Shown: positions 1 through 64,000, numbered from the stretch's first letter. The stretch: 64,000 nucleotides of DNA from Candidatus Omnitrophota bacterium (GCA_023819035.1 JAMWCL010000001.1:2226-66225), one strand, 5' to 3'. Made by a program: numbers and translations. Notes: a model not told the origin generated them from the letters alone.

Positions 1-634
1 CTTTAATTAACTGTAAGGCCTGCCTAATCTTTTTATTGGAAGCAGTCTCCTCAGAAGACTTAGTAGAATAGCTAAGTAAGGCGATGCGGGGTTTGATCTC
101 CAAGACCTCCCTGGCTAATCTGGCTGCTGATAAAGAAATACAAGCCAGTTGTAAGGCGCTTGGCTCAGGGATTATTCCACAATCCGCAAAGATAAATGTT
201 CCTGCTTCTCCATAACTACAATCAGGAACCACCATAATAAAACAACTTGAGATAAACTTAGACTCCTCATCCACGCCTAAACAACGAATACAACAGCGTG
301 CTACCTCAGGGGTGGTATGGGTAGCTCCTGCTACAAGACCGTCTACCTTAGCCTCTTTTGTCATCATCGCCGCATAATACATAGGGTCCTCAAAGAGGGT
401 TTTCACCCTTTCTATATCAAAACCTTTATTTTTGTATCTTTCATAAAATTCCTGAATATATCTTTCTTTTTCTTTAGAATCAATTTTATCTTGAGATAAA
501 AGTAAAACCTTGGCAATCCCTTCTTCTTCCACAATCTCTGCTGCCTGACGAATGCGTTTATCTTCAGATTCGGGAAGCACGATCGTCTTTAAATCCTTTT
601 TTGCCTTCTGGCGTAGCTTTTTAATTGTATCCAT
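1..634 (-). CDS. pta: Phosphate acetyltransferase, catalytic PTA_PTB domain. The 3' end runs off the window.
   Basis: Manual reverse-complement translation from the ATG at 632-634 gives MDTIKKLRQKAKKDLKTIVLPESEDKRIRQAAEIVEEEG...DGLVAGATHTTPEV..., a typical short-form Pta. The frame stays open to position 1. Confidence 0.8.
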   Translation of the reverse strand, partial: MDTIKKLRQKAKKDLKTIVLPESEDKRIRQAAEIVEEEGIAKVLLLSQDKIDSKEKERYIQEFYERYKNKGFDIERVKTLFEDPMYYAAMMTKEAKVDGLVAGATHTTPEVARCCIRCLGVDEESKFISSCFIMVVPDCSYGEAGTFIFADCGIIPEPSALQLACISLSAARLAREVLEIKPRIALLSYSTKSSEETASNKKIRQALQLIK

Positions 635-635
635 A

Positions 636-1724
636 TTAAATCCCTTTTAAGATTTTTTCTAAATCTACATTCTCCTTAATTAATCTTATAGCGAGCTCAA
701 TCTTGGCTTTGTCCTTTGGTCTAATCTTAACATTTAAATCATGCAGTTGCGCTGCTACAGTATAAGTATCAGCCTTTGATAATAAAACCGGAATACCCGC
801 TTTATTTAAAGAATCCATCATTTCTTTCTTAGGGATAAAACCTCCGGTAAGAATTATAGCAGAGACCTTAAGCCTTTTAGGTTCATCAGCCCGAAATAAC
901 TCTAAACTAATCTTAATTATATCCTCCCTATCTCCCGGAGTAACCAGTAGAGAATCATCCACAATATATTTTAAGGCATCCTGTGCCTGCATCGCACCCA
1001 CTAATATTTTGGAGACATAGTTATCCAGGTAATCCCTACCACAGAGTAATTCAAAATCTGTTTCTTCGAGTATCTGACTGATACTAGGATGAGAAAGTAA
1101 AGGATGATAAGGAATTACACCCAATACCTCAATGCCTTTTCGAGATAATCCTTTACGAATCAAACGATTAATCTTATCAAATTTATCTGGAAGAACCTTG
1201 TTAATAATCACCCCTAAGATCTTAACCCCTTCCTTATCGAAAAGTGCCTTATTTAACATTATCTCATCGATAGGTCTACCAATGCCGCCTGAAGAGATAA
1301 TGATTACCTTAGCTCCCAAAAGTTTTGCTACCCCAGCATTAGAATGGTCAAATACCGAACCTACCCCCGCATGCCCGGTGCCTTCAATAATTACTAAATC
1401 TTGATGTTTGGAAACCCGCTGGAATGCCTGTTTAATCTGTAAGGTAATCGATTTTTTATCAGGTTTTTCTATATACCTTTCAGTAAAACCCTTCTCCACC
1501 GCTACCGGACTCATATCCTTTAAGCCACATTTTATATGACAGACCCCCTCAATAAGCCAGGAATCCTCGTCTATCTTTAGACCTTCCTCTTCAAGATATC
1601 GCTGACCAATAGGTTTTATAAAGGAAAGCCTTTTAAATCTGTCCTTAAGATTAAAGATTAATCCTAAGCAAACCGTGGTTTTGCCGTCATTCTGTTTAGT
1701 AGCAGCGATAAATACCTTCTTCAT
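636..1724 (-). CDS. Stand-alone Pta N-terminal-like protein (P-loop CobQ/MinD-like fold plus DRTGG domain).
   Basis: 362-aa ORF MKKVFIAATKQNDGKTTVCLGL...; resembles the N-terminal regulatory half of long Pta enzymes. The stop lies 1 nt before the pta ATG. Confidence 0.65.
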   Translation of the reverse strand: MKKVFIAATKQNDGKTTVCLGLIFNLKDRFKRLSFIKPIGQRYLEEEGLKIDEDSWLIEGVCHIKCGLKDMSPVAVEKGFTERYIEKPDKKSITLQIKQAFQRVSKHQDLVIIEGTGHAGVGSVFDHSNAGVAKLLGAKVIIISSGGIGRPIDEIMLNKALFDKEGVKILGVIINKVLPDKFDKINRLIRKGLSRKGIEVLGVIPYHPLLSHPSISQILEETDFELLCGRDYLDNYVSKILVGAMQAQDALKYIVDDSLLVTPGDREDIIKISLELFRADEPKRLKVSAIILTGGFIPKKEMMDSLNKAGIPVLLSKADTYTVAAQLHDLNVKIRPKDKAKIELAIRLIKENVDLEKILKGI

Positions 1725-2044
1725 AGAAGATTCTCTTCTATATTTTTCTTTAACTCTGCCTTACTTAAAACACCGACAACCTGTTTCATAATTTGACCAT
1801 TTTTAAAAAATATTAAGGTAGGGATAGACATTATTCCGTAGGCAGTAGCAGTGCGGGTATTCTCATCGACATTCAGTTTACATACCTTTATCTTGCCCTC
1901 GTATTCCTTAGATAATTCCTCAATTATGGGAGCGATTATCTTACAAGGCATACACCAGCTCGCCCAGAAATCTACCAAAACAGGAAATTCTGATTCTAAG
2001 ACCTCTTTCTTAAAATTATTATCATTAATATCTAATAAAGCCAT
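1721..2044 (-). CDS. trxA: Thioredoxin with atypical CMPC active site.
   Basis: 107 aa with VLVDFWASWCMPCK and the thioredoxin-fold motif SIPTLIFFKNG; 4-nt overlap with the downstream gene. Confidence 0.85.
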   Translation of the reverse strand: MALLDINDNNFKKEVLESEFPVLVDFWASWCMPCKIIAPIIEELSKEYEGKIKVCKLNVDENTRTATAYGIMSIPTLIFFKNGQIMKQVVGVLSKAELKKNIEENLL

Positions 2045-2165
2045 ATTTAAAGATATTTTAGATTAATTAAATTAACACAAATCTTAGATATTTGCAAGAG
2101 GTTTAATTTAAATAATTATAAACCCTAACTAAAAATAATGCAAGATAATCAGTAGAAAAAAGGAT

Positions 2166-3713
2166 TTATCTTAGATGTTGGGAAAAATACCCTCCGGTAA
2201 GTGCATCTAAAGAGGCGGTGAGTTCCTTTAGTCTTAATTCTTTCTCCATTCTTTTTCTTTTCTCCTGCCAAGGAATATTCTCTAACTCCATCTTTGTCCT
2301 AAGGCGCTCAAAGTAGAGTTTATTTACCTCATCTAATATCTCCTGGCGCAACTCTACCATTAATCTTGAACGCACATCGATATTTGTCTGGTCTTCATTC
2401 CAGATAAGCCGACTTAAATCCCAGCTTAAAGTTATATCCCATTCTATCGCTGCCCTTCCGCGCACAAGAAGATCATCTCCATTTTTAGTTGTAGAACCCG
2501 TCTCCCAATGCCAAAGATCGGTAATATCCCTTTCTATGCTAACGCTTAAATGGGGAAGCCAAGCACTTCTTCTTGCCTGCCTACGCCAATCTTTTATTTT
2601 TTCGTTAGAAACCTCCGCATATTCAATCGCTGCCTGCTGAACCTGGCTAATAGTAGGTTCGTTCTGAAGATATAACCCAAAAAGTCCATCATCTTTGTCT
2701 GTCTTTGCTGTTCTTTTCTTAAACAGACCCTTATCAGAAACAACCCATAGATTATTTTGTCGGTCCAAGACCAAAGCTTTAAATTCCTTAGCAAAAAGTC
2801 CAAAGGAGAGATCCTCCCATTTGTTTTGTCTATATTTAAATATACCTTTCTTGGTAAGGACATATAATTCAGAATCTTCAGAAACCAGGATAAACCTTAT
2901 ATCTAAACTGATTAAACCCTCAGAAGGGAATAAATCCCAGGTTCTACCTTTATCTTGACTTTTATATATCCCTTTGAAGGTTGCTAAATAAAGAATATCT
3001 GGATTATGAGGGTCAAACCCTAAGGATCTCACTAAAAATAGGCTTGGACCCTTAATCTCTTCAAGAACCTCTTCTTGGTAATTCTCTTCTTCTTTCTTTG
3101 CTCTTTTAAAAATTCTTTTGTCTAATCCTGCCTCCCCTTCAATTTTATATAGACCATCTTGACCGACTACATAAAGCTGTTTATCCTTAGGATGGATGGC
3201 TATATTTAATATAGAAATATTACCTAATCTACCCGGATACTTATGCCAACTTAACCCCTTATCCTTACTTACAAAAAGCCCCTGATTCGTTCCTAAATAG
3301 ATTCTCTCCGAAAGGATAGCCAAACAAAGCACCTGGTTTTCTAAGATATTCTTTCCTTTAAAGATTCTTTGCCAGCTTATTCCATCATTTTGGCTGTAAT
3401 AAAGTCCGTTATTAGAAGCGGCGTATAAAGAAACCTTATCCTCAGGATCGAATAATAAAAAATTTATGCCTTTATTTTTTCCTTGCATTAAAAATATATA
3501 TCTCCAGGTTAACCCGCCATCCTGACTCTTAAGCACACCTTTATCGGTACCTATGTAGATAATATGAGGATGATCTGGCTTTAATAAGATTGTGTTTATA
3601 TTTAGATTACCTTTTACTACCTCCTCCCAAATAATCTCTTCGGCAGCAAGATTAAAGCTCATAAAAAACCCTCCTAATATCCCTAAAAATATTATCTTTC
3701 TCATCCTTACCAC
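2166..3713 (-). CDS. Secreted BNR/Ycf48-like repeat (beta-propeller) protein with an uncharacterised C-terminal domain.
   Basis: N-terminal signal peptide. Repeated DGGxTW-type motifs (DGGLTWRYI, NDGISWQRI, DKGLSWHKY, DKGRTWDLF). C-terminal ~170 aa has no family I recognise. Confidence 0.5.
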   Translation of the reverse strand: MVRMRKIIFLGILGGFFMSFNLAAEEIIWEEVVKGNLNINTILLKPDHPHIIYIGTDKGVLKSQDGGLTWRYIFLMQGKNKGINFLLFDPEDKVSLYAASNNGLYYSQNDGISWQRIFKGKNILENQVLCLAILSERIYLGTNQGLFVSKDKGLSWHKYPGRLGNISILNIAIHPKDKQLYVVGQDGLYKIEGEAGLDKRIFKRAKKEEENYQEEVLEEIKGPSLFLVRSLGFDPHNPDILYLATFKGIYKSQDKGRTWDLFPSEGLISLDIRFILVSEDSELYVLTKKGIFKYRQNKWEDLSFGLFAKEFKALVLDRQNNLWVVSDKGLFKKRTAKTDKDDGLFGLYLQNEPTISQVQQAAIEYAEVSNEKIKDWRRQARRSAWLPHLSVSIERDITDLWHWETGSTTKNGDDLLVRGRAAIEWDITLSWDLSRLIWNEDQTNIDVRSRLMVELRQEILDEVNKLYFERLRTKMELENIPWQEKRKRMEKELRLKELTASLDALTGGYFSQHLR

Positions 3714-3800
3714 CTCCTACTATAACTGACGAAGATAAAGGATAAATCTTACAAGACTTTTTACTTCCTTGAAGTTAAGATTTTTTGGTATATTTTAAAG

Positions 3801-3931
3801 TGGGCTTTATCCGATAAAGGTAGACCCTAAGAAATTAGGGGACGCAAGGCTACGGGTTTAAGGATAAGAAGTTGAATCCTTCTTATCGATGATCGCCGAG
3901 CTTCCGAAGATAAAGGAGGAGCTTGGTTTTT
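3801..3931 (+). ncRNA. Candidate small RNA (~130 nt) in a 460-bp intergenic region.
   Basis: Plus-strand extended -10 promoter (TTGAAG 3769-3774; TGgTATATT 3786-3794). Perfect 9-bp hairpin 3863-3871/3879-3887. Terminator-like stem (ccgagcuuc / ggagcuugg with two G-U pairs, 3896-3926) followed by UUUUU at 3927-3931. Both flanking genes are on the minus strand. Confidence 0.35.
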
Positions 3932-4175
3932 ATCTTAAAAAAGGATTAAAGATGGAATGCCCTTATTTAAAAAACCTCGCATTCCTGTATGATTCTTTAT
4001 TATTACTGTAAATTGGAAGGAGAGGAATCTAGATTTAAACCTAAGGATGTGCAAAGTCAGATAAGACCCTGTCAGGCGAATTTTTTATTTTGTGAGATAT
4101 TAAGAAAGATAACCTCTTAAATTCCACCCTCCACTCATAATTTTCTTCCGAAGATCTTTTAAATACCTAATTTCT

Positions 4176-6368
4176 TTATTTCTTTAATTCTTTTTTAATA
4201 TTTTCTGCCTCATAAGGATTAATCTCTTCGTAAATCCTTAAGGCTGAAGAAAGGTATTCCTTGGCTTTATCTTTATTATTTTTCTTTTTATAAAGCAGGC
4301 CTAAATTATAGTAGGTTTCTGCCAATTCCAATGGTCCATCTATACCTTCACAGATAGCCAATGCCTTAAAGAAGAAGTTCTCCGCTTCTTTAAGGTTATC
4401 CATCTCTAAGTATAATTGTCCCAACATATTATAATCAGAAGCTAGATTTGGTAGATTACCTTGCCTCTGGTCTATGCTTAAGCCTTTTAAGTAAAGCTCT
4501 AAGGCTTTCGGGTATTGTTTCTTAAATAAATATATCTCACCTAAATTAAAATAATAATCACTAGATTCATCTTTTAACCTCAACGACTCAAATATAGCTT
4601 GGCTTTTTTGATAAAATTCCTCAGCAGTATCAAAATCATCCTTATTGGTAAATAAAAGGGCTAAATCAAAATAATCGCAGGCAAGGTTATAACGGTGCTG
4701 CTGGATATACCTTCTTTCTCGATTGATCTCGGAGCTTTTGGTTAATAAACTCAGTGCCTCCTCAGGGTTATTCTTATCCATATAACAGAGCGCTAATCTC
4801 CTTAAGGTAACTGCCTCATTTACTCTATCCTTATGCGCCCTGCTTAAATCTAATGCCTTCTGATAAAAATCAAATGCCTTAGGATAATCCCCTTTTAGAT
4901 AGTAGAGCCAGCCGATACCGATATAACTTAAGATAAGATGCTTTGTGTCATTTTTCTTCTGGCTATAAAAGGAGTAATCAAAATAATATTTTAAAGCCAT
5001 CTGTCGGTTACCCAAACGGTTATAGGTCTGTGCTAATAAAGGATAAACATTTAAAAAGAAGGGGTCTTTCTTAATTAACGATTCGCCTAGATAGAGTACC
5101 TGCTGATTTCTACCTGAAAGGTATGCCTGCTTAGATTTAAGATATAAAAAATAGGTATGAGGATTTAAAGTAGGTAGCCATAGAGATAAATAAATAATTA
5201 TTAGCCCAAAAAAGAACAAAGAACTCAGGATGGCTAATGGCCTTTTAAATCTTTTAAAAGGAAGGCTTCTTTTTTTGGTAAGGACAATTATCTTTGGGCT
5301 GGGTTTAAATAAGGAAAAGTTAGGGTCTCCATAAAGCAGATAACCTGCCCAGTCAAACATACCCAGGCCCCTTTCTTTTATAAGTGCTAAGCGCGCAAGT
5401 CTTATGGATTCCCCTACTGTTCTGCCCATAATTAGATGATTATAGAATTCCTGCGCAAAATAAAGGCTTGTTTTATCCTCTATCTTCTTTATGGTTCCGA
5501 TATAATGCCTGACCCCGCAAAAAAGGAATGTTGAGGCAAGATTAAAGTTTTTCTCAAGGTAGACTGACTGATTTGAATCAATCTTAGCACTATGACAGGC
5601 ATTAGAAAATATAAGCAAAGGAAGACTTAAGGTAGAACCTAGATTGATAATCTCTAAGGCGGTTAGTCTTCCATCGGAGAATACCCAACCCGATTCCTGA
5701 GGATTCTTTAGATCATATTCACAATGCCCAGCAAAATGAATAATATCATAATCCCCCAGATGCTTTTTTATATAAAGGGTATCGATCTGGGTAGATTTAA
5801 AATCAATCCTTATAAGCTGGGGGTTGAAGCTAAAACGATCCCGGATCTTTATCCCTTCAAGATAACTAGAACTTAAATCTCCCGTAGGATTTGCTAATAT
5901 CAACATTTTAAGCGGAACATCTAAACTCCGGTAGCGCAAGCGTGAAGGCTCTTTTTTTGTATGCACTGACCTTCCTAAATTAAACTTAAGAGAAAAAAAA
6001 TCCTTTCCGTCATATAAAAGCTCCCAAGGGATATGGATTAACTCTTCATCTATAGATAACAAAAGACTGCCCCCTGAGAGCTCGCTTAATCTTTCTTTAA
6101 TTGCTTTAGTAAGAAGCTGTTCCCAGAGAAGCATACCTACTTTCTTAAGTGCTAATCTCGGATCAAGCTCTGCAGTATATCTTATATCGGTGTTTTCCAG
6201 TAAAGAAAATAATTCGCAAGAAAGATGACCTATCTGCTTTAAGGAGACCTTGATCTGTTGATAGTGTTTTAATGTAGAAGAAAGCTCCTCCTTTTCAAAA
6301 AGCGCCATCTTAAGTGCATCTCTCTGCTTTAATATCTCCAAGACCCAGGTTTTTTTAGGTGAAGACAT
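4176..6368 (-). CDS. CHAT-domain (caspase-like) protease, then a transmembrane helix, then C-terminal TPR repeats.
   Basis: 730 aa. CHAT His/Cys dyad motifs IIHFAGHCEY and LLIFSNACHSA. Hydrophobic helix LAILSSLFFFGLIIIYLSLWL. About 7-8 TPR-like repeats at the C-terminus. Confidence 0.75.
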   Translation of the reverse strand: MSSPKKTWVLEILKQRDALKMALFEKEELSSTLKHYQQIKVSLKQIGHLSCELFSLLENTDIRYTAELDPRLALKKVGMLLWEQLLTKAIKERLSELSGGSLLLSIDEELIHIPWELLYDGKDFFSLKFNLGRSVHTKKEPSRLRYRSLDVPLKMLILANPTGDLSSSYLEGIKIRDRFSFNPQLIRIDFKSTQIDTLYIKKHLGDYDIIHFAGHCEYDLKNPQESGWVFSDGRLTALEIINLGSTLSLPLLIFSNACHSAKIDSNQSVYLEKNFNLASTFLFCGVRHYIGTIKKIEDKTSLYFAQEFYNHLIMGRTVGESIRLARLALIKERGLGMFDWAGYLLYGDPNFSLFKPSPKIIVLTKKRSLPFKRFKRPLAILSSLFFFGLIIIYLSLWLPTLNPHTYFLYLKSKQAYLSGRNQQVLYLGESLIKKDPFFLNVYPLLAQTYNRLGNRQMALKYYFDYSFYSQKKNDTKHLILSYIGIGWLYYLKGDYPKAFDFYQKALDLSRAHKDRVNEAVTLRRLALCYMDKNNPEEALSLLTKSSEINRERRYIQQHRYNLACDYFDLALLFTNKDDFDTAEEFYQKSQAIFESLRLKDESSDYYFNLGEIYLFKKQYPKALELYLKGLSIDQRQGNLPNLASDYNMLGQLYLEMDNLKEAENFFFKALAICEGIDGPLELAETYYNLGLLYKKKNNKDKAKEYLSSALRIYEEINPYEAENIKKELKK

Positions 6369-6374
6369 AACCTC

Positions 6375-7076
6375 TTAGGTCTTTACCTCTAAATGTAGAT
6401 AGCCAATTAATTCTTTAAGTCGAGATACCTGGATAGTGTAAGTGCCTAAAGGAATTCCTTCGAAGGTAACCTTACCTGATGAGCTTAGGTATGACTCTAA
6501 TTCAGTATCATCTTTTATTAGAGTAATCCTTAAGTCTTTCATTAACTGCAAAGGTCTTCTTTTCCTTACTATTATACTTAAATCAAAGGCCTTTGTCTTC
6601 TTGTTTATTATCTTTATCTCTATCTTAAATTCCTTAAAATCCTTTGCGATCCTTAGCTCATCCTTAAAATCCTTAATCTGGCGACTCCGCAATACTGCTT
6701 GAGAAATAAGCTCTTTACCTAAAAGAATCTCGCCGGTAGTCTTTAAGATCCTGATCAGGTCTTCCTTAAATTGTAAAACTACCTCAAGGCTCTCAGGAGG
6801 GGTTTGGGAAGGAAGCAAAGATGCTATGTTAGCAAGGAGCTGTTGAGGGAACTCTTTTAAAGGCATTTCCTCTAATCTTATCAGAAGATTTACCCGCTCC
6901 ATACATCCCTTACAACTAATCAGATGTCTCTTTATTTCTTCAGAATCCTCAGAGGACAGACGGGATTCTAAAAAACAAGTTAAGGTCTCCTCATCAGGAT
7001 GGATATCCGACTCTTTTTGTTCTTTCTTCCATACCTTATAGACCCTCTGAATTACCCTTTCAAGTTTATTTAACAT
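6375..7076 (-). CDS. Putative anti-sigma factor (zf-HC2 zinc finger).
   Basis: 233 aa with H-x3-C-x2-C motif (HLISCKGC) near the N-terminus, directly downstream of the ECF sigma gene. Confidence 0.55.
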   Translation of the reverse strand: MLNKLERVIQRVYKVWKKEQKESDIHPDEETLTCFLESRLSSEDSEEIKRHLISCKGCMERVNLLIRLEEMPLKEFPQQLLANIASLLPSQTPPESLEVVLQFKEDLIRILKTTGEILLGKELISQAVLRSRQIKDFKDELRIAKDFKEFKIEIKIINKKTKAFDLSIIVRKRRPLQLMKDLRITLIKDDTELESYLSSSGKVTFEGIPLGTYTIQVSRLKELIGYLHLEVKT

Positions 7077-7112
7077 ATTTTATTTTCTCCTAATATAATA
7101 GACGAAAAATTT

Positions 7113-7721
7113 TTAATTATCTAACATGAATCCTTTATGTCTAAAACAATCCTTTAATTTATCAATGATTCTTTTTTTACGCACATCTACTGCCGGACGC
7201 GAAAGCTTAAGGTGTCTGCTTATCTGCTCCAAGGCTAATCGTTGGTTAAGATATAATTCTAAAAAATACCTTTCCTCAATATTTAATCTTTCAATGCAAT
7301 CCTTTAGACTTAAAAGCATCTCTTCCGATTCGAGTTTATCTAAAACTGAGGTAGAATCATCCCGAAGGGTATCCTTTAAACTTAATCCTTGCTCATTTTC
7401 CTCCTCCAAAGAAACCAGATTCCTTTTCTTTCTTAAATAATCTATAGTATAATTAATCACTACCACCCTCAGCCAGCTTGCTAAGCTGCAACCGTTTTTT
7501 GCCTTAAAGGTTCTTAACTTTTTAAAATTATCCTGGGTAAGAAAAACAAATATCTCTTGAAAAATATTTTCTACCTCTTCAGAGTCAGCTAAAGATTTAC
7601 CTTTAAGTTTTAAAACATTATAGATATAACTATAAATAAGCCTGGAATATCTTTTTAAAAATTCATCCCAGGCAACCCGCTCACCTTCAAGGCAACGCCT
7701 AAGGAATTTCAAATCATTCAT
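7113..7721 (-). CDS. ECF-family RNA polymerase sigma factor (sigma-70 regions 2 and 4).
   Basis: 202 aa. Region 2-like YSRLIYSYIYNVL and a C-terminal helix-turn-helix (LALEQISRHLKLSRPAVDVRKKR). Confidence 0.8.
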   Translation of the reverse strand: MNDLKFLRRCLEGERVAWDEFLKRYSRLIYSYIYNVLKLKGKSLADSEEVENIFQEIFVFLTQDNFKKLRTFKAKNGCSLASWLRVVVINYTIDYLRKKRNLVSLEEENEQGLSLKDTLRDDSTSVLDKLESEEMLLSLKDCIERLNIEERYFLELYLNQRLALEQISRHLKLSRPAVDVRKKRIIDKLKDCFRHKGFMLDN

Positions 7722-7737
7722 TTTTATCTATAGGAAT

Positions 7738-8394
7738 CTAAATAACGCCCAATTGATGCGCAAGCCGTAAAGGTTCGGGTAAACGATATTTAAGGGTGCA
7801 CCTTAAAATTATCCTTATACAATCCTTAAAACCTACCTTATACCCCGGTGAAACAAAGAGAGGTTTTACGAAATCCTTAGTTCTTAAGACAATCCCGATT
7901 TTTTTATTTTCTTCATTAAAAAGATAAGCAAAACTTCCCCGTTTCGGACCGGGTTGCTTATATCTACCCCATAACCAACTCTTGGCACAACCCATCGTAG
8001 GCTTACCTAAAAGGATCCCCATATGAGTGGCTATACCCATATTGCGGGGATGGGCGATCCCCTGACCATCAAAGATAAATATATCGGGTTGTCTTTTCAA
8101 ATCTTGCAAGCAAGCTTCTAAAACCGGACCTTCCCGAAAGCTTAAAAGGCCAGGGATATAGGGATAGCTTATCCTCTTTGTTTTTCGTACCCATTCTAAT
8201 AATCCTAACTCAGGATAACTTAAAATAACCACCACCCCAATTGCTAAATTATCCTTAAAATTAACATCTGCGCCGGCGATTAAGTGGATTTTTTCCTTAA
8301 GCTTAGTAAGCTTTATCTTCCTGCTTAATTCCTCCTGAAGCCTTCTTGCCTGAATTGGCTTAAGGTCCCAGGGATGTAATCTTTTTAGCTTCAT
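7738..8394 (-). CDS. nfi: Endonuclease V.
   Basis: Motifs GADV, YIPGLLSFREGP, DGQGIAHPRNMGIATH, PTMGCAKS. Confidence 0.85.
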   Translation of the reverse strand: MKLKRLHPWDLKPIQARRLQEELSRKIKLTKLKEKIHLIAGADVNFKDNLAIGVVVILSYPELGLLEWVRKTKRISYPYIPGLLSFREGPVLEACLQDLKRQPDIFIFDGQGIAHPRNMGIATHMGILLGKPTMGCAKSWLWGRYKQPGPKRGSFAYLFNEENKKIGIVLRTKDFVKPLFVSPGYKVGFKDCIRIILRCTLKYRLPEPLRLAHQLGVI

Positions 8395-9113
8395 CTTCTT
8401 ATCATTGGCACAAACCTTACCGGAATAATACTCTTTTCTTGAAGCTTGCCCTTCTTTTTAGTAATTAATTTAAGCTCCTGATAGGTAGTCCCTACCGGGA
8501 TAACCAATCTTCCCTCTTCAGCTAATTGCTCAATTAAAGGCTCAGGGATCTTTTCAGGTGCACAGGTAACGATAATTGCCTCAAAGGGTGCTACCTGAGG
8601 CCAACCTAAATAACCATCTCCACATCTTACCTGGATATTTTGATAACCCAATTCCTTTAATAATCTCTCTGCAGACTGGGCAAGTTCAGGAATAATCTCA
8701 ATGGTATAGACCTCTTTGGCTAATTCTGCTAAGATGGCTGCTTGATAACCACTACCTGTACCAATCTCTAAGACCTTCTCATCACCCTTAAGTTCCAAAA
8801 GCTCGGTCATTAAAGCCACAATATAAGGTTGAGAGATAGTCTGACTATACCCAATCGGTAAAGGGGTATCCTCATAAGCCAAATGCTGGATCCTCTCTGG
8901 CACAAACCTATGCCTTTCTACCTTTAGCATTGCCTCTAATACACGCTTATCCTTAATCCCCCTTGCCTGAATCTGCTGGCTAACCATCCTCTTACGCAAA
9001 AACTGAAAATCAATCTTAAGGTTAGCTTCTGTAGTTGCGTCATCAGCAGAGGCAAAACTAATAAACAAAATCAGCCATAAGATTACTAAATTTATAACCT
9101 TTTTTACTTCCAT
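8391..9113 (-). CDS. pcm: Protein-L-isoaspartate O-methyltransferase with signal peptide.
   Basis: QTISQPYIVALMTELLEL and the SAM-binding VLEIGTGSGYQAAILA. Confidence 0.85.
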   Translation of the reverse strand: MEVKKVINLVILWLILFISFASADDATTEANLKIDFQFLRKRMVSQQIQARGIKDKRVLEAMLKVERHRFVPERIQHLAYEDTPLPIGYSQTISQPYIVALMTELLELKGDEKVLEIGTGSGYQAAILAELAKEVYTIEIIPELAQSAERLLKELGYQNIQVRCGDGYLGWPQVAPFEAIIVTCAPEKIPEPLIEQLAEEGRLVIPVGTTYQELKLITKKKGKLQEKSIIPVRFVPMIRR

Positions 9114-9212
9114 ACCCTGGAATCTCCCTGTTTACAAATTTAGATCCTCTATCTTACTTAAGCAATTATTTCTTAAGGTATTAAATACGTGTCTAAATTA
9201 ATCTTTTCTAGT

Positions 9213-10160
9213 TTATCTACCTAAATTTATCAGGACATAATATAACCCTTCAGTGACCTTCGCTAAATAATTATAATTTAATTTTTCCGGTGTATCTTGG
9301 CTTGTATGATAATAGGGATTACGGTAAAAAGCAGTATCCGTAATCATCACTGCTTTATAACCAAACCTCCAGAATGAGTAATTATCGGAAAAACTAATTG
9401 CGGGCGCAAAAAATACGGGTGCTACCAGATACTCTAAAGGAAACGCAACTGCCTTTTTAAACTCCTTAACGATTATCTTTAATAAACTGTGTGAGGAGAA
9501 ATTACTCACTATCGCGATAAAATTTCCTTTATCAGGATAAAAAGGGCTTAAGCCAAAGGGATAATCTTGAGATCCTTTCTTATCCGAATAAAACCCCAAT
9601 GACTCCAAGCATAATACCCCATCAATTGCTTCCTTCTTTCCTTTTGCCTGTTTAGCGTAGAAAAAACTTCCCATATCCTCAGTCATAAATAAAGGTGGTT
9701 CTTCATTAGTGAAAGCAATAAACTTAATTGTCTTAAATGTCTTTTCTTTATAGAGAAGCCGGGCTAACTCTAAAAGTACCGCTACCCCCGAGGCATTATC
9801 ATCTGCACCAGATGAACCAAGCACCGTATCATAATGTGCACAGACAATAATAATCTTTTCTTTTTTATCTTCGCCCCTCTTGGTAGCGATAATATTTTTA
9901 TAAGGCTGATTTTTTATATGATAGATCTGCTCTACGGGTTGGTAGCCATAACTTACAAATTCCTCTTTAATATAACTACCTGCGCGTTCTAAACCTTTAT
10001 ATTGAATATAGTTTCTTTCACCGATATCGCCAGCTAAAACCTTTATATGTTTCTTTAAGTTACTCTCTAAATCCATTGCTAAGCCTAAGGTATTAAGTCC
10101 TAAGGTAAATAGGCCAGGAAGAAGGAATCTTACTTTACCCATCAAAACTTTACCCATCAA
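9213..10160 (-). CDS. M28 family zinc aminopeptidase, secreted.
   Basis: CAHYDTVLGSSGADDNASGVAVLLELARLL metal-binding block; signal peptide. Confidence 0.7.
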   Translation of the reverse strand: MMGKVLMGKVRFLLPGLFTLGLNTLGLAMDLESNLKKHIKVLAGDIGERNYIQYKGLERAGSYIKEEFVSYGYQPVEQIYHIKNQPYKNIIATKRGEDKKEKIIIVCAHYDTVLGSSGADDNASGVAVLLELARLLYKEKTFKTIKFIAFTNEEPPLFMTEDMGSFFYAKQAKGKKEAIDGVLCLESLGFYSDKKGSQDYPFGLSPFYPDKGNFIAIVSNFSSHSLLKIIVKEFKKAVAFPLEYLVAPVFFAPAISFSDNYSFWRFGYKAVMITDTAFYRNPYYHTSQDTPEKLNYNYLAKVTEGLYYVLINLGR

Positions 10161-11470
10161 AATCCAATTATTACCTTAGTATTGGGGGTAAAGAATAAAC
10201 CTGCTACCGCTGAAGTCATCAGACAAGCAAGGGTAGAGGCAAGTAAAGCCCGCAGGCCCAACCTGCCTAAATCTGCTGTCCTTTTGGGAGCAATCCCGGA
10301 GATGCCTCCTACGAATATAGCCAAGGAGGCAATATGTGCGAAACCACAGAGGGCATAAGCAGAGATTACTGCGGAGCGAAAATCAATTAATCCCGCTGTG
10401 CTTATAAGCTTAGCCAGATGCTGATAAGCAACCAGTTCGGTAAGAATCGTCCTTTCTCCTAAAAGCATCGCTACCGCGGGGATATCGGAAAAAGGCACAC
10501 CAATTAAAAAACAGAAAGGATAATATAGATAAGAAAGCAATCTCTCCAAGGATAACTGAAGGGAGGTTCCAAAAATAAGGCCAATCCTTTTTCCTAAAAA
10601 ATAGATAAACCAATTAAGCATTGCCAACAATCCTAAAAATGCCAAAAGCAAAGCCACGATTCCCACCGCCATCCTTACCCCTTCTTGCGAACCCTTAATA
10701 ATTGCCTCTACCCAACTGCCTGCCTTCTGATATTCTGGCTCTACTACCTTACCCAAGGTCTGGGGTTTTTTATCCTCCGGATAAAGCAATTTAGCCATAA
10801 CAATAGCTGCGGGTGCACTTAAGATAGAGGCAGATACCAGATGCCCAGCAATCGTAGGAAAATCTTTATATAAGAATCCTGCATACACCGCCATTACCGT
10901 AGAGGCAATCGTAGACATCCCGGCAGTTAAAAGCATGCATAACTCGGATAAGGTCATCTCTTCAATATAGGGTCGAATGGAAAAAACCGATTCAATCCCT
11001 ACCACAATATTAAAAGATGTACATAAGGATTCTGCTCCACTGATCCGCATCAGCCGAGTAAAAACCCAGGCAAAGAGCTTAACCACCTTTTGCATCAAAC
11101 CAATATGGTATAAAAGCGCCATGAGACTAGAAAAGAACACTACCAAGGGCAAGGCTTGAAATGCCAGGATAAATCCCAAAGAATTCTCTCCCTGCGGACC
11201 TACTGAACCAGGTGGGATTGCTAAAGGCCCGAAGACAAAATATATCCCTGCATTAGCAAAGGAAAGCAGCTTAATTACTGCTTTATTTATCCAGTTAAAG
11301 AGAAATAAACCTAAAGGGACATAAAAGATAAAACAGGCAAATAAAAGCTGTAAACTAACCCCCCAGAAGACCACCCGCCAGTTAATATTCCGTCTATCCT
11401 TAGAAAAAATCCAGGCAATAAACATAAGGGCAAATATACCTAAGAAGCTGATGAAATTATAGATATTCAT
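10157..11470 (-). CDS. nupC: Concentrative nucleoside transporter (NupC/CNT family).
   Basis: 437-aa polytopic membrane protein whose N-terminal and central blocks resemble NupC. Confidence 0.65.
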   Translation of the reverse strand: MNIYNFISFLGIFALMFIAWIFSKDRRNINWRVVFWGVSLQLLFACFIFYVPLGLFLFNWINKAVIKLLSFANAGIYFVFGPLAIPPGSVGPQGENSLGFILAFQALPLVVFFSSLMALLYHIGLMQKVVKLFAWVFTRLMRISGAESLCTSFNIVVGIESVFSIRPYIEEMTLSELCMLLTAGMSTIASTVMAVYAGFLYKDFPTIAGHLVSASILSAPAAIVMAKLLYPEDKKPQTLGKVVEPEYQKAGSWVEAIIKGSQEGVRMAVGIVALLLAFLGLLAMLNWFIYFLGKRIGLIFGTSLQLSLERLLSYLYYPFCFLIGVPFSDIPAVAMLLGERTILTELVAYQHLAKLISTAGLIDFRSAVISAYALCGFAHIASLAIFVGGISGIAPKRTADLGRLGLRALLASTLACLMTSAVAGLFFTPNTKVIIGF

Positions 11471-11476
11471 TTTTAT

Positions 11477-11986
11477 CTAAAACCTTTCCCAATGGATTAT
11501 CTCTTTTAAATCCCTTTTCTTAATTACCTTAAAATCCTTTTTAGATTTGGGATAACCTAAAGAAATCAAACTTACTAATTTAAAAGAATCCGGAACATTT
11601 AATAATTTACTTACCTGGGCACAATAAGGTTTTTTATCCCCCGCCACCCAACAGGAACCAATCCCTAAAGAGGTGGCGGTTAAAAGGATATTCTGGGTAG
11701 CAGCACAACCATCCTCTAAATAATACTTGGTATCCTGACAATAGACTGCAATACAGGCCTTTGCCTCAGAGATAAATCTTCCATGGTCGGTTAAAGAAGC
11801 TAATTCCCTAAGCATCGTAGGTTCAGTAATCACCACGAACTCCCAAGGCTGAAGAGCTCGAGCAGTGGGTGCAAAACGACCCGCATCGACAATCTTCTCT
11901 AAGACCTTCTTAGGTATAGGTTTATCGAGATATTCCCTTATACTTCTTCTCTTCTTAATCGCCTCCATAAGCTCCATAAGCATCAC
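11477..11986 (-). CDS. Nitroreductase family protein.
   Basis: RRSIREY N-terminal motif and a 169-aa nitroreductase fold. Confidence 0.7.
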   Translation of the reverse strand: MMLMELMEAIKKRRSIREYLDKPIPKKVLEKIVDAGRFAPTARALQPWEFVVITEPTMLRELASLTDHGRFISEAKACIAVYCQDTKYYLEDGCAATQNILLTATSLGIGSCWVAGDKKPYCAQVSKLLNVPDSFKLVSLISLGYPKSKKDFKVIKKRDLKEIIHWERF

Positions 11987-12088
11987 CTTTACCCTTCTAA
12001 AATTTTAAAAAAGTTGCAATTTTATAAGACTAGCTGAGCTTAAAAAGATAAATTAAAATAAAACCTAAATAGATTATTCTCATAATCT

Positions 12089-12505
12089 CTATTCTAATTT
12101 TAACCGGCTTATTGTCTCTCTTACAAAATCTCCTATCTCTTTCTTATCCTCAGGTTCGATCTTTAAAAAATAAATTCCTATGCGGTACTCACCTTCTCCA
12201 AAGGGAATGCTGTAGCGGACCTCTCCTACTATCTCCATTGGTCCATAGAAACCTACATCCTCTTTCTCAACCTTAAATAAAGTAAATCTTAATAAAACTG
12301 TGGTCTTAGGCTCAAGATGATAGTTGGTTAAGATTGCCATGCCTTCTTCACTTAAATCAAGGATATTACCCTTTATCTCTTTATCCCCGACAACCAAGCG
12401 CATAGCCAGCGGTTCATTTACCCTATAGATTACGGTAAGATTAACCCTCACCCTTTTTGACCTTCTTCTTTCCATATCCCCATAGTTATTATTCATCGCC
12501 ATCAC
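12089..12505 (-). CDS. PilZ domain (c-di-GMP binding) protein.
   Basis: RRRSKRVRV ... DLSEEGMAI arrangement (RxxxR / DxSxxG). Confidence 0.6.
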   Translation of the reverse strand: MMAMNNNYGDMERRRSKRVRVNLTVIYRVNEPLAMRLVVGDKEIKGNILDLSEEGMAILTNYHLEPKTTVLLRFTLFKVEKEDVGFYGPMEIVGEVRYSIPFGEGEYRIGIYFLKIEPEDKKEIGDFVRETISRLKLE

Positions 12506-12993
12506 TACCCTCCAATCTCTTTTTCATCCTGATTATTACTATCATCGTTTTCTTCAATAAGTTTTTGCGAATTAACCTTAAGAAGGATGCGCCTTGCCTC
12601 AATAGGCAGACGTACATTCTCTAACTTAAATGTGTTGTCACGGGTATGCGGTTGTAAGGGTTTACAACCACCCATGGCAAAAAGATTCCACTTTACCTCA
12701 GGAGACGATTGCTCATCCTGGGTATAAAACATCTCCCAGCAGGTATTCTGCCATAAATCCGGGGTAGTCATCTCCCCTTGATTGGCAACCGTAAAGGAAA
12801 CCGTAATAAGCTTATATTCTTTTTGAGTAGAAGGGGACTTTACTCTCTTATTTATAATAACCTCATCTAATCTTACCGTAAGATCTGCTAATCTCGGCAA
12901 AGCCTTCTCTTTCTTTTTAGCCAAAACTAGATCGGAAAGAAGAAAAACTAATAAGATCCCTAAGAAATAATTTATTAAGAATTTATTCTTCAT
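12505..12993 (-). CDS. Hypothetical secreted protein.
   Basis: Signal peptide; no family I recognise. Confidence 0.4.
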   Translation of the reverse strand: MKNKFLINYFLGILLVFLLSDLVLAKKKEKALPRLADLTVRLDEVIINKRVKSPSTQKEYKLITVSFTVANQGEMTTPDLWQNTCWEMFYTQDEQSSPEVKWNLFAMGGCKPLQPHTRDNTFKLENVRLPIEARRILLKVNSQKLIEENDDSNNQDEKEIGG

Positions 12994-14027
12994 TATCTTA
13001 ATTCCCAGCCACTCCTTCGGCGTTTGCCAATTACCATTAAACTGGCGATTATCCCAAAGATTATACCTGCCTGGGTAAGGGTTAAGACCGCCTCTATTGC
13101 CTGGTCGTTAGCAACCATAAACGCACTGATTCCCAAGGATAAACTTACAAAATAGATAAATACCACCGCCCCGCTTTGACGCATACCCAAATCTACCAGA
13201 TAATGATGAAAATGATCTTTACTGCTGTATTGAAGCCACTCTAGGAAATTTCTAACCTTGGCTTCCTTTATGCGCATTACCGTAGTAAAAGCCATATCAA
13301 AGATAGGAACCCCTAAGATTAAAAGGGGGATGGTTATCTTGACAATACTATCTTCAGCCCAATTGCCTAAGATAGCCAGCCCTGCTAAACTGAAGCCTAA
13401 GAATGTGCTTCCTGCATCTCCTAAGAATATCTTTGCCCTAGGAAAATTAAAGGGTAAAAAACCTAGACAGGCTCCCCCTAAAGCCATGGCTACCATTACA
13501 AGATAATCCTGTTTTGTATTATAAAGGATTAAAGAAAAACATAAAAGATTTACGATTGCTGAACCACAGGCTAAACCGTCCAACCCATCTAAATAATTAA
13601 AGGCATTGGTAAGTCCTACCAACCAAAGAACCGTTAAAATTATCTCACCGATATCACCCCATAAGCCAGCGGGTAAAAAAGTTATGCGTAAATTGCAAAG
13701 AATAAGCCCTAAAGAAACCAATATCTGACAGAGCAACCGAAAAGATGCACTTAAACCCTTAATATCATCAATTAGGCCTAAAACCAGGATTATGCTTGCT
13801 CCGTTTAATATGGGAAGGAATTGATTTAGATTCTTTAAATCAAACAGCAACCCGATAAAAAAACCCAAATAGATGGCAATCCCACCTAAAAGAGGGGTTG
13901 CCCGTTTATGTACCTTACGCTTACTAGGCAGGTCTAAGATCTTTAGCCTTACCGCGATAAATCTTAGAAAGGGGGTTAAAAGATAACTTACTAAAAACGA
14001 AATAAAAAGAACAAAAAATAATTTCAT
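12993..14027 (-). CDS. wecA: Undecaprenyl-phosphate N-acetylhexosamine-1-phosphate transferase (WecA/MraY family GT4).
   Basis: Motifs DDxxGL and NAFNYLDGLDGLA; polytopic membrane protein. Confidence 0.8.
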   Translation of the reverse strand: MKLFFVLFISFLVSYLLTPFLRFIAVRLKILDLPSKRKVHKRATPLLGGIAIYLGFFIGLLFDLKNLNQFLPILNGASIILVLGLIDDIKGLSASFRLLCQILVSLGLILCNLRITFLPAGLWGDIGEIILTVLWLVGLTNAFNYLDGLDGLACGSAIVNLLCFSLILYNTKQDYLVMVAMALGGACLGFLPFNFPRAKIFLGDAGSTFLGFSLAGLAILGNWAEDSIVKITIPLLILGVPIFDMAFTTVMRIKEAKVRNFLEWLQYSSKDHFHHYLVDLGMRQSGAVVFIYFVSLSLGISAFMVANDQAIEAVLTLTQAGIIFGIIASLMVIGKRRRSGWELR

Positions 14028-14031
14028 CTTA

Positions 14032-14649
14032 TCAGATTATCTGCCTTAAAACCCTTAAAGCCCGAAAACCCTCCGCATACTTTACCCTTCCTTGGAAACC
14101 CCGAAAATTAGCGCAGGATTGGGCGCTTTCTAAAATCGTAAGGTTCTCTACCTTGGTCTTATCTACCTGTGAAGCATGAATCTTTAATAACTCTAATTTC
14201 TTATCTAAAACATCTTGGATATCCACAAAGATATCCGGTTCAAAATGTTGGGTCGTAGGTACTTCATAAAATAAAACCTCCCGGATATAGCGGGTAGCAG
14301 ATATACCCGCGGAGGCAACCGCTCGATGGTCCTGATGTACATCATCAGGATAATTTAAAAAAACAATATCCGCATTTATTTCTTTTACAACTGTTTCAAT
14401 CTTCTGAATCAATTCCCGATTATCCACCACCTCGGTATCCCTTAAATCTCCCCAGAATAATTTTTTAACCCCTAAAAAGTTTGCTGCTTGAATCTGCTCT
14501 GTTCTTCTTACATAAGGATCGCCCCCAAAGCTTCCATCGGTAATTACCAAAAGAAATATATTATGCCCTGCTTGCTTATATTTAAGTAGCGTTGCCCCGC
14601 AACCAAACTCAATATCATCCGGATGTGCCCCGATCGCTAAGATATTCAT
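14032..14649 (-). CDS. PIG-L/LmbE family N-acetylglucosaminyl deacetylase.
   Basis: NILAIGAHPDDIEFGCGATL N-terminal signature. Confidence 0.8.
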   Translation of the reverse strand: MNILAIGAHPDDIEFGCGATLLKYKQAGHNIFLLVITDGSFGGDPYVRRTEQIQAANFLGVKKLFWGDLRDTEVVDNRELIQKIETVVKEINADIVFLNYPDDVHQDHRAVASAGISATRYIREVLFYEVPTTQHFEPDIFVDIQDVLDKKLELLKIHASQVDKTKVENLTILESAQSCANFRGFQGRVKYAEGFRALRVLRQII

Positions 14650-14653
14650 TTAG

Positions 14654-15367
14654 CTACCTCCTCAGTAAAATATTTCTACTATTGGCTCCCTCATTAAACA
14701 AAAGGTCAAGTATTGACATATTAGGAATAAAATCTTCCTCACTTAAACAGAACCGCTGATGGTATACCGGATGGACAAAATCTTGATAAACAAGTCTTAT
14801 CTTTGCCTCTTTAAATCTTTCCTCTTCTAAATACGCCTTGCCTCCGATACCCGAAAGATAGGTATCCGCCCTTAATGCCTTGCATATCTGAATAATGCGC
14901 TCGGTGCCTGTTTTTTTTATATCTAAATCTGACTCAAAATATATAGGGGTATTAATGGATAACTCTTTTAGGATATAATTAATTATATGCACGCAAAGCT
15001 CACTTAATCTTTCCCATCTTTTACTATAGGTATCCTTAAAAAAATGGTAGTAATTATCAAAAAAAGGGCTTGACCCATACCAAATCTCAAGACTCCTTAA
15101 ATGTCGTCTTGGCCAGTTTACACTATTATCTATTATTACATCGCAGATTCTTTGTCTTGCTTTGCCTTTAGAGATAACCGGAACGGTCAGCCACATCCAG
15201 CCATCTTTAATGCGGATTTTATTGCGATTCTGAAACTCGCCTGCTTTATATTGCACCGTATCTAAAAATACAAATGCATCGCTATGAGCGATCTTATCAA
15301 AGTAGCCTAACCAGGGGATATATTGAGGTTGATGAACCGAGACAACCATCATTATATTATATAACAA
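14654..15367 (-). CDS. WbqC-like family protein (O-antigen associated).
   Basis: VSVHQPQYIPWLGYFDKI...FLDTVQY...FQNRNKI...WLTVPV is close to the WbqC family consensus. Confidence 0.75.
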   Translation of the reverse strand: MLYNIMMVVSVHQPQYIPWLGYFDKIAHSDAFVFLDTVQYKAGEFQNRNKIRIKDGWMWLTVPVISKGKARQRICDVIIDNSVNWPRRHLRSLEIWYGSSPFFDNYYHFFKDTYSKRWERLSELCVHIINYILKELSINTPIYFESDLDIKKTGTERIIQICKALRADTYLSGIGGKAYLEEERFKEAKIRLVYQDFVHPVYHQRFCLSEEDFIPNMSILDLLFNEGANSRNILLRR

Positions 15368-15386
15368 TATTTAACTTAATTCTATA

Positions 15387-16868
15387 TTATTTATCCTTAG
15401 CCCTTACAAATATAGGGTTAGCTACCAAATGCAGTCCTTCCGATTCAATCTCTATTCGGTAATAGCTCATCCTTTCTGAGTTGTTAAGGGTATCTATATA
15501 GGTTATCTCAAAAGGGCTATTAACTAAAAAATCCTTGATGATTAAACCATCCCTAATCAATCTAACCTTAAAAAGATTAGATTCTCCAGTTAAAAGATGC
15601 CCTTTTATCTTTATCTTGAATTTATCGGAAACCTCTAATACTTCTCCCATAATCTTTTTTATCCCGCTAAGATTATCTTCTATTGAAAAATCATCTAAAA
15701 TAAATTTCTCTGAATTTTTTCCACGGATTACATAAACTCTACCCCTTTTTAATGCCTCTAAGACCTCCTTTTTATTTAATACGGGTAATAAAAGAATATT
15801 TCTTAGATCTTTTAAATAATCATTAAGGTCACCCACCGAATCAAAACCCAATGCCCCGATTGCCCAAACAGGATTCTTTCTTTTTGCCTGACAGTACTGC
15901 TTAAGAACGGTATCCCAGATTCCTCCCGCTTGGCCCACCTTCTCATAACCTGCGTAAAATATTCCAAAGCCAGTGTAATCTTGCGTCTTTAAGAGAAGCT
16001 CTGAATGTTCCGGGGTCTGTATCGATGCCTCTATGAATCTTTTAATATTTTTCTCTTCAGGATGTGCCCAAAAGGTCAACCCTCCCTTTTGATTAACATA
16101 ATCTATGAGGTGCTGATAGGGTAGACTACCTTGTTCACCGTGATAGGGATCGAACCTTGTTCTTAAAAATGGGTAATTATTAATCAAAAAGACCAAACCC
16201 AAGATTATAAAAATAATCCCACTTATCTGATAATTTTTTGCGTAAGGACCGAGTTTACGGCCAAGGGAATCGCGATAATTAAAACATCTCTTTTTAATTA
16301 GAAAAATTCCTAAGATTAAAGCCAAAAAAGGCCAGAGATTAAATAAATCCTTAAAACTAAAAGGAAGAAATAAAGCTGAGGTATTGCCGATCACCGGAAG
16401 CTCCTTATAATCCTTAGGCGCTTCTAAGCCGATCACTAAGATATGCTTATGCCAATCACATAAGGTAAAGTCATTTTTAAAGGGGCTTCCCTTCCAATAG
16501 TAAAAAGGTGCAGTTTCAGCACCTGGCAGAATGATTATCTCCGGGTTCTGCCTCTGTACCCTTTGAACCTCATCAAGATAACGCTCTATCCCGTATTTAA
16601 GGATAGAGTTTGCTTGCAAGGTCTTTCTTATTAACCTGCGTAAAGGTAGAATCCCATACTCCCAGTAGGATAAAAAACTATCTCCTAAAACTATCACCTT
16701 GATACCCATCTTTTTGGCAATATCAACAATCTCAGCGATACTGTATCTACCATCGCTTACGGTAGAGCTGATCTGGATAGCGGTGGGCACCTGCATAACC
16801 CCTTCTGCGTAGGCTAGCCTAAAAAGATAACCTATGAATAAAATAGTTAAAAGAGACTTAAACCGCAT
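15387..16868 (-). CDS. Hypothetical membrane-anchored protein with a degenerate PHP-like domain.
   Basis: Signal/anchor. SSTVSDG and AHPEE resemble PHP motif I and the C-terminal AHP motif, but the HxH histidines are absent. Internal transmembrane helices. Confidence 0.3.
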   Translation of the reverse strand: MRFKSLLTILFIGYLFRLAYAEGVMQVPTAIQISSTVSDGRYSIAEIVDIAKKMGIKVIVLGDSFLSYWEYGILPLRRLIRKTLQANSILKYGIERYLDEVQRVQRQNPEIIILPGAETAPFYYWKGSPFKNDFTLCDWHKHILVIGLEAPKDYKELPVIGNTSALFLPFSFKDLFNLWPFLALILGIFLIKKRCFNYRDSLGRKLGPYAKNYQISGIIFIILGLVFLINNYPFLRTRFDPYHGEQGSLPYQHLIDYVNQKGGLTFWAHPEEKNIKRFIEASIQTPEHSELLLKTQDYTGFGIFYAGYEKVGQAGGIWDTVLKQYCQAKRKNPVWAIGALGFDSVGDLNDYLKDLRNILLLPVLNKKEVLEALKRGRVYVIRGKNSEKFILDDFSIEDNLSGIKKIMGEVLEVSDKFKIKIKGHLLTGESNLFKVRLIRDGLIIKDFLVNSPFEITYIDTLNNSERMSYYRIEIESEGLHLVANPIFVRAKDK

Positions 16869-18027
16869 ATCTTTCTCTTAAAAACATATTATAAAGCTCG
16901 GTATGTTTCTCAATCATTGTGAGGATACTAAATCTTTCATCTATCCAGTTTAAAGCCTCTTTTGCCATCGCCTTTCTTTTTAAATCATCGCTTAAAAGAT
17001 AGATTATCGCCTCTGCCATTGCCTGAGGGTCCTTTGCGGGAACTAATCTACCGGTAAGACCATCCTTAACTACTGAAGGTATACCTCCTACGCGGGTAGC
17101 TACTACCGGAACACCCTTTGCCTGAGCCTCTAATAAACACATACCCATTCCTTCATTAAGCGAAGAAAGGATAAAAAGATCAAGGCTACTTATGATTTTA
17201 TCTATATCATCACGGAAACCCAAAAAGACAACATAATTATCTAAATGATATCTTTTTAGTAAAGACTCTAAATGTTTTCTTTGACTGCCTTCTCCCACAA
17301 TTAATACCTTAAGATTCGAGACTGCCTTTATAACCTTCTTTAAAGAAATAATAAAATATTTGTTTCCCTTAACCGGCTCCAAACGCGTAACTGTACCAAT
17401 AACTAAATATCCAGAAGGAATATTTAATTCCTTTTTTACCTGAAGGGGATCATATTTTTTAAGACGAAAATTATTTAAATCAATTCCACTAAATATGGGA
17501 AAAAACTTAGCGGGTTTAGCAATCTTATAAAGTATATACTCCTGTTTTTCTATCTCGGTAAGAGGGATAATCGCATCGGTTATCCCGGCAGTTACCCTCT
17601 CAAGATAAATAAATATTCGACTAAGCAACCAATTAAAGTAACCATAGAAGATGTGTCCATGCGGGGTATGCACAATAATCTTTATCCTCGCCAGTCTTGC
17701 TGCCCAACGGCCTAATATCCCTGCCTTTGAGGTATGGGTATGAACAATGTCAAACCTTTCTTTTTTAATAAAGGAATAAAGCTTAAAGAAGGCTTTAATA
17801 TCCTTTATAATGTTAATATTACGCACCAGCTCGGGTATGCAGATATACCTAATACCGCTTTGCATAAACAGCTGAATATTGTCTTGATAAAGTATGTTAT
17901 CCGGTCCACTTATTAAGGTTAAATCAAATCTTTCCTTATCTAAACCCAAAACTAAATTATAAACACTTTTAGCCGAGCCTCCTTTATCGAAACGGGTAAT
18001 GATATGTAATATCTTTATCTTAGACAT
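16858..18027 (-). CDS. Glycosyltransferase family 4.
   Basis: EGMGMCLLEAQAKGVPVVATRVGG (E-x7-E GT4 motif). Confidence 0.8.
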   Translation of the reverse strand: MSKIKILHIITRFDKGGSAKSVYNLVLGLDKERFDLTLISGPDNILYQDNIQLFMQSGIRYICIPELVRNINIIKDIKAFFKLYSFIKKERFDIVHTHTSKAGILGRWAARLARIKIIVHTPHGHIFYGYFNWLLSRIFIYLERVTAGITDAIIPLTEIEKQEYILYKIAKPAKFFPIFSGIDLNNFRLKKYDPLQVKKELNIPSGYLVIGTVTRLEPVKGNKYFIISLKKVIKAVSNLKVLIVGEGSQRKHLESLLKRYHLDNYVVFLGFRDDIDKIISSLDLFILSSLNEGMGMCLLEAQAKGVPVVATRVGGIPSVVKDGLTGRLVPAKDPQAMAEAIIYLLSDDLKRKAMAKEALNWIDERFSILTMIEKHTELYNMFLRERYAV

Positions 18028-18030
18028 AAT

Positions 18031-18921
18031 TTATTCTTTTGGCTTACGGGCAAAGACCAAGAAAGAAGGAGCAATAATCCATCTTTTAAAACTTATATAA
18101 TATATAATTTGAGAAAGATAAAATAAAATGACTTTAATTAACCTCATTACCTTATCCCCAAATATACCTGCACTTCCATAAGGATCGCCCTTGGTGAACT
18201 CTGAGACATAAATTTTAATCTCCTGAAAGCCAGCCTCTTTTAACATCAGCTTAATGGTTAAGGGAGAAAAATTATAGTTATGAAATACAGTGGGCAAAAG
18301 ACCTAATTTTTTCTCAGGATGATTGAGCCTTTCTAAAAGAAGCTGAAGCGATACATGAAAATCAGCATTATGCAATCTTAAAGCAATTAGGCCTTCTGGT
18401 TTAAGAATCCTGTTTATCTCTTTAAGTGTTCCCTGAGGATCATAAAGCTGGCCTAAAACCTCCCATAAGGTGACTACATCAAAATATTTATCAGGGAATC
18501 TTACCTCTTTAAGCGTAGTTCCATATACCTTTAAACCCAAAACCTCTTGAGCATATCTTAAAGCAGACTGGGCGATCTCTATCCCTTCTACCTGCCAACC
18601 CCTATCCTTGGCCATCTTCAGGAATATCCCATAGCCACAACCTAAATCTAATAGCCTTCCTTTGTTAGGAATGTATCTTTCTAATCTCTTCAGATTTGAT
18701 TTAAACAAATGAATCTTAGAATCAAACCAGGCCTTTTTCTCATGTTCGCAAATGATCCTATCCAAAGAAATCTCCCTTAATATCTCTGATTCTAAAACGC
18801 GCGGATTCCTAAATACCAGCCCGCAATCCTTACAGCGTCCAATATAGGTTGAACTGTCAACAGGAAAAAGGATCTTAAAATTATTACTACCGCAAAGATT
18901 ACAATTAATGTATTCTAACAT
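18031..18921 (-). CDS. Class I SAM-dependent methyltransferase with N-terminal Zn-ribbon.
   Basis: CNLCG...CKDCG Zn-ribbon; LLDLGCGYGIF SAM motif. Paralogous to 25555..26565 and 26558..27562. Confidence 0.7.
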   Translation of the reverse strand: MLEYINCNLCGSNNFKILFPVDSSTYIGRCKDCGLVFRNPRVLESEILREISLDRIICEHEKKAWFDSKIHLFKSNLKRLERYIPNKGRLLDLGCGYGIFLKMAKDRGWQVEGIEIAQSALRYAQEVLGLKVYGTTLKEVRFPDKYFDVVTLWEVLGQLYDPQGTLKEINRILKPEGLIALRLHNADFHVSLQLLLERLNHPEKKLGLLPTVFHNYNFSPLTIKLMLKEAGFQEIKIYVSEFTKGDPYGSAGIFGDKVMRLIKVILFYLSQIIYYISFKRWIIAPSFLVFARKPKE

Positions 18922-20008
18922 TAAGCATCTTTTTTACTGCCTGCATAACATCCTCTGGCGTAATTACCCTTAAACACTTAAGGTCTCTACAGGAGAATCT
19001 CTCACAGGGACGCAGACAATCTACAGGCTTTCTTAAAAGAATATATCTTTCTGGACTTGTGTAAGGAAAGAATTTATCCACATCACCTGGTCCAAAGATA
19101 GCAATTAAAGCTGTATTTACCGCTACCGCAATATGCATGGGTCCGCTATCATTGGTAATAAATAAATTAAGCCGTTCAATTAAGGCAGATAAACCTTTGA
19201 GGGAAAGCTTATCCGCAATAAGAATATTATTTTTAATCTCCTGCTTAAGTCTATCTAAATCCTTTTGTTTAATAATCTCACCAATAATTATCACCTTGCC
19301 TTTATATTCTTCGATTATCCTTTCAGCTAAACCTATCCAATACTCTTTAGGCCATCGGCGACTGGGTCGAAAGGCTCCGGGATTAAGACCAATAAGTAAC
19401 TCCTGAGGCGAAATATTATTATCCCTTAAGAGATCTTCAATTGCTTTTCTCTCCTTAAAACTTAATGGTATCTCTAAACCTTTATCTTTTATCTCTGCAC
19501 CCAATCTCTTAGCTACCCTAAGATTTGCTTCTACTGCATGGAGTTTATCTTGGGTTTTTTCTTCTACTTTAATATTAAAGAAGAATCCCCGACCATCAGT
19601 ATCCCTGCCTACCTTATACTTACTACCAATAAACCAGAATAACAATGCCATCTTTAAAGCACCTTTAAAAGAAGATATCTCTTCTAAGTTAATCAGCATA
19701 TCAAATCTATGGCGATTTAATTCCTTTAAGACCTTAAAGACCCTTAAAAAAGCACCTTTATAAAATAAACTCATTATATCTGTAAAGCGGATATCCAAAG
19801 CAAACACCTCATCTATGTAAGGTAAACCCTTAATAAGATCAGCGGAACGCGAAAGAACTAAAAGCCCTATATAGGCACAGGGAAATAAATTGCGTAATGC
19901 CCTTAAGGTAGGGGTAGCCATAACCAGATCCCCAATCCCTGCCAACTGCACAACCAGGATCTTTTTAACCGCTGGGATTAAGCTTTTATGATTATAAGGT
20001 ATAACCAT
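18905..20008 (-). CDS. Glycosyltransferase family 9 (heptosyltransferase-like).
   Basis: KKILVVQLAGIGDLVMATPTLRAL N-terminus typical of RfaF/WaaC-type GT9. Confidence 0.8.
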   Translation of the reverse strand: MVIPYNHKSLIPAVKKILVVQLAGIGDLVMATPTLRALRNLFPCAYIGLLVLSRSADLIKGLPYIDEVFALDIRFTDIMSLFYKGAFLRVFKVLKELNRHRFDMLINLEEISSFKGALKMALLFWFIGSKYKVGRDTDGRGFFFNIKVEEKTQDKLHAVEANLRVAKRLGAEIKDKGLEIPLSFKERKAIEDLLRDNNISPQELLIGLNPGAFRPSRRWPKEYWIGLAERIIEEYKGKVIIIGEIIKQKDLDRLKQEIKNNILIADKLSLKGLSALIERLNLFITNDSGPMHIAVAVNTALIAIFGPGDVDKFFPYTSPERYILLRKPVDCLRPCERFSCRDLKCLRVITPEDVMQAVKKMLNVRIH

Positions 20009-20010
20009 CT

Positions 20011-21114
20011 TTAGTTTAATTCCTTAAGGATAGCCAATAAATCTTGCGACATCTTTTCGGTAGAAAATTGCCTTGCCCTATTTAAGGCTCTCTGAATCAA
20101 ATCCTTTCTGAGCTCCTCATCGCTAAGCACCTCCTCCATTGCTCTGCGGAGTGCCTCACTGCTATAGGAATTTAAAAGGATACCACTATCACCGACTACC
20201 TCTGATAAAGCAGAAACATTAAAGGCAATAACCGGCAGACCACAGGCCATTGCTTCTAAAACCGGTAGACCAAATCCTTCATATAAAGAAGGAAAGACAA
20301 AAATACTGGCAGAATTGTAGATAAAGCCCAATTCTTCATCATTAACATAACCAGTAAATATAACCTTATCTTTAAGTCCTAAATTCCCAACCAATCTTAT
20401 GAGGTTTTGCTGATCTCTATCCTTCCTGCCTACAAGCACCAGTTTAAATTTATCCTTTAGATTTCCCGGAAGTCTATAATAAGCCTCGATCAAGGTCTTA
20501 ACATTCTTATGAGGCCGGAAGTTTCCCGTATATAAAATAAAACTTTCATCGATACCATATTTAGAAAGAACCTTCTTATCCAGATTATCCATTTTGTAAA
20601 ATCTCCTCTCATCAACCCCCAGCATAATTACCCTGATCTTATCAGGGCTTATCTTAAATACCTTAACTATATCATTTTTTGAATATTCAGAGATAGTAAC
20701 AATCACATCTGCCTTTTTAATTGCTATTTTTAACAATCCTTTAAAATATAAGAAGTTCTTTAGATTCTGATAGCCTTTAAATCTAAATGGGATAAGATCA
20801 TTAATAATTAAAACTAATCTTGCTTTACAAAGTAAAGGAGCCTTATAATAAGGGGTCAAGAAGATATCTACATTATGTTTTTTTAAATAAGCGGGCAGTT
20901 GTACCTGATCCCATAAAGGGGTTATATATTCAGGGATAGATACCTTCTTAATATAGGAAGCCTCGATAGGGGTTTGTGTCTTTTGATTGCAGAAAAGAAT
21001 AAATTCCCAGCCACTTTCATTAACTACCCGTGAGTTTAAAAAATTTATCAGGTACCTGGCGATCCCTGTTGGTTTTGCCTTCTCTAATTCCCGCGCATCA
21101 ATACCTACCCTCAT
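20011..21114 (-). CDS. Glycosyltransferase family 4.
   Basis: [19 protein letters not shown]. Confidence 0.8.
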
Positions 21115-22219
21115 AATCTTTTAACAAGACCTCTTCATACAATCTTTCTGTTAAGGTTACATTTTTTTCAATAGAAAACCTCTCTACTACCTTTTGTCGA
21201 CCAGCCAAACCCATTTTTTTTGCTTCTTCTTCATTGCTTAAAAGCTCTATCAATGCGCACGCCAGTGCCTGCGGATCTTCGGGTGGAACCAAAAGACCAT
21301 CTACCTTATGCTCGATTATCTCTAAATTTCCTCCTACGCGGGTAGCCACTACAGGTAATCCAGTAGACATTGCTTCTAAGATACTTCGGCTGAACCCTTC
21401 GCTTAATGAAGGTAGGCAAAAGATATCCATAATCTTAAGCAAATGCCAAACCTCCTCATAGAATCCCGTAAGAATAAAATGTTCGGTAATCCCTAACTTT
21501 TTTATTTTATCTATAAATTTCATTTTTAGGTTAATATCTCCTTCCCCTACCCACAGAAATTTAACCTCAGGAAAACCTTTAATCACCTCCTTGATAGCAT
21601 AAATTAATGTTTCATAACCTTTTCGGGGGGAAAATCTTCCTAAGGTTCCAATAACCTTCTGAGAAGGTTTAATGCCAAAATAATTCCTTAGATTGAAATC
21701 ATCCTTTCCTGGGCTAAATCTGTTAACATCGACGCCATTATAAATAAGTGCTAACCTATCCTTATTTAACCAAGCAAATCTTTTGGCTACGCTCTTTGAG
21801 ACCACAATTATCTTTTTACAGTGGTAGGCGATAAATCTATCTAACAGAATATCCACATAAGGAATACGCACATGCCAGATAAGGGGTATATTTAATACCT
21901 TATTGACCATACTTGCATATAAGCCAGCGCGGGATGTGTTAGCATGGATTAAATCAATTCTGTGGAGCCTAATAAACTTAAGTAATTTATTTATCGCGTT
22001 AAGAAAAATAAATGGATTTAAACTCTTTAAGGTAGGTAAAGGGATAATCCTGTAGATGATATTAAGCTTTTTGATCTGCTGGCTTAATCTGCCTTCTTCA
22101 GAAACTATCACATAGATATCAAACCTACTGCGATCTATCCTGCGTAATAATTCTATAAGACTTATCTGACCGCCTCCTAATAATCCTTTTGTGTGATCTA
22201 TATAAAGTATCCTATACAT
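21098..22219 (-). CDS. Glycosyltransferase family 4.
   Basis: EGFSRSILEAMSTGLPVVATRVGG. Confidence 0.8.
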   Translation of the reverse strand: MYRILYIDHTKGLLGGGQISLIELLRRIDRSRFDIYVIVSEEGRLSQQIKKLNIIYRIIPLPTLKSLNPFIFLNAINKLLKFIRLHRIDLIHANTSRAGLYASMVNKVLNIPLIWHVRIPYVDILLDRFIAYHCKKIIVVSKSVAKRFAWLNKDRLALIYNGVDVNRFSPGKDDFNLRNYFGIKPSQKVIGTLGRFSPRKGYETLIYAIKEVIKGFPEVKFLWVGEGDINLKMKFIDKIKKLGITEHFILTGFYEEVWHLLKIMDIFCLPSLSEGFSRSILEAMSTGLPVVATRVGGNLEIIEHKVDGLLVPPEDPQALACALIELLSNEEEAKKMGLAGRQKVVERFSIEKNVTLTERLYEEVLLKDYEGRY

Positions 22220-22994
22220 TTTGCTTTATGCTTTTATTTTGAAATTCCCAAAGTTTTGCATAAGTAATGAACAGCAGCAAACCAGAAGCAAAACTAATGA
22301 ATAATCCACGCCATCCGTCTTTATAACCTCTTAAAAAAATATACTTATACAATAATACAAAAATTGGTTTTATAAAAAAATAAATAAAAAAATTAAATCG
22401 GTTTAATCTTACTCCGTGCAGATAATATTGCTTGGCGATACCAAGGCTATAAAGATTTAACTTATCAATGTATTGCTCAAAGGAGGTGTAACTGTAATGT
22501 AAAAGGTGATTCTTCAGATAACCTACCCGCGTTTTATCAACTATCTTTGGTGTATCATCAATCACTATTGATATCGGCCATTGGGTTATACCTTTGCGAA
22601 ACAACCTTATTATATAATCAGGATACCAACCACATCCTCTTATCCATTTTCCCAAAAAGAAGTTTTTACGATTTATATAGTAACCTAGCATATCTTTGTT
22701 TTTTATAGCAGATCTTATTTCCATGGCTAACTCGGGACTAACTACCTCATCACCATCTAAACTTAAGATCCAATCTCCGCCTGCTTTCTCAATACCTAAA
22801 TTTTTATTTTTATGAAAATCCCCTTGACTGTCATGAATAAAGACTAAAGGAGTATAGAGTCTACAAATCTCAACCGTCTTATCAGAGCTTACATCATCTA
22901 CTATCACTATCTCATCAGCCCATTTGACTGATTCCAAGGTTCTTTTTATATTCTTCTCTTCATTCTTAACCGCAATCACTACCGATAATCTCAT
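22212..22994 (-). CDS. Glycosyltransferase family 2.
   Basis: LSVVIAVKNEEKNI...IVIVDDVSSDKT...DGDE; C-terminal hydrophobic segment. Confidence 0.75.
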   Translation of the reverse strand: MRLSVVIAVKNEEKNIKRTLESVKWADEIVIVDDVSSDKTVEICRLYTPLVFIHDSQGDFHKNKNLGIEKAGGDWILSLDGDEVVSPELAMEIRSAIKNKDMLGYYINRKNFFLGKWIRGCGWYPDYIIRLFRKGITQWPISIVIDDTPKIVDKTRVGYLKNHLLHYSYTSFEQYIDKLNLYSLGIAKQYYLHGVRLNRFNFFIYFFIKPIFVLLYKYIFLRGYKDGWRGLFISFASGLLLFITYAKLWEFQNKSIKQNV

Positions 22995-23056
22995 TTTTAG
23001 AATTTTATAAATTAATTTAAGATATCTTTGTCTTTAAAAATCCTTCCTTGCTTGTC

Positions 23057-24511
23057 CTAAAAAATCTTTAGCTTCTGCTTAAAAAACCTAAAATACCTAC
23101 CTATGATTATCCTTTCCTCATCATCAAAATATTTAATAATATAAAGAAGGATTAAATAAGCGATGCCAGCAAAAGGGACGATTACTATAAGATTAACCTT
23201 TAGATGTTCTAATAAAATAACTAATATACCCATCAAAATAGCAGAGAAAATTGACTTTAATATCATTGCTAGGGGAAGATATTTAAATTCTTTTTCTATC
23301 ACCATGTAAAAAATAATTGAAAAAAGAATCTCCGAAACTACAGTGGCAGAAGCTGCACCGATATAGCTATATTTAGGTATAAGCATAAGATTAAGTAAAA
23401 CATTAGTTATTACGGTAAAGGTAAGCATCTTGGCAATAAGCAACTGACGAGCAACCGAGGTAAGAAAGTAACCGATAAAACTGTTTAGAAAACTAAAAAT
23501 AATAATTGGAGAAAAGATCTTAAAGACAATTGCGGATTGTTGATAATGTGGACCGAAGATAAGATTAATTATCCTATCCGCAAGCAGAAAACACCCTAAA
23601 GAAAGGGGAATCCCCATAGCAATTATTACCTTAAATGATTTCTCATAAATTTTTTTTAACAGCGTAAAAGATTCTTTTGATAATCTTGACAAAAGTGGAA
23701 ATACCGCAGAAAGAAAGGCTCCCGAAAGAACCGCAAGGGTATAAAATAAATGATAACTAACACTATATCTTCCCGCTATCTCTTCGCCCTTCATCTTTCC
23801 CAACATCACGATATCAATATTAAAATAAACCATAGAAAGTAAAGCAACAATGGCTAAGATACTGCTTTCTTTTAATATATTTTTCCATAAAAAGAGATTT
23901 ATCTTATAATTCGGTCTAAAAAACCGCAAGTTAACTATAAGCATATTGGCTAAAAAAATTAATACCCCGCTAAAAAGATAAGCCAGACCTATACCGGTGA
24001 TCCCATACTTTTTAGAGATCAGGATAAAACATAACAAAAATAAAAATGCCTTTTCGGTTATATCAGATAATACCACATAGATCATCTTCTGGTATGCTTG
24101 AAAGACCGCTTTAAATAAACCTCCCATATTCTCAAAGAGTAAATAACCAGCCAATAGATAAACAATTAATCCTGTCTCATAAGGAACCCGGATAAGCTTT
24201 AAAGCAAAAATAATTATTGTAAAGGTAAAAACTGATAATAATCCCTTTAATATAACCGCATTTCCTATATATACATCCGCCCCTTCCCGGTTGCGTGCTA
24301 CCTCCCGGATACTTAAGGTAATTATTCCTAAGTCCGCAAATAATAAAAAAAGCCCCACAAAGCTAATGGCAAAACTTAATCTCCCAAAATCTACCGTTTC
24401 CAGATTACGGGCTAAATAAACTGTTAATAAAAAGGATATGAGCCTGGCAAAAACACGTTGGAATAAAAGCCAGAAGGTATTAATAAATACTTTGCTAAAA
24501 ATATCTTTCAT
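23057..24511 (-). CDS. wzx: Polysaccharide/O-antigen flippase (Wzx, MOP superfamily).
   Basis: 484-aa protein with about 12-14 transmembrane helices in the Polysacc_synt layout. Confidence 0.7.
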   Translation of the reverse strand: MKDIFSKVFINTFWLLFQRVFARLISFLLTVYLARNLETVDFGRLSFAISFVGLFLLFADLGIITLSIREVARNREGADVYIGNAVILKGLLSVFTFTIIIFALKLIRVPYETGLIVYLLAGYLLFENMGGLFKAVFQAYQKMIYVVLSDITEKAFLFLLCFILISKKYGITGIGLAYLFSGVLIFLANMLIVNLRFFRPNYKINLFLWKNILKESSILAIVALLSMVYFNIDIVMLGKMKGEEIAGRYSVSYHLFYTLAVLSGAFLSAVFPLLSRLSKESFTLLKKIYEKSFKVIIAMGIPLSLGCFLLADRIINLIFGPHYQQSAIVFKIFSPIIIFSFLNSFIGYFLTSVARQLLIAKMLTFTVITNVLLNLMLIPKYSYIGAASATVVSEILFSIIFYMVIEKEFKYLPLAMILKSIFSAILMGILVILLEHLKVNLIVIVPFAGIAYLILLYIIKYFDDEERIIIGRYFRFFKQKLKIF

Positions 24512-25534
24512 TTAAGCTATTTTATCTTTTATAAAAGAGATTAATTCCTTCATTCTCTGAACATAGGTATGCTCTAAATATGCCCGTTGCTGTCCACGCA
24601 TAGAGATCTCCTGTCGCTTCTGGGGATCTCTTAAATAAAAATTAATCAATTCTCTTAATTCATCCTTATCCTTAAAACAGACTATCTCTTGGTTTATCTT
24701 AAAGAAATCTTCCAGACCATTTACATAGTCGGTAAGTAAGAATGCACCGCAAGCAGTTACCTCAAAATCACGCATAATCGGACAGGTCTGTGGTGAATGA
24801 ATATTAAGCACTATCTTTGCAGCATTATAAACCTTAACCAGCTCTTTGCCCCAAACCTGCTGACCAGTAAATTTATTATACAAAGGAGAGTTTTTAGGAA
24901 TAGGCTCTTTTATAATCTTATAATCCTGCTTAAGATAATAGATAAATCTTGGTGCCCAAATCTTGATATCAAAATCCACCAACCACTCAAAAACCTTTGC
25001 CCTTTCTGGATTAACTGTACCAGAAAAGCAGATATCACTGCGGTATTGTTTTAATTGTCCTGGTGAGAGACTAATCTTTTTGTGGATATTGGGCATACAG
25101 CCGAAGGTAAGAAAAGCAACATTGGGACAGCCTGCATCTTTATGTACATTAACGCTATTTATATCATTGGTAAAAAAGAAGTCATAAAGAGGAGATAATT
25201 TACGAGAAATCTCAAGACGATAGGGATCATCTATCCAATAGTTTGCAAGAGGTATTTTAAATCTTTTCTTAATATATATAATGACATCTTTAGGAATTAT
25301 ATCTCCTTTTATCACTAATATTAACTTTGGCTTAAAGGAAAGGATTTTATGATAAAGCCTTTCTTTTATATAAAAATCTTCTAAACCTTCTAAGATGCCA
25401 AATCGTTGCCAGATTCTATGCTTAAAGTATTTAAAGTCATCTACTCTATAACCGATCTCTTCTAAGGCAAGCTTGCAATAATTGCCTAACTCAAATGCTG
25501 TTCTTGTCCAAGGAAGAATCAACAATATCCTCAT
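24512..25534 (-). CDS. CgeB-family (Glyco_trans_1_2) glycosyltransferase-like protein.
   Basis: C-terminal RDFEVTACGAFLLTD matches the CgeB/DUF3880-associated motif. Confidence 0.5.
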   Translation of the reverse strand: MRILLILPWTRTAFELGNYCKLALEEIGYRVDDFKYFKHRIWQRFGILEGLEDFYIKERLYHKILSFKPKLILVIKGDIIPKDVIIYIKKRFKIPLANYWIDDPYRLEISRKLSPLYDFFFTNDINSVNVHKDAGCPNVAFLTFGCMPNIHKKISLSPGQLKQYRSDICFSGTVNPERAKVFEWLVDFDIKIWAPRFIYYLKQDYKIIKEPIPKNSPLYNKFTGQQVWGKELVKVYNAAKIVLNIHSPQTCPIMRDFEVTACGAFLLTDYVNGLEDFFKINQEIVCFKDKDELRELINFYLRDPQKRQEISMRGQQRAYLEHTYVQRMKELISFIKDKIA

Positions 25535-25554
25535 TGCCTTTACTTCTGATTTTT

Positions 25555-26565
25555 TTAGATTTTTTTAGCTACAACACTTAAATTACCACCCAACTTAATT
25601 ATATCCATAAATCTTCCCAAGCCAAAAAAGATAAGATATTCTATATAATGAAAAAATACCTTCCCGGAAGAAAAACTAAAAGGCTTAAGCAAGGTAAAGT
25701 CAACTGGATTGAAATTATCTTCTCTAGATAAGATTGGTCTACAATTATATAACCCGAGATCACCTAAAAGATATCTTAAGCTTTCTGAATATTCAGCCAT
25801 ATATTTAGTATGTGTAGATATAAATTTAAATTCTATAGGAGAGAATTTACAGATTATTAAAATTTTTTCTAATGTGCGACGAGTGAAGTGATATAGATGT
25901 AAAGGAGCACTTATGCCTAACCATTTATCTCTAAAAATAAAAGAAGAAAATCCTCCAAAGTTAGGAACCTCAATAACAACAATCCCATCTTCTTTAAGTA
26001 TCAAATGGATCTTTCTTAAGGTCGCAACCGGATCTCTAAGATGTTCAAGACTGTGGATAAGACTAACTACATCAAAGAACTGCAAAGGATAACTGGCCTC
26101 TTCTATATCTCCACAAGAAATATCTAAACCAAATCTTTCTTTAGCAAACTGCACTGCTTTAGGGTTTAATTCTATCCCATAGGTCTGCCAACCCAAATCT
26201 TTCAAAAATTTTAAAAACAAACCATCCTTACAACCAACATCTAAGATTCTGCCGGATTTTTTATATTTCAAGATAGATCTTGCCTTAAGCTCCATCATAC
26301 TCTGATTAGGCGTTTCCCAAATAAAAGATTTTTTCATTTTGATATTATCGTATATCCGGCTTTGATATTCATTTAAATAATACCGAAAAAGTTCTTGTTT
26401 TATGGGACGGGGGTTAACATATACTAGACCACATGACTTACACTTTACAATCCTAAAGAACCCGCCTTTTTCATTAGTTCTATCTTTGGCAACAAAAAGA
26501 AGTTTTGAATTATCTTTACCACACAGATTACATCCTACAAATTCTTGAAAAGACTTTCTATTCAT
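25555..26565 (-). CDS. Class I SAM methyltransferase with Zn-ribbon (paralog 2).
   Basis: CNLCGKDNSKLLF...CKSCGLVYVNPRP; ILDVGCKDGLF SAM motif. Confidence 0.7.
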   Translation of the reverse strand: MNRKSFQEFVGCNLCGKDNSKLLFVAKDRTNEKGGFFRIVKCKSCGLVYVNPRPIKQELFRYYLNEYQSRIYDNIKMKKSFIWETPNQSMMELKARSILKYKKSGRILDVGCKDGLFLKFLKDLGWQTYGIELNPKAVQFAKERFGLDISCGDIEEASYPLQFFDVVSLIHSLEHLRDPVATLRKIHLILKEDGIVVIEVPNFGGFSSFIFRDKWLGISAPLHLYHFTRRTLEKILIICKFSPIEFKFISTHTKYMAEYSESLRYLLGDLGLYNCRPILSREDNFNPVDFTLLKPFSFSSGKVFFHYIEYLIFFGLGRFMDIIKLGGNLSVVAKKI

Positions 26566-27562
26566 CTATATCCTTCTTTGCGCATACATATAAATTATCT
26601 CCATTACCTATTATGTCCATTAAACCTGCTAATGGATACAATAGGATTGATTCTGCTTTATGTAATACCTTCTTTAGGAGGTCCTTAAGAATCTGTTTAT
26701 CGATTAATGCATAATTTTTAGAAGAGATTGATTTTAGAGAGACATCTCGGGCAGGATACAGGTGATGTTTTCTTAACCAGTAACGCAAACTTTGTGAATA
26801 ACCTGTAGTAATATCTAAATGATTTAAATTTGACATACTGAATAATGCAAGAATTTTAAAACCTGCCTTCTTTAACATTTTCTTTAAGTGATCTTTAGTA
26901 AACTGCATAAGATGACGAGGCACATCTAAAATATGCCAACTATCCTGAAAGAGAATCCTCTGAAAGCTTAAAAAATTAGGTACAGTAATCACTAATATTG
27001 CCTCATCTTTAAGCATATATCTTATTTTTAATAGAATAGAAAGCGGATCATATAAGTGTTCTAAGACCTCAAACATACAGATAATATCAAATAATTCCTT
27101 GCCAGGATTAAAATCAGCAATCGAACCTGTAAATACATCTATACCCAGAACCTCCCTGGCATAATTAGAGGCATACTCTGAGATCTCTACCCCAAATACA
27201 GAATAACCTTTTTCTTTTAAGAACTTAAGAAAAAAGCCTTCACCACAACCTATTTCTAATACCTTTCCTTTTTGCTTATATTTTGAGATTGGCTTATAGC
27301 GATTCTCTAAGATTTTTTTTAACTTAAAGTTATAGATATTACTCAGATTAACCTTGGCAGAAATGCGGGAGAAATATTTAGGTGGATAAAATACCTGGAT
27401 GGCTTGAATGGTTGGCCGGGGATTGACATAGACAAATCCACAAAGATTACACTTTACTACCCTAAAAAACCCATCGATATCCCAAATGATATCTCTGGCA
27501 ATATATACTAACTGCGTATCATCTGCTCCGCATAGATAACAATTTATATATTCTGTCTCCAT
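26558..27562 (-). CDS. Class I SAM methyltransferase with Zn-ribbon (paralog 3, tandem duplicate).
   Basis: CYLCGADDTQLVY...CNLCGFVYVNPRP; VLEIGCGEGFF. Overlaps paralog 2 by 8 nt. Confidence 0.7.
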   Translation of the reverse strand: METEYINCYLCGADDTQLVYIARDIIWDIDGFFRVVKCNLCGFVYVNPRPTIQAIQVFYPPKYFSRISAKVNLSNIYNFKLKKILENRYKPISKYKQKGKVLEIGCGEGFFLKFLKEKGYSVFGVEISEYASNYAREVLGIDVFTGSIADFNPGKELFDIICMFEVLEHLYDPLSILLKIRYMLKDEAILVITVPNFLSFQRILFQDSWHILDVPRHLMQFTKDHLKKMLKKAGFKILALFSMSNLNHLDITTGYSQSLRYWLRKHHLYPARDVSLKSISSKNYALIDKQILKDLLKKVLHKAESILLYPLAGLMDIIGNGDNLYVCAKKDIDE

Positions 27563-27592
27563 AAGATTAATGCTTTCAGATTAATAACTTCT

Positions 27593-28936
27593 TTAGCTAT
27601 AGAAATCTGAGAGCCTTACTACCATGGCAGTTAAAAACCAAAATGGCTCCATAATTCTAATAATGATAAAGGTCTCTGCAGATAAACCATGCACCAGAAG
27701 ACCTACCAATCCTGCTAAAAAACCTGTAATAAGAGAAGTAGCAAACCTATCCTCTATATCTTTAAGATTGTTAAGGCAGTATTTAAATATTGTAAAGATA
27801 ACCCAAAAGAAACCCAACATTCCTACGCTTCCTACCTCAAGCATTAAGCGTGCATATTGATTATCTAATATAGGAGATGGGCTTCCTATACCGTAACCCA
27901 GGATTGGCTCCTTAACCCATCTTTTTAAAGCAGCCTTAAATACCTCAATACGGGCAGCTGCAGATTCCTCAAGATTTATTGCCTTTCCCAATATTACAAA
28001 ATGCCTTCCAGGAAGGAAGGTATAATGTATGCGTGCAAAGAAATAACGCGGAAAGATAAAGGGAGAAAGCAATACTAATAATACAGAGATTAGGATAAGC
28101 ATCAATTTAGCGCGCCGGGTAAGCAAGATGAGGGTAATAAAAGCAGGGATAAACGCCAACCAAGAACCGCGTGAGAGGGTAAAGATTAAGGTGGGATAAC
28201 CTAAGAGCAATACCAATGATAAAAATAACCTCTCTTTTATTGAATCAGAATGTATGAAAAACGAGGTAGCAAGCATAAGGATAAAGACTAAATAGCCACC
28301 TAAGGTATTTGCCTCGCCTTTATCTCCCTCAAACGGCGCGGTGACCCTTTCTACACCTTTTAAATGCATAATAAAGCCATATAAACTGATAAGCAGAGAA
28401 ACTACAAGGATATAGAAAATAAACGCCTTCATCTGTTTTTTATCCTTAAGATGATTTGTTACCATAAAGAAAAGTAGATAATACTCAAAATATTTTAAAA
28501 GGTAAAATATACTTATGTTTAGTTTAGCATAACCCCTTAATACCCCAAGCAGAGTAGCCACTAAAGAAATAAAGATATACACTAACAATGGTCGATTAAG
28601 GGGATTTGTCTTTAATAGCCCCATTTCCTTATTAACTGCTAATCTTGCCAGCCAACCAAAAAAGACCACAAATAAAAACACATCATCCATCCGTAAGACT
28701 ACCTCCCTGCCACCGGCCATTCCTAATTTTATCTCAGGAGAAAGAAATATGGAAAATATTAAGAATAAGAAGGCAAAATCCGTATAGGCAAAGGAGATTA
28801 AAAAGATAAAAAAGGAAAAGGCTAAAAGAAGAAAAAAGGTCTTAGGTAAACCTAAGACACTTAAGCTTAATAGGATGGTAAGTAAAACTCCTAAGATAAC
28901 ATTTAAAAAGTTTACCTGTGCATTATCTCTATACAT
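27593..28936 (-). CDS. O-antigen ligase / polymerase family membrane protein (Wzy_C).
   Basis: 447-aa polytopic membrane protein with a large periplasmic loop, as in the O-antigen ligase family. Confidence 0.6.
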   Translation of the reverse strand: MYRDNAQVNFLNVILGVLLTILLSLSVLGLPKTFFLLLAFSFFIFLISFAYTDFAFLFLIFSIFLSPEIKLGMAGGREVVLRMDDVFLFVVFFGWLARLAVNKEMGLLKTNPLNRPLLVYIFISLVATLLGVLRGYAKLNISIFYLLKYFEYYLLFFMVTNHLKDKKQMKAFIFYILVVSLLISLYGFIMHLKGVERVTAPFEGDKGEANTLGGYLVFILMLATSFFIHSDSIKERLFLSLVLLLGYPTLIFTLSRGSWLAFIPAFITLILLTRRAKLMLILISVLLVLLSPFIFPRYFFARIHYTFLPGRHFVILGKAINLEESAAARIEVFKAALKRWVKEPILGYGIGSPSPILDNQYARLMLEVGSVGMLGFFWVIFTIFKYCLNNLKDIEDRFATSLITGFLAGLVGLLVHGLSAETFIIIRIMEPFWFLTAMVVRLSDFYS

Positions 28937-28947
28937 CTAATAAAATT

Positions 28948-28970
28948 AAGGGGGCATAATCAGCCCCTTT
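28948..28970 (-). terminator. GC-rich hairpin with U-rich tail between wzc and the ligase gene. Possible intrinsic terminator or attenuator.
   Basis: aagggggc-ataatca-gccccttt forms an 8-bp stem. On the minus strand it is followed by AAUUUUAUUA. The stem is conspicuous in an AT-rich genome. Confidence 0.35.
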
Positions 28971-29008
28971 AATCTTAAGGAAGTAAATCCCATTAAAATC
29001 TTTTAGTT

Positions 29009-30910
29009 TTATGTATCCTTTTCTTCAGATTCTTTACCGTAGTATTTATACTTATAGTAATAGTAAGGATAAGAGGTCAATGCTTCGGTCTGCGGTCGAA
29101 TATTATTTAAGACGATACCAGTGATTTTAGCTCCCGCTGATTCCAATTGCGCCTTAGTCCGCAGAAGGGCATCCCTACTTGTTCTTCCAATCTCATATAC
29201 GATAAGGGTGGAATCTACTTTGGATGCCAGGATGCTTGCATCGGTCACCGCAAGTACAGGAGGAGAATCAAAAAGAATTACCTCAAATTTAAACCTTAGT
29301 TGCTCAATTAACATCTCTAACCTCTCCGACTCTAAGAATTCCACAGGATTAAGAGGTATCTGACCAGAAGGAATAATCCAGATATTTTCTATCCCCGGGG
29401 TCTTACTTATCTCCGCAAATCCAATCTCACCTAATATAATATCCGTAAAACCCTTTAAAATCTCCTCTAAACCTGCGGTTGCCATAATGTATTCGCTTAG
29501 ACCAGGCGTCTTCTTTATACCAAAAATCTTAGCCAGATTAGGCCTTCTTAAGTCTGTGGAGACTAAAACCGTCTTTAAACCCGATTGTGCTATAACTATT
29601 CCTAAATTAGAAACCAGACAGGTCTTTCCTTCCGAGGGACAGGAGCTAGTAATCAATACGGTTTTCTTAGAAGCATCGAGTTTAAGATTAACATAAATAT
29701 TGCGAAAGGATTCAGCTGCCGAAGAGGTCGGTTTATAGTGAGCAATTAAACCAACCTTTCTTTTTTCTGTATCGCTTCTCTTTTTTGGGATCAGTGTTTC
29801 TTTTATTCTTTGAAAGGGCTTAGACTTCTTCTCTGATTCTTCTTCAATAGAAGGAATCACTCCAACCACTGGAAGCTTAAGTAAAGATTCCACATCTTGA
29901 ATAGTGCCGATTGAGGTATCTAAGTTTTCTTTTAAGAAAGCAAAGCCTATTCCTAAGATTATCCCCAGAATTGCCCCAATTAATATCCCCGTCTGTTTAT
30001 TTACCGAAACAGAAGAGGTGGGTAAAACCGCAGGGTTAACAATAGCAACATCACCTACCCTCTCTGCTTCTGTAATGCGCGCCTCTTCTAATTTCTCTTT
30101 TAACATTGCATATAATTTACGACTAACCTCTACCTCCCGGTTTAAGCGTGCGTATTCCAACTGCTGTCCTGAAAACCCGCTCATTTGTTTTTCCATCTCT
30201 TCGATCTGACTCCTTAATTGTTTTACCCGGGGATGTTTTTCCGTATACTTACGCAAGGCATCCGCTAATTCAAACTGGAGCTCTACCATCTTCTTTTCAA
30301 TCGGTTCGGCTAACTTTATATTTTTTACCTCCTCTCCAAATTCTTTTAATCTCTCCTCGGACTGTCTTAATCTTTCCTCCAATGAAGCTAACTGTTCTTC
30401 AATAAACTGCCGGGCCTGTCTGAATTGTTTATTCTTTTCCGCTAAGTTATACTGCTCATAAGCCTCAGATACAGCCTTAGCCAACAACATCGCTTCCTGG
30501 GCAGTATCTGCTGAGGCAGTAATCCGAATCATATTACTGTTGCCAACCCGCTCAGTGGTAATGCTGGCTTCTAACTGAGCGATTGCCTTGCTGATCTCTT
30601 CACTATCTGAGTTCTTATCGATTAGATTGATACGTAAAGCCACATCCTTTAAAACATCATAACTTTTAATCGCTTTAAGGTGTGATTCCATAATATCTGC
30701 AGGGTTATAAAGTATCCATTCCGTGAGTAAACCCGCGATGGTCTTACGCTCTTCTATTTTGATTACTGCACTGGCTTGATAAAATACCGGTTGTAAAGAT
30801 ACATAAATTATACTAATCAGAATAACCGCAACAAAGGTCATTACGATGACAACCCGTTGCTTGCGAAAAATGCGAAGATAATCACTAAAATTTAATTCGT
30901 ATTGAGCCAC
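29009..30910 (-). CDS. wzc: Polysaccharide co-polymerase with bacterial tyrosine (BY) autokinase domain (Wzc-like).
   Basis: Wzz-type N-terminal transmembrane/coiled-coil region. P-loop SSCPSEGKTCLVSNLG. C-terminal tyrosine cluster YPYYYYKYKYY. Confidence 0.8.
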   Translation of the reverse strand: MAQYELNFSDYLRIFRKQRVVIVMTFVAVILISIIYVSLQPVFYQASAVIKIEERKTIAGLLTEWILYNPADIMESHLKAIKSYDVLKDVALRINLIDKNSDSEEISKAIAQLEASITTERVGNSNMIRITASADTAQEAMLLAKAVSEAYEQYNLAEKNKQFRQARQFIEEQLASLEERLRQSEERLKEFGEEVKNIKLAEPIEKKMVELQFELADALRKYTEKHPRVKQLRSQIEEMEKQMSGFSGQQLEYARLNREVEVSRKLYAMLKEKLEEARITEAERVGDVAIVNPAVLPTSSVSVNKQTGILIGAILGIILGIGFAFLKENLDTSIGTIQDVESLLKLPVVGVIPSIEEESEKKSKPFQRIKETLIPKKRSDTEKRKVGLIAHYKPTSSAAESFRNIYVNLKLDASKKTVLITSSCPSEGKTCLVSNLGIVIAQSGLKTVLVSTDLRRPNLAKIFGIKKTPGLSEYIMATAGLEEILKGFTDIILGEIGFAEISKTPGIENIWIIPSGQIPLNPVEFLESERLEMLIEQLRFKFEVILFDSPPVLAVTDASILASKVDSTLIVYEIGRTSRDALLRTKAQLESAGAKITGIVLNNIRPQTEALTSYPYYYYKYKYYGKESEEKDT

Positions 30911-31028
30911 CTTTTACCCCTTTTGTTTTTTAAAATACCATAGGATAGATAGATTATCAAGTATTTTTTCGATTAAATCCTGGCTTGACAGGGGATTTTT
31001 TTCTGTTAGACTAAAGATAAAAAGCTTC

Positions 31029-31820
31029 TTGTTTTATATGAGATATATATTAGAATTTAATAAGGTTACAAAAATCTTTTATCCTCCTTTTTCCTTTAAA
31101 AACCCCTTAGATTTTCTTTCCTCCCAAAAAGCTATCCTTGCCCTCAATAATATCACCTTCCAGCTTCGGGAGGGGGTAATCTTAGCGGTCCTTGGACCAA
31201 ACGGCGCAGGCAAAACCACCCTGCTTAAGATTATCTCAACCTTAATCCTGCCTGATTCAGGAACAGTCAAGATAAAAGACTTAATCTTAGGCAAGGATGA
31301 CTTAAGGATTAAATCCTTAATAGGATGGGTTGGCTCTTCGGAGAGGGGATTTTATCCAAGGCTTACCGGAAGACAGAATTTAGAGTTCTTTGCTTGTCTT
31401 TATGGACTAGATAAAAAAAAGATAAATCTACGTCTTCAAGAACTCTTTAAATTTTTTAAGATAGACTACCAAGATAAGCGCTTTGATACCTATTCTTCAG
31501 GCATGCAACAAAAATTTGCTTTGATGCGTGCGCTTCTACATGATCCGGAATTATTACTTTTAGATGAACCCTTAAAGAGTCTTGATTATACCACCGCACT
31601 AAATTTAAGAAATTTTATTAAAGAACATTTGGTAAAGGAAAAAAACAAAACGGTCATCTTTACTACCCATCGCATGGAAGAGGCGGTTGACTTTGCAGAC
31701 TTATTTATGATCCTGGTAAAAGGCTATCTTTATGGCTTGGGGACATTATCCGAGTTGAGAAAAAAGGTTAATAATCCTTCAGCAACCCTAAGTGAGATAT
31801 TCTTAAAATTAACCCAGTAG
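31029..31820 (+). CDS. ABC transporter ATP-binding protein.
   Basis: Walker A GPNGAGKTTLLKII, signature SGMQQK, Walker B LLLLDEP. Confidence 0.8.
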   Translation: MFYMRYILEFNKVTKIFYPPFSFKNPLDFLSSQKAILALNNITFQLREGVILAVLGPNGAGKTTLLKIISTLILPDSGTVKIKDLILGKDDLRIKSLIGWVGSSERGFYPRLTGRQNLEFFACLYGLDKKKINLRLQELFKFFKIDYQDKRFDTYSSGMQQKFALMRALLHDPELLLLDEPLKSLDYTTALNLRNFIKEHLVKEKNKTVIFTTHRMEEAVDFADLFMILVKGYLYGLGTLSELRKKVNNPSATLSEIFLKLTQ

Positions 31821-31824
31821 AACT

Positions 31825-32634
31825 GTGTGGTTAAGAAAGATAATCGGTTTTTTAAAAAAGGATTTTCTATTAGAATCCAGTTATCGCTTCAGTTTTTTCT
31901 TTGATATCTTTGGCATCCTCATAAATATCTCTATCTATTTTTTTATTGACCGGCTCTTTGAACAAAGATTGGTAGCGCATCTAGAAGAATTTGGTGTAAA
32001 TTATTTCTCTTATGTTATCTTAAGTTCAGCGGCATTTAGTTATATCGGAATCGGTATGGGGTCCTTTGCAGAACGCATCCGTAGCGAACAGGTCCAGGGC
32101 ACATTAGAGACAATCCTTGTTACCCCCACAAGGACTGCGGTGCTTGTTTTTTCTCTTATAATATGGAGCCTGTTTTCTGCTACCTTGGAATTATTTATGT
32201 ATATAACCTTAGGAATCTTTTTATTTAAAATAGATCTTACCCATCTAAATATCTTATCCTGCATAATTACCCTTTTGCTTATTATTATCTCCTTTAGTAG
32301 CCTGGGGATAATCTCGGCAAGCTTTCTTATTGTTTTTAAACGGCTAAACCCCTTAAGTTGGTTGATAGGAAGTTTAGAAGGGCTTCTTGGAGGGGTTTAT
32401 TTTCCGATCACGGTATTACCGGGCTGGCTACAGTTTATTGCGCGGTTCTTTCCGATTACCTATGCTATCCGTGCTATCCAGTTAGCTGTCTATAAAGGTT
32501 ATCACCCTATGCAACTAAGCAGGGAGCTGGGTTTTCTCTTTCTATTTTCAATCTTACTTTTACCTATAAGCATCTTTATATTCTGGAAGAGTCTATATAG
32601 GTCTAGAAAAACCGGCACCTTAGCGCATTATTAA
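31825..32634 (+). CDS. ABC-2 type transporter permease.
   Basis: 269 aa with 6 transmembrane helices, starting 4 nt after the ATPase gene. Confidence 0.7.
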   Translation: MWLRKIIGFLKKDFLLESSYRFSFFFDIFGILINISIYFFIDRLFEQRLVAHLEEFGVNYFSYVILSSAAFSYIGIGMGSFAERIRSEQVQGTLETILVTPTRTAVLVFSLIIWSLFSATLELFMYITLGIFLFKIDLTHLNILSCIITLLLIIISFSSLGIISASFLIVFKRLNPLSWLIGSLEGLLGGVYFPITVLPGWLQFIARFFPITYAIRAIQLAVYKGYHPMQLSRELGFLFLFSILLLPISIFIFWKSLYRSRKTGTLAHY

Positions 32635-34941
32635 AGCCTTTGGAAGAAAAAGAGAGGCGCGCTTAACCCTTTCCCAATAGCCTGCGGGCGTCATCTTTGG
32701 GGGAAAAAGCGAACGGAATAAAAACCTTAATCTTTGCTTTAGATTCTTTTGGTCTGACAAATATACCGCATAATAAAGAGGTATTTTTTGATGCTTCCCT
32801 TTAAGCACTGAATTTAAAAAAACCTTCTCTAAGTAACTTAACCTTTCTGGCTTTATACAAGAAAAAACCTGCGGAGGCACTTCAGCAGAAAAGATCTCTT
32901 TTACCAGATAAAGACTAAGATAAACAATTCGAGTAAGGTTAAATTCCTCAGAGAGATTCATCAGCTTCTCCCAATCTATCCTCTCCTGATAAACCTGAAT
33001 TAACCTGCTTATCTCCCAGAGAAAAACCCAGTTTTGATAATTATGCTTCAGGCTATGCTCACACATAAAGATTATCTGCATCTCAGGATTAAGACAGAAG
33101 ATATTTTGGTAATGCTTAAAAGGGATAACCTCTAACCAAACCTTATCCATATCTATCTTATTTTTCTGGGTAATCAGTAAAAATAGATTATTTATGGGAT
33201 TAAGATGGATATGTAAGGCAGGATAAGAACTATCCTTATGGAAATAATAACGACTATTTAGGTGTTCGGGAATCGGATAAACCTGCAGTTCTTGTAAATA
33301 AGAATAACCCTTTTCTTTAACCGCCTCCTCTAACCTAAAGATATCCTTTTCTTTTACAACCAGATCTATATCTGAGCGCGGACGCAGATAACCCTGCGGG
33401 TAGATCAATATATCTATAGATGGACCTTTAATAAGCAATATTTTTATACAGAGGGTATCTAAATACTTAAGCAGTTCGGTCAGATGCTGGGTAAAATAAA
33501 TACTTTTTGCCATCTCAGTATAATAGGCATCTCTAAAATTCTCAGATACATATTCATCAAAAAGATTATATTGCCTGTGTAAGGAATAAATCTGTTGATA
33601 AAAAGGATAAAAAACAAGTTCTTTTTTGGTCTTATCTAAGATATAGCTCCAATCCATCGCAGGTTGCTTTATCCTTTTTAATATCTCAGCCGAATCCCTT
33701 AAACCCCTTCCACTGATAAGATCAATGATCAACCTATCCTCTTCTTTATTATCTGTGTGGACAGGTTTATCCCTTAAGATGAGCTCAGCGATATGGATAC
33801 CCCCTTCAAGATTGGTCTTTATTAACCTCAGGCCTGCGGTCTTAAATTCCTTTTCTATCTCCTTAATATTAGAAAAGATATGGCAGAAACACATGCTATT
33901 CATCTTACTTAGTGGTGAAACCGTCCTTATCCAGATATCCCCTGGCTCAAGAAAATAATGCGGAAAAAGACAGTTTAATATCTTGCGAAAAAGTCTATAA
34001 AATGTATTAAAGGATAAAAATTTATTATTTGCTATATAAGCACCAAAAAAGATTAAGCCATCTGGCTTAAGGCATCTTTTAATGCGTAAAAGGGTTTTAA
34101 TCCGCAAGGTGCGCGAGGGAATAAAGGAATAAAGGATTCGATCAAATAAACAGTAATCAAATGTGCAGGAAGGAAAATCTATCTCAGAAGCAGAAACTAA
34201 TTTAAAATGGATATCTAATCCTTGCGCTTTGGCTTTGCTCTGTGCCTTTTTGATCATCTCAGGTGCGATATCTATGGCAGTGACCTTAAAACCTAATTTG
34301 GCTAAGGCAAGTGCTTCCCTGCCAGCTCCGCAACCAAGATGAAGTATGGAAGTGCCCTCCTTAAGATACTCCTTAACCATTATCCTCTCCCATTCCTCCA
34401 AACCTAAATCCGCATTTTGCCCACAAAAATCTACCTCCTCTTTCTGATTAAATTTATCCCTTACAGTAGATAAGGACTTTTGGGGACTGCTGATTAAAAA
34501 CTTAAGGTTAAATGCAAAATTCAATTTTAAGCCCAGCGACCTACGCTTTAACAAAAATAGACACAATCCCTTAAAAACAGGAAGACAATTCCATATAGAT
34601 TTAAGCAGATAATCCCAGGGATCTTCGATATTAATTAACTGCTTAGACCTTTTCAAAAAAATTACCTTGCCTAAAATATCCTCAAAGGGTACAGTTAAAT
34701 CAATCTTATCCGTAAAATCTCCTTGAAATATATAATAGAGCTTACCCTTAAAATTCCTTATTTCTATTAAACGATGTACTACATTTTCTTGGGTATCCTT
34801 ATTCTTATATGCAAGGATATCTCCTAATCTTATATCTGTATTTGCGGTTAGGGGTTGCACAAAGACTAAATCGCCCTCTTTAATCAAGGGTTCCATACTT
34901 ACACCCTTTGCCTGGAAGGTAAGAATATTTGGTTTTTCCAT
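32620..34941 (-). CDS. Tri-domain fusion protein: S24/S26-like serine peptidase, class I SAM methyltransferase, PF14907-type (NTP_transf_5) nucleotidyltransferase.
   Basis: N-terminus KGVSMEPLIKEGDLVFV (Ser nucleophile block). Middle ILHLGCGAGREALALAKLGFKVTAIDIAPEMI. C-terminus LLIKGPSIDILIYPQGYLRPRSDIDLVV (hG[GS]...DxD nucleotidyltransferase fold). Confidence 0.7.
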   Translation of the reverse strand: MEKPNILTFQAKGVSMEPLIKEGDLVFVQPLTANTDIRLGDILAYKNKDTQENVVHRLIEIRNFKGKLYYIFQGDFTDKIDLTVPFEDILGKVIFLKRSKQLINIEDPWDYLLKSIWNCLPVFKGLCLFLLKRRSLGLKLNFAFNLKFLISSPQKSLSTVRDKFNQKEEVDFCGQNADLGLEEWERIMVKEYLKEGTSILHLGCGAGREALALAKLGFKVTAIDIAPEMIKKAQSKAKAQGLDIHFKLVSASEIDFPSCTFDYCLFDRILYSFIPSRTLRIKTLLRIKRCLKPDGLIFFGAYIANNKFLSFNTFYRLFRKILNCLFPHYFLEPGDIWIRTVSPLSKMNSMCFCHIFSNIKEIEKEFKTAGLRLIKTNLEGGIHIAELILRDKPVHTDNKEEDRLIIDLISGRGLRDSAEILKRIKQPAMDWSYILDKTKKELVFYPFYQQIYSLHRQYNLFDEYVSENFRDAYYTEMAKSIYFTQHLTELLKYLDTLCIKILLIKGPSIDILIYPQGYLRPRSDIDLVVKEKDIFRLEEAVKEKGYSYLQELQVYPIPEHLNSRYYFHKDSSYPALHIHLNPINNLFLLITQKNKIDMDKVWLEVIPFKHYQNIFCLNPEMQIIFMCEHSLKHNYQNWVFLWEISRLIQVYQERIDWEKLMNLSEEFNLTRIVYLSLYLVKEIFSAEVPPQVFSCIKPERLSYLEKVFLNSVLKGKHQKIPLYYAVYLSDQKNLKQRLRFLFRSLFPPKMTPAGYWERVKRASLFLPKALIMR

Positions 34942-34942
34942 C

Positions 34943-35806
34943 TTAAAATATCTTTTTTATAAAATCTACTATTCTACGGTCAGGATAAAAACCTAATTCA
35001 TATACCGGGATATGCCAGATTAATTCTCTATAAAAATCTAAAACAAAATCCATAGCTTGCTTATCCCACCAGGGAACGAGGCTACAAACTAAAAGCTTGC
35101 TGATTGCTTCTGAAAGAGACATCCTTTTTATATGATTTCTCTGGGCATGCCTAAGCAGAAAGAGCCCTTTTAAATTAGCCTCTTCAGAGGAATAAACCTG
35201 AACATCTCCATGCCAGGGTGTACCAAAGACCTGAAATCCAGTATCCTTCTTTCTAAGAATAACTCGCTCATCGCTTAAAATAGAAAGATCATTCTTAAGT
35301 AAGCTGGCTAAGGTGCTTTTTCCCATCCCTGAGCTACCTGCAAAAAGAATGCCTTCGGTATCCTTTTTTATCCCACAACTATGAAGCATTACCCCTAACC
35401 GGCGATAGGTAAGTAATCCTAAAAATAGAACCTCATCTAAAGGATATTCCCAGAAATTAAGCATAAACCCTTCTGGAAGGTCTTCCCTTAAATAAACCTC
35501 TCCCGAACGAAAATCCCTCTCAATCACCGCCATCTTATATAAATTCGGCTTTAAGTCCAGAGAATAAAAATTAAAGATAAGTTTTTTATCCCGGTAAAAG
35601 ACATCCCACTGCCGGTAAGCACTAAAGAGCTTTTTTTGATTTTTAAAAAAAGGAAGGTAACGTTTAAGCTTTAATACGAGATCTGCACTTTTTTTTGAGA
35701 CAAAGCCAAGATAAGCCTTCGGAGGGGTAAGGGTAAGATTATCCTCACCAAGAAGCTCAACTACAATATCTGCAATGGCAAATCTAAATTTATCATTTTT
35801 GCCCAT
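34943..35806 (-). CDS. HPr kinase-related (HprK C-terminal domain-like) peptide kinase.
   Basis: P-loop GILFAGSSGMGKSTLASLL resembling the HprK GxSGxGKSE motif. 287 aa, no HprK N-terminal domain. Confidence 0.7.
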   Translation of the reverse strand: MGKNDKFRFAIADIVVELLGEDNLTLTPPKAYLGFVSKKSADLVLKLKRYLPFFKNQKKLFSAYRQWDVFYRDKKLIFNFYSLDLKPNLYKMAVIERDFRSGEVYLREDLPEGFMLNFWEYPLDEVLFLGLLTYRRLGVMLHSCGIKKDTEGILFAGSSGMGKSTLASLLKNDLSILSDERVILRKKDTGFQVFGTPWHGDVQVYSSEEANLKGLFLLRHAQRNHIKRMSLSEAISKLLVCSLVPWWDKQAMDFVLDFYRELIWHIPVYELGFYPDRRIVDFIKKIF

Positions 35807-35848
35807 GAAGATAAACTGGCCAAGGAATTCTTAGATAGCCTTAGCAAA

Positions 35849-36013
35849 TCAGGAGCCTACGGTTTTACTTGTGCAAGCCGATGAAGACCGACATCTTGCT
35901 GGTGACTTATTTGTTCCAGAGGCAGATTTGCAGTTAGCTAAGACCACCTCGGGGGGAACTAAATCTACCTGTTTTATCTGGGGTTTAAGATAGGGCTTTT
36001 TCCCCGGCTTCAT
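35849..36013 (-). CDS. Candidate RiPP precursor peptide (54 aa; absent from the ORF track).
   Basis: ATG at 36013-36011 overlaps the rSAM stop codon as ATGA. Strong Shine-Dalgarno AAAGGAGGAGG 4 nt upstream. Translation: MKPGKKPYLKPQIKQVDLVPPEVVLANCKSASGTNKSPARCRSSSACTSKTVGS. Lys/Pro-rich leader-like N-terminus; Cys/Ser/Thr-rich C-terminal core. Confidence 0.45.
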   Translation of the reverse strand: MKPGKKPYLKPQIKQVDLVPPEVVLANCKSASGTNKSPARCRSSSACTSKTVGS

Positions 36014-37086
36014 CTTGCCTCCTCCTTTCTTAGAAATACCTGATGCCGTAAATGGGCTATCTGACAGAGATAATCGATGGGGCTGGATAAATCCTTATTC
36101 TCTAACCAGGACCAACCCGGACATTGATCACAGATATAAGCTACCTCACAACAAAGACATCGTTCATTAAAAGCGTATCTTTGGTTACGCAGTTTAAAAA
36201 GAAAATTGTTAAAGCCTTCTTGAAAACTACCCTTAAGAAGATCATAACTAAAACTGCGTAGCATACTACAGATCTGGAGCTGTCCATAAGCATCTATATG
36301 AAAAGAGATTAAGCCTGCATGGCAAAGAAAAAGCTGTTGAGGATTTAAAACCTGAGAAAATTGTTGGCAAAACCTTAACCAATCCTTATGCCGCGCCTCA
36401 TCTTTTAGATCCAAATCTATTACCTCTTCAGGAGAGAGTCTAAAACTGCAAGGCTGGCGACTACCATCGAGCCGAGGGTTAATTATAGGGTCAAAACGAA
36501 AATCCACACCTAAGCCTTCTGCGTATTCCTTTATCTGAAAAAGCTCCTCTTTATTTAAGGTAGTTACCGTGGTCTTTAATTTAAAAGGAACCTTTCTCTC
36601 TAATAAAAGCTCTATCCCCCTTTGGCAATCCTTGAAGGAGCCTTTTATACCCGTAACCTGCTCGTAAGTATGGGAGGTGATTCCATATAAACTAATCTCT
36701 ATCTGAAAAGGAGGATAATCCTTAAGATAATCCGCTAAATAGGGAGTAATCAAGGTAGCATTGGTAAAAAGGGTAATAATTAAACCCTTCTTTTTAGCAT
36801 AGGTATAGATCTCTAAGAAATCCGGTCGCAAAAGGGGTTCTCCCCCGGTAACTAATAACCAAAGGCAACCTGCCTCAGTAATCTCATCAAGCACACCACA
36901 GATCTCTCTAAGCCCCATCTCTTTTTTATGAGGATCAGAATAACAATAGCAATGCCTGCACCTTAAATTACAGCGCAGAGTAACCTCAAGGGTGCCCTCA
37001 ATAGGTAGGCGTTCTTTTATCGCTTTCTCATGAATCCTATTACTAAATTCCTCGTAGCTAACCTTATCTATCCCTGAACAATCCAT
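36010..37086 (-). CDS. Radical SAM enzyme with SPASM domain (peptide-modifying maturase family).
   Basis: CNLRCRHC (CxxxCxxC). C-terminal SPASM cysteines CHAGLISFHIDAYGQLQIC and CLCCEVAYICDQCPGW. Confidence 0.85.
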   Translation of the reverse strand: MDCSGIDKVSYEEFSNRIHEKAIKERLPIEGTLEVTLRCNLRCRHCYCYSDPHKKEMGLREICGVLDEITEAGCLWLLVTGGEPLLRPDFLEIYTYAKKKGLIITLFTNATLITPYLADYLKDYPPFQIEISLYGITSHTYEQVTGIKGSFKDCQRGIELLLERKVPFKLKTTVTTLNKEELFQIKEYAEGLGVDFRFDPIINPRLDGSRQPCSFRLSPEEVIDLDLKDEARHKDWLRFCQQFSQVLNPQQLFLCHAGLISFHIDAYGQLQICSMLRSFSYDLLKGSFQEGFNNFLFKLRNQRYAFNERCLCCEVAYICDQCPGWSWLENKDLSSPIDYLCQIAHLRHQVFLRKEEAR

Positions 37087-37371
37087 CTAACCAACCTCCT
37101 GGATGGCATTTATCTGCTTTAATTTATTAAGAAATTCCACTAAGTCTTTTTCTAACTGTTCCGTATCCACCTCAAATTCTTCGGTTAGCTTATCCTTTAT
37201 CTCAGCAAGGCTTTTTCTACCATCGATTAATTCCCAGATCCTTGCCCCTGACTCATTTAAGGTATATATACTGGGTAAATCCGTAGCTTTACTTTTTAAA
37301 GGAACCAGAATCATCTCTCCAGAGATCTTACGAAAGATAAATTCCGGGCTTTTTATATAGATTTTTTCCAT
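37087..37371 (-). CDS. PqqD-family protein (RiPP recognition element).
   Basis: 94 aa; YTLNESGARIWELIDGRKSLAEI...LVEFLNKL matches the PqqD consensus. Stop abuts the rSAM start. Confidence 0.75.
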   Translation of the reverse strand: MEKIYIKSPEFIFRKISGEMILVPLKSKATDLPSIYTLNESGARIWELIDGRKSLAEIKDKLTEEFEVDTEQLEKDLVEFLNKLKQINAIQEVG

Positions 37372-37388
37372 ATAAATTATTATTCTTT

Positions 37389-38222
37389 TTACCAGGTCTG
37401 TATTTCCTTACTTGTATAGGCACCCTTGGCAAGGGGCTCTAAAACCTGATTAAGAAAGTAAGTTAGATTAGAGATAAATTTTTTGGGGATAAAGATGATA
37501 TCTTCTGCTTGCAAACTGATATTCTGACGCAGATCACCCTTTAATGCCTTGGTTAGATTCAGTCTCTTAGCCTGGGGTTTTTCAAAACCTCCCCGGATCA
37601 AGATTACACTGGAAGCCACTGCGTCGCGCGTAAAACCACCCGCCAGCCCGATTGCCTCTAAAATAGTCCTTGCTCCACTAACCGCATAAACCCCCGGTCT
37701 GACCACCTCACCTAAAACAATCACCTTTTTACCACCTAACTTCTTTAAAGAAATAGAGACCTCAGGAAAACGGATATACTCTTTTAACCGCTCAGTAATT
37801 ATCTCATCAAGTTGGCTAAGGGTTAATCCCTTTGCCGGAATATCGCCAATCAAAGGAAAGGATATCCTTCCGTCTGGTCTTACAATTACATCCATCGTTA
37901 AATCCGGATTCTGCCAGACCAAAATATATAAAACATCATCCTCACCGATAATGTACTCGGTTTGTATCGGTTTTTCTGCGGGTTTGCTGGTTAAGGGGGT
38001 TACCCCTTCTTTAGTCTCCGATTCCTTTTCCTTTAAAATCTCGATTGCCTTTTGAAATTCCTCTTGTGCCTCAGTGTATCTACCTTGATCGTAATAAATC
38101 TTTCCTCTTTCATAATATTTAAGCGCCTCATCTCTTCTTTCCTGGCTGTAAACAAAGGGAGTAAAAACTAAAAATAAAATAATAATTATTATCCTTTTTA
38201 AAAGAGGCATTCCTTTAAACAT
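37389..38222 (-). CDS. Polysaccharide export protein (Poly_export + SLBB, Wza/KpsD-like periplasmic) with N-terminal TPR.
   Basis: Signal peptide; IIGEDDVLYILVWQNPDL...RPDGRISFPLIGDIPAKGLTLSQL...SISLKK...VIVLGEV. Confidence 0.7.
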   Translation of the reverse strand: MFKGMPLLKRIIIIILFLVFTPFVYSQERRDEALKYYERGKIYYDQGRYTEAQEEFQKAIEILKEKESETKEGVTPLTSKPAEKPIQTEYIIGEDDVLYILVWQNPDLTMDVIVRPDGRISFPLIGDIPAKGLTLSQLDEIITERLKEYIRFPEVSISLKKLGGKKVIVLGEVVRPGVYAVSGARTILEAIGLAGGFTRDAVASSVILIRGGFEKPQAKRLNLTKALKGDLRQNISLQAEDIIFIPKKFISNLTYFLNQVLEPLAKGAYTSKEIQTW

Positions 38223-39262
38223 TCCTCAATATAAACCTCTGGCTTCTGGGATAAATCAATCTGCTTGGGTTGGGTTAATCTCTTTCCTGTAGAATCTAAG
38301 ACTACCTCTACCACTGGTCGCAAAGGAAGCTGGGGATTCTCTTTAATTACTGTGCCTATCTCTTTGGTATTTAATCTCACCGCCACCCCTATAGGAAAGA
38401 TACCCATCCTTTCCATAAGCACCTTTATCAGTTTATTATCGAAGGTTTCTTTAAGTTCTAAAATCTTCTGGATTGCCTCTAAGGGGGTGTACTTTTGACG
38501 ATGAGGCCTTTTATGTAAGAGCGCCTCATAAACATCTAATAAACCGATAATCCGAGCATACTCCGAGATCTGCTCACCCTTTAATCCCAAAGGATAACCC
38601 GAGCCATCTATCCGTTCGTGTTCCTGACGCACCGCCTCGATTATCGAGACATTCAAATCTTTAGAAAATCTTGTTAATATCTGGGAGCCAAGATTGGGAT
38701 GATTCTTTATCTTATCCATCTCTTCTTTACCTAAGATGTAATTCTTATTAATGATATCTAAATACTTCACTATCCCGATATCATGGACAAAGGCGGCAAT
38801 TCCTAACTCTAAGAGTTGCTCTCTTTCATAGCCCAATGACCTGCCAATCTCTAAAGACATGATACAAACATTTAAGGCATGGGCATAAAGATAATCTTCC
38901 TCTTTGTCATAATCCTTAACCGAAAGTCTCAGTAACGCCTCTTTATTTGGAGAAAAAAGAACCTGCAGGATCTTTTCTATTAGCTCCTTTATCCAAGGAA
39001 CAAAACATTCTTCCTGCCCCCTTAAATAAATATGTTTTACCCGCGCCAGAATCTCTTCGTATAAAGAAAAAATCTCGTTACTTTCTATCTTAGAAAAGCT
39101 CTTACAAATAGCCGGGGATATCTTTATAGGAATATGGTCAGATTCTGAACTAGGCTTTTCTGGAAGGGCGGTTTCATTCTCTTCCTGCTCTATCTCTTCA
39201 GGTACAGGTGTCTTTTTAAGAAGTCCTTTATATTTTTTTAAAATCTCAGAAAGCCTCAACAT
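38198..39262 (-). CDS. HD-GYP domain c-di-GMP phosphodiesterase.
   Basis: HDIGIVKY and HERIDGSGYP motifs. Confidence 0.8.
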   Translation of the reverse strand: MLRLSEILKKYKGLLKKTPVPEEIEQEENETALPEKPSSESDHIPIKISPAICKSFSKIESNEIFSLYEEILARVKHIYLRGQEECFVPWIKELIEKILQVLFSPNKEALLRLSVKDYDKEEDYLYAHALNVCIMSLEIGRSLGYEREQLLELGIAAFVHDIGIVKYLDIINKNYILGKEEMDKIKNHPNLGSQILTRFSKDLNVSIIEAVRQEHERIDGSGYPLGLKGEQISEYARIIGLLDVYEALLHKRPHRQKYTPLEAIQKILELKETFDNKLIKVLMERMGIFPIGVAVRLNTKEIGTVIKENPQLPLRPVVEVVLDSTGKRLTQPKQIDLSQKPEVYIEECLKECLF

Positions 39263-39273
39263 ACCTTCTCCTT

Positions 39274-40113
39274 TTATTTGGGTAAAGGTCCTAAATCTTG
39301 AAGACCACCCGCGGAGCTTAAATCTTCGTTTACCTTCAGGATAGTGTCTCGGTCAATAAACTTTAAACCATTACCAAAACCAGTTAATAAGGCTAAATCG
39401 CAGATGGTATTAATTAAGCGGGGAACTCCCCGCGAAAAATGATAGATCTGACCAAAACAATCCTCCTGAAAAATCTCCCTTTTTGCCTCTGCTACCCTAA
39501 GCCGATGCAGGATATATTCTTTAGTTTCAATTTCATTTAATGCTTTAAGATGAAAACGCATCGCCATGCGTTGATTTAACTGAGGCAGATTAACAATAAT
39601 ATCCTTTAACTCCGGCTGGCCTAAAAGGATAATCGTAAGTAAAAAAACATTATCGAGTTGAAAATTTAAAAGGAGTCTTAATTCCTCAAAGATCTCCCTA
39701 TTCCCAATTGCCTGGGCTTCATCAACCACAATTACACAATGCCTTGCTTGCTGATAGTTAGTGTACAAGATGTTATGCAAAGAATGAAATAAATCTAACC
39801 TATTTGTAGGGATCTCATTACTATTTAACTGATACACAATCTCCTGAATTAATTCTAATCCACTGAGTCGAGGATTCAGGATAAATACCGCCTGGTATTT
39901 GTTTTCCTGTTGAAGCTCATGCCAGAGCACCCGACTTAAAAGGGTCTTACCACTTCCATACTCACCTGTAAAAATGGCAGCCCCTTTTCGCTCCCGGACA
40001 ACATAAAGCATCCTTGCTAATGCCTCATTATGTTGCTGGGAATGATAAAGAAACCTCGGATCAGGGGTATTATCAAAAGGCTTCTCCTTTAAACCCCAGT
40101 ATTCCTCGTACAA
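39274..40113 (-). CDS. ExeA/GspA-like AAA ATPase (paralog B).
   Basis: Walker A GEYGSGKTLLSRVL, Walker B VIVVDEAQ. Confidence 0.65.
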   Translation of the reverse strand: MYEEYWGLKEKPFDNTPDPRFLYHSQQHNEALARMLYVVRERKGAAIFTGEYGSGKTLLSRVLWHELQQENKYQAVFILNPRLSGLELIQEIVYQLNSNEIPTNRLDLFHSLHNILYTNYQQARHCVIVVDEAQAIGNREIFEELRLLLNFQLDNVFLLTIILLGQPELKDIIVNLPQLNQRMAMRFHLKALNEIETKEYILHRLRVAEAKREIFQEDCFGQIYHFSRGVPRLINTICDLALLTGFGNGLKFIDRDTILKVNEDLSSAGGLQDLGPLPK

Positions 40114-40126
40114 TTCTTCTCTCCTT

Positions 40127-40999
40127 TTAAAGACTATTCTTATGTAAAAGTTGATCCCGGCGTGTCCAGCCGGTCCTGATCTCTTCCTCCACTATCTGAC
40201 GCACACAATCAGCATCTACTACTACCTTATTCTTCAGTACCAGATTTTTTAAGCACTTATGACAGAGCATGGTTATCTGACGGGGATAGCCTCGGCTATA
40301 TTGATAGATCTGCCGTATTGCTTCCTCTAAAAAAAGATGCATACTGGCTTTATAACCCGCCTGTCTTATGCGAAATTCAATCATCTCCTTTGCTTCTGCA
40401 AAATCTAAAGGGTTAAGGGTATATTTAAAGCTTATGCGGTCAAAAAAATTGGGGATATTCATAATCTTAGCATGCAGTTCCAATTGACCTAACAATACCA
40501 ATTGCAGAAGCTTAAACTCATTGGTTTCATAATTTAAAAGAACACGGAGAACCTCTAAAGATGCATCACTTAATTTCTGTGCTTCGTCAATAATTAAGGT
40601 GATAATCTTATTTTCACTTACGCCTTTTTGAAAAAGAAACCTCTCCACCGCTTCCCTAAGATCTAAGATAGTAGCTGGTTTATCTGAGGAAGGTAAGGCA
40701 ATCTCAAAATTTCTTACTAAAGAAGTAAGAAACATATATTCATCATCAAAAGAAGGGTCTAAAATAATGTGAAAGATAAAATCTCCCCTTGCCTTTAATT
40801 CCTGAATAAGTTTGCGGGAAAGGGTGGTCTTTCCGGTTCCGATATCTCCTAAGATAACCGAAAGCCCCCTTTTAAGTCTAAGTTCAATGAGGATATTAGT
40901 TAAGGCGGTCTGGTGTTCCTTAGAGAGATAAAAGAAGTCAGGGTCAGGGCTAGTGGAGAAAGGCTCTTTTTCAAAACCTAATATTCGATAATAGCTCAT
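40127..40999 (-). CDS. ExeA/GspA-like AAA ATPase (paralog A).
   Basis: Walker A GDIGTGKTTLSRKL, Walker B LIIDEAQ; tandem with paralog B. Confidence 0.65.
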   Translation of the reverse strand: MSYYRILGFEKEPFSTSPDPDFFYLSKEHQTALTNILIELRLKRGLSVILGDIGTGKTTLSRKLIQELKARGDFIFHIILDPSFDDEYMFLTSLVRNFEIALPSSDKPATILDLREAVERFLFQKGVSENKIITLIIDEAQKLSDASLEVLRVLLNYETNEFKLLQLVLLGQLELHAKIMNIPNFFDRISFKYTLNPLDFAEAKEMIEFRIRQAGYKASMHLFLEEAIRQIYQYSRGYPRQITMLCHKCLKNLVLKNKVVVDADCVRQIVEEEIRTGWTRRDQLLHKNSL

Positions 41000-41029
41000 T
41001 ATCTTCGCTTATAATTAGGCTATTATTAG

Positions 41030-41056
41030 ATTATAGTAAATAATCCTCTTTGTCAA
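41030..41056 (-). promoter_or_regulatory. Near-consensus sigma-70 promoter upstream of the ATPase/HD-GYP/Wza/RiPP gene string.
   Basis: Minus strand TTGACA (41056-41051), 15-nt spacer, TATAAT (41035-41030). It sits in the 91-nt gap before the ATG at 40999. Confidence 0.45.
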
Positions 41057-41090
41057 GGGACAAATACCCCAAAGCCAGCCAATTTCTTTT

Positions 41091-41318
41091 TTAACTCTCA
41101 ATCCTTACCTCCTTTTCTTTCAACTGGATCTCCTTCTGACTTAAAAGCTCTTTTAATTTATCTACCTGTTCTTTTTCTTCCTTTAGTTGATTTTCTTTTT
41201 TAATAAGCTCATCCTGAAGTTGCCCTATCTTCTTCTCTAAGTCCTTTACCTGCAATAAAGTTCTGCTACATCCTACCAGAAACAAACAGAACATAACTAA
41301 TATAATTTTTCTCATCAA
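41091..41318 (-). CDS. Small coiled-coil lipoprotein.
   Basis: Lipobox LVGCS followed by a K/E-rich heptad-like sequence. Confidence 0.45.
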   Translation of the reverse strand: MMRKIILVMFCLFLVGCSRTLLQVKDLEKKIGQLQDELIKKENQLKEEKEQVDKLKELLSQKEIQLKEKEVRIES

Positions 41319-41324
41319 AAACCC

Positions 41325-41606
41325 TTAGATTAATTCCATCTCATAATCGATCAGGTTTATGGCATTAAATCCCCGAATATAATTAATTATCTCGGAAAGG
41401 GTGCGATTCATTGTAGTTTTATTTTTCTCTACCCCTACCACTGCCAAAGTTGTCCTTTGCCATTTATCCTCATCGTCTAACTGGGTGACCGCAATATTAA
41501 AATGGTTACGCAGTTTTGCCTTTAGGCTATGCAGAACCATTCTTTTGTCCTTTAAAGAATTGCTGTGGGGTATAAATAAAAGCAATCTTAATATTCCAAT
41601 GGTCAT
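41325..41606 (-). CDS. DUF503 (YlxP-like) family protein.
   Basis: MTIGILRLLLFIPHSNSLKDKRMVLHSLKAKLRNHFNIAVTQLDDEDKWQR resembles the YlxP consensus. Confidence 0.7.
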   Translation of the reverse strand: MTIGILRLLLFIPHSNSLKDKRMVLHSLKAKLRNHFNIAVTQLDDEDKWQRTTLAVVGVEKNKTTMNRTLSEIINYIRGFNAINLIDYEMELI

Positions 41607-42877
41607 TCTAACCTCAATATCCTCTTTACAAATAATAGCTCCTGTTGTCTTGTTTTTAATCTACCTTTTAACTTTTCTTTAAGGATACGCTCGAAAATCC
41701 TTTGGTAAAGTGGACCGGGGGGTAGACCAAGGTTTTTAAGATCGTTTCCATCGAGGCTTACGCGTATACCGTGATAGGTATCAAAAAACTCTTTTATATG
41801 TCTGTTTACATCCTTATTTTTGGATTTTGCTTTAATTAAAAGGATAGTCTCATAACTTAAGGGCTGAAGTATTCTAAAAAGGCGCCAGGCGCTGATCCTT
41901 CTAAGGCTTAAGGTCTTAATTACCTTAGATAGCTGTTTTTTATAACTTATCATCCTTATCCGATCCGCTCTACAAAAGGCAAATCTTATACCTAATCTTT
42001 TTACCTTAGCTAAAGTAAGGCAATCTATAAGCCCAATAAAGTAAACTAACCAGGTATCAATGGGTCTAAGATCAGGGTATTCTTTCTTAAACCAAGCAAT
42101 CTCCTTCTTAATCTTCTTTAAAAATTTATAAGCATCTTCGGATAACGATAGGGCAGGATCAATAAAACCAAATCCCGTCAACTTATTTAGCCTGCTTATA
42201 TTCTTAAGTGGCTCCTTTTCTTTTAAAAGAAGAATAATCTCATCCCTTAATCGATGTGGGCTGACCCGCTTAAGCATACCTAATTTAACTGCTTCTTTTA
42301 GAAGTTTAATTGTCTTGGATTCAATCTTAAAATTATATCTCTGTTCAAAACGAATCGCCCTTAAGATCCGGGTAGGATCATCAATAAAACTTAAGTTATG
42401 TAATACGCGTATCCTTTCCTTTTTAAGATCATCCCTTCCTCCAAAGAAATCTATAAGCCTTCCAAAGTTATCCGGACCGATCTGGATAGCCATAGCATTA
42501 ATCGTAAAATCGCGCCGGAATAAATCATCCCTTAAGGTTCCTAAACTTACCTGGGGAAGACTGGCAGGGCAACGATAGGTTTCTTTTCTGGTAGTAGCAA
42601 TATCCACCTTAAAATCAGAATTAATCACTAAGGTAGCAGTTCCAAATCTCTTATGCCTAATAATCCTTGCATTCAGTCTTTTTGCAAATTCTTCAGCAAA
42701 TCCTATTCCCTCCTTTTCTACTACCATATCTAAATCTAAATTCTTTACCCTTAAAAGTAAATCGCGCACAAATCCTCCTACCAGATAAACATTATAATTT
42801 AAAGTAGAGGAGATATCCTGGGCTAGCTTAATTAAGCGGAAGATCCCCTGAGGTAATTCCTTAAGATATTCTTTCAT
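41603..42877 (-). CDS. tRNA nucleotidyltransferase (CCA-adding) / poly(A) polymerase family protein.
   Basis: VYLVGGFVRDLLLRVKNLDLDMVVE head-domain motif; no HD domain. Confidence 0.75.
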   Translation of the reverse strand: MKEYLKELPQGIFRLIKLAQDISSTLNYNVYLVGGFVRDLLLRVKNLDLDMVVEKEGIGFAEEFAKRLNARIIRHKRFGTATLVINSDFKVDIATTRKETYRCPASLPQVSLGTLRDDLFRRDFTINAMAIQIGPDNFGRLIDFFGGRDDLKKERIRVLHNLSFIDDPTRILRAIRFEQRYNFKIESKTIKLLKEAVKLGMLKRVSPHRLRDEIILLLKEKEPLKNISRLNKLTGFGFIDPALSLSEDAYKFLKKIKKEIAWFKKEYPDLRPIDTWLVYFIGLIDCLTLAKVKRLGIRFAFCRADRIRMISYKKQLSKVIKTLSLRRISAWRLFRILQPLSYETILLIKAKSKNKDVNRHIKEFFDTYHGIRVSLDGNDLKNLGLPPGPLYQRIFERILKEKLKGRLKTRQQELLFVKRILRLE

Positions 42878-43774
42878 CTAAGCGCGAGGGTGAAACTGTT
42901 TATGGATCAACTTAAGCCTATCCTTATTCATATGGGTATAAATCTGAGTAGTCGAGATATCCGCATGACCGAGCATCTCTTGAACTGAGCGTAGATCCGC
43001 TCCCCTTTCTAATAAGTGCGTGGCAAAGGAATGCCTTAATATATGTGGCCTTATGGGTTTTTTAATCCTAGCTTTCCGGGCATACTTTTTAATGAGCTTC
43101 CAAAGAGACTGACGGGATAGCTTTTTACCGAAACGATTAAGAAACAAAAAATCTACCCCATTGATTTTAGCGGAATTTAACAACCTTGGTCGGCTAATCT
43201 TTAGATATCTATCTATGCTGGCGATGGCTTTAGCACCTAAAGGAATAATCCTTTCTTTGTTTGCCTTACCCATGCAACGTAAAAAACCCACCTCTAAATT
43301 AACATTATCTAATCTCAGATTAACTAACTCAGAGACGCGCATGCCTGTAGCATATAGCGTCTCTAAGATCGCCTTATCCCTTATCCCCTGGATATCTTTT
43401 ATATTGGGCTGATTAAGTAGGGATTCTATCTCGGAGTAGGAAAGGACTTCCGGAATCCTCTTCCATAACTTAGGAGAGTCGACTAAGCTGGTAGGATCAT
43501 TATTTAATATCCCTTCCCTTACCAGGAATCTATAAAAGACCTTTATGGCTACTAAACGGCGAGCAATAGAATTGCTGGATAAACCCTTATCCTTCTGGGC
43601 AAGCATAAAGTCGATTATCTGTTGTTTGGTGGTCTTGGATAAAGAATCAATTCCTTTAGACTCTAAAAAATCTATATAAAAGTTAAGGTCTTTTTCATAA
43701 GAAGAGATGGTATTCTGAGTAAGTCCACGTTCTACTAAAAGGTAATCTAAAAACATCTGAACAAACTTACGCAT
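42878..43774 (-). CDS. xerD: Tyrosine recombinase XerD/XerC.
   Basis: Catalytic blocks ATGMRVSEL, HILRHSFATHLLERGADLRSVQEMLGHADISTTQIYTH. Confidence 0.8.
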   Translation of the reverse strand: MRKFVQMFLDYLLVERGLTQNTISSYEKDLNFYIDFLESKGIDSLSKTTKQQIIDFMLAQKDKGLSSNSIARRLVAIKVFYRFLVREGILNNDPTSLVDSPKLWKRIPEVLSYSEIESLLNQPNIKDIQGIRDKAILETLYATGMRVSELVNLRLDNVNLEVGFLRCMGKANKERIIPLGAKAIASIDRYLKISRPRLLNSAKINGVDFLFLNRFGKKLSRQSLWKLIKKYARKARIKKPIRPHILRHSFATHLLERGADLRSVQEMLGHADISTTQIYTHMNKDRLKLIHKQFHPRA

Positions 43775-43775
43775 C

Positions 43776-44395
43776 CTAACTTAAAAAGGAATTAAATTTC
43801 TTTTCCCTTCCGAGTGTAGAACTTGGACCATGGCCAGGGTAAATAACTGTATCATCGGCAAAAACAAGCAATCTCTTTCTAATCGAGTTTAATAAACAAG
43901 CTTCATCTGCGCCAGGAAGGTCTGTCCTTCCAATGCCTTGACAAAATAAGGTATCTCCCGTAAACAAAATCTTATCTGCGGGGCTTTCCATCTTTAAGGC
44001 TATACTTCCTGGGGTATGACCCGGCACATGGATTACCCTTAAACTTATATTATCCAGTTTAATAATCTCATTATCTTCTAATACCTTTATTTTTTTAGAA
44101 TTTAATTGATGAGGAAGGGCAAAGAAACTAGATAAATTAAGCTGAGGTTCTTTTAATAACTCTAAGTCTTTACGGTGGATATAAATATCAACCCCAAAGC
44201 ATTCATCGCCTCCAATATGGTCAAAATGCCCATGGGTATTAATGATAAAAGAAGGTTTAAGACGATAACTTTCTAAGATCTTCTTTATTCTCTTTTCCTC
44301 AAATCCGGGATCAATAATTATAGCAGGGGAATCTTTTTTTTCTGCTAAAATATAACAGTTGGTCTGCACAGGACCTACGCATACTGTCTCTAAGA

Positions 44396-44399
<4 letters not shown>
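43776..44399 (-). CDS. MBL-fold metallo-hydrolase.
   Basis: INTHGHFDHIGG metal-binding motif. Confidence 0.75.
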
Positions 44400-46899
<2,500 letters not shown>

Positions 46900-47628
46900 C
46901 TAACCTCCTACTAAGATCCTCTCTGCCAAAGACTTAGGTAGACCGGCGGTAAGAATCTTGGTATAAGCGGTCTGGATATCGTAATCTACCCTTTTAATAA
47001 AGATTTCTTTTTTATCTGTGTCATATATACAGTAAGCAGAAGAAGGATTGCCATCGCGGGGTTGACCAACGCTACCCACATTAATAATATACTTAGATTT
47101 ATCTTCAAGCTTAAGATGATTTACTTCTTGATAATATATCCTCTTTGCTTGATCTTGAATAAATATACCTGCTATATGCGAATGCCCTACAAAGCAAAGA
47201 TGCGTATCCATTAATTGAAATGTAACATTGGCAGTATAACCATCAAGCATATAATCAAATTCCGCAGGATTCTCTAAGGTTCCGTGGACTAAGATTAAAT
47301 CTTTATTTTTATAGACAGGCTTTAAGGATTCTAAAAAATACCTGCTTTGTTCGCTAAGATTATCCTTTGTCCAGAGAATTGCCTGTTTTGCTTGAGGATT
47401 AAAATAATCAACCGGAAACAAATCCACACTTGCCCAATCATGGTTTCCTGCCACAGTAATCATCGCAGTTTTTTTTACTAACTCTACACATTCATTAGGG
47501 TCTGCCCCATATCCTACCACATCGCCTATGCAAAGGTAAATATCTATGTTTTCCTTCTTATAAGCACAGAGCACCGCTTTAAGTGCCTCCAGATTAGCAT
47601 GGACATCAGAAAATATTCCATAGCGCAT
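46900..47628 (-). CDS. Metallophosphoesterase (calcineurin-like).
   Basis: GDVVGYG, GNHD, GHSH motifs. Confidence 0.75.
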   Translation of the reverse strand: MRYGIFSDVHANLEALKAVLCAYKKENIDIYLCIGDVVGYGADPNECVELVKKTAMITVAGNHDWASVDLFPVDYFNPQAKQAILWTKDNLSEQSRYFLESLKPVYKNKDLILVHGTLENPAEFDYMLDGYTANVTFQLMDTHLCFVGHSHIAGIFIQDQAKRIYYQEVNHLKLEDKSKYIINVGSVGQPRDGNPSSAYCIYDTDKKEIFIKRVDYDIQTAYTKILTAGLPKSLAERILVGG

Positions 47629-47630
47629 AA

Positions 47631-47906
47631 TTATATAAATCTAATTTCAAATCCCTTAAAACCTCCGGTGGCGGTAAGCCAATCAATCTGGGTATCCTGG
47701 ATATATCTTGAAAAATATCTGTTTATGCGTTCTAAAAACTCCTTTAAAACCTCCTCCTCTGCCTCCGCTACCAATTCTACCCTTCCATCGCGCAGGTTTT
47801 TCACCCAACCGCTTACATTTAATTCATAAGCAATCTCTCTTGCGGTAAAACGAAAACCTACACCTTGAACTAATCCTGAATAAAATACATGAATCTGTTT
47901 TCTCAT
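47631..47906 (-). CDS. acyP: Acylphosphatase.
   Basis: [32 protein letters not shown]. Confidence 0.8.
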
Positions 47907-47965
47907 ACCAAGTCTTTATAATTTTACCACATTTTAAAGCGAAAGAAAACTAATTAAAGCCTGCC

Positions 47966-48637
47966 TTAGCGAAAAAATTTCAACACCAATCTTAAACCAA
48001 AGTAGAACAAAGCCAGTCCACTTAACCTCCTTATCCAAGAAATTATCACAGCTGACTTTTTTATCTTCTCTATTATAAAGCCGAAAATAACCCCTATGGG
48101 AATAATCAGACTTATAAGTGTTCCCAAACCAAAAAATAATCCCCCTAGAAACCCTTCTAAAGGATTTTTACTTAAAGCAGAAATATAGCTTAAAACCCCC
48201 AAAAGGGGTCCGCAAGGAGAAAACCCAATCAAAAGACCGAATAAGACCATATTGAATTTGGATTGCTTAAGTAAATTTTTATAAAAGAGTTTGCAAAAAA
48301 AACTTGGTTTTTGGGGATTAAAAAGATAAACTAGCCCTATAATAATAAGAAGGACACCCAGGATCAAATGAAGATAGATGCCTTTTATACCTAAGAAATT
48401 CAAAACAAATTGATAAAAAACAACCGAAAGTAATCCTAATGAAGCATAGGCAAAAAGTCGGCAGAATAAAAAGATAAGTATAAAGGTTAAACCCTCTTTC
48501 CAGTTGCTTCTTTTCTCTATAAATCCAAGATAACCTCCCAAATAAGGAATAATTATAGGAAAACAGAAGAAAAGGCAGGCTCCGTTACCCATCGCCACAC
48601 CAACAATAAATATCTCTATAAGCTTAATTATCCCCAT
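47966..48637 (-). CDS. CcdA/DsbD-like thiol-disulfide transporter family membrane protein.
   Basis: Six transmembrane helices with Cys pairs (ACLFFC; SPCGP) as in DsbD_2 proteins. Assignment is tentative. Confidence 0.45.
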   Translation of the reverse strand: MGIIKLIEIFIVGVAMGNGACLFFCFPIIIPYLGGYLGFIEKRSNWKEGLTFILIFLFCRLFAYASLGLLSVVFYQFVLNFLGIKGIYLHLILGVLLIIIGLVYLFNPQKPSFFCKLFYKNLLKQSKFNMVLFGLLIGFSPCGPLLGVLSYISALSKNPLEGFLGGLFFGLGTLISLIIPIGVIFGFIIEKIKKSAVIISWIRRLSGLALFYFGLRLVLKFFR

Positions 48638-48695
48638 TTTAAAATAGGCAGGATTTATTTTTAAAAAGAATGGGAAATCGGATAAGAGAAGGTCT

Positions 48696-50600
48696 TTAAG
48701 GTTTGTGTAATTTTAACTTTTTTTCAAAAACCAAAGGACTAATATAATCGCCGAATTCTTTTTTTGCTTTTAAGAGACGCTCTCGCTGTTGCTGGATGAC
48801 CTCAAAGAGCGGTTTAGGTGCATCAGGGATATTTTTACGAAAGAACCCTTCTACCCGTTGTAATTTTGCTAAATTCTCATTGACCCTTAAGGTAAATTGC
48901 TCTAAATAGCTGTCTTCGGTGTAATCCTTATTTAACACCCTTTTAAATAATCTCTTTAAATCTTTATACTTGGGAATCAAGCCTGTAGGGGTAGGGGTCG
49001 CCTCTACATCGTTATGGATACGCAGTTCTATCCATTTTATCCAGATATGCTTATCCTGCCGAGAATTTAAAAATTTATTTGTCTTTAGATTAGTTAAAAA
49101 ATAGTTAACGCCAAAAACTCGGGGAGTCTTTTTAAGCGACTTGACAAATTCTAAATAATTCTTTAAATATTTACCTAAACTAATAGAAATAAAATCCTGT
49201 ATACTCATAATATTTATCTCATATCTTCCTTCCTGACCAACAATGGCAAAGGTCGTCTCGGTCTCAAGGCAGGCTCCATAAGCAATAATCCCATGTTCCC
49301 AGCTTAATCCCTCCTGAACCGGAACATATGCCCGGTAATCCCTTCCCCCAAACATTATCCCTCCCAACTCCACCCCTCGCGGATCATCCAATGCAGGATC
49401 ACAGTTATCTAAGGCTTTTAAAGAAACTGTATAGCGAGCATTTTTATGTGCAGGGAGAATTAATTCGCCCTTCTCGTCCCTTTTTTGTTCGTACCAGTTA
49501 CCGGAAAAGTTTATCCCCTCTTTAGGAAGTTCTTTTCCCATACCCAGCCAATAAGGACGTTTATCCTTTACCAAGACATTGGAAAAGATTACCTCTGCTG
49601 GGCTGGTCAATACCTTATAGATTAAGGGATCGTCCTTAGGATTGATATCATGAATTATTCCAAAGATTCCCTTTTCTACATTTACTGCCCGACAGATACC
49701 TTGGATATTTCTTACATAGGCAATATCATCTGCTAAGATAGTCTCGGATGGAAGCATCGCGGTAGAGGTCTTACCACAAGCAGAAGGAAACGCCCCTGCC
49801 AGATAGGTCTTTCTTTTCTTTGGACCTTTAACCCCAATAATCATAAAATGTTCTGCCAACCAACCTTCGCGATGTGCTTTTCGTATCGCCAGACGCAATG
49901 CCAGTTTTTTAAATCCGATGGAATTACCCGCATACTGAGTATTTACACTGTAAACCGTATTCTTTATATAATCTATGTATATTCTTTTCTTATCATAATC
50001 AATACTTGTCATATTCTTATCCAGCCTTCCTGCGGAATGTAAAGTAATAAAGATCTCCGTATCAGGCCTTGCCTTTAAAAATTCTTTATAGCCCTGCCGA
50101 TAAAGCAAATCTACCGAATGTGCTACATACCAGGAATCCGTACACTCCATACAAAGGATACTAAAAATAGAATTAGCCGGGCCTAAGGTTAAGAAACGCA
50201 CAATCAAGGTCTTATCCTTCATGGAATCCTTAAGCAAGGACTTAACCTCTGCTAAACCTTTCTGGCGCTCAATCTGAGCGATGGTAGGACTGAGATGGTC
50301 GTTTTTTGGCACTAAAAACTTGGTTACATCTCTATCCCTTCCTTGGTCATAATAACCATCAAAATGATAGGTATGCCCTTTTATCCTAAGCGGTTTCTCT
50401 TCACCTGACTTAATCGCCATTCTGCGAATGTAATCTATCTCTTCCTCTGTATCGCTACAGATAAAAACATCCTTAGGATTACAGAGTAAGACTGCCTCAG
50501 CAATAAAGCTTAAAACCTTAGGATAAGTTATGGCAATGAGCTTCTTAAAATTTATTTCATCAAATTTTGCCTTGATAGATTCTAAGGTTTTCTCTAACAT
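48696..50600 (-). CDS. pckG: Phosphoenolpyruvate carboxykinase (GTP).
   Basis: GAFPSACGKTSTAML kinase-1a P-loop characteristic of GTP-PEPCK; 634 aa. Confidence 0.9.
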   Translation of the reverse strand: MLEKTLESIKAKFDEINFKKLIAITYPKVLSFIAEAVLLCNPKDVFICSDTEEEIDYIRRMAIKSGEEKPLRIKGHTYHFDGYYDQGRDRDVTKFLVPKNDHLSPTIAQIERQKGLAEVKSLLKDSMKDKTLIVRFLTLGPANSIFSILCMECTDSWYVAHSVDLLYRQGYKEFLKARPDTEIFITLHSAGRLDKNMTSIDYDKKRIYIDYIKNTVYSVNTQYAGNSIGFKKLALRLAIRKAHREGWLAEHFMIIGVKGPKKRKTYLAGAFPSACGKTSTAMLPSETILADDIAYVRNIQGICRAVNVEKGIFGIIHDINPKDDPLIYKVLTSPAEVIFSNVLVKDKRPYWLGMGKELPKEGINFSGNWYEQKRDEKGELILPAHKNARYTVSLKALDNCDPALDDPRGVELGGIMFGGRDYRAYVPVQEGLSWEHGIIAYGACLETETTFAIVGQEGRYEINIMSIQDFISISLGKYLKNYLEFVKSLKKTPRVFGVNYFLTNLKTNKFLNSRQDKHIWIKWIELRIHNDVEATPTPTGLIPKYKDLKRLFKRVLNKDYTEDSYLEQFTLRVNENLAKLQRVEGFFRKNIPDAPKPLFEVIQQQRERLLKAKKEFGDYISPLVFEKKLKLHKP

Positions 50601-50683
50601 ATTTATATTAGAATTTATCCAACTTTTTAAAATTGATTTTTATTTTAATGAAGAATTTAATCTTGTCAATCTTTTTTACTGTT

Positions 50684-50762
50684 TGGTCGGGGCGGACGGA
50701 CTTGAACCGTCGACCTCAGCGTCCCGAACGCTGCGCTCTAAACCAAGCTGAGCCACGCCCCG
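50684..50762 (-). tRNA. tRNA-Pro (anticodon CGG), CCA encoded.
   Basis: Reverse complement folds as a cloverleaf: acceptor stem CGGGGCG/CGCCCCG with C1-G72 and A73 (Pro identity), D-stem GCTC/GAGC, anticodon stem CAGCG/CGCTG, loop UUCGGGA, T-arm GACGG-TTCAAGT-CCGTC, 3' ACCA. Confidence 0.85.
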
Positions 50763-51485
50763 TCAACCTTTCAATAACTGTTTAAATCTTAAGGCATTCT
50801 TTACCGCAAAGGCTTCGTTATCGTTATTAAAGAAGGCAAAGATATCCTTTAGCTTAGAACCCAGGGCAAAACCCGCCCATTCTTTTAATTCTTTTTCAGA
50901 ATAATCCGAACTGTAAAGCGCCTCACCACCATGAAATCTTAAATATAAGAAATCCGCGGTAATTACCTTTTCACAAGGCCAGCGGTCAGAATGGGCAATA
51001 CATAAAGAAACATTATATTGCCTTAATAAAGCGTAGATGTCCTCAGTAAACCAGCTTTTATTTCTAAATTCGATTGCCTGCTTTATACCTTTTATATAAT
51101 GATTAAGTAAATTTAAAAATTCTATAAGCCTGGATGTATCCTTTTTAAATCCCGCAGGTAGTTGCCAAAGAATACAAGAAAGCTTCTCCTTTAAAACAGA
51201 GCAATTATCAAAAAAGATCTTTAAAGGTTTTTTACAATCCTTTAATTTTTTTACATGGGTGATAAATCTTGAGCCCTTTACCACAAAATAGAATCCCTTG
51301 GGTGTGTTCTCATACCAGTTCTTAAAAGTCTGTCTTTTTACAAGGCGATAAAAAGTTACATTTAATTCTACCGCATTAAAGAACTTAACATAATAGTCTA
51401 ACCATTTATTCTGACTTAAGCCCTCAGGGTAAAACCTTACTTTCCAATGTGGATAATTCCATCCACTCGTGCCGATATAAAACAT
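50763..51485 (-). CDS. DUF72 family protein.
   Basis: MFYIGTSGWNYPHWKVRFYPEGL N-terminal signature. Confidence 0.75.
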   Translation of the reverse strand: MFYIGTSGWNYPHWKVRFYPEGLSQNKWLDYYVKFFNAVELNVTFYRLVKRQTFKNWYENTPKGFYFVVKGSRFITHVKKLKDCKKPLKIFFDNCSVLKEKLSCILWQLPAGFKKDTSRLIEFLNLLNHYIKGIKQAIEFRNKSWFTEDIYALLRQYNVSLCIAHSDRWPCEKVITADFLYLRFHGGEALYSSDYSEKELKEWAGFALGSKLKDIFAFFNNDNEAFAVKNALRFKQLLKG

Positions 51486-51508
51486 TTATTTAGTATATCA
51501 GAATCTAT

Positions 51509-52090
51509 CTAAATTGACAATCCTATCGATTTGTCAAACTCAATATTTACCTTATCGGATGGGCCTTTAAAACCGAGGGTAGTGTTCTTAAAGGTATGCG
51601 GGATGATATAGACTGAAAAAAGATTACCCAATTTTTTTTGTACAGTTAAGGATATCCCATCTACCGCAAGCGAACCCCGTAAGATTATATTTTTTATATA
51701 GGTTAAAGGAATGGCGATCTCAAAACAAAGGTTATTCTGAAGAAATCTTCTTTTTCGAATAATCCCTATACAATCAATATGACCGTAAACCAAGTGTCCA
51801 CAAATCCTTTGGCCTAATTTAAGGGAGCGCTCAAGATTTATCCTCTCCTGAATCCTTAAAGAACCTAAATTCGTAAGCTTAAGGGTCGAAGGCATTAGCT
51901 CAAAGCTTAAAGAAGAACTGTCCTTATCTACCACCGTAAGGCAGACACCGTTAACCGCGATACTATCGCCTATCCGGGTATCCTCTAAGACTTTTTCTGC
52001 CTGAACCTTAAGTAAGGTAAAGCGGGATTGCTTTGCAATACTTATTACCTTTCCTAATTCCTCTACTATGCCACTAAACATACCCCTCAA
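51509..52090 (-). CDS. ribE: Riboflavin synthase.
   Basis: MFSGIVEELGKV...GDSIAVNGVCLTV, two lumazine-binding repeats. Confidence 0.85.
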   Translation of the reverse strand: MRGMFSGIVEELGKVISIAKQSRFTLLKVQAEKVLEDTRIGDSIAVNGVCLTVVDKDSSSLSFELMPSTLKLTNLGSLRIQERINLERSLKLGQRICGHLVYGHIDCIGIIRKRRFLQNNLCFEIAIPLTYIKNIILRGSLAVDGISLTVQKKLGNLFSVYIIPHTFKNTTLGFKGPSDKVNIEFDKSIGLSI

Positions 52091-53165
52091 AAAGCAGATC
52101 CTCTCCCAATCGTCTAATCCTTATATCCTTTAATCTGATAGCCTTCTCAATCCTTAAAACCCCTTTTCCCATCACCGAACTAATCGCCTCTTTACCTCCG
52201 ATAATCTTTGGGCTAATAAAAAACATCACCTTATCTACTAAATTTTCATCAAACAATGAACCAATAAGCGTACCCCCACCTTCTACTAAGATATTGCTGA
52301 TCTGAAGCTTGGCTAATCTTTTCATGGTATCCCTTAAATCTATCTGTCCGGATTTCTCTTTAACCTCTAAAATTCTTGCTTTTTGCGAAAGAATCTGGCG
52401 ATTCTGGGTTTCCTGACCCGGACCTATTGGTAAGGTTACCAGAATTACCTGACCGCCACCTAAGAATATATCTGCCTGCTGAGGAATGCTTAATTGACTA
52501 TCAATTACAATCTTGATAGGTTGTCTTTTACTGAACCAGGCATCCAGCCGGGGATTATCTCTTAATATAGTGTTTACCCCTACCATTACTGCATCGTAAT
52601 ACTGACGAAGACGATGGGCATAAATGCGCGATTTATCTGAGGTTATCCACTTAGAATCTCCGCTACAAGTAGCAATCTTTCCATCCAGCGACTGCGCTAC
52701 TTTAACCGTGATAAAAGGCATTCCTTTGGTAATATATTTTATGAAAGGAGCATTAATCTTTCTTAATCTATCCTCTAAGAAACCCACCTTAACCTTTATC
52801 TTATTCTGGGTTAATATCTTAATACCCTTACCATTATTTAAAGGGTTAGGGTCAGTCATTCCCACCACCACCCTTTTTATCCTGCTTTTAATTATCCTGT
52901 CTACACAGGGGTCGGTTCTTCCAAAATGACAGCAAGGCTCTAAAGTCACATATAGGGTTGCGCCCTTAGCTTTTTTGCCCGCCTCATCTAAAGCAATAAT
53001 CTCAGCATGGGCTAGACCTGCTTTTTGATGATAACCTTTACCTACAATCCGTCCATCCTTAACTATTAATGCCCCTACCATCGGATTAGGCCAAGTCTGC
53101 CCTTTTGCTTTAAGGGCTAATCTTAAGGCTAAATTCATATAATAAAGATCATCCTTCTTTACCAT
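52074..53165 (-). CDS. ribD: Bifunctional riboflavin biosynthesis deaminase/reductase.
   Basis: HAEIIAL...TLEPCCHFGRTDPC deaminase zinc motif plus C-terminal reductase domain. Confidence 0.9.
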   Translation of the reverse strand: MVKKDDLYYMNLALRLALKAKGQTWPNPMVGALIVKDGRIVGKGYHQKAGLAHAEIIALDEAGKKAKGATLYVTLEPCCHFGRTDPCVDRIIKSRIKRVVVGMTDPNPLNNGKGIKILTQNKIKVKVGFLEDRLRKINAPFIKYITKGMPFITVKVAQSLDGKIATCSGDSKWITSDKSRIYAHRLRQYYDAVMVGVNTILRDNPRLDAWFSKRQPIKIVIDSQLSIPQQADIFLGGGQVILVTLPIGPGQETQNRQILSQKARILEVKEKSGQIDLRDTMKRLAKLQISNILVEGGGTLIGSLFDENLVDKVMFFISPKIIGGKEAISSVMGKGVLRIEKAIRLKDIRIRRLGEDLLFEGYV

Positions 53166-53167
53166 CG

Positions 53168-53983
53168 CTAATCCTTGAATTCTTTTAATCTTTGAACTAA
53201 GTCATAAGGTATCTTTATTGCACCTAATTTAATCTCTGGTTTATTTAAACCATGGCAATCAGAACCACCGGTTACTAAAAGATTATATTTTTGGGCTATT
53301 CCTAAGTAATTTTCTATCATAGAATGGGTATGCTCCGGATAATAAACCTCCAGCCCTTTAAGTCCTAAATCAATAAATTTAAAGATAAGCTCCTGCGGAT
53401 TAATACTATAAGGATGGGCAAGTACAGGTATTCCCTTTGCCTGGATAATTAAATCTATTGCCTCTTTCGGGCTTAAATTAAATCCTAATATATAAGCAGG
53501 GGATTTCTCTCCAATATATTTTTTAAATGCCTCACCTATTGAATCCACAAAACCATATTTTTTCATCGCCATAGCCAGATGCATCCTTCCTACTGCTGCA
53601 TGCTTAGCTAAGCTAAAAACCGATTCCGCATCCAAATTTATACCCATGTCTTTTAATTTCTCGATCATTTTGTATATCCTTATCCGACGATCTGCTTTAA
53701 GGGATTCTAATCTTTTTTTTAAATATTGATCATGGTAATCAATAAGATACCCTAAAATATGTACCTCCGCATCCGCATATTGAGCAGTAAGCTCTATACC
53801 CGGCAATACCTCAATACCTATTTCTTTCGATACCCCTAAGGCAGGTTCAATGCTATCTACTGTATCATGATCTACTATCGAGATACAAGATAAACCTGCT
53901 TCCTTAGACAGAAAAGCAAGTTCCTGGGGCGCATAGGTACTATCAGAAAATACCGTATGAAGATGAAGATCCGCAAATTCCAT
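53168..53983 (-). CDS. PHP-domain phosphoesterase.
   Basis: DLHLHTVFSDS motif I and downstream His/Asp motifs. Confidence 0.7.
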   Translation of the reverse strand: MEFADLHLHTVFSDSTYAPQELAFLSKEAGLSCISIVDHDTVDSIEPALGVSKEIGIEVLPGIELTAQYADAEVHILGYLIDYHDQYLKKRLESLKADRRIRIYKMIEKLKDMGINLDAESVFSLAKHAAVGRMHLAMAMKKYGFVDSIGEAFKKYIGEKSPAYILGFNLSPKEAIDLIIQAKGIPVLAHPYSINPQELIFKFIDLGLKGLEVYYPEHTHSMIENYLGIAQKYNLLVTGGSDCHGLNKPEIKLGAIKIPYDLVQRLKEFKD

Positions 53984-54391
53984 CTATTTTCCTAAAGACT
54001 TAATCTTATCTAATATTCCGTTAACAAACCTGCCTGCTTCTAAACCTGAATACCTCTTGGCGAGCTCAACCGCCTCATTGATAGAAACCTTGGGAGGGAT
54101 ATCCTCTCTAAATAAAAGCTCATAACTTCCCAAACGCAGGATATTCCTATCCACAACCGCCATGCGTTTAAGTTGCCAATTAGTTGCATATTGAGAGATC
54201 TTTTCATCGATTGCATTTAAATGTTCGGCTACCCCTTCGACAAGCTCGCTTGTAAAATCCTTAATCTCTTTATTTACCTTTCCTTGTGTCTGCCAGAAGT
54301 TATCCAAACAGACATGGTAGCTATCTTGGGTAATATCCATCTGATAAAGAATCTGAAGGGCAAATTCTCGGGCACGACTGCGTTTACGCAT
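53984..54391 (-). CDS. nusB: Transcription antitermination factor NusB.
   Basis: RSRAREFALQILYQMD...RLGSYELLF. Confidence 0.85.
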   Translation of the reverse strand: MRKRSRAREFALQILYQMDITQDSYHVCLDNFWQTQGKVNKEIKDFTSELVEGVAEHLNAIDEKISQYATNWQLKRMAVVDRNILRLGSYELLFREDIPPKVSINEAVELAKRYSGLEAGRFVNGILDKIKSLGK

Positions 54392-54402
54392 TTCTTAAAT
54401 TA

Positions 54403-54867
54403 TTATATCTTTTCAAGAAGATTAGCCATCTCGATTGCGGAAAGCGCAGCGTCTCTACCTTTATTACCCTCCTTGGTTCCTGCGCGTTCAATTGCCTGCT
54501 CGATTGTATCCGCAGTAATAATCCCAAAGATTACCGGTAAACCTGTTTCTAAGGAAACCCTTGATATTCCTTTGGCTACCTCAGAGGCGATATATTCAAA
54601 ATGAGGGGTTGAGCCTCTGATTACTGCTCCCAAACAGATAATTGCATCGTATGACTTTGATTTAGCTAGTTTCTGAGCTAATAAAGGAATCTCAAAGGCT
54701 CCCGGCGTCCAGGCTACAACCAGATTGTTCTCTTCCGCCCCATGTCTGATTAAGGTATCTACACAACCACGAATTAGTTCCTTGGTAATAAAATCATTAA
54801 AGCGAGAAGCAATGATCCCGAATTTTTTTCCTTTGGCAATAAGACTGGCCTCTAATGTCTTTACCAT
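54403..54867 (-). CDS. ribH: 6,7-dimethyl-8-ribityllumazine synthase.
   Basis: [28 protein letters not shown]...[17 protein letters not shown]. Confidence 0.9.
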
Positions 54868-54881
54868 AATCTACCTCCTTT

Positions 54882-56090
54882 TTATATGTTTAATTGATGG
54901 CCTAGTTTTTCCTTTTTTGTCCTAAGGTAATGATAATTTAAAGGATTGGGTTCAATCTCTAAAGGAACCCTCTGGATTACCTTAAGACCATACCCTTCGA
55001 TCCCCACAATCTTACGGGGATTATTAGTCATTAATCGGATCTTCTTCAATCCTAAATCAACTAAAATCTGCGCACCTATACCATAGTCTCTTAAATCTGC
55101 CTTATAACCCAATGCCTCATTGGCTTGAACTGTATCTAATCCTCTATCCTGGAGATTATAAGCGCGGATCTTATCCACCAACCCTATTCCCCGACCCTCC
55201 TGACTCATATAGACGATAACCCCCTTCTTTTCTTCCTGAATCATCTGCATTGCTTTCCTTAACTGTCTGCCACAATCACAGCGCAAAGAATTAAATACAT
55301 CACCTGTAAGACACTCTGAATGCATCCTTACCAAAACCGGTTCATCCTTCCAAATGCCTAAGGTAAGAGCAATATGGTATTGATTATGGATCAGATCACG
55401 GTATAAGATTAGGTTATACTGACCAAACTCGGTAGGTAAAACCGTCTCAGACACCCGTTCAATTAACCTTTCATAACGTCGGCGATATTCAATAATATCT
55501 GCAATGGAACATATTTTTAGATTATGCCTTCTGCAGAATTCGCGTAGCTGGGGAAGTCTTGCCATTGTCCCATCGTCATTCATAATCTCACATATCACCC
55601 CTGCCGGATAAAGACCTGCCAATCTCATTAAATCCACCGCTGCCTCGGTGTGACCTGCCCTTACCAAGACCCCACCCTTAACCGCTTTCAAAGGAAAGAT
55701 ATGACCTGGCCTGACTAAATCTTCGGGTTGAGTCTGAGGATTTATCAAAACCTTAATTGTCCAAGCACGGTCATAAGCAGAGATGCCGGTAGTAATCCCT
55801 GAGGCTGCATCTACCGAAATCATCCAGGCAGTTGAGAATTTATCCTTATTTTTATAAAGATGCTCATCTTTTACCATTGGCTCGAGGTTCAACTCTTTTA
55901 ATCTGTTCTCCTCCATGGGTACACAGATAAGCCCTCTGCCTTCCTTAGCCATAAAATTTATATCCTCAGGCCTCACAAAAGATGCAGGCATTACCAGGTC
56001 GCCTTCATTCTCCCTGTCCTCATCATCTACAACTACGACCATCCTTCCTTTTTTTAAATCCTCTAATATCTCAGCAATAGAATTAAACAT
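54882..56090 (-). CDS. ribBA: Bifunctional DHBP synthase / GTP cyclohydrolase II.
   Basis: DDEDRENEGDLV (RibB) and CDCGRQ...ANEALGYKADLRDYG (RibA Zn and catalytic blocks). Confidence 0.9.
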   Translation of the reverse strand: MFNSIAEILEDLKKGRMVVVVDDEDRENEGDLVMPASFVRPEDINFMAKEGRGLICVPMEENRLKELNLEPMVKDEHLYKNKDKFSTAWMISVDAASGITTGISAYDRAWTIKVLINPQTQPEDLVRPGHIFPLKAVKGGVLVRAGHTEAAVDLMRLAGLYPAGVICEIMNDDGTMARLPQLREFCRRHNLKICSIADIIEYRRRYERLIERVSETVLPTEFGQYNLILYRDLIHNQYHIALTLGIWKDEPVLVRMHSECLTGDVFNSLRCDCGRQLRKAMQMIQEEKKGVIVYMSQEGRGIGLVDKIRAYNLQDRGLDTVQANEALGYKADLRDYGIGAQILVDLGLKKIRLMTNNPRKIVGIEGYGLKVIQRVPLEIEPNPLNYHYLRTKKEKLGHQLNI

Positions 56091-56103
56091 CTTTAAAAAT
56101 GCC

Positions 56104-56345
56104 TAAAAATGATTTTACCCGAAGATAATCTTCGGGTAATATCGGGTACCTTTTAAAGGTAATCTTCTCCCATCTGGACTATATGTCGAATAGAATCTCT
56201 ATTCGACACCCCGAAAATAGCAGGATATTTTATCCACTATATTCGGGACCATCGGCTCTGGAATTTCACCAGCTCTACCCTCCCTTTGAGGGCTCGCGGG
56301 CTTTACCGCCGGTCAGGGATCTCACCTTGCCCCGAAGATTAATTT
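56104..56345 (-). promoter_or_regulatory. FMN riboswitch (RFN element) with terminator hairpin, in the leader of ribBA.
   Basis: The reverse complement reads CUUCGGGGCAAGGUGAGAUCCCUGACCGGCGGUAAAGCCCGCGAGCC...GCUGGUGAAAUUCCAGAGCCGAUGGUC...AGUCCAGAUGGGAGAAGAUUA. This matches the conserved RFN blocks. It is followed by hairpin acccgaagauUAUcuucgggu (56117-56137) and a U-run. Confidence 0.8.
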
Positions 56346-56347
56346 AT

Positions 56348-56375
56348 ATTATAATCTGAAATCGGAACTTGTCAA
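56348..56375 (-). promoter_or_regulatory. Consensus sigma-70 promoter of the rib operon.
   Basis: Minus strand TTGACA (56375-56370), 16-nt spacer, TATAAT (56353-56348), placed about 8 nt upstream of the riboswitch 5' end. Confidence 0.55.
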
Positions 56376-56406
56376 CAGTTTAAAAAAGCAATATAATATA
56401 ATAAAA

Positions 56407-56874
56407 ATGCATTTTCTTGTAAAACAAGTACATAAAATTTTATTAAAAAAACAAAAGACTATCGCGGTAGCAGAATCTTGCAGTGGGGGTTTGCTTTCCA
56501 AGGTCCTTACCGACCTACCTGGTAGCTCCCGATATTTTATCTTAGGAATAGTTGCCTATAGTAATAAAGCAAAGATAAATCTTTTAGGTATCCCCTCAAA
56601 TATCCTTAAACACTCCCAAGCAGTATCTAAGGAAGTAGCTAGTCTTATGGCAAAAAAAATAAGACAGATTGTCAACACAGATCTGGGAATAGGAATAACC
56701 GGGATCGCCGGTCCCACTGGTGGAACAGCAAAACTTCCAAAAGGTACAGTATTTATTGCCTTGGAGACTAAAAATAAAAAGATCTGTAAGGAATTTCATT
56801 TTAAAGGAAACCGTTTAGAGGTCCGCAAAAAAGCAGTATTGAATGCATTATCTTTAATTAAAAATCTTTTATGA
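56407..56874 (+). CDS. pncC: CinA C-terminal domain protein / nicotinamide-nucleotide amidase.
   Basis: IAVAESCSGGLLSKVLTDLPGSSRYFILGIVAYSNKAK. Confidence 0.8.
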   Translation: MHFLVKQVHKILLKKQKTIAVAESCSGGLLSKVLTDLPGSSRYFILGIVAYSNKAKINLLGIPSNILKHSQAVSKEVASLMAKKIRQIVNTDLGIGITGIAGPTGGTAKLPKGTVFIALETKNKKICKEFHFKGNRLEVRKKAVLNALSLIKNLL

Positions 56875-57443
56875 GGATTTTTATTGCTATCCAGTTACCT
56901 GATAAGCTCAAGGAATACCTTAGTAGTATCCAGGAAAGATTAAAAAAAACCGGCGCGGATGTGAAATGGGTAGAACCCCACAATATCCATCTAACCCTAA
57001 AATTCTTAGGAGAAATTGAGAAAAAAAAATTAGAAGATATAATTAAAATTATAGAAAGGATAGCTAAAAACAAGAAGGAATTTACTATTCAGCTTTCTTC
57101 TTTAGGGGCATTTCCTAAAATAGATTTTCCGCGTGTAATCTGGATAGGGATCAACAAAGGCCAAGACCAAACTAAACAGATCGTTCAAGAATTAGAAGAA
57201 GGGCTTTTTCAAATAGGAATTCCTAAAGAAAAACGGCCATTCTTAAGTCATATTACTATCGGCAGGGTCCGTTCAAGTTTAAATCGCAAAGAGTTAGCCT
57301 CTGAGATTGGAAGTCTTCAGACTAACCTTGAAAATAATAAGTTAGAATTTGTAGCAAAAGGGATTACCCTTTTTAAAAGCATCCTTACACCGCAGGGTCC
57401 TATCTATGAAGCCTTAAAAGAAATTAACCTTGCTACTATCTGA
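56871..57443 (+). CDS. thpR: RNA 2',3'-cyclic phosphodiesterase (2H family, LigT/ThpR).
   Basis: Two H-x-T/S-x motifs: HNIHLTLKFLG and SHITIGRV. Confidence 0.8.
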   Translation: MRIFIAIQLPDKLKEYLSSIQERLKKTGADVKWVEPHNIHLTLKFLGEIEKKKLEDIIKIIERIAKNKKEFTIQLSSLGAFPKIDFPRVIWIGINKGQDQTKQIVQELEEGLFQIGIPKEKRPFLSHITIGRVRSSLNRKELASEIGSLQTNLENNKLEFVAKGITLFKSILTPQGPIYEALKEINLATI

Positions 57444-57871
57444 AGGATAAGATTGGTGTATAGACCACTTAAAATATCGTCTCCCATTATTCCCAGGCTT
57501 CCCCTTAAATTCTGGATTTTATTTATAGGATAGGGCTTTACTGCATCAATAATCCGAAATAATCCAAAGCCAGCAATTACTAATTTAAGATCATAGGGAA
57601 CAAAAACTAAGGATAAAAGCATACCGCAGACTTCATCAATTACAACCATCGCAGGATCTTTTTTGGCAAATATTTTTTCTGCTTTAGTGGTAGTTAAAAA
57701 GCCCAAAAGCATTAGCAGAAAAATTAAACTTATATATGCAAAAAGATTTCCTTTAATTAAATAAAACAAAAATAAAGCAAATATACTGGCAAATGTTCCG
57801 GGAATAAAAGGAAGATAACCTATATAAAAAAAGGTACTGAGCATTTTAACTAAAGAATCGTTCTTATCCAT
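57404..57871 (-). CDS. pgpA: Phosphatidylglycerophosphatase A.
   Basis: PgpA family membrane protein (FIPGTFASIF...DEVCGM). The start is placed at the internal ATG at 57869-57871. The longer track ORF would overlap pgsA by about 130 nt. Confidence 0.6.
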   Translation of the reverse strand: MDKNDSLVKMLSTFFYIGYLPFIPGTFASIFALFLFYLIKGNLFAYISLIFLLMLLGFLTTTKAEKIFAKKDPAMVVIDEVCGMLLSLVFVPYDLKLVIAGFGLFRIIDAVKPYPINKIQNLRGSLGIMGDDILSGLYTNLILQIVARLISFKAS

Positions 57872-57876
57872 AGAGA

Positions 57877-58455
57877 TTAAATCTTGGTGATGATATGGCG
57901 ATTCTCGTAAAGATAGGAAAGACCTGAATAGAGGGTAAAGACAACCGTAATTAACATAAGTACAAAGATACTTCTGCAGAAGATCTTCTCCCAGTTCGGG
58001 TTCCAAATAGAATAGGTCTTTATGGCTTCCTTTATAACAATAAAACAGAGAACAGCAACGATTACAAACATCTGAGAGATGGTTTTATGCTTTCCTGCTT
58101 TTGTTGCAGAAAGTACCTTTCCTTTATTTAAAGCAAACAGTCTTAGCGAGGTAATAATTAATTCACGCGAGATTATAATTATAAACATCCAGGCTTTAAT
58201 CAACTGCATCTGGACAAAGACAGCAAAGGCAGATAAGACCAGAATCTTATCCGCAATGGGGTCCATAAGCTTACCGAAATCAGTGACCATATTATTTTTC
58301 TGAGCAATCCTTCCATCTAAAAAATCAGAGACCGCAGCAAAGATAAAGATTACCAAACTTAAAACCTTTGCCCAGAGCCCCTGCCTGGATAAGAAGAACA
58401 TAAACACAAATGTTAAAATGATTCTAAGGATAGTTAATCTATTGGGAATATTCAT
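57877..58455 (-). CDS. pgsA: CDP-diacylglycerol--glycerol-3-phosphate 3-phosphatidyltransferase.
   Basis: CDP-alcohol phosphatidyltransferase motif DFLDGRIAQKNN...GKLMDPIADK. Confidence 0.85.
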   Translation of the reverse strand: MNIPNRLTILRIILTFVFMFFLSRQGLWAKVLSLVIFIFAAVSDFLDGRIAQKNNMVTDFGKLMDPIADKILVLSAFAVFVQMQLIKAWMFIIIISRELIITSLRLFALNKGKVLSATKAGKHKTISQMFVIVAVLCFIVIKEAIKTYSIWNPNWEKIFCRSIFVLMLITVVFTLYSGLSYLYENRHIITKI

Positions 58456-59702
58456 TTGATCTGCCTTCCTACTAAATCGTACTGGAGGGTATCTACAATC
58501 TTTACCTTTACAAATTCACCGGGTTTTAATCTTCTTTTTGCATCTACATAAACTAACCCATCTACCTCTGGCGCATCATATTGGCTCCTGCCTAAATAAC
58601 CATCTTGTCTTTCTTCATCAATTAATACCTCTAAGCTCTTGCCTAAGAATCTCTGATTTAGCTGTTCAGATATTCTTTTCTGCAAAGACATTACTAAATG
58701 AAAACGTTCTAATTTTATCTTTTTAGGGATTTGGTGTTTAAAATTGTAGGCGGCAGTTCCTTCTTCCCGAGAATAAACAAATGCCCCCAGCCTTTCGAAC
58801 TTTACATCTTCAATAAAATCGAGTAATTCCTTAAACTCCTTCTCGGTCTCTGAAGGAAAACCCACAATAATAGATGTCCTTATTGCTACAGAAGGAATCT
58901 TTTTTCTAATCTTTTCTATCAACCTTAAAATCTCTTCTTTAGTTATGCCCCTTTGCATTAATTTTAAGATACGGTTATTTATATGCTGTAAAGGAAGATC
59001 CACATACTTTACTATCTTAGGTTCTTCTCTAATTAAATCCAATAGCTCATCATTTAAGCGTGTGGGATATAAATAAAGTAATCTTAGCCAATGAATATTT
59101 TTTATTTTTTTAATTATTTCTTTAATTAAATCGGTTAATCTTACTCTCCCATATAAATCCAAACCATATCCGGTAATATCCTGACCGATAATATTTAATT
59201 CCTTTGTTCCTGTTTTATCCAGGGCTTCTATTTTAGCTAATATAGAATCTATATCTAAACTTATAAATCCCTGCTTTATTTTAGGTACTATACAGTAACT
59301 ACAATTATTAAGGCAACCTTCGCAGATTTTAAAATAAGCGTAGTGCTTGGGGGTTAAAGGAAATCTTTTTAAATCGTGATTCAAGGTTATCCTACCCACA
59401 AAAGCATCTACCTCGGGAAGATATCTTATTAACCTTTCCTTATAGCGTTGAGGAAGACAACCGTAGACGATAATCTTTTTAAGCCTACCCTCCTTCTTAA
59501 GTTCAATCAGATCCAGTATTGCCTCTATGGATTCGTTCTTTGCATCTTCAATAAAAGCACAAGTATTAATAATACCGATCTCTGCTTCATTCATATCTAC
59601 AATCTTATATTTTTTAAAATTAAGGCGTGAAAGGATGCTTTCTGAATCAACTAGATTTCGCGGGCAACCTAAACTTAAGATTCCTATCTTCGGCCTGTCC
59701 AT
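58452..59702 (-). CDS. rimO: MiaB-family radical SAM methylthiotransferase, probably RimO.
   Basis: N-terminal MTTase domain (LGCPRN...TCAF), radical SAM CEGCLNNCSYC, C-terminal TRAM domain. Confidence 0.75.
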   Translation of the reverse strand: MDRPKIGILSLGCPRNLVDSESILSRLNFKKYKIVDMNEAEIGIINTCAFIEDAKNESIEAILDLIELKKEGRLKKIIVYGCLPQRYKERLIRYLPEVDAFVGRITLNHDLKRFPLTPKHYAYFKICEGCLNNCSYCIVPKIKQGFISLDIDSILAKIEALDKTGTKELNIIGQDITGYGLDLYGRVRLTDLIKEIIKKIKNIHWLRLLYLYPTRLNDELLDLIREEPKIVKYVDLPLQHINNRILKLMQRGITKEEILRLIEKIRKKIPSVAIRTSIIVGFPSETEKEFKELLDFIEDVKFERLGAFVYSREEGTAAYNFKHQIPKKIKLERFHLVMSLQKRISEQLNQRFLGKSLEVLIDEERQDGYLGRSQYDAPEVDGLVYVDAKRRLKPGEFVKVKIVDTLQYDLVGRQIK

Positions 59703-59703
59703 C

Positions 59704-60477
59704 TTAGTGTAATACCCTTAAGCCTTCCTTAGGGGTGATTATAATATTCTTAATTGCCTGACCTTTTTTACCCAAGGCAGGCATAACCTTACCATTTACC
59801 TCTAAAACCACTGCCCCTGCATTTCCCAAGGAAAGCTCAATCTTATCCTTGGCCTGCCAGGTCTCGGCTTTCCCCTTTATTAATATATTCTGAAATACCA
59901 CCTTACCATCAAGGCTTAATTTTATCCAGCAATTATCCTTTGCTTCAATAACCAATCTTATTCCATTACCTGGAACCTGTATGGGAATGGGCTCGGATCT
60001 GGTTAGCGATTCTTTAGAGGTTAAAACCTCTTCTTGAATAGATGAAGCTATTCTTTTTTGTTTCTTAACCAGGTTTTCCTGTCTTAAGAAGTGAATAAAT
60101 CTAAATAAGGTAAATCCTAAAAAACCAATGATTAAAACTATTAGGACAACCCTAATTGATTCAGCAAGTAGCTCCCAATCCTTTGAGGCTTTTTTAATCA
60201 ATATCCGCTTTTCTTCTCTATTTTGAGCTGTCCTTAAAGTAGTTATAGAAGATGTTTGAGGGTAATATTGGGAAAGATACTCCTGAGGGTCAACACCCAA
60301 AAATTTACAATAGATCTTTACAAAACCTTTAATATAAACAGGGCTTATATTAGTAGATGAATCATCTTCAATTGCTTTTAAAATGTGTGGGCTAATCTTT
60401 GTAAACTTACTTACCTCTTCAAGACTTAAGCCCTTTTCTAAACGTAATTTCTTAAGCCTTTCTCCCTTAGATTCCAT
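59704..60477 (-). CDS. rodZ: RodZ-like cytoskeleton protein (helix-turn-helix, transmembrane helix, C-terminal DUF4115-like).
   Basis: Helix-turn-helix LRLEKGLSLEEVSKFTKISPHILKAIE, one transmembrane helix, beta-rich C-terminus. Confidence 0.6.
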   Translation of the reverse strand: MESKGERLKKLRLEKGLSLEEVSKFTKISPHILKAIEDDSSTNISPVYIKGFVKIYCKFLGVDPQEYLSQYYPQTSSITTLRTAQNREEKRILIKKASKDWELLAESIRVVLIVLIIGFLGFTLFRFIHFLRQENLVKKQKRIASSIQEEVLTSKESLTRSEPIPIQVPGNGIRLVIEAKDNCWIKLSLDGKVVFQNILIKGKAETWQAKDKIELSLGNAGAVVLEVNGKVMPALGKKGQAIKNIIITPKEGLRVLH

Positions 60478-62650
60478 CTTGCTTACTGAATTCTTCTTTC
60501 TTCTTTGCTAAATCCTTTAGCCAGGCCTCTCTATCAACTAAGATCTTGCGGGGTCTACTTCCTTCAAAAGGACCGATGAGGCCTTCCTGCTCCATCATGT
60601 CAATAATCCGGGCAGCACGCGTATAACCTAAACGCATCCTCCTTTGTAAAATTGAAACCGAGGCCTGATTGCTTTCCATAATTACCCTTACCGCTTCATC
60701 ATAAAGCTCATCCTTTACCCCCTCAATTAAAGAAGGTCGGGCTTGCTCCTTAAGTATCTCCTCATCATAAAGGGTTTCACTCTGGGATTTGATAAAATCT
60801 ACAACCCGTACAATCTCATTATCCGTAACTAAACATCCCTGGGCACGAATCAGTTTAGATTCGCCGGGTCTTAAAAATAACATATCCCCTTTTCCTAAAA
60901 GTTTATCTGCGCCATTCATATCTAAAACTGTTCTTGAATCTACCTTTGAGGCAACCTTAAAGGAGATTCTTGCCGGAAGATTTGCTTTAATTACACCGGT
61001 AACTACATCTACCGATGGTCTTTGAGTAGCTAGGATCAAATGAATCCCTACCGCACGAGAAAGTTGAGCTAAACGTGTAACCGCATTCTCAACCTGTTCG
61101 CTGGAGACACTCATCAGATCCGCGAACTCATCAATAACTACCACAATATAAGGAAGCTTTTCTTGTTTTTCATTATATGCTTCGATATTCCTTGCGCCTA
61201 CCTTCGCCAAAAGTCGATAGCGTTGTTCCATCTCATTCACTACCCAATTAAGGACAATATAGGCCTTCTTTGCTTCTGTGACCACAGGACATAACAAATG
61301 AGGCAAATCATTAAAATTAGCAAGCTCTACCATCTTAGGATCAATCATTAAGAATCTTAAATCCTGAGGGGTGTTTCTAAAAAGTAATGTAAGAATTATG
61401 GAATTAACGCATACGGTCTTCCCTGAACCGGTAGTACCTGCAATTAAAAGATGGGGCATCTCATCTAAATCTGCAATCACCGGCTCGCCGGCAATATCTT
61501 TGCCGAGAGCTAAGGTTAACTTTGATTTTGCGGTTTGAAACTCTTTGGAGGCAAGCACCTCCTTTAAATAGACAAAACTACTTTGGGTATTAGGCACCTC
61601 AACCCCCACCCTACCCTTTCCTGGTATAGGGGCAATAATCCTTACTGACTGTGCCTTTAGACTTAAGGCGATATCATCACTTAAAGCGACAATTCGATTT
61701 AATTTTACCCCCGGGGCAGGCTCTAATTCATAGAGGGTAATTACAGGTCCCCGCTCAATATTAGTAACCTTAGCAGAAATTCCAAAATCTTCTAACGTCT
61801 CCTCTAATATCCTTGCATTTGAGGTAAGATCTTCCTTAATCTGCCTTGCCTCAAGAGGAGGAGGTGAATCCAATAAATCTAAACTGGGCAATTGATATTC
61901 CCCCGACTTTGGCTCTGAGGATTTTTTCCCTTGAGGCTCTAAAGACCTGGGTTTTATTTTAATCTGAATCTTGGGTTTTATCTCCGGGGCTTTTTTTAGA
62001 TTCTGCTCTGACTTTTCCATAATCGGTGGTGTAAAGTGCTCTTTTTTTATAGAAAGTAGCGAGTCTTCTTTTAAGCAGAGCCGGCTGAGCTTTCTTAACT
62101 TAAATATCGGTTTAAAAATATGCCTTGTCTTATCTATAATGCTTAAAAAGAGATTTGAAAGTAATACCTCCGTAAATAGAATTAACCCCAGAATAGTTAA
62201 AGAGGTAAGAATAATGTATCCCCCTAAACTGCCAAAATAATTATTTATAAACTTAGCAATAAAAAAACCGAAGAAACCCGCGTAACCGAAGCTTTTTGCT
62301 TCATCCTTTAAGAAAAAAAGACCGAAGAGACTGCTGGTAGATAATAAAAAAAATAATATACCTATAATTCGAATTAAACGCATCTCTACATTTCTTTGCT
62401 GAAAAAACCTTAATCCTATCCAGAAAATAAATAAAGGAATGAAAAGGCTGGATTTACCAAATAAAAACAAAACTATACCAGCAAGATATGCTCCGAATGT
62501 GTGAATAAAATTTTTAGGAGGGGTATTAGGGCTTGAGGTATAAAAAGAAAGATCAAAGGGAGTAAAAGAAATTAAACTTGCTAAAATAATTAATCCTAAA
62601 GCAACCAAGATCACCGCCTTAATCTCATTTATTCTTCTTTGTTTCATCAT
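60467..62650 (-). CDS. ftsK: DNA translocase FtsK/SpoIIIE.
   Basis: N-terminal transmembrane helices. Motor domain with Walker A GTTGSGKT and Walker [11 protein letters not shown]-terminal gamma winged-helix. Confidence 0.9.
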
Positions 62651-64000
62651 TTCTCTCGTTCTGCCTGTTTCTTACTTAGACTGATCCTGCCTAAATCATC
62701 TATTCCAATCACCTTCACCTTAACCTCATCCCCTACCTTAACTACATCTTCAATATCTCTCACAAAATAATCCGCTAATTCAGAGATATGGATTAAACCT
62801 TCCTTTCCTGGAGCTATCTCGCAAAAAGCACCATAAGGAGCAAGACGCTTTATCTTACCTATATAAATATCTCCCACCTCTATCTCTTCAGTTATTGCCT
62901 TAATCATTTTAATCGCCTCTTCGGATTTTGTAGGATTTGTAGAGGCAATCAAAACTGTCCCATCTTCTCGAATATCAATAGTGGTACCTGTGGAGGCGAT
63001 AATCTTTTTTATCGTCTTTCCACCCGGACCGATAAGATCACCTATCTTTTCAGGTTTTATCTTAATTGATTCTATACGCGGAGCATATATAGATAATTCT
63101 GGACGAGAATGGGGCAAAACCTGCCGCATCTTTTCTAATACAATTGCCCTTGCCTGCTTTGCTTGAAGAAGGGCTTGTTCTAATAAATCCAGATCAATTC
63201 CATCTATCTTTAAATCCAGTTGCAATGCAGTAATCCCGGTTTTAGTACCTGCCACCTTAAAATCCATATCCCCAAAATGATCCTCAAGCCCGGTGATATC
63301 GGTAAGAAGAACAGAGCGATTATCCTCTTTAATTAAACCTAAAGCTATACCTCCGACTGCATCCTTTATCGGCACTCCTGCATCCATAAGAGAAAGACTA
63401 GCAGCACATACAGTAGCCATACTAGAAGAACCGTTTGATTCTAAGATCTCAGAGACTACCCTTACTGTATAAGGAAACCTCTCTTTAGAAGGCATCACCG
63501 CAAGAAGCGCTCTCTCTGCTAAGGCACCATGCCCGATCTCTCTACGACCCGGTCCGCGTACGGGAGCAATCTCTCCTACACTAAAGGGAGGAAAGCTATA
63601 ATGTAGCATAAAGGATTTGTATTTTTCTCCTTCCAGGGCTTCTATTAATTGCTCATCCTCCCCTGTACCTAAGGTGGTTACCGCAAGGCTTTGGGTTGAA
63701 CCCCGCGTAAATAGACTTGAACCATGGGTACGGGGTAAAACTGAAACCACGCATTCAATTGGCCTAATCTCATCAAAACCCCTGCCATCTATACGAATAT
63801 TTTCTTCTAATATCTTTTTTCTGACTTCCTCTTTCTCTAATTCATTTAAGGCTAATTTGATATCAAAGGGCAAAAAACCTTCTTGACTAAGTGTATTTTC
63901 TAATTCTTTATATAATAAATCCAGCATCTCTTCGCGTTCTTCTTTCTTAGATAGCTTATATATTTGTTTTATTTTATCTAAGGATAAATGTTTAATTCTT
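62647..64000 (-). CDS. pnp: Polynucleotide phosphorylase, 3' (C-terminal) part. The 5' part lies beyond the window end.
   Basis: Second RNase PH domain ([12 protein letters not shown]...), KH ([15 protein letters not shown]), S1 ([20 protein letters not shown]). The frame stays open upstream past 64000 (..[29 protein letters not shown]..), so the Met at 63925-63927 is internal. Confidence 0.85.

What the first reader, a model, noticed from the sequence alone, without database searches (positions are those of the whole stretch)
4176..7721. ECF sigma / zf-HC2 anti-sigma / CHAT protease operon with inverted CHAT-TM-TPR architecture
An ECF sigma gene (7113-7721) is followed at 36 nt by a zinc-finger anti-sigma-like protein with no obvious transmembrane helix (6375-7076). 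That is followed at 6 nt by a 730-aa protein with an N-terminal CHAT caspase-like domain (His/Cys dyad present), a single transmembrane helix and C-terminal TPRs. The usual CHAT layout is TPR first and CHAT last. Here the domains are inverted and split by a membrane anchor. The protease domain may sit on one side of the membrane and the TPR sensor on the other. One plausible model is that the CHAT protease is the regulated protease controlling the anti-sigma factor. That would be a non-canonical sigma/anti-sigma signalling cascade, taking the role RseP or DegS plays elsewhere. pcm and nfi lie immediately upstream in the same orientation.
Basis: partly seen in the sequence, partly recalled or inferred. 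Interest (0 to 1): 0.6.

Follow-up and report, generated by a model that had tools for sequence, protein, structure and literature searches.

The report
Membrane caspase-like protease wired to sigma factor
A three-gene switch (alternative sigma factor, its soluble zinc-finger inhibitor, and a membrane-anchored caspase-like protease with an outward-facing sensor domain) is real, conserved across Omnitrophota and beyond, and probably lets an outside signal free the sigma factor by cutting its inhibitor, though the cutting step is untested.

Summary
The three minus-strand genes sit exactly as described, in a Candidatus Omnitrophota genome.

The protease keeps its His/Cys pair in 80 of 80 relatives. 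It has one membrane helix, and charge bias places the protease domain in the cytoplasm and the TPRs outside. Sigma, inhibitor and protease lie in the same order in every related locus with enough upstream DNA (77 of 77). The trio also recurs in distant lineages where the outer domain is a long TPR array, a trypsin-like domain or DUF4384.

New here: a conserved ECF-type promoter (GTTAGATT-N14-CGTCTATT) precedes the inhibitor-protease pair and a secreted beta-propeller gene. In relatives, the sigma gene itself has a housekeeping-type TGnTATAAT promoter and an apparently leaderless mRNA.

The "inverted" layout is not unusual. HetF, the family's namesake, is CHAT-TM-TPR. Proteases that cut a soluble sigma inhibitor are already known from CRISPR accessory systems (Craspase/Csx30, CalpL/CalpT).

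Cleavage of the inhibitor is supported only indirectly. Genes are tightly coupled. The inhibitor tracks the cytoplasmic protease module in evolution. It also carries a conserved, apparently flexible Arg loop, and HetF cuts after Arg.

Verdict: a new variant of a known kind, of moderate to high interest.

The parts
7113..7721 (-). ECF-type sigma factor gene (202 aa; sigma2 about residues 22-100, sigma4 about 143-190)
   Evidence: TIGR02937 sigma70-ECF scores 86.3 bits against a cutoff of 42.9. Pfam finds r2 and r4. Orthologues lie directly upstream of the middle gene in every related locus with enough upstream DNA. Homologues in distant loci score E 5e-57 to 2e-23.
7100..7125 (-). ECF-type promoter in front of the anti-sigma and CHAT genes: GTTAGATAATTAAAAATTTTTCGTCT. 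The -35 element lies in the last Leu-Asp codons of the sigma gene. The -10 element CGTCTATTA lies in the spacer, 23 nt before the ATG of the middle gene.
   Evidence: PWM score 31.8 bits, against a maximum of 9.4 in 30 shuffled windows. The same motif sits at the same place in 73 related loci. Sequence read.
6375..7076 (-). Soluble anti-sigma-like protein (233 aa). It has an N-terminal zinc-finger anti-sigma domain (H26, H51, C55, C58), a conserved low-confidence loop at 115-139 with invariant R130 (codon 6687-6689), and a C-terminal beta-sandwich at 140-231.
   Evidence: Alignment A2. zf-HC2 in 30 of 35 members. HxxxCxxC in 75 of 75 and no TM. AlphaFold model. Only generic Ig-like fold matches.
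5304..6368 (-). Cytoplasmic N-terminal domain plus CHAT caspase-like protease domain of the 730-aa protein (residues 1-355). Catalytic His215 is codon 5724-5726 and Cys258 is codon 5595-5597.
   Evidence: PF12770 E 5.6e-28. The dyad is kept in 80 of 80. H215 and C258 fall on a His and a Cys of Csx29 in a weak alignment. In the search of 1.84 billion cluster representatives, 691 matched residues 1-422 at E<=1e-30.
5178..5240 (-). Single transmembrane helix (residues about 377-397), followed by the conserved WLPxxNP motif
   Evidence: Hydrophobicity peak in 24 of 24 aligned sequences. There are 4-9 Lys/Arg in the 20 residues before it and 1-4 after it. Modelled as helix 375-397. Motif seen.
4176..5162 (-). 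Extracytoplasmic TPR domain (residues about 403-730), the putative sensor
   Evidence: TPR_12 E 3.8e-47. Modelled with pLDDT above 90. In distant relatives of the trio this domain is replaced by long TPR arrays, a trypsin-like domain or DUF4384.
3809..3908 (+). c-di-GMP-I riboswitch aptamer in the CHAT/propeller spacer, antisense to the operon. A hairpin and U-run follow at about 3886-3935. It is a neighbour of the system; membership is uncertain.
   Evidence: Rfam RF01051 scores 64.2 bits against a gathering score of 35. Fold. Same-family aptamers lie in this spacer or just downstream of the CHAT gene in at least 14 related loci.
3727..3752 (-). Degenerate copy of the same ECF-type promoter in front of the propeller gene: GTAAGATTTATCCTTTATCTTCGTCA
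   Evidence: PWM score 11.0 bits, just above the shuffle maximum of 9.4. Strong copies sit at this place in 48 related loci.
2166..3704 (-). Secreted BNR/Sortilin-like beta-propeller protein, the predicted target of the sigma factor. The likely start is ATG 3704, not GTG 3713.
   Evidence: Pfam Sortilin-Vps10, BNR and PSII_BNR. Signal-peptide-like N-termini in relatives. Lies downstream of the trio in 52 loci at variable distance. Preceded by the conserved promoter.

Best explanation
This is a transmembrane signalling module that controls an ECF sigma factor through a HetF-like membrane caspase-type (CHAT) protease.

Proposed mechanism, with each step marked:
1. The sigma gene is transcribed from a housekeeping-type extended -10 promoter. 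In relatives the mRNA appears leaderless. This is shown by sequence conservation in relatives. In this window the element is degenerate and nfi ends 16 nt upstream.
2. The sigma factor is held by the soluble 233-aa protein through its N-terminal zinc-finger anti-sigma domain. This is inferred from the H-x24-H-x3-C-x2-C motif and zf-HC2 matches.
3. The 730-aa protein spans the membrane once, with the N-terminal domain and CHAT protease in the cytoplasm and the TPR domain outside. This is inferred from the positive-inside bias.
4. A signal sensed by the outer domain activates the protease. The protease binds the C-terminal beta-sandwich of the anti-sigma factor and cuts its conserved flexible loop, probably after the invariant Arg130. 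The fragments are then degraded and sigma is released. This is inferred and untested.
5. Free sigma reads the conserved promoter GTTAGATT-N14-CGTCTATT. It thereby raises expression of the anti-sigma/protease pair (negative feedback) and of a secreted BNR beta-propeller, the output. The motif and its positions are shown. That this sigma reads the motif is inferred.
For: - Identity of the parts.
- Catalytic dyad kept in 80 of 80, HxxxCxxC in 75 of 75, and no TM in the anti-sigma factor.
- Topology: 24 of 24 sequences have one TM helix, with 4-9 Lys/Arg before it and 1-4 after it.
- Synteny: sigma, middle gene and CHAT are conserved in order in every related locus with enough upstream DNA (77 of 77), whereas the nfi and pcm genes that flank the trio upstream in this window are found in none of the 83 related loci.
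- Coupling: the median gap from the middle gene to CHAT is 5 nt, often an overlap.
- Conservation across architectures: the trio persists where the outer domain differs. Cases are CHAT-TM-trypsin in Nitrospinota, CHAT-TM-long TPR of 1533 and 1762 aa, cyclase-CHAT-TM-DUF4384, and a 62% GC lineage. All have a TM helix after the CHAT domain and a soluble homologue of the middle protein that keeps the loop Arg. This is the pattern expected for a conserved transmitter with swappable sensors.
- Promoter: PWM hits of at least 14 bits in 1.08 Mb of related loci comprise 73 before the middle gene, 48 before the propeller gene and 9 elsewhere. The only hits in the 64-kb window are at those two places. 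The motif is kept in the 62% GC relative.
- Conserved loop: residues 115-139 are among the most conserved of the anti-sigma factor yet are modelled with low confidence.
- Co-evolution: distance matrices of the middle protein correlate best with the cytoplasmic part of the protease. r is 0.73, against 0.57 with sigma and 0.61 with the TPR domain. The partial r is 0.53, against 0.21.
- Precedents: HetF has the same layout and cuts its substrate after Arg117, before Ser118. Csx29 cuts a loop in the C-terminal domain of Csx30, whose N-terminal domain binds an ECF-like sigma.
Against: - No direct evidence links the protease to the anti-sigma factor. No complex model could be made.
- The CHAT domain itself was modelled poorly (pLDDT below 50 over residues 133-372), so active-site geometry and the S1 pocket are unknown.
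- The mirror-tree correlations are not corrected for shared phylogeny, and one control is part of the same polypeptide.
- The anti-sigma factor has a ZAS-type motif and could respond to redox on its own.
- The promoter in front of the anti-sigma/CHAT pair means the protease could simply be a regulon member.
- In this window the propeller promoter copy is degenerate (11 bits).
- One distant relative (L084) lacks the Cys ligands, and two (L084, L088) lack the promoter motif.
Confidence: 0.55

Rival explanations
1. The anti-sigma factor is a self-contained redox or zinc sensor of the ZAS type. The CHAT-TM-TPR protein is an output of the regulon that acts on other substrates, for example envelope or division proteins as HetF does. 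It is not the regulator.
For: H-x24-H-x3-C-x2-C is invariant. An ECF-type promoter drives the middle gene and CHAT, so CHAT is formally a target. A thioredoxin gene is a frequent downstream neighbour. HetF's known substrate is a division inhibitor, not an anti-sigma factor.
Against: A plain ZAS sensor needs only about 100 residues. Here an extra conserved loop and beta-sandwich co-vary with the cytoplasmic protease module. The near-zero gap or overlap between the middle gene and CHAT is kept across five protease architectures and several lineages. One distant member has lost the Cys ligands but kept the trio. The thioredoxin lies beyond the propeller gene at variable distance and has no copy of the promoter.
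Confidence: 0.2
2. The CHAT-TM-TPR protein is a membrane tether or co-inhibitor that holds the sigma/anti-sigma complex at the membrane. Signalling occurs through a conformational change or through self-cleavage of the protease, not through cleavage of the anti-sigma factor.
For: Tight gene coupling and co-variation fit any stable complex. Self-cleavage in trans has been proposed for the CHAT domain of DdvA. The juxtamembrane linker at residues 350-376 is Lys/Arg-rich.
Against: The linker is poorly conserved, whereas the Arg loop of the anti-sigma factor is nearly invariant even in distant members. The catalytic dyad is kept in 80 of 80, so some proteolysis is under selection.
Confidence: 0.13
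3. The protease switches the response off by degrading the sigma factor or the sigma/anti-sigma complex. It is induced by sigma itself as negative feedback.
For: The ECF-type promoter drives the protease but not the sigma gene. Sigma distances also correlate with the cytoplasmic protease module; partial r is 0.39.
Against: The correlation is weaker than for the anti-sigma factor. This model gives no role to the conserved beta-sandwich and loop of the anti-sigma factor, or to a variable outward-facing sensor domain.
Confidence: 0.08

Closest known systems
HetF of Anabaena sp. PCC 7120 (CHAT protease; PMC8406250, PMC9457339)
   Same: Same domain order, CHAT - one TM - TPR. It is membrane-bound with an active protease domain, and it cuts a specific regulatory protein (PatU3) after an Arg followed by Ser. 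The middle protein here has an invariant Arg followed by Ser or Gly in a flexible loop.
   Different: Not an orthologue: the NCBIfam HetF model scores 20.4 bits against a cutoff of 1200. HetF's protease region is longer (1-555). HetF acts in cell division and heterocyst development. In the two HetF papers read here, its reported partner and substrate are FtsI and PatU3, not a sigma or anti-sigma factor.
Craspase: Cas7-11/Csx29 (TPR-CHAT) with Csx30 and CASP-sigma, type III-E CRISPR (PMC10028731)
   Same: A CHAT protease cuts a soluble two-domain inhibitor. The inhibitor's N-terminal part binds an ECF-like sigma factor. Its C-terminal domain carries the recognition surface and the cleaved loop. 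Cleavage relieves inhibition.
   Different: In Craspase the protease is cytoplasmic, is TPR-first, and is switched on by target RNA through Cas7-11. Here there is no CRISPR context. The rest of the window holds polysaccharide synthesis genes, ligA, pckG, ftsK and pnp, and there are no PADLOC matches. Here the protease is membrane-anchored with an outward-facing domain. Csx30 is not a zinc-finger anti-sigma factor.
CalpL/CalpT/CalpS, type III CRISPR accessory system (10.1101/2024.05.08.593097; described in 10.1101/2023.06.23.546230)
   Same: A three-part system of protease, soluble anti-sigma factor and ECF-like sigma factor. The signal activates the protease, which cuts the anti-sigma factor.
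   Different: The protease is a SAVED-Lon activated by cyclic oligoadenylate. It is not a CHAT protease and is not a membrane sensor.
DdvA/DdvS of Myxococcus xanthus (PMC11506125)
   Same: An ECF sigma factor with a CHCC/HHCC-type zinc anti-sigma domain, linked to a TPR-CHAT module across the membrane. Proteolysis by the CHAT domain has been proposed as the trigger.
   Different: In DdvA everything is one polypeptide, in the order anti-sigma domain - TM - periplasmic TPR-CHAT. Its active site is incomplete, RseP is needed afterwards, and it is reported only from Myxococcota and one Comamonas species. Here the anti-sigma factor is a separate soluble protein, the CHAT domain is cytoplasmic, and only the TPR domain is outside.
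Regulated intramembrane proteolysis of RseA by DegS and RseP (E. coli sigma-E)
   Same: An envelope-side signal is turned into proteolytic destruction of an anti-sigma factor. The sigma factor induces its own inhibitor.
   Different: RseA is a membrane protein cut in sequence by two proteases on the two sides of the membrane. Here the anti-sigma factor has no TM helix, and one single-pass protease would carry the signal across.
ECF54 group, with CHAT, subtilase and carboxypeptidase-domain genes in its neighbourhood (PMC8999054, PMC7826278)
   Same: A genomic link between ECF sigma factors and CHAT-domain proteins has been noted before, and proteolytic control has been proposed.
   Different: ECF54 is an actinobacterial group described as lacking any anti-sigma factor. 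Casas-Pastor et al. report a 4Fe-4S protein as its conserved neighbour. I could not classify this sigma factor with the ECF group models, so any relationship is untested.

Membership tests
ECF (group 4) sigma-70 family | Only sigma2 and sigma4 domains, about 200 aa, matching the ECF superfamily model | tested here: met
   TIGR02937 scores 86.3 bits against a cutoff of 42.9. Pfam r2 E 1e-7 and r4 E 1.3e-4. Length 202 aa.
ECF (group 4) sigma-70 family | Co-transcribed cognate anti-sigma factor directly downstream | tested here: met
   A zinc-finger anti-sigma-like gene lies 36 nt downstream. It is conserved in every related locus with enough upstream DNA (77 of 77).
ECF (group 4) sigma-70 family | Positive autoregulation from an ECF-type promoter upstream of the sigma gene (common but not universal) | tested here: not met
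   There is no ECF-type motif upstream of the sigma gene. In 65 of 71 relatives a -10-like hexamer ends 5-9 nt before the ATG, and 59 of them have the TG extension (TGnTATAAT). The ECF-type motif lies downstream, before the anti-sigma gene.
Class I / ZAS-type anti-sigma factor (Pfam zf-HC2, PF13490) | H/C-x23-26-H-x3-C-x2-C zinc motif in an N-terminal helical domain | tested here: met
   H26, H51, C55 and C58 are invariant in A2. HxxxCxxC is present in 75 of 75. Helices 2-87 in the model.
Class I / ZAS-type anti-sigma factor (Pfam zf-HC2, PF13490) | Score above the Pfam gathering threshold | tested here: inconclusive
   The window copy scores 17.3 bits against 22.2. 30 of 35 relatives match at E<=0.01, best 1.4e-6. 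A distant member scores 29.4 bits. The profile-to-PDB hit to the DdvA N-terminal domain is only E 0.13.
Class I / ZAS-type anti-sigma factor (Pfam zf-HC2, PF13490) | Binds and inhibits the cognate sigma factor | not testable with these tools
   No complex prediction or experiment was available.
CHAT domain (PF12770), caspase-like clan CD cysteine peptidases | Full-length match to the domain model | tested here: met
   E 5.6e-28, 98.7 bits against a cutoff of 24, covering profile positions 3-289 of 289.
CHAT domain (PF12770), caspase-like clan CD cysteine peptidases | Catalytic His and Cys at the conserved positions | tested here: met
   H215 lies in HFAGH and C258 in SNAC, and both are kept in 80 of 80. 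In a weak alignment (E 0.16), H215 falls on His585 of Csx29 and C258 on a Cys I count as 627. That these are the published catalytic pair is from memory.
CHAT domain (PF12770), caspase-like clan CD cysteine peptidases | Caspase-like fold and protease activity | tested here: inconclusive
   The AlphaFold model of this region is unreliable (pLDDT below 50), so no fold search was run. Activity cannot be tested here.
HetF (NCBIfam NF045509, cell division protein HetF) | CHAT - TM - TPR domain order | tested here: met
   compared with PMC8406250 Fig. 4A.
HetF (NCBIfam NF045509, cell division protein HetF) | Equivalog-level sequence match | tested here: not met
   20.4 bits against a cutoff of 1200. 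It has the same layout but is not an orthologue.
Type III-E Craspase (Cas7-11 with Csx29, Csx30, CASP-sigma) | Association with Cas7-11/gRAMP and a CRISPR array; TPR N-terminal to CHAT | tested here: not met
   The ten largest remaining ORFs of the window checked with Pfam are ordinary chromosomal genes. No PADLOC matches. The domain order is reversed and a TM helix is present.
DdvA-type anti-sigma factor | Anti-sigma domain, TM helix and periplasmic TPR-CHAT in one polypeptide | tested here: not met
   There are two separate genes. The anti-sigma factor has no TM helix. The CHAT domain is predicted to be cytoplasmic.
c-di-GMP-I riboswitch (Rfam RF01051) | Score above the Rfam gathering threshold over the whole model | tested here: met
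   64.2 bits against 35, model positions 1-87 of 87, window 3809-3908 on the + strand.

The most novel reading that the evidence does not exclude
The trio defines an unrecognised, multi-phylum class of envelope-to-gene signalling. A single-pass membrane caspase-like protease has a conserved cytoplasmic N-terminal-domain/CHAT transmitter and an interchangeable outward-facing sensor (TPR arrays, trypsin-like domain, DUF4384). It directly cuts a dedicated soluble anti-sigma factor at a conserved Arg loop. This would replace the two-protease intramembrane cascade of classical ECF systems. It would also give free-living, non-CRISPR CHAT proteases a general physiological role. In Omnitrophota it would be close to a phylum-wide core circuit, with a secreted beta-propeller as output and a c-di-GMP riboswitch embedded in the locus.
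Probability: 0.45. Interest if true: 0.78.

Novelty: new variant of a known kind. Interest (0 to 1): 0.63.

Why it matters
ECF sigma factors are among the main bacterial signalling routes, and new ways of controlling them are still being catalogued. Bacterial CHAT proteases are very numerous, but substrates have been described for only a few: HetF, Craspase and SAVED-CHAT are the three met in the papers read here. If the model holds, a large set of uncharacterised CHAT proteins gets a testable substrate and role. In the search of 1.84 billion cluster representatives, 691 matched residues 1-422 at E<=1e-30. The logic seen in CRISPR-linked systems (protease cuts soluble anti-sigma factor) would then be an instance of a wider, older signalling design that also works across the membrane. 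Omnitrophota are uncultured and poorly understood. Here the analysis gives a conserved regulon with a defined promoter, a defined output gene and a likely link to c-di-GMP signalling. The compact parts (protease, cleavable inhibitor, orthogonal sigma factor and promoter) could also be useful as a synthetic switch.

Tried and rejected
- Structure of the 730-aa protein from a 24-sequence alignment. The CHAT region came out unreliable, so I ran no fold search on it.
- Sequence and profile searches of the CHAT module against solved structures. These gave only weak hits: Csx29 at E 0.16, 8tl0 at E 0.028 and DdvA at E 0.31. They are usable only for checking the dyad.
- Sigma factor against solved structures by sequence. 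No hit at E<=0.001.
- ECF group assignment. There are no ECF group models in the tools. The Casas-Pastor paper does not mention CHAT or Omnitrophica in its main text, and no supplements are held. ECF54, the one group with a reported CHAT context, is actinobacterial and lacks an anti-sigma factor. I did not equate it with this system.
- Idea that the riboswitch controls a PilZ gene, as in L037. Rejected, because that PilZ gene is present in only two related loci.
- Rfam search for the structured insert between promoter and propeller gene in some loci. Nothing was found.
- Third homologue search, with a profile of distant anti-sigma relatives, to map their phyla. Only 9 hits, almost none named.
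- Cluster look-up for names of distant protease relatives. Only the Nitrospinota CHAT-trypsin cluster carried names.
- pcm and nfi as part of the system. Rejected, because they are absent from all 83 related loci.
- Defence-system reading. No PADLOC match for the CHAT domain, the anti-sigma factor or sigma, and the surroundings are housekeeping genes.

Full report
**1. The observation**

The minus strand carries three tightly spaced ORFs exactly as described.
- The sigma gene is 7113-7721 (202 aa). A 36-nt gap follows.
- The middle gene is 6375-7076 (233 aa). A 6-nt gap follows.
- The CHAT gene is 4176-6368 (730 aa).

nfi (7738-8394) and pcm (8391-9113) lie upstream in the same orientation.

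The sigma gene matches the ECF superfamily model, TIGR02937, at 86.3 bits against a cutoff of 42.9.

The 730-aa protein has a full-length CHAT domain (PF12770, E 5.6e-28, residues 77-348) and C-terminal TPRs.

The middle protein scores below threshold for zf-HC2 in this copy: 17.3 bits against 22.2.

The protease is 100% identical to a protein of a Candidatus Omnitrophica metagenome-assembled genome.

**2. The family and its conserved residues**

The protease has more than 744 full-length relatives at 52-78% identity, and nearly all of the named ones are from Omnitrophota. Relatives occur in 239 species-representative genomes.

In alignments, H211, H215 (HFAGH) and C258 (SNAC) are invariant. 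All 80 loci keep the His and Cys, three of them with conservative changes nearby. In a weak alignment to the type III-E protease Csx29 (E 0.16), H215 falls on His585 and C258 on a Cys that I count as residue 627. That these are its published catalytic pair is my recollection, not checked here.

A single hydrophobic helix at about residues 377-397 is present in 24 of 24 sequences. There are 4-9 Lys/Arg in the 20 residues before it and 1-4 after it. There is no N-terminal signal peptide. The protease domain is therefore predicted to be cytoplasmic and the TPR domain extracytoplasmic. A conserved WLPxxNP motif follows the helix.

The middle protein has invariant H26, H51, C55 and C58. This gives H-x24-H-x3-C-x2-C, the zinc anti-sigma pattern.
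- 30 of 35 members hit zf-HC2.
- 75 of 75 keep HxxxCxxC.
- None has a TM-like segment.

Its model shows three regions:
- N-terminal helices;
- a very conserved but low-confidence loop at 115-139, which contains the invariant R130 in VLRSRQIKDF;
- a confident C-terminal beta-sandwich at 140-231, with no specific structural relative.

**3. Synteny**

I ran tblastn with the window proteins against 83 related loci. Sigma, middle gene and CHAT lie on one strand in the same order in every locus with enough upstream DNA. The six loci without sigma are cut by a contig end.

nfi and pcm are never there. The BNR propeller, thioredoxin and DRTGG genes are frequent downstream neighbours at variable distance.

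The median gap from the middle gene to CHAT is 5 nt. The median gap from sigma to the middle gene is 39 nt.

**4. Regulatory signals (new)**

*The sigma gene.* In 65 of 71 relatives a -10-like hexamer ends 5-9 nt before the sigma ATG, with no Shine-Dalgarno sequence. In 59 of them it has the TG extension (TGnTATAAT). This indicates a housekeeping-type promoter and a leaderless or nearly leaderless mRNA. In this window the element is degenerate (TATAGA). nfi ends 16 nt upstream.

*The ECF-type promoter.* A bipartite motif, GTTAGATT-N14-CGTCTATT, is conserved at two places.
- The first copy overlaps the last Leu-Asp codons of sigma, about 45-53 nt before the middle gene.
- The second copy lies before the propeller gene.

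A matrix built from 112 sites was scanned over 1.08 Mb of related loci. It finds 73 hits before the middle gene, 48 before the propeller gene and 9 elsewhere. In the 64-kb window the only hits are at 7131 (31.8 bits) and 3758 (11.0 bits). The shuffle maximum is 9.4.

The CGTC -10 element and the spacing are typical of ECF promoters; this point is from my own knowledge of the ECF literature. The restriction of the motif to this locus argues that the adjacent sigma factor reads it.

The circuit would therefore be: sigma made constitutively, with anti-sigma plus protease and the secreted propeller induced by sigma.

**5. Beyond Omnitrophota**

[quoted passage not shown] 691 matched at E<=1e-30. 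The matches have many architectures.

I looked up the gene context of eight distant relatives. Seven carry homologues of the middle gene, and six of those also show sigma. Sigma homologues score E 5e-57 to 2e-23. Middle-gene homologues score E 2e-42 to 1e-14.

| Relative | Architecture or feature |
|---|---|
| L084, L085 | CHAT-TM-short TPR |
| L086 | 62% GC lineage; keeps both ECF-type promoter copies and the TATAAT element before sigma |
| L087, L089 | CHAT-TM-long TPR, 1533 and 1762 aa; contigs cut within or before the sigma gene |
| L088 | CHAT-TM-trypsin, Nitrospinota |
| L090 | cyclase-CHAT-TM-DUF4384 |

All have a TM helix after the CHAT domain. All have a soluble middle-protein homologue that keeps the loop Arg. 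A CHASE2-CHAT relative (L091) shows no sigma on its short contig.

The constant part is thus sigma, anti-sigma and the cytoplasmic protease module. The outer domain is swappable. This is what a sensor-transmitter design predicts.

**6. Who talks to whom**

Distance matrices over 70 taxa show that the middle protein tracks the cytoplasmic protease module best. r is 0.73, against 0.57 with sigma and 0.61 with the TPR domain. The partial r given TPR is 0.53, and the reverse is 0.21. This is weak evidence, because shared phylogeny is only partly controlled.

**7. What is known**

- HetF has the same CHAT-TM-TPR layout and cuts PatU3 after Arg117, before Ser118.
- Csx29 cuts a loop in the C-terminal domain of Csx30, whose N-terminal domain binds an ECF-like sigma factor.
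- CalpL cuts CalpT to act on CalpS.
- DdvA fuses an anti-sigma domain to a periplasmic TPR-CHAT.
- ECF54 has CHAT genes nearby but no anti-sigma factor.

None of these matches the arrangement here. PADLOC has no match for the CHAT domain, the anti-sigma factor or sigma, and the window is ordinary chromosome. I found no paper describing this trio.

**8. Mechanism and verdict**

The best reading is as follows. An outside signal sensed by the TPR domain activates the cytoplasmic CHAT protease. The protease cuts the soluble anti-sigma factor in its conserved Arg loop and frees sigma.

I put this at about 0.55. That the three genes form one functional unit I put far higher, at about 0.9.

The rivals are a redox-sensing anti-sigma factor with the protease as output, a non-cleaving tether or self-cleaving protease, and a protease that degrades sigma.

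The idea of a protease acting on a soluble anti-sigma factor has precedent. I rate it a new variant of a known kind, with interest 0.63.

Noticed in passing
window 3809-3908 (+); also L037 7430-7509, L009 10279-10369 (-), L018, L024, L028, L031, L035, L036, L040, L049, L050, L056, L058, L064: A c-di-GMP-I riboswitch aptamer (64.2 bits against a gathering score of 35) lies in the 460-nt spacer between the CHAT gene and the propeller gene, antisense to the operon. A TGGTATATT -10-like element precedes it, and a hairpin plus U-run follows. No ORF longer than 43 aa lies downstream, so read-through would run antisense into the 3' end of the CHAT gene. Same-family aptamers (some scoring as the GGC variant) sit just downstream of the CHAT gene in at least 14 related loci, mostly on the operon strand. 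L009 shares the antisense arrangement.
   Followed up: partly
upstream of the sigma gene in related loci, e.g. L036 about 860-883 and L086 about 2625-2646; window 7722-7737: In 65 of 71 relatives a -10-like hexamer ends 5-9 nt before the sigma ATG, with no Shine-Dalgarno sequence. In 59 of them it has the TG extension (TGnTATAAT). This indicates a leaderless or nearly leaderless mRNA from a housekeeping-type promoter. In the window the element is degenerate (TATAGA), and nfi stops 16 nt upstream.
   Followed up: partly
L004 about 3613 (-), L011 about 6516 (-), L021 about 6532 (-), L051 about 6469 (-), L053 about 6537 (-), L069 about 10273 (+): IS200/RAYT-like tyrosine-transposase-like genes (about 160-226 aa) lie next to the trio in several species. 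They are preceded by the same GTTAGA(A/T)..CGTCTATT promoter plus AGGAGG. They may belong to the same regulon, or may have captured its promoter.
   Followed up: partly
L010, L011, L012, L030, L032, L037, L043, L057, between the ECF-type promoter and the propeller start codon: A 60-300-nt insert with a conserved hairpin (GGGCACAAGTTATGGAG...GACATAACTTGTATGCCCGAACTTAT) separates the promoter from the propeller gene. In L037 it comes with a GIY-YIG-like 87-aa ORF. There is no Rfam match. It may be a small mobile element or a structured leader.
   Followed up: partly
downstream of the riboswitch in L031, L050, L064, L066, L082, L037 (small peptide) and in L018, L028, L049, L061, L073, L082 (83-aa protein): Two recurrent small ORFs follow the riboswitch in relatives. 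One is a very basic peptide of about 35-40 aa (MRRMHRK..AKRHHRKPVSFIQAIRLYLGMPA). The other is a protein of about 83 aa (..HRVITMLGREEIDFLDKLGKDALFSTGHKLSYNEILRGLIDFAMEAG..). Neither is present in the window.
   Followed up: no
upstream regions of the sigma gene in many loci, e.g. L001, L010, L049, L053: Long GC-rich inverted repeats of one recurring type (GGGGACACCC...GGGTGTCCCC or GGGACGGTTCT...AGAACCGTCCC) followed by T-runs sit just before the sigma promoter in many different species. They look like terminators of the upstream gene with an unusually conserved stem sequence.
   Followed up: no
window 3704-3713: The propeller ORF is listed from GTG 3713. However, AGGAGG lies 8 nt before ATG 3704, and relatives start at the equivalent MRK/MKK, so 3704 is the likelier start.
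   Followed up: yes
L084 2880-3680, L085 2871-3680, L088 1459-2169: In distant relatives of the trio, a gene of 236-269 aa with no Pfam match lies directly upstream of the sigma gene on the same strand. It is absent from the Omnitrophota loci.
   Followed up: no
window 12089-12505 (-): A PilZ-domain protein (138 aa, E 1.6e-12), another c-di-GMP-related gene, lies 5 kb from the locus. It is 46% identical to the PilZ gene that follows the riboswitch in L037.
   Followed up: no
record titles of L011, L023, L029, L039, L040, L045, L060, L062 and others: Several loci with about 50% identical trios carry record titles such as 'uncultured Planctomycetales', 'Margulisiibacteriota' or 'Patescibacteria group'. 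Given their close similarity and synteny to Omnitrophota loci, these are probably mislabelled. I did not check this.
   Followed up: no

Follow-up and report, generated by a model that had tools for sequence, protein, structure and literature searches.

The closest described systems are the linear polyphosphorylated peptide (LPP) clusters of Bacillota, which encode LppS, LppB, LppK, LppN and LppD (Popov et al., Nat Commun 2026, PMC13381572). The conserved set of these clusters, situated in capsule loci, comprises a TIGR02228 peptidase, a PqqD protein, an HprK-like kinase and an NTP_transf_5 protein, the latter being the name given to an LPP enzyme in Supplementary Data 2 of that study; the LPPs were called restricted to Bacillota (PMC13381572). 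The role of SipW-like serine peptidases in removing RiPP leaders was not recognised until 2026; LppS is experimentally proven to be such an enzyme, and one that depends on the RiPP recognition element (RRE): its S29A, H68A and D93A variants are inactive, and cleavage occurs only with the RRE (PMC13381572). An N-terminal helix of LppS contacts the RRE-leader sheet, and mutants of E6 and I10 cleave poorly, but the contact residues of this helix are only moderately conserved and the interaction was termed secondary (PMC13381572). LppN, which was inactive in the published heterologous system (PMC13381572), belongs to the PF14907 family, as by description does PsmN, an enzyme that attaches hexose to phospho-Ser and depends on a DxD pair (PMC6993621, PMC8498205). 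The locus described here, from a window of 64,000 nucleotides of Candidatus Omnitrophota DNA, extends the toolkit of peptidase, RRE, kinase-like protein and PF14907 enzyme to this lineage, where it occurs along with a radical SAM/SPASM enzyme and a precursor with three Cys that ends in Ser.

A proposed maturation cassette and its genomic setting

A sequence-only reading of the window had proposed that a peptidase, a SAM methyltransferase and a PF14907 nucleotidyltransferase are joined in a single polypeptide, and an open reading frame with these three domains is present exactly as it described (Table 1). TIGR02228 (archaeal-type signal peptidase I) matches aa 13-95 with 60.0 bits against a curated cut-off of 51.85; the Pfam models Methyltransf_25, _11 and _31 match aa 199-299 (E 1e-15 to 1e-17); and NTP_transf_5 (PF14907) matches aa 428-684 with 111 bits against a cut-off of 31.2 (E 7e-32), in agreement with the family predicted for the C-terminus. 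Given these scores and an ORF of 773 codons in DNA of 37% GC, the three-domain frame is far beyond chance.

Table 1. Features of the locus (positions in the window; aa numbering of the encoded protein)
Feature	Coordinates	Strand	Remarks
Wzz/GNVR/tyrosine-kinase (Wzc-like) protein	29009..30910	-	directly downstream of cassette
Convergent ABC-2 type exporter	31029..32634	+	ATPase 31029-31820, permease 31825-32634
Whole fusion gene	32620..34941	-	773 aa, ATG start; GenBank MCM8800422.1, annotated 'signal peptidase I', Candidatus Omnitrophota
PF14907 (NTP_transf_5) nucleotidyltransferase domain and C-terminal helical extension	32623..33747	-	aa 399-773
Fusion junction/linker	33748..33810	-	aa 378-398, contains LRDKPVHTDNKEE
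Class I SAM-dependent methyltransferase domain	33811..34395	-	aa 183-377
Helical linker	34402..34626	-	aa 106-180
LppS/SipW-type (S26B) peptidase beta-barrel	34627..34941	-	aa 1-105; TIGR02228, SEC11A and LppS alignments, LppS HMM
HprK-related/ScmC-like P-loop protein, putative peptide Ser kinase	34943..35806	-	287 aa, Walker A GSSGMGKST; Pfam ScmC on orthologues
54-aa precursor peptide MKPGKKPYLKPQIKQVDLVPPEVVLANCKSASGTNKSPARCRSSSACTSKTVGS	35849..36013	-	YxxPxI RRE motif aa 8-13
Radical SAM/SPASM enzyme	36010..37086	-	358 aa
PqqD-family RiPP recognition element	37087..37371	-	94 aa; PqqD Pfam E 3e-20
Wza-like polysaccharide export protein (Poly_export and SLBB)	37389..38222	-	directly upstream of cassette

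The fusion is the last gene of an operon in which it follows the genes for the PqqD protein, the radical SAM/SPASM enzyme, the 54-aa precursor and the HprK/ScmC-like protein, all tightly spaced, with -4 to 42 nt between neighbours. Beyond it lies the convergent ABC-2 exporter, the 3' end of which overlaps that of the fusion gene by 15 nt and which holds the same position in related loci (L001, L003, L004, L007-L010). The PqqD protein shares 29% identity with LppB over 55 aa. Matches of the P-loop protein to the HprK_rel_A, HprK_rel_B and ScmC models are weak (28-32 bits against cut-offs of 125-200), and it has no PDB match beyond the P-loop itself. The precursor displays a junction L25-A26-N27/C28, three Cys and a C-terminal Ser54, and all 12 precursors from 12 loci share the pattern [YW]xxPx[ILVM], a junction L-[AT]-[NSGA]-C-[KR], a Cys count of exactly three and Ser as the last residue. 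Downstream of YxxPxI the LPP leader motif is replaced by xx[VI][DEK]Lxxx[ED]xxL[AT][NSGA]C[KR]; its remainder (HQxIxFET/xxS) is absent from the precursor, and the spacing from the Tyr to the junction is longer by 4 residues. A second Ser of the precursor, Ser32, lies within a conserved x[AT]SG.

The domain identities, the conserved catalytic residues, the homology to LppS, the synteny and the precursor conservation lead us to favor, with a probability of roughly two in three, the reading that the fusion is a trifunctional enzyme that matures the ribosomal peptide whose gene lies two places upstream. We infer the chemistry throughout, the point of cleavage and the sequence of steps as follows. 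The PqqD protein would bind the leader motif Y8-x-x-P11-x-I13, and the radical SAM/SPASM enzyme might then cross-link the three conserved Cys, probably as thioethers. The HprK/ScmC-like P-loop protein would phosphorylate a Ser, for which the invariant C-terminal Ser54 is the best candidate and Ser32 an alternative. The PF14907 domain could derivatise this phosphate through a metal site at Asp524-x-Asp526, in the manner in which PsmN adds a hexose to the phospho-Ser of pseudomycoidin, and the middle domain would methylate a target that may be the amine of the new N-terminus, the carboxylate of the C-terminus or the group placed on the phosphate. The LppS-type peptidase (Ser15/His56/Asp81, with Asp75 in the GD motif) is predicted to cut off the leader, with Asn27-Cys28 as the most likely cleavage site, and the ABC-2 transporter may export the product. 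Weighing against this reading are the missing N-terminal helix of the peptidase, the partial match to the LPP leader motif with its longer spacing, the low scores of the candidate kinase, the unreliable nucleotidyltransferase part of the structure model and the inactivity of LppN in the published heterologous system (PMC13381572). The earlier suggestion that leader removal and tailoring of the 54-aa peptide are combined in this protein thus gains support from the LppS homology, the membership of the third domain in the LppN/PsmN family and the conserved synteny of the cassette, whereas the de-nucleotidylation raised alongside it finds none.

The surroundings of the cassette allow a different reading of the two tailoring domains, namely that they act on an exopolysaccharide or lipid-linked precursor, or join the phosphopeptide to it, as part of the Wza/Wzc export machine, and do not serve to make a free peptide product. 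Wza and Wzc genes indeed flank the cassette, in the window as well as in L003, L004 and L009; in P0101 a peptidase-NTase protein is fused to Wza itself, as seen in 3 independent assemblies; LPP clusters of Bacilli also occur inside capsule loci (PMC13381572); and glycan export is typical of ABC-2 transporters. Nevertheless, the two domains co-occur strictly with an RRE, a precursor peptide and a leader peptidase, which points to the peptide as their substrate, and PsmN works on a peptide phospho-Ser in E. coli where there is no dedicated polysaccharide locus. We regard action on a polysaccharide as unlikely, if still to be taken seriously.

Relatives of the fusion and its tailoring domains

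A word-indexed protein search with the full-length fusion returned 3 matches and one with its N-terminal 156 aa returned none, while a profile protein search yielded 16, almost all of them peptidase-MTase proteins. Two scans of genome contigs recovered no true relatives, and two alignments (A1, A2) were too divergent for locus scans. About 20 metagenomic relatives of the locus were collected. In the 7-8 closest of these the peptidase-MTase and the NTase are encoded by separate, adjacent genes, in the order ScmC, MTase, peptidase-MTase, NTase (L001, L002, L009, L010, L011, L016, L017 and partly L018). The fusion protein is collinear with the L002 peptidase-MTase (47.6% identity, aa 16-388) followed by the L002 NTase (41.6%, aa 400-766), and its linker at aa 378-398 takes the place of the stop codon and short spacer between the two genes in the split relatives. 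Hence, as judged from these alignments, the gene most likely arose when two neighbouring genes, still separate in relatives, became joined. The sequence-only reading did not recognise the architecture: peptidase-NTase, peptidase-GNAT-NTase and peptidase-MTase fusions are in fact common precedents among relatives, but the exact peptidase-MTase-NTase combination is unique, occurring once among 1.84 billion cluster representatives and standing alone in its 90% cluster. The 404-425-aa MTase gene that relatives carry in addition is missing from the window locus; it is no second copy of the peptidase, as it has no BLASTP match to the query and a methyltransferase domain is all that jackhmmer detects in it.

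A singleton from a single MAG contig could also owe its existence to a base error that erased the stop codon between the peptidase-MTase and NTase genes, and since these genes share a reading frame in L002, L009 and L010 with gaps of just 3, 69 and 12 nt, one substitution could fuse them; that all of the 7-8 closest loci are split fits this explanation as well. Still, the linker at the junction reads through in frame, uninterrupted and free of frameshifts, and peptidase-NTase fusions, direct or via a GNAT domain, are frequent in independent samples, which indicates that the fused state is functional. Furthermore, the absence of the extra MTase gene from the window locus suggests real divergence rather than a point error, and an artefactual origin of the fusion appears decidedly improbable. 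The recurrence of peptidase-X-NTase fusions, in which X is nothing, a GNAT or an MTase domain, and once with Wza, indicates a physical coupling of leader cleavage, capping and the PF14907 reaction, in the manner of a "Rosetta stone". The protein thereby offers a compact single-chain construct for studying the chemistry of PF14907 enzymes.

The methyltransferase domain contains a motif I of the form LHLGCGAGREA and an acidic residue after beta-2, Asp224; G203-C-G-A-G207 and Asp224 are invariant in the peptidase-MTase subfamily. A structure model built from a 150-sequence alignment is confident for aa 10-377 only, with a pLDDT above 90 in the methyltransferase domain. Its nucleotidyltransferase part is unreliable for want of alignment depth, because MAFFT had laid the NTase domains of homologues on the MTase domain of the query, and the near-invariance of D224 in that alignment was discarded as an artefact of the same misplacement. 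A single-sequence AlphaFold model (mean pLDDT 34) was useless. Foldseek searches of the model against the PDB recovered methyltransferases only, with no matches for the peptidase or NTase parts. The structural neighbors include N-terminal (CypM), C-terminal (LahSB) and small-molecule methyltransferases; with the RiPP enzymes CypM and LahSB, both among the top matches, the domain has the class I fold in common, a generic similarity at 16-19% identity that says nothing of a shared acceptor.

In the nucleotidyltransferase domain Lys505-Gly506, Tyr514, Arg520, Asp524-x-Asp526 and His633 are invariant and His629 nearly so, the two Asp being invariant in alignments of 50 and 52 sequences. Asp524 and Asp526 are the presumed equivalents of D134 and D136 of PsmN. 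A profile of the PF14907 family found no PDB match at E<=10. One might speculate that the cassette is a built-in module of the Wza/Wzc exporter, rather than the source of a free antibiotic-like peptide, and that the product is a ribosomal peptide-tagged or peptide-primed polysaccharide. In such a scheme the cross-linked peptide would receive a phosphate at the invariant Ser of its C-terminus, the PF14907 domain would activate this phosphate by NMP transfer, as in NDP-sugar synthesis, and a phosphodiester would link the phosphopeptide to a sugar, either of the exopolysaccharide or of the lipid-linked precursor. The middle domain, which is interchangeable (absent, GNAT or methyltransferase), could then cap the amine that the fused peptidase exposes when it removes the leader. 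We rate this scheme as a long shot.

The peptidase domain

The catalytic candidates of the peptidase domain are Ser15 (34897-34899), His56 (34774-34776), Asp75 (34717-34719) and Asp81 (34699-34701), all on the minus strand. The KGVSMEP block, to which attention had been drawn earlier, is found at aa 12-18, and the Ser15 nucleophile stands within it in an S-M-x-P motif (GVSMEP). BLASTP aligns LppS (WP_029196374.1) with aa 11-134 of the fusion (28% identity, E 2e-15), pairing S29 with S15, H68 with H56, D87 with D75 and D93 with D81, and the fusion protein reaches 62 bits (E 3e-19) with an HMM made from 13 LppS sequences of Bacillota. The first part of the helical linker aligns with the C-terminal helices of LppS; the linker also carries a KFNQKEEVDF motif that is conserved in the peptidase-MTase subfamily. 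By these comparisons the domain is a clear LppS homologue. Its catalytic residues further align to SEC11A around Ser56, His96 and Asp116, with His56-Arg57 falling on the SEC11A 'VHRV'. Across a 65-homologue alignment the conservation amounts to 89% for Ser15, 94% for His56, 97% for Arg57 and 95% for Asp75; the GD motif with Asp75 is followed six residues on by Asp81, and a second acidic residue at +6 or +7 occurs in the closest subfamily. This Ser/His/Asp pattern is that of the ER/archaeal (SipW/Sec11) type S26B, with putative catalysis.

The sequence-only reading had expected a Ser/Lys dyad and had tied catalysis to its general-base Lys. No such Lys is found among the conserved columns of the 65-sequence alignment, and the SEC11A and LppS alignments place His56 of the 'HR' motif in the role of the base. 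Its lack does not refute catalysis, as His56 with Asp75/Asp81 forms the arrangement of Sec11, SipW and LppS. Assignment as an S24 (LexA-like) or S26A Ser-Lys peptidase was rejected on account of the His at the base position and a marginal Peptidase_S24 Pfam match (aa 6-60 only, 24.6 bits against 23.3); the SipW model NF046067 gives 34 bits against a cut-off of 190.

The fusion lacks an N-terminal transmembrane anchor, only 14 polar residues preceding Ser15. The N-terminal helix of about 15-18 aa that is present in LppS and most homologues is likewise missing. The ATG is preceded, at a distance of 5 codons, by an in-frame stop, and stops in all upstream frames rule out an extension hidden by a frameshift. 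Since this helix is also absent throughout the closest 381-382-aa subfamily, and since the E6 and I10 mutants of the LppS helix are impaired (PMC13381572), it might be argued that the domain has lost its docking to the RRE-leader complex and persists as a non-catalytic or RRE-independent remnant, with another protease removing the leader. Yet in this same helix-less subfamily Ser15, Met16, Pro18, His56, Arg57, Gly74 and Asp75 are invariant, implying purifying selection on the active site; the cassettes of this subfamily contain no other peptidase; and the helix contact was itself rated as secondary, with moderately conserved residues (PMC13381572). A degenerate domain is therefore highly unlikely. 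That the protein is an ordinary secretory signal peptidase I fused by chance to unrelated enzymes, as its GenBank annotation and a TIGR02228 score above the curated cut-off would have it, is scarcely credible for a protein that has no membrane anchor (Ser15 being 14 residues from a start with a stop 5 codons before it), is joined to SAM- and NTP-dependent cytoplasmic domains, is embedded in a PqqD/radical SAM/precursor cassette and is closer in its peptidase to the RiPP leader peptidase LppS.

Comparison with known systems

The S26B signal peptidases (Sec11/SEC11A, SipW of B. subtilis, TIGR02228) share with the fusion the Ser of SMxP, the His of 'HR', the GD motif and the second Asp six residues later. 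Unlike them, the fusion is without a membrane anchor, cytoplasmic and joined to tailoring enzymes, and its proposed substrate is a RiPP leader instead of the Sec signal peptides that they cut. Sactipeptides and ranthipeptides with PqqD-type RREs resemble the locus in combining an RRE, a SPASM enzyme and a Cys-containing core; kinase, NTase and S26B peptidase lie outside those classes, and the thioether cross-link in the window is putative. The SynChlorMet cassette (ScmC, ScmD, ScmE, ScmF; TIGR04248-04251) likewise has ScmC-like, PqqD and PqqE-like radical SAM/SPASM neighbors, but it contains two radical SAM enzymes against the one in the window, the peptidase and NTase are outside its definition, and its NCBIfam models all score far below cut-off (ScmC 28 against 125, ScmD 22 against 100, ScmF 79 against 400 and ScmE 67 against 400 bits).

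The tailoring of the lasso peptides paeninodin and pseudomycoidin (PadeK/PsmK, PsmN) is similar in that an HprK-like kinase and a nucleotidyltransferase act on a precursor ending in Ser, a DxD motif is required, and fusions of a leader peptidase with an NTase (B2-NTase) are known (PMC6993621, PMC8498205). The lasso B2 peptidase has a transglutaminase-like fold unrelated to the S26B fold of the fusion, and a lasso cluster was rejected for the window, no Asn-synthetase-like cyclase or B2 peptidase being found among the genes at 23-41 kb or ten ORFs tested at 0.6-22.2 kb.

The LPP clusters share with the window an LppS-family peptidase, a discrete PqqD RRE, a PF14907 enzyme and the capsule/EPS setting, and the precursors of both bear an N-terminal (K)KxYxxPx[VI] motif. 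The P-loop protein of the window, with its weak HprK_rel matches, is a candidate counterpart of their HprK-like kinase. They differ in their host lineage (Bacillota against Omnitrophota), in the exporter, which is MsbA-like in LPP clusters and a two-gene ABC-2/DrrAB-like system in the window, and in the conserved Ser, at core position 3 in LPPs and C-terminal in the window. Of the LPP leader motif YxxPxVLxHQxIxFETxxS, YxxPxI alone is shared, HQxIxFET being absent. The window adds a radical SAM/SPASM enzyme and a three-Cys core, has a peptidase without the N-terminal helix, and joins peptidase, MTase and NTase in one chain. Thus, the locus is a variant of the recently described LPP-type toolkit, of which the exact triple fusion is new.

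Domains and predicted active sites of the fusion protein

The sequence-only reading had placed a peptidase, a methyltransferase (MTase) and a PF14907 nucleotidyltransferase (NTase) in one polypeptide, and profile searches of the 773-aa ORF confirm this at the coordinates given. Residues 13-95 match TIGR02228, the archaeal/ER-type signal peptidase I model, with 60.0 bits against a curated cut-off of 51.85 (NCBIfam), class I MTase models match residues 185-375 with E-values down to 3.5e-17 (Pfam/NCBIfam), and the assignment of the C-terminus to NTP_transf_5/PF14907 holds (residues 428-684, 111 bits, E = 7e-32; Pfam). A match to Peptidase_S24 at residues 6-60 is marginal (Pfam). The GenBank entry MCM8800422.1, from a Candidatus Omnitrophota MAG, is labelled 'signal peptidase I' and forms a singleton cluster. 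The fusion is probably real and a predicted trifunctional maturation enzyme, all of whose chemistry we infer.

Alignment with human SEC11A places GVS15MEP of the peptidase domain opposite the catalytic-Ser motif, VVH56RLIEI with IVHRVLKI, and QG-D75 with KGD. Among 65 aligned sequences of homologous domains, Ser15 is kept in 89%, His56 in 94%, Arg57 in 97% and Gly74-Asp75 in 95%, and a second acidic residue falls at Asp81. Judged from these alignments, the predicted catalytic pattern is the Ser/His/Asp of S26B enzymes (Sec11, SipW); the Ser/Lys dyad of LexA and bacterial SPase I, previously expected in this domain, is absent and is ruled out by both alignments. A membrane anchor is absent from the fusion, Ser15 being only 14 residues from the start, with an in-frame stop five codons upstream.

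In the MTase domain motif I (G203-C-G-A-G207) is intact and Asp224 is present, both being invariant in its subfamily. A structure prediction run with an alignment models residues 10-377 at pLDDT above 90; a misregistered input alignment makes its NTase part unreliable. Structures nearest to the MTase belong to generic class I enzymes, among them CypM, LahSB and phosphoethanolamine N-methyltransferases. All eight of the closest peptidase-MTase proteins have C-F-C-H (residues 351-354) and GDxWxRxVSP (residues 334-343), motifs that are less conserved in the wider protein set and could form a metal or substrate site specific to this MTase subfamily. Family-invariant residues retained in the NTase domain are Lys505-Gly506, Tyr514, Arg520, Asp524-x-Asp526 and His633, and the nearly invariant His629 is present too. 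A profile search of the PDB (E<=10) detected no solved structure related to PF14907.

Architectures of the relatives and origin of the fusion

An exhaustive HMMER search over 1.84 billion cluster representatives recovered 122 proteins at E<=1e-30. The best 150 proteins, sorted by domain, comprise about 60 with the NTase alone, 49 peptidase-NTase, 13 peptidase-MTase, three MTase-NTase and two MTase-peptidase proteins, with peptidase-MTase-NTase found in the query only. Since any second copy would score near the top of the list, this exact combination appears unique to the window protein. The earlier impression of an unrecognised architecture thus stands for the triple combination, but not for the scheme of peptidase, optional capping-type domain and NTase, which is recurrent: in at least nine peptidase-NTase proteins, 617-745 aa in length, a GNAT acetyltransferase domain separates the peptidase from the NTase. 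As MTase, GNAT or nothing alternate at one place beside the leader peptidase, the middle domain is suggested to cap the newly exposed amine; a role on the phosphate-linked group is equally compatible with the MTase-NTase fusions. The GNAT domain sits exactly at the MTase place of the window protein, and one peptidase-GNAT-PF14907 cluster includes the Omnitrophota protein MCK4994626.1. In P0101, an 889-aa homologue with three members from independent assemblies or samples, a peptidase-NTase is joined to a Wza-type Poly_export/SLBB outer-membrane export protein; such a chain poses a topological puzzle, since it links a cytoplasmic NTP-dependent enzyme to a periplasmic/outer-membrane protein. The known taxonomic range comprises two Omnitrophota accessions only, and profile scans of genome contigs found no true relatives.

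Two genes lying side by side in the related metagenomic locus L002 match the window protein collinearly; they encode a peptidase-MTase (47.6% identity, residues 16-388) and an NTase (41.6%, residues 400-766). The split order of ScmC-like protein, extra MTase (404-425 aa), peptidase-MTase (382 aa) and NTase is seen in L001, L002, L009, L010, L011, L016 and L017, and only partly in L018. In three split loci the peptidase-MTase and NTase genes lie in one reading frame with a gap of 3-69 nt, and one lost stop codon would suffice to join such a pair. A sequencing error is unlikely to lie behind the apparent triple fusion, given how common fused relatives are and that the extra MTase gene is missing from the window locus as well; the fusion probably arose by lineage-specific joining of neighboring genes. 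In the window, without the extra gene that its closest relatives have at this place, the ScmC-like gene stops 1 nt ahead of the fusion gene. The short NTase ORF of L016 and L017 may be a truncated NTase or reflect a rearranged cassette.

Locus organization and the precursor peptide

The window operon encodes, on the reverse strand, an HD-GYP-like protein, Wza, PqqD, a radical SAM/SPASM enzyme, a 54-aa ORF, a ScmC/HprK-like P-loop protein and the fusion, beyond which lie a convergent ABC-2 exporter and then Wzc-like, Wzy_C, two methyltransferases, a flippase and glycosyltransferases. L003, L004 and L009 show this order as well, with Wza ahead of the cassette and ABC-2 and Wzc behind it, and L005 and L007-L010 show parts of it. 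Assignment of the ScmC/HprK-like protein as a putative kinase rests on sub-threshold HMM matches and its P-loop. The AAA_22 and HD_5 genes lie directly upstream of Wza in the window, and L002-L005 and L009 likewise have one or both ahead of the cassette. A second upstream module, missing from the window, includes a TPR protein only in L003 and L004. A zinc-ribbon-like CxxC…CxxC segment is present at the N-terminus of each Methyltransf_23 paralogue.

Coordinates of the fusion gene and of associated features in the window and related loci
Feature	Location	Strand	Remarks
Fusion gene	window 32620-34941	-	773 aa
C-F-C-H motif	window 33877-33888		
Two tandem AAA_22 (ExeA-like) ATPases	window 39274-40999	-	upstream of Wza
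HD_5 (HD-GYP-like) protein	window 38198-39262	-	upstream of Wza
Two tandem paralogous methyltransferases (Methyltransf_23)	window 25555-27562	-	about 335 aa; polysaccharide part of locus
Rest of polysaccharide locus	window 12993-22219	-	PF00953 (WecA/MraY-type) glycosyl-phosphate transferase, three GT4, one GT9 heptosyltransferase-like
CHAT-domain protease-like protein	window 4176-6368	-	730 aa, long TPR array; unrelated to fusion
Second upstream module	L003:2330-5610, L004:2072-5586, L010:328-2692		PqqD, B12-binding radical SAM enzyme (523-685 aa)
Peptidase-GNAT-PF14907 proteins	e.g. L003:8001-9995		P0006, P0011, P0013, P0018, P0022, P0025, P0058, P0093, P0096
P0101	L005:9001-11670		
Precursor ORF MQGKKPYKKPAISRIELKSEDAVLTACKTNRSGPGRSTWCRSSGTKCKTRQQGS	L005:7680-7844		54 aa; overlooked by gene caller
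Extra methyltransferase-like gene	L001:3007-4230, L002:3527-4741, L009:6734-8011, L010:4845-6065		404-425 aa; between ScmC-like and peptidase-MTase genes
Short NTase ORF and next gene	L016:4657-5346, L017:2343-3032		NTase ORF 117 aa, after peptidase-MTase gene; another PqqD gene next

The 54-aa ORF and the radical SAM stop codon overlap by 4 nt, and counterparts occupy the equal position in 11 other loci; that of L005 overlaps the 3' part of a 293-aa gene, which jackhmmer identifies as a radical SAM enzyme. All 12 precursors share a [YW]xxPx[ILVM] motif, of the type bound by the RREs of lasso and linear polyphosphorylated peptide (LPP) systems. Each also has precisely three Cys, the junction L-[AT]-[NSGA]-C-[KR] and Ser as its last residue. 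The LPP peptidase LppS cuts behind F-E-T, where position -3 is hydrophobic and position -1 small and polar (PMC13381572), and by analogy the leader is predicted to be cut after N27 in L25-A26-N27-C28; an alternative cut after C-[KR] would give a product beginning with x-[AT]-S, which resembles the 'xxS' of LPPs. Paeninodin-type HprK kinases are specific for a C-terminal Ser (PMC6993621, PMC8498205), and the invariant terminal Ser fits this, with Ser32 as a second candidate target.

Comparison with LPP and lasso tailoring systems

The LPP RiPP clusters of Bacillota, described in 2026, were detected via the SipW-like signal peptidase LppS; its leader cleavage requires the RRE and is abolished by S29A, H68A and D93A, one Ser is polyphosphorylated by the kinase, and the NTase, NTP_transf_5 according to Supplementary Data 2, was silent in the heterologous host (PMC13381572). 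In a BLASTP comparison LppS (Supplementary Data 1 of PMC13381572) shows 28% identity to residues 1-140 of the fusion over 125 residues (E = 2e-15), pairing S29/S15, H68/H56, D87/D75 and D93/D81. An HMM made from 13 LppS sequences matches the fusion (62 bits, E = 3e-19) and about 66 further homologues, with up to 91 bits. LppB, the PqqD-type RRE, is 29% identical to the window PqqD protein over 55 residues. However, the helix through which LppS docks on the RRE is missing from the fusion peptidase.

In pseudomycoidin the PF14907-type PsmN, which requires its DxD pair, puts one or two hexoses on the phosphorylated C-terminal Ser, and NTase fusions with the lasso leader peptidase B2 are on record (PMC6993621, PMC8498205). 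The lasso systems share the NTase-leader peptidase fusion with the window protein, although B2 itself is unrelated to the fusion peptidase; neither a lasso cyclase nor B2 was found among the genes of window 23-41 kb and ten ORFs at 0.6-22.2 kb. The chief worth of the fusion lies in the lead it offers both to PF14907 chemistry and to the connection of these peptides with exopolysaccharide export. In conclusion, the locus is an Omnitrophota variant of the LPP/phospho-lasso tailoring toolkit, with a radical SAM enzyme in addition, inside a Wza-Wzc polysaccharide operon.

Follow-up and report, generated by a model that had tools for sequence, protein, structure and literature searches.

Organization of the locus

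The 64-kb stretch of DNA analysed here (the window) belongs to a MAG of an uncultivated Omnitrophota bacterium and carries 69 genes, 61 of them on the minus strand. Between housekeeping flanks (LigA, an MBL-fold protein, a XerC/D-like protein, PolyA_pol and DUF503 upstream; an unrelated nitroreductase and nucleoside transporter downstream) lie genes for an OPX protein, a PCP-2a/BY-kinase, Wzy, Wzx and a WecA-like initiator (Table 1). Nine minus-strand genes run from 40999 down to 32620, and a peptide-modification cassette within this run follows immediately after the OPX gene, where the locus is variable.

Table 1. Coordinates of the features of the putative polysaccharide locus
Feature	Position	Strand	Remarks
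Sigma-70-type promoter	41030-41056	-	TTGACA, 15-nt spacer, TATAAT; boundary between housekeeping genes and putative polysaccharide locus
ATPase1, ExeA/GspA-like AAA_22 ATPase, 290 aa	40127-40999	-	AAA_22 1.7e-19; extra paralogue
ATPase2, ExeA-like AAA+, 279 aa	39274-40113	-	Walker A GEYGSGKT, Walker B DEAQ; the conserved ATPase
HD-GYP-type phosphodiesterase, 354 aa	38198-39262	-	HD_5 89.5 bits; HD and GYP motifs present
Short OPX (Wza-like) protein, 277 aa	37389-38222	-	Signal peptide, one TPR, Poly_export, one SLBB
PqqD-family peptide chaperone (RRE)	37087-37371	-	PqqD 72.9 bits
Radical SAM (rSAM)/SPASM peptide maturase, 358 aa	36010-37086	-	Radical_SAM 77 bits
Precursor peptide, 54 aa	35849-36013	-	Start overlaps rSAM stop codon by 4 nt
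ScmC-family P-loop protein, HprK/PEPCK kinase fold, 287 aa	34943-35806	-	PF27840 ScmC, precomputed Pfam match
Fusion, 773 aa: Sec11/SipW-type signal-peptidase-like domain, class I methyltransferase, NTP_transf_5	32620-34941	-	
Convergent DrrAB-like ABC exporter	31029-32634	+	ATPase 31029-31820, ABC-2 permease 31825-32634
Wzc-like chain-length determinant/BY-kinase; Wzy_C-family polymerase	27593-30910	-	Wzc-like 29009-30910; Wzy_C 27593-28936
Variable, lower-GC part	18031-27562	-	Methyltransferases, glycosyltransferases, Wzx flippase
Conserved sugar block	12993-18027	-	GT4, metallohydrolase, WbqC, PIG-L, WecA-like; orthologues by cassette elsewhere
162-aa protein (no family assigned) and PilZ-domain protein	12089-12993	-	Distal end of putative locus; PilZ 48 bits

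For this run, the ORF coordinates given in a preliminary description of the window were reproduced, as was the spacing of -25 to +42 nt at all eight junctions (+13, +11, -25, +17, 0, -4, +42 and +1 nt); its domain calls were all confirmed (AAA_22 twice, HD_5, TPR with Poly_export and SLBB, PqqD, Radical_SAM and PilZ).

Promoter and transcription

Spacing alone is weak evidence for an operon here, because tight spacing is the norm across the window: 49 of 59 same-strand junctions measure at most 42 nt, with a median of 3 nt. No terminator-like site was found in any junction; those detected are all intragenic and not enriched (11 found vs 12.0 expected). The 91-nt gap upstream of the run (41000-41090) does contain the promoter that had been described there, with perfect minus-strand hexamers, TTGACA at 41056-41051 and TATAAT at 41035-41030. 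The 64 kb hold only two perfect matches to TTGACA-N15-19-TATAAT, where shuffling predicts 0.10, and none of 100 shuffled sequences reached two. The second match (56348-56375) lies directly upstream of an FMN riboswitch (56228-56343), ending 5 nt from it, and thus serves as an internal control that matches to the consensus are genuine promoters here. Since the 15-nt spacer is suboptimal, 2 nt under the usual optimum, the promoter at 41030-41056 can only be presumed strong. The sequence is consistent with one transcript that would start at 41056 and reach about 32620. Promoter-like sites were also seen at 30985-31012, serving the ABC exporter genes, and at 30960-30932, by the Wzc-like gene. A c-di-GMP-I riboswitch was found elsewhere in the window.

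The head genes

ATPase1 and ATPase2 share 32% identity, and both match TIGR03015 below its cut-off of 324.5 (178 and 225 bits, respectively). ATPase2 has 5955 homologues at E<=1e-20, the best 120 of which are 64-91% identical to it; an ortholog of ATPase1 (525 bits) in the same tandem position was seen only in contig L161. The AF2 model of ATPase2 (pLDDT 84.5) matches Orc1/Cdc6, MuB and TnsC, so that its predicted fold is of the switch-type AAA+ class and unlike that of the GspE/PilB secretion motors. We take this initiator-clade AAA+ ATPase for a switch or an assembly factor, not for a motor that drives export.

The HD-GYP protein has no REC domain; its N-terminal ~120 aa are variable and a C-terminal extension of ~70 aa is conserved. 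HD, HE and DGxGYP are invariant across 22 orthologues, and in the window protein Glu replaces the first His of the HHE motif. The protein probably lowers c-di-GMP, and c-di-GMP control of the locus is plausible in view of the invariant HD/GYP motifs and the c-di-GMP-I riboswitch. The PilZ protein that had been placed at 12089-12505 is present, and its link to the cassette is weak: neither it nor the neighbouring 162-aa protein is conserved near the cassette in any of 80 loci from other genomes. The OPX protein (Poly_export 86.5 bits, SLBB_2 52.9 bits; TIGR03027 129 bits, below the cut-off of 180) would work with Wzc and Wzy.

These matches recall the XrtA/PEP-CTERM loci. TIGR03015 (ATPase) and TIGR03027 (export protein) provide the best NCBIfam matches of the two ATPases and the OPX protein, the Wzc-like protein also matches the chain-length determinant and kinase families TIGR03007/03018, and the conserved GT4 has the glycosyltransferase family TIGR03088 as its best match. 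Both systems would couple a polysaccharide locus to a ribosomal product with a conserved C-terminus. All of the window matches are, however, under the curated cut-offs, no exosortase or PEP-CTERM protein was found in the 64-kb window, and the partner here is a putatively rSAM-modified peptide of ~55 aa rather than a sorted protein. To our knowledge, an HD-GYP gene is no part of the described XrtA/PEP-CTERM system.

The peptide cassette

Relatives of the rSAM enzyme number 394 among GTDB species representatives, and 80 loci from these representatives form the rSAM-anchored set in which conservation was assessed. The core families are PqqD (76 of 80 loci, mostly immediately 5' of the rSAM gene), the ScmC-like protein (68), the peptidase (56), the precursor (47) and the nucleotidyltransferase, or NTase (37), the peptidase and NTase being encoded by separate or fused genes. 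The rSAM gene itself is present in all 80. Its product has an invariant CxxxCxxC and seven invariant C-terminal Cys, passes no NCBIfam cut-off, and has SkfB (2e-17) and PqqE as its nearest solved relatives. The precursors combine a leader, K[KR]xYxKPxIxxVxLxPEEAVLxxCK, with a Gly/Ser/Thr-rich core; 45 of 48 have exactly three Cys, and the last residue is Ser in 44 and Thr in the other four.

The ScmC-like protein matches HprK_rel_B, HprK_rel_A and ScmC weakly (E 1e-7 to 1e-8 for the HprK-related families). Its AF2 model (pLDDT 94.4) matches PEPCK and HprK/P with TM scores of 0.3-0.5, a likeness to HprK at the level of the fold only, and G157, S159, G162, K163 and T165 are invariant. The fusion protein scores 60 bits against TIGR02228 (above the 51.85 cut-off), 111 against NTP_transf_5 and 63 against Methyltransf_25; a homologue of its methyltransferase domain occurs in only three of 80 loci, there as a stand-alone gene. 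The 3' end of the fusion gene overlaps that of the ABC-2 permease gene by 15 nt. Sixteen loci have such a permease beside the cassette (clustering gave 14). The ABC pair resembles DrrAB, lantibiotic-protection or PmtA transporters.

We infer every enzymatic step of the pathway from these families. PqqD would bind the conserved leader of the 54-aa precursor, and the rSAM/SPASM enzyme would crosslink the three conserved Cys, probably as thioethers. The ScmC kinase, of HprK/PEPCK fold, would phosphorylate the C-terminal Ser, and the NTP_transf_5 domain may put a sugar on the resulting phosphate. The SipW-like peptidase domain would cut off the leader, and the convergent ABC-2 transporter would export the product.

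A precedent for the C-terminal steps comes from lasso peptides, in which an HPr-kinase homologue phosphorylates the C-terminal Ser and an NTase adds a hexose to the phosphate (PMC8498205). As in that tailoring pair (of the paeninodin PadeK type together with pseudomycoidin PsmN), a P-loop kinase of HprK/PEPCK fold lies beside a gene of a nucleotidyltransferase family, and the substrates end in Ser in both. The conserved leader, the three Cys and the constant C-terminal Ser/Thr of the precursors fit crosslinking through thioethers and then phosphorylation of the C-terminus, perhaps with phosphoglycosylation as well, by analogy with some lasso peptides. The window cassette differs in having neither lasso cyclase nor B2 protease, its class-defining enzyme is rSAM/SPASM, and its kinase is only weakly similar in sequence to HprK-related families. 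With the sacti- and ranthipeptide maturases (SkfB, AlbA, PapB) it shares the rSAM/SPASM enzyme, an RRE, whether separate or fused, and a core peptide that contains Cys; the window enzyme is nevertheless below every family cut-off, the added kinase and NTase tailoring is atypical of those classes, and the crosslink chemistry is putative here.

The SynChlorMet (SCM) cassette consists of ScmC, the PqqD-like ScmD and the rSAM/SPASM proteins ScmE and ScmF (NCBIfam TIGR04248-04251; Pfam PF27840). It is uncharacterised, and none of the papers searched mentions it. The window cassette is a distant relative: its ScmC-family protein matches PF27840, it also has a PqqD homologue and an rSAM/SPASM enzyme, and loci whose head is closely related to the window's have SCM-type cassettes (2-3 rSAM genes) along with precursors of the same leader type. 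It departs from SCM in that the four NCBIfam SCM models all stay well short of their cut-offs (28 vs 125 for ScmC), in having one rSAM gene where SCM has two, in adding the SipW-like peptidase, NTP_transf_5, methyltransferase and ABC-2 exporter, and in having an identifiable precursor family inside what we read as a polysaccharide locus.

Recurrence in other genomes

Because the loci compared lie on contigs of MAGs, their taxonomic labels may be mistaken in some cases. Unbiased clustering of 1172 genes around the rSAM loci placed ABC ATPases (29 loci), HD-GYP (23), ExeA-like ATPases (21, no more than 10 kb from the rSAM gene) and Wzc (19) as the commonest families outside the core; Wzy was found in 11. 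Of the 26 loci that extend 9 kb or more to both sides, ATPase or HD-GYP was present in 10, Wza/Wzc/Wzy in 10 and both in eight; 16 of the 26 were without the head, and without Wza/Wzc/Wzy, at the thresholds used. The cassette-head association is lineage-dependent: there are Acidobacteriota and Chloroflexota loci whose cassette has no head, and the head occurs free of any peptide cassette in L162, L166, L167, L085 and L091.

Where the two meet, the cassette with HD-GYP or ATPase spans at least five phylum-level lineages. The genes run colinearly in Omnitrophota and in L039, which is labelled Pseudomonadota; they form divergent operons in Aminicenantes, and in five loci (four of Desulfobacterota and L002 of Omnitrophota) the cassette is bracketed by HD-GYP and ATPase. 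Such differences argue against simple inheritance of one operon. On all seven contigs anchored on ATPase2 homologues the order is ATPase, HD-GYP and Poly_export; five have a coiled-coil gene ahead of Poly_export, and in four a PqqD/rSAM/ScmC cassette comes next. In three of these four (L161, L163 and L164) the precursors have in common the leader KPxIxx[IV]KLxxExA[VI]L, with Cys after it and Ser as the last residue. ATPase and HD-GYP genes are thus found together with a PqqD/rSAM cassette in many genomes; the preliminary description had named a lack of such co-occurrence as grounds for refutation.

That description had also suggested that the tandem ExeA-like ATPases may join the Wza-like protein in a dedicated route for export or assembly of the modified peptide, which would span the envelope. 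The head genes do lie directly upstream of the cassette, are probably co-transcribed with it and co-occur with it. Like ExeA/GspA (Aeromonas ExeAB type II secretion), the window ATPases have an AAA_22 domain with the N-terminal PF..TPDP.F motif, and their homologues go by the names 'ExeA' or 'general secretion pathway protein A'. In other Omnitrophota two secretin genes precede the head, an order that brings to mind the part ExeA plays in assembling secretins. We consider such a route highly improbable, however. ATPase2 is a soluble 279-aa protein of Orc1/Cdc6/MuB/TnsC type; by domain search the window ATPases (279-290 aa) have no transmembrane segment and no peptidoglycan-binding domain, and such an ATPase gene nearly always has an HD-GYP gene as its partner. 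No secretin or GspB/ExeB was found in the window, Wzc and Wzy accompany the OPX gene, head and cassette each occur without the other, and the cassette has an ABC-2 exporter of its own. The other proposal, coupling to exopolysaccharide production, is the better supported, as Wza, Wzc, Wzy and the sugar block recur beside the cassette.

The genes that follow the head vary: Wzc-Wzy only in L162, NTP_transf_5 with a C25 peptidase in L165, TpsB with a 3485-aa protein in L166, and GT2-DegT-PMT_2 in L167. This variation would also be seen if the slot behind the head were a variable, recombination-prone site that gathers unrelated accessory cassettes, comparable to the serotype-specific regions of capsule loci. 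The peptide would then be an ordinary RiPP made for secretion, perhaps a bacteriocin resembling sacti- or ranthipeptides, and the ABC pair would be its exporter or immunity pump. A shared promoter would be its only tie to the polysaccharide or to the ATPase/HD-GYP pair. The stand-alone cassettes of Acidobacteriota and Chloroflexota, the lower GC in the middle of the window locus and the nature of the ABC pair agree with such co-location, which we regard as possible but rather unlikely. Against it speak the recurrence in differing gene orders across phyla, the rank of HD-GYP and ATPase in the unbiased clustering, and a specific sugar block that travels with the cassette even in loci without Wza, Wzc and Wzy.

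The sugar block and the polysaccharide

Genes of the variable part have essentially no orthologues by the cassette in the 80 loci (one weak GT4 match). Those of the sugar block, in contrast, encoding an stp2/BshA-like GT4, a 493-aa CehA/McbA-like metallohydrolase, WbqC, a PIG-L/BshB1-like deacetylase and a WecA-like initiating transferase, have orthologues (about 200-340 bits) that adjoin the cassette in Nitrospinae, Aminicenantes, Pseudomonadota-labelled and Omnitrophota loci.

A closer connection is conceivable, in which the peptide is part of the polymer: the C-terminal phospho-Ser would be glycosylated by NTP_transf_5 or the BshA/PIG-A-like GT4, then de-N-acetylated by PIG-L, and would prime, anchor or cap the exported polysaccharide. 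The Ser or Thr that ends 48 of 48 precursors, the presence of both a kinase-fold ScmC and an NTP_transf_5 domain, the phospho-hexose on the C-terminal Ser of pseudomycoidin, the conservation of GT4, PIG-L, WbqC, DegT and WecA-like genes beside the cassette, and the position of the cassette between the OPX and PCP genes all suit this idea. It is improbable all the same: no SCM-type cassette has a known chemistry, a full lipid-linked Wzx/Wzy route is already encoded in the locus together with its WecA-like initiator, and in some genomes the cassette has no glycan genes nearby.

Our preferred reading, to which we assign a probability of roughly 0.55, is that 41056-12089 is a ~29-kb Wzx/Wzy-type surface-polysaccharide locus with an embedded SCM-related peptide cassette and the putative pathway given above. 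The ATPase (here duplicated), HD-GYP and OPX genes would be the conserved head of such loci, and 41056-32620 the first, presumably co-transcribed, unit. Across phyla, the cassette is recurrently co-located with the ATPase/HD-GYP pair and polysaccharide genes, and we infer that the peptide acts in the pathway of the polysaccharide, by co-regulation or through a physical link. The recurrence of this neighbourhood in several phyla points to a tie between a modified peptide and polysaccharide production, a link that has not been described before.

The Predicted Transcription Unit

Nine minus-strand open reading frames lie head to tail from 40999 to 32620. They comprise a head module, which encodes two ExeA-like ATPases (ATPase1 and ATPase2), an HD-GYP protein and a Wza-like export protein (OPX), and a peptide cassette, which encodes PqqD, a radical SAM/SPASM (rSAM) protein, a 54-aa precursor, a ScmC-like protein and a three-domain fusion. 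The domain assignments of the preliminary description were all upheld by Pfam and NCBIfam. Its account of the spacing also holds, with junctions of +13, +11, -25, +17, 0, -4, +42 and +1 nt, and the near-consensus promoter that it proposed is present in the 91-nt gap before ATPase1, among the largest gaps in the window. The spacing is weak evidence for an operon, because the minus strand carries 61 of the window's 69 genes and 49 of the 59 same-strand junctions measure 42 nt or less.

The promoter has a spacer of 15 nt, which is below the optimum. Two perfect matches to TTGACA-N15-19-TATAAT lie in the 64 kb, where shuffled sequences predict 0.10. The second copy (N16) stops 5 nt short of an FMN riboswitch that heads the riboflavin operon with ribBA, which indicates that the motif is a genuine promoter at least once in this host. 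No terminator-like site lies within any junction, and the sites found elsewhere are not enriched. An Rfam E-value scan found no riboswitch or leader RNA in 30000-42000, the 5' region and junctions included, and shuffled sequence folds as well as the 42-nt gap 3' of the precursor gene (z = 0.82). Transcription from the single promoter would cover the ATPases, the HD-GYP and OPX genes and the cassette. Directly upstream of the promoter is a gene for a 75-aa predicted lipoprotein (LVGC lipobox) with a Lys/Glu-rich coiled coil, for which we found no Pfam match and no homologue in the 80 comparison loci described below.

Table. Features discussed in the text, by window position.
Feature	Position	Strand	Assignment or content	Source
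BNR-repeat gene	2166-3713	-
c-di-GMP-I riboswitch	3809-3908	+
CHAT-TPR gene	4176-6368	-
Polysaccharide locus	41056 to 12089		~29 kb
PilZ gene	12089-12505		PilZ	Pfam/NCBIfam
Five-gene sugar block	12993-18027
493-aa protein	15387-16868	-
Variable region	22000-28000		GC 0.32-0.34 vs 0.37-0.40
ABC-2 exporter	31029-32634	+	DrrAB-like
Fusion	32620-34941	-	peptidase + methyltransferase + NTP_transf_5	Pfam/NCBIfam
ScmC-like	34943-35806	-	weak HprK-like matches	Pfam/NCBIfam
Precursor	35849-36013	-
rSAM	36010-37086	-	Radical_SAM	Pfam/NCBIfam
PqqD	37087-37371	-	PqqD	Pfam/NCBIfam
OPX	37389-38222	-	TPR + Poly_export + SLBB	Pfam/NCBIfam
HD-GYP	38198-39262	-	HD_5 (HD-GYP type)	Pfam/NCBIfam
ATPase2	39274-40113	-	AAA_22; ExeA-like	Pfam/NCBIfam
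ATPase1	40127-40999	-	AAA_22; ExeA-like	Pfam/NCBIfam
Upstream gap	41000-41090
Promoter TATAAT	41035-41030	-
Promoter TTGACA	41056-41051	-
Lipoprotein gene	41091-41318	-
ribBA	54882-56090
FMN riboswitch	56228-56343	-
Second promoter motif	56348-56375	-	TTGACA-N16-TATAAT

Proteins of the Head Module

Both ATPases match AAA_22 (PF13401; 70.8 and 72.9 bits, cut-off 27). The Walker A (GxxGxGKT) and Walker B (DEAQ) residues, G53, G55, K56, T57, D131, E132, A133 and Q134, are invariant in 40 homologues. ExeA of Aeromonas carries a C-terminal transmembrane segment and a periplasmic peptidoglycan-binding domain, whereas the window ATPases (290 and 279 aa) have neither and show only P-loop NTPase-type domains. 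The AF2 model of ATPase2 (pLDDT 84.5) has a compact AAA+ fold plus lid, with Orc1/Cdc6, MuB, TnsC and RuvB as best Foldseek matches; as modeled, this is an initiator- or switch-type fold and not the motor fold of GspE/PilB. These matches speak against a secretion-motor ATPase of the GspE/PilB type, and the domain search gave no T2SE family. Homologues of ATPase2 number 5955 at E<=1e-20, the best 120 of which are 64-91% identical. ATPase1 is a 32%-identical paralogue, and the tandem copy was found only in the closest relative, L161.

The HD-GYP protein scores 89.5 bits against HD_5 (cut-off 27.2). Its HD, HE and DGxGYP motifs are unchanged across 22 orthologues, in which D161, H215, E216, G220, G222, Y223 and P224 are invariant, and it is a predicted c-di-GMP phosphodiesterase. 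The metal-ligand motif HHExxDGxGYP reads EHERIDGSGYP in the window, with Glu for the first His; HHE is present in about half of the orthologues. The N-terminal ~120 aa vary among the 22, and a C-terminal extension of ~70 aa is conserved. An RpfG-type response regulator was rejected, since the protein has no Response_reg match and no REC domain. The OPX protein has PF02563 (86.5 bits), SLBB_2 (52.9 bits) and SLBB (40.9 bits) matches and an apparent hydrophobic N-terminal leader. It differs from E. coli Wza, the OPX of group 1 capsules, in its NF011658 score (92.5 vs 333 bits), its length (277 aa) and its single SLBB domain.

A c-di-GMP-I riboswitch (64 bits, gathering score 35) indicates that the host uses c-di-GMP. 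It sits in a 460-nt gap between the BNR-repeat and CHAT-TPR genes, and the plus-strand ORFs 3' of it are just 40-43 aa each. The most plausible role of the ATPase/HD-GYP pair is that of a switch tied to c-di-GMP, which would act on the locus in regulation or in assembly.

Proteins of the Peptide Cassette

The rSAM gene is flanked by PqqD, an RRE, upstream and by the precursor downstream. In its protein the CxxxCxxC cysteines (C39, C43, C46) and a seven-Cys SPASM motif (C255, C273, C310, C313, C319, C322, C341) are invariant; no NCBIfam model reaches cut-off, and SkfB and PqqE are the closest relatives with a solved structure. The precursor has a leader of the form K[KR]xYxKPxIxxVxLxPEEAVLxxCK and a core of ~27 aa rich in Gly, Ser and Thr. 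Exactly three cysteines are present in 45 of 48 sequences. The C-terminal residue is Ser in 44 and Thr in the other 4, the ending being mostly Gly-Ser. The ScmC-like protein has PF27840 on record and scores 28.2 bits against TIGR04249 (cut-off 125). Its sequence has no significant match in the PDB. In a fold search, the AF2 model (pLDDT 94.4) resembles PEPCK (E 5e-6) and HprK/P (E 5e-5 to 1e-3) at TM 0.3-0.5, and the P-loop GxSGxGKST is invariant. The peptidase domain of the fusion is of the Sec11/SipW type, exceeds the TIGR02228 cut-off and lacks an N-terminal membrane anchor. The domain fused to the SipW-like peptidase varies: methyltransferase plus NTP_transf_5 in the window, GNAT in L164:9495-10421 and NTP_transf_5 alone at several loci.

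The Surrounding Polysaccharide Locus

The 3' end of the fusion gene overlaps the convergent ABC-2 exporter by 15 nt. Beyond the exporter and a divergent promoter region the minus-strand locus resumes, with a Wzc-like chain-length determinant/BY-kinase (PCP), a Wzy_C polymerase, and then methyltransferases, glycosyltransferases and a Wzx flippase. A five-gene block follows, encoding GT4 (stp2/BshA-like), a 493-aa CehA/McbA-like metallohydrolase, WbqC, a PIG-L/BshB1-like deacetylase and a WecA-like initiating transferase. At the distal end are a 162-aa protein of unknown family and PilZ. One locus thus holds a complete Wzx/Wzy set of OPX, PCP-2a/BY-kinase, Wzy, Wzx and initiating phosphoglycosyltransferase. 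The upstream flank (LigA, XerC/D-like, PolyA_pol, DUF503) and the downstream flank (nitroreductase, nucleoside transporter) are housekeeping, as is the remaining window, in which no exosortase, secretin or GGDEF protein was found. This content and these flanks place the head module at the head of a Wzx/Wzy polysaccharide locus, with the cassette and ABC exporter between the OPX and PCP genes.

The variable part of the locus, with its glycosyltransferases, methyltransferases and Wzx/Wzy, has a lower GC content (Table), as is typical of horizontally exchanged serotype-specific regions. The 493-aa protein has no Pfam match, and its CehA/McbA match is sub-threshold; its orthologue L027:3258-4727 has a weak PHP match.

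Conservation Across Genomes

The rSAM family counts 5950 proteins at E<=1e-10, with best non-self matches of 53-64% identity. A pattern scan found relatives in 394 GTDB species representatives, with labels that include Omnitrophota, WOR-3, Aminicenantes/Acidobacteriota, Desulfobacterota, Nitrospirota, Nitrospinae, Chloroflexota, Planctomycetia and KSB1. In all, the family spans no fewer than 394 species representatives and 10 or more phylum-level labels. In the best 80 of the 394 loci (L-numbers), ORFs were called and searched with the window proteins. The core is rSAM (80/80), PqqD (76/80), ScmC-like (68/80), peptidase (56/80), precursor (47/80) and NTP_transf_5 (37/80). The core cassette is present in L067, associated with Desulfomonile tiedjei. 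Unbiased all-against-all clustering of the 1172 genes in these loci ranked the other neighbors: ABC ATPase (29 loci), HD-GYP (23), ExeA-like ATPase (21), Wzc (19), ABC-2 permease and Wza (14 each), Peptidase_C25 (12), Wzy (10), GT4 (9), the 493-aa protein and DegT (8 each), PIG-L and WecA-like (7 each) and WbqC (6). The 493-aa protein (317-343 bits) is among the most faithful of these neighbors. PilZ was rejected as a general conserved partner, as no homologue lies near the cassette in the 80 loci. The large, gingipain-like Peptidase_C25 adjoins the cassette or the NTP_transf_5 gene, with polysaccharide genes absent in L047, L053, L068, L071, L074, L077 and L165 (Acidobacteriota, Chloroflexota, one Omnitrophota).

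For 26 loci the flanks reach 9 kb or more on each side. ATPase or HD-GYP occurs in 10 of them, Wza, Wzc or Wzy in 10, and both groups in 8. Gene order is colinear in Omnitrophota and the Pseudomonadota-labeled L039. Five loci, four from Desulfobacterota and the Omnitrophota L002, have the cassette bracketed by HD-GYP and ATPase. In Aminicenantes an operon ATPase-HD-GYP-WbqC-PIG-L-DegT-WecA diverges from the cassette. Orthologues of the sugar block (~200-340 bits) adjoin the cassette in Nitrospinae, Aminicenantes, L039 and two Omnitrophota loci. A peptide-linked glycan is one alternative for a cassette with such sugar-gene neighbors; we regard it as quite unlikely.

Contigs anchored on ATPase2 homologues (L161-L167) give the reverse view. 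The order ATPase, HD-GYP, TPR/Poly_export/SLBB is kept in all seven long contigs, with a coiled-coil protein of ~550-650 aa between HD-GYP and Poly_export in five. Five of the seven also have a secretin, TPR, MerR, secretin, TPR cluster upstream; both this cluster and the coiled-coil gene are absent from the window, where a second ATPase paralogue stands instead of the cluster. In L162, L163, L165, L166 and L167 (about 700-10000 in each) the cluster runs secretin, a ~1000-1280-aa mostly TPR protein, a 75-aa MerR-like protein, second secretin, TPR and a ~190-aa protein; it also precedes the ATPase in L010 and L042. After the OPX gene, L161 and L163 have cassettes of the SynChlorMet (SCM) type, with PqqD, a 64-65-aa peptide, 2-3 rSAM genes and ScmC, and L164 has a variant resembling that of the window, with S24 peptidase + GNAT and NTP_transf_5. 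The cassette peptides of these three share the leader type and end in Ser. In L162 that position holds Wzc-Wzy-ABC-2 alone; it holds NTP_transf_5 and C25 peptidase in L165, TpsB and a 3485-aa protein in L166, and GT2-DegT-PMT_2 and B12-rSAM in L167. In a metagenome scan with the HD-GYP alignment, a pattern too generic for reverse synteny and informative for the best ~8 loci among the matches listed, the closest of those listed (L081-L084) show adjacent ATPase and cassette parts.

The varied content after the OPX gene indicates that head module and cassette are separable, yet often co-located. Co-location in a hot spot, with no functional coupling, would account for such a pattern; it is a minority possibility, though one of some weight, and has to be set against the repeated pairing of the two modules. 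The preliminary description had proposed that the ATPases and the Wza-like protein export or assemble the modified peptide. We rank this lowest of the rivals and consider it very unlikely, as ATPase2 lacks a motor fold and the head module can occur apart from the cassette.

Relation to Known Systems

Among known systems, the closest are the uncharacterized SCM cassette, the lasso kinase/NTase tailoring pair, XrtA/PEP-CTERM-type polysaccharide loci, ExeA/GspA and the sactipeptide and ranthipeptide maturases. The locus falls outside each of them, by curated cut-offs or by defining components. The window has one rSAM gene, whereas SCM has two (ScmE, ScmF) plus the PqqD-like ScmD; the ScmE/ScmF models give 66-79 bits (cut-off 400) and ScmD 21.7 (cut-off 100). 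To our knowledge, the curated SCM description identifies no precursor, and a candidate precursor family can now be offered for cassettes of this type. The ScmC-like protein resembles the lasso-type HPr-kinase peptide kinase in its HprK/PEPCK fold and P-loop, with predicted substrate peptides that end in Ser or Thr. Unlike the lasso system, the locus has no Asn-synthetase-like cyclase and no transglutaminase-like B2 protease. The core has three conserved cysteines, SkfB is the nearest solved relative of the rSAM protein, and Cys-to-carbon thioether crosslinks, the mark of sactipeptides and ranthipeptides, are predicted. The ATPases score 178 and 224.9 bits against TIGR03015, the XrtA/PEP-CTERM ATPase, under its curated cut-off of 324.5. 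Exosortase/PEP-CTERM membership was rejected, with every score under cut-off and no exosortase (EpsH/XrtA) or PEP-CTERM protein among ~60 proteins scanned in the 64-kb window. Literature searches found no description of the cassette, or of its embedding in polysaccharide loci, and nothing informative on WbqC function. The ATPase is not mentioned in the Haft 2006 paper.

A Possible Peptide-Glycan Pathway

Anatomy, folds, conservation and synteny are observed, and the enzymatic steps are inferred. In the most likely course PqqD would present the precursor leader and the rSAM/SPASM enzyme would form Cys crosslinks. The ScmC kinase would then place a phosphate on the C-terminal Ser, which NTP_transf_5 may glycosylate. 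The leader would be cut off by the peptidase and the product exported through the ABC-2 pump. The boldest reading, to which we give a probability of about 0.15, is a widespread undescribed system in which a ribosomal peptide, rSAM-crosslinked and phosphorylated then glycosylated on its C-terminal Ser/Thr, would be covalently joined to a surface polysaccharide and act there as primer, anchor or cap. Assembly and export would be switched by the c-di-GMP-responsive AAA+ ATPase/HD-GYP pair. The logic of such a conjugate would be analogous to PEP-CTERM/exosortase sorting, or to GPI-type GlcNAc transfer followed by de-N-acetylation. The chemical prediction can be tested: the product should have three Cys crosslinks and, on its C-terminal Ser, a phosphate that may or may not bear a sugar. 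The cassette merits experimental study for its broad distribution and for the Ser or Thr that ends every precursor examined (48/48).

As a rule, RiPP cassettes are interpreted as independent loci for antibiotics or signals. The present case is a large uncharacterized cassette family that recurs within polysaccharide loci, next to a predicted c-di-GMP phosphodiesterase and an ExeA-like AAA+ ATPase, in phyla scarcely represented in culture or not at all (Omnitrophota, Aminicenantes, WOR-3, Desulfobacterota). The 'secretion ATPase' label on thousands of ExeA-like proteins is shifted towards a switch or regulator role. The association points to a mechanistic link between peptide modification and the production of biofilm matrix and, if the conjugate reading is true, the locus would encode a ribosomally templated pathway to peptide-glycan conjugates.
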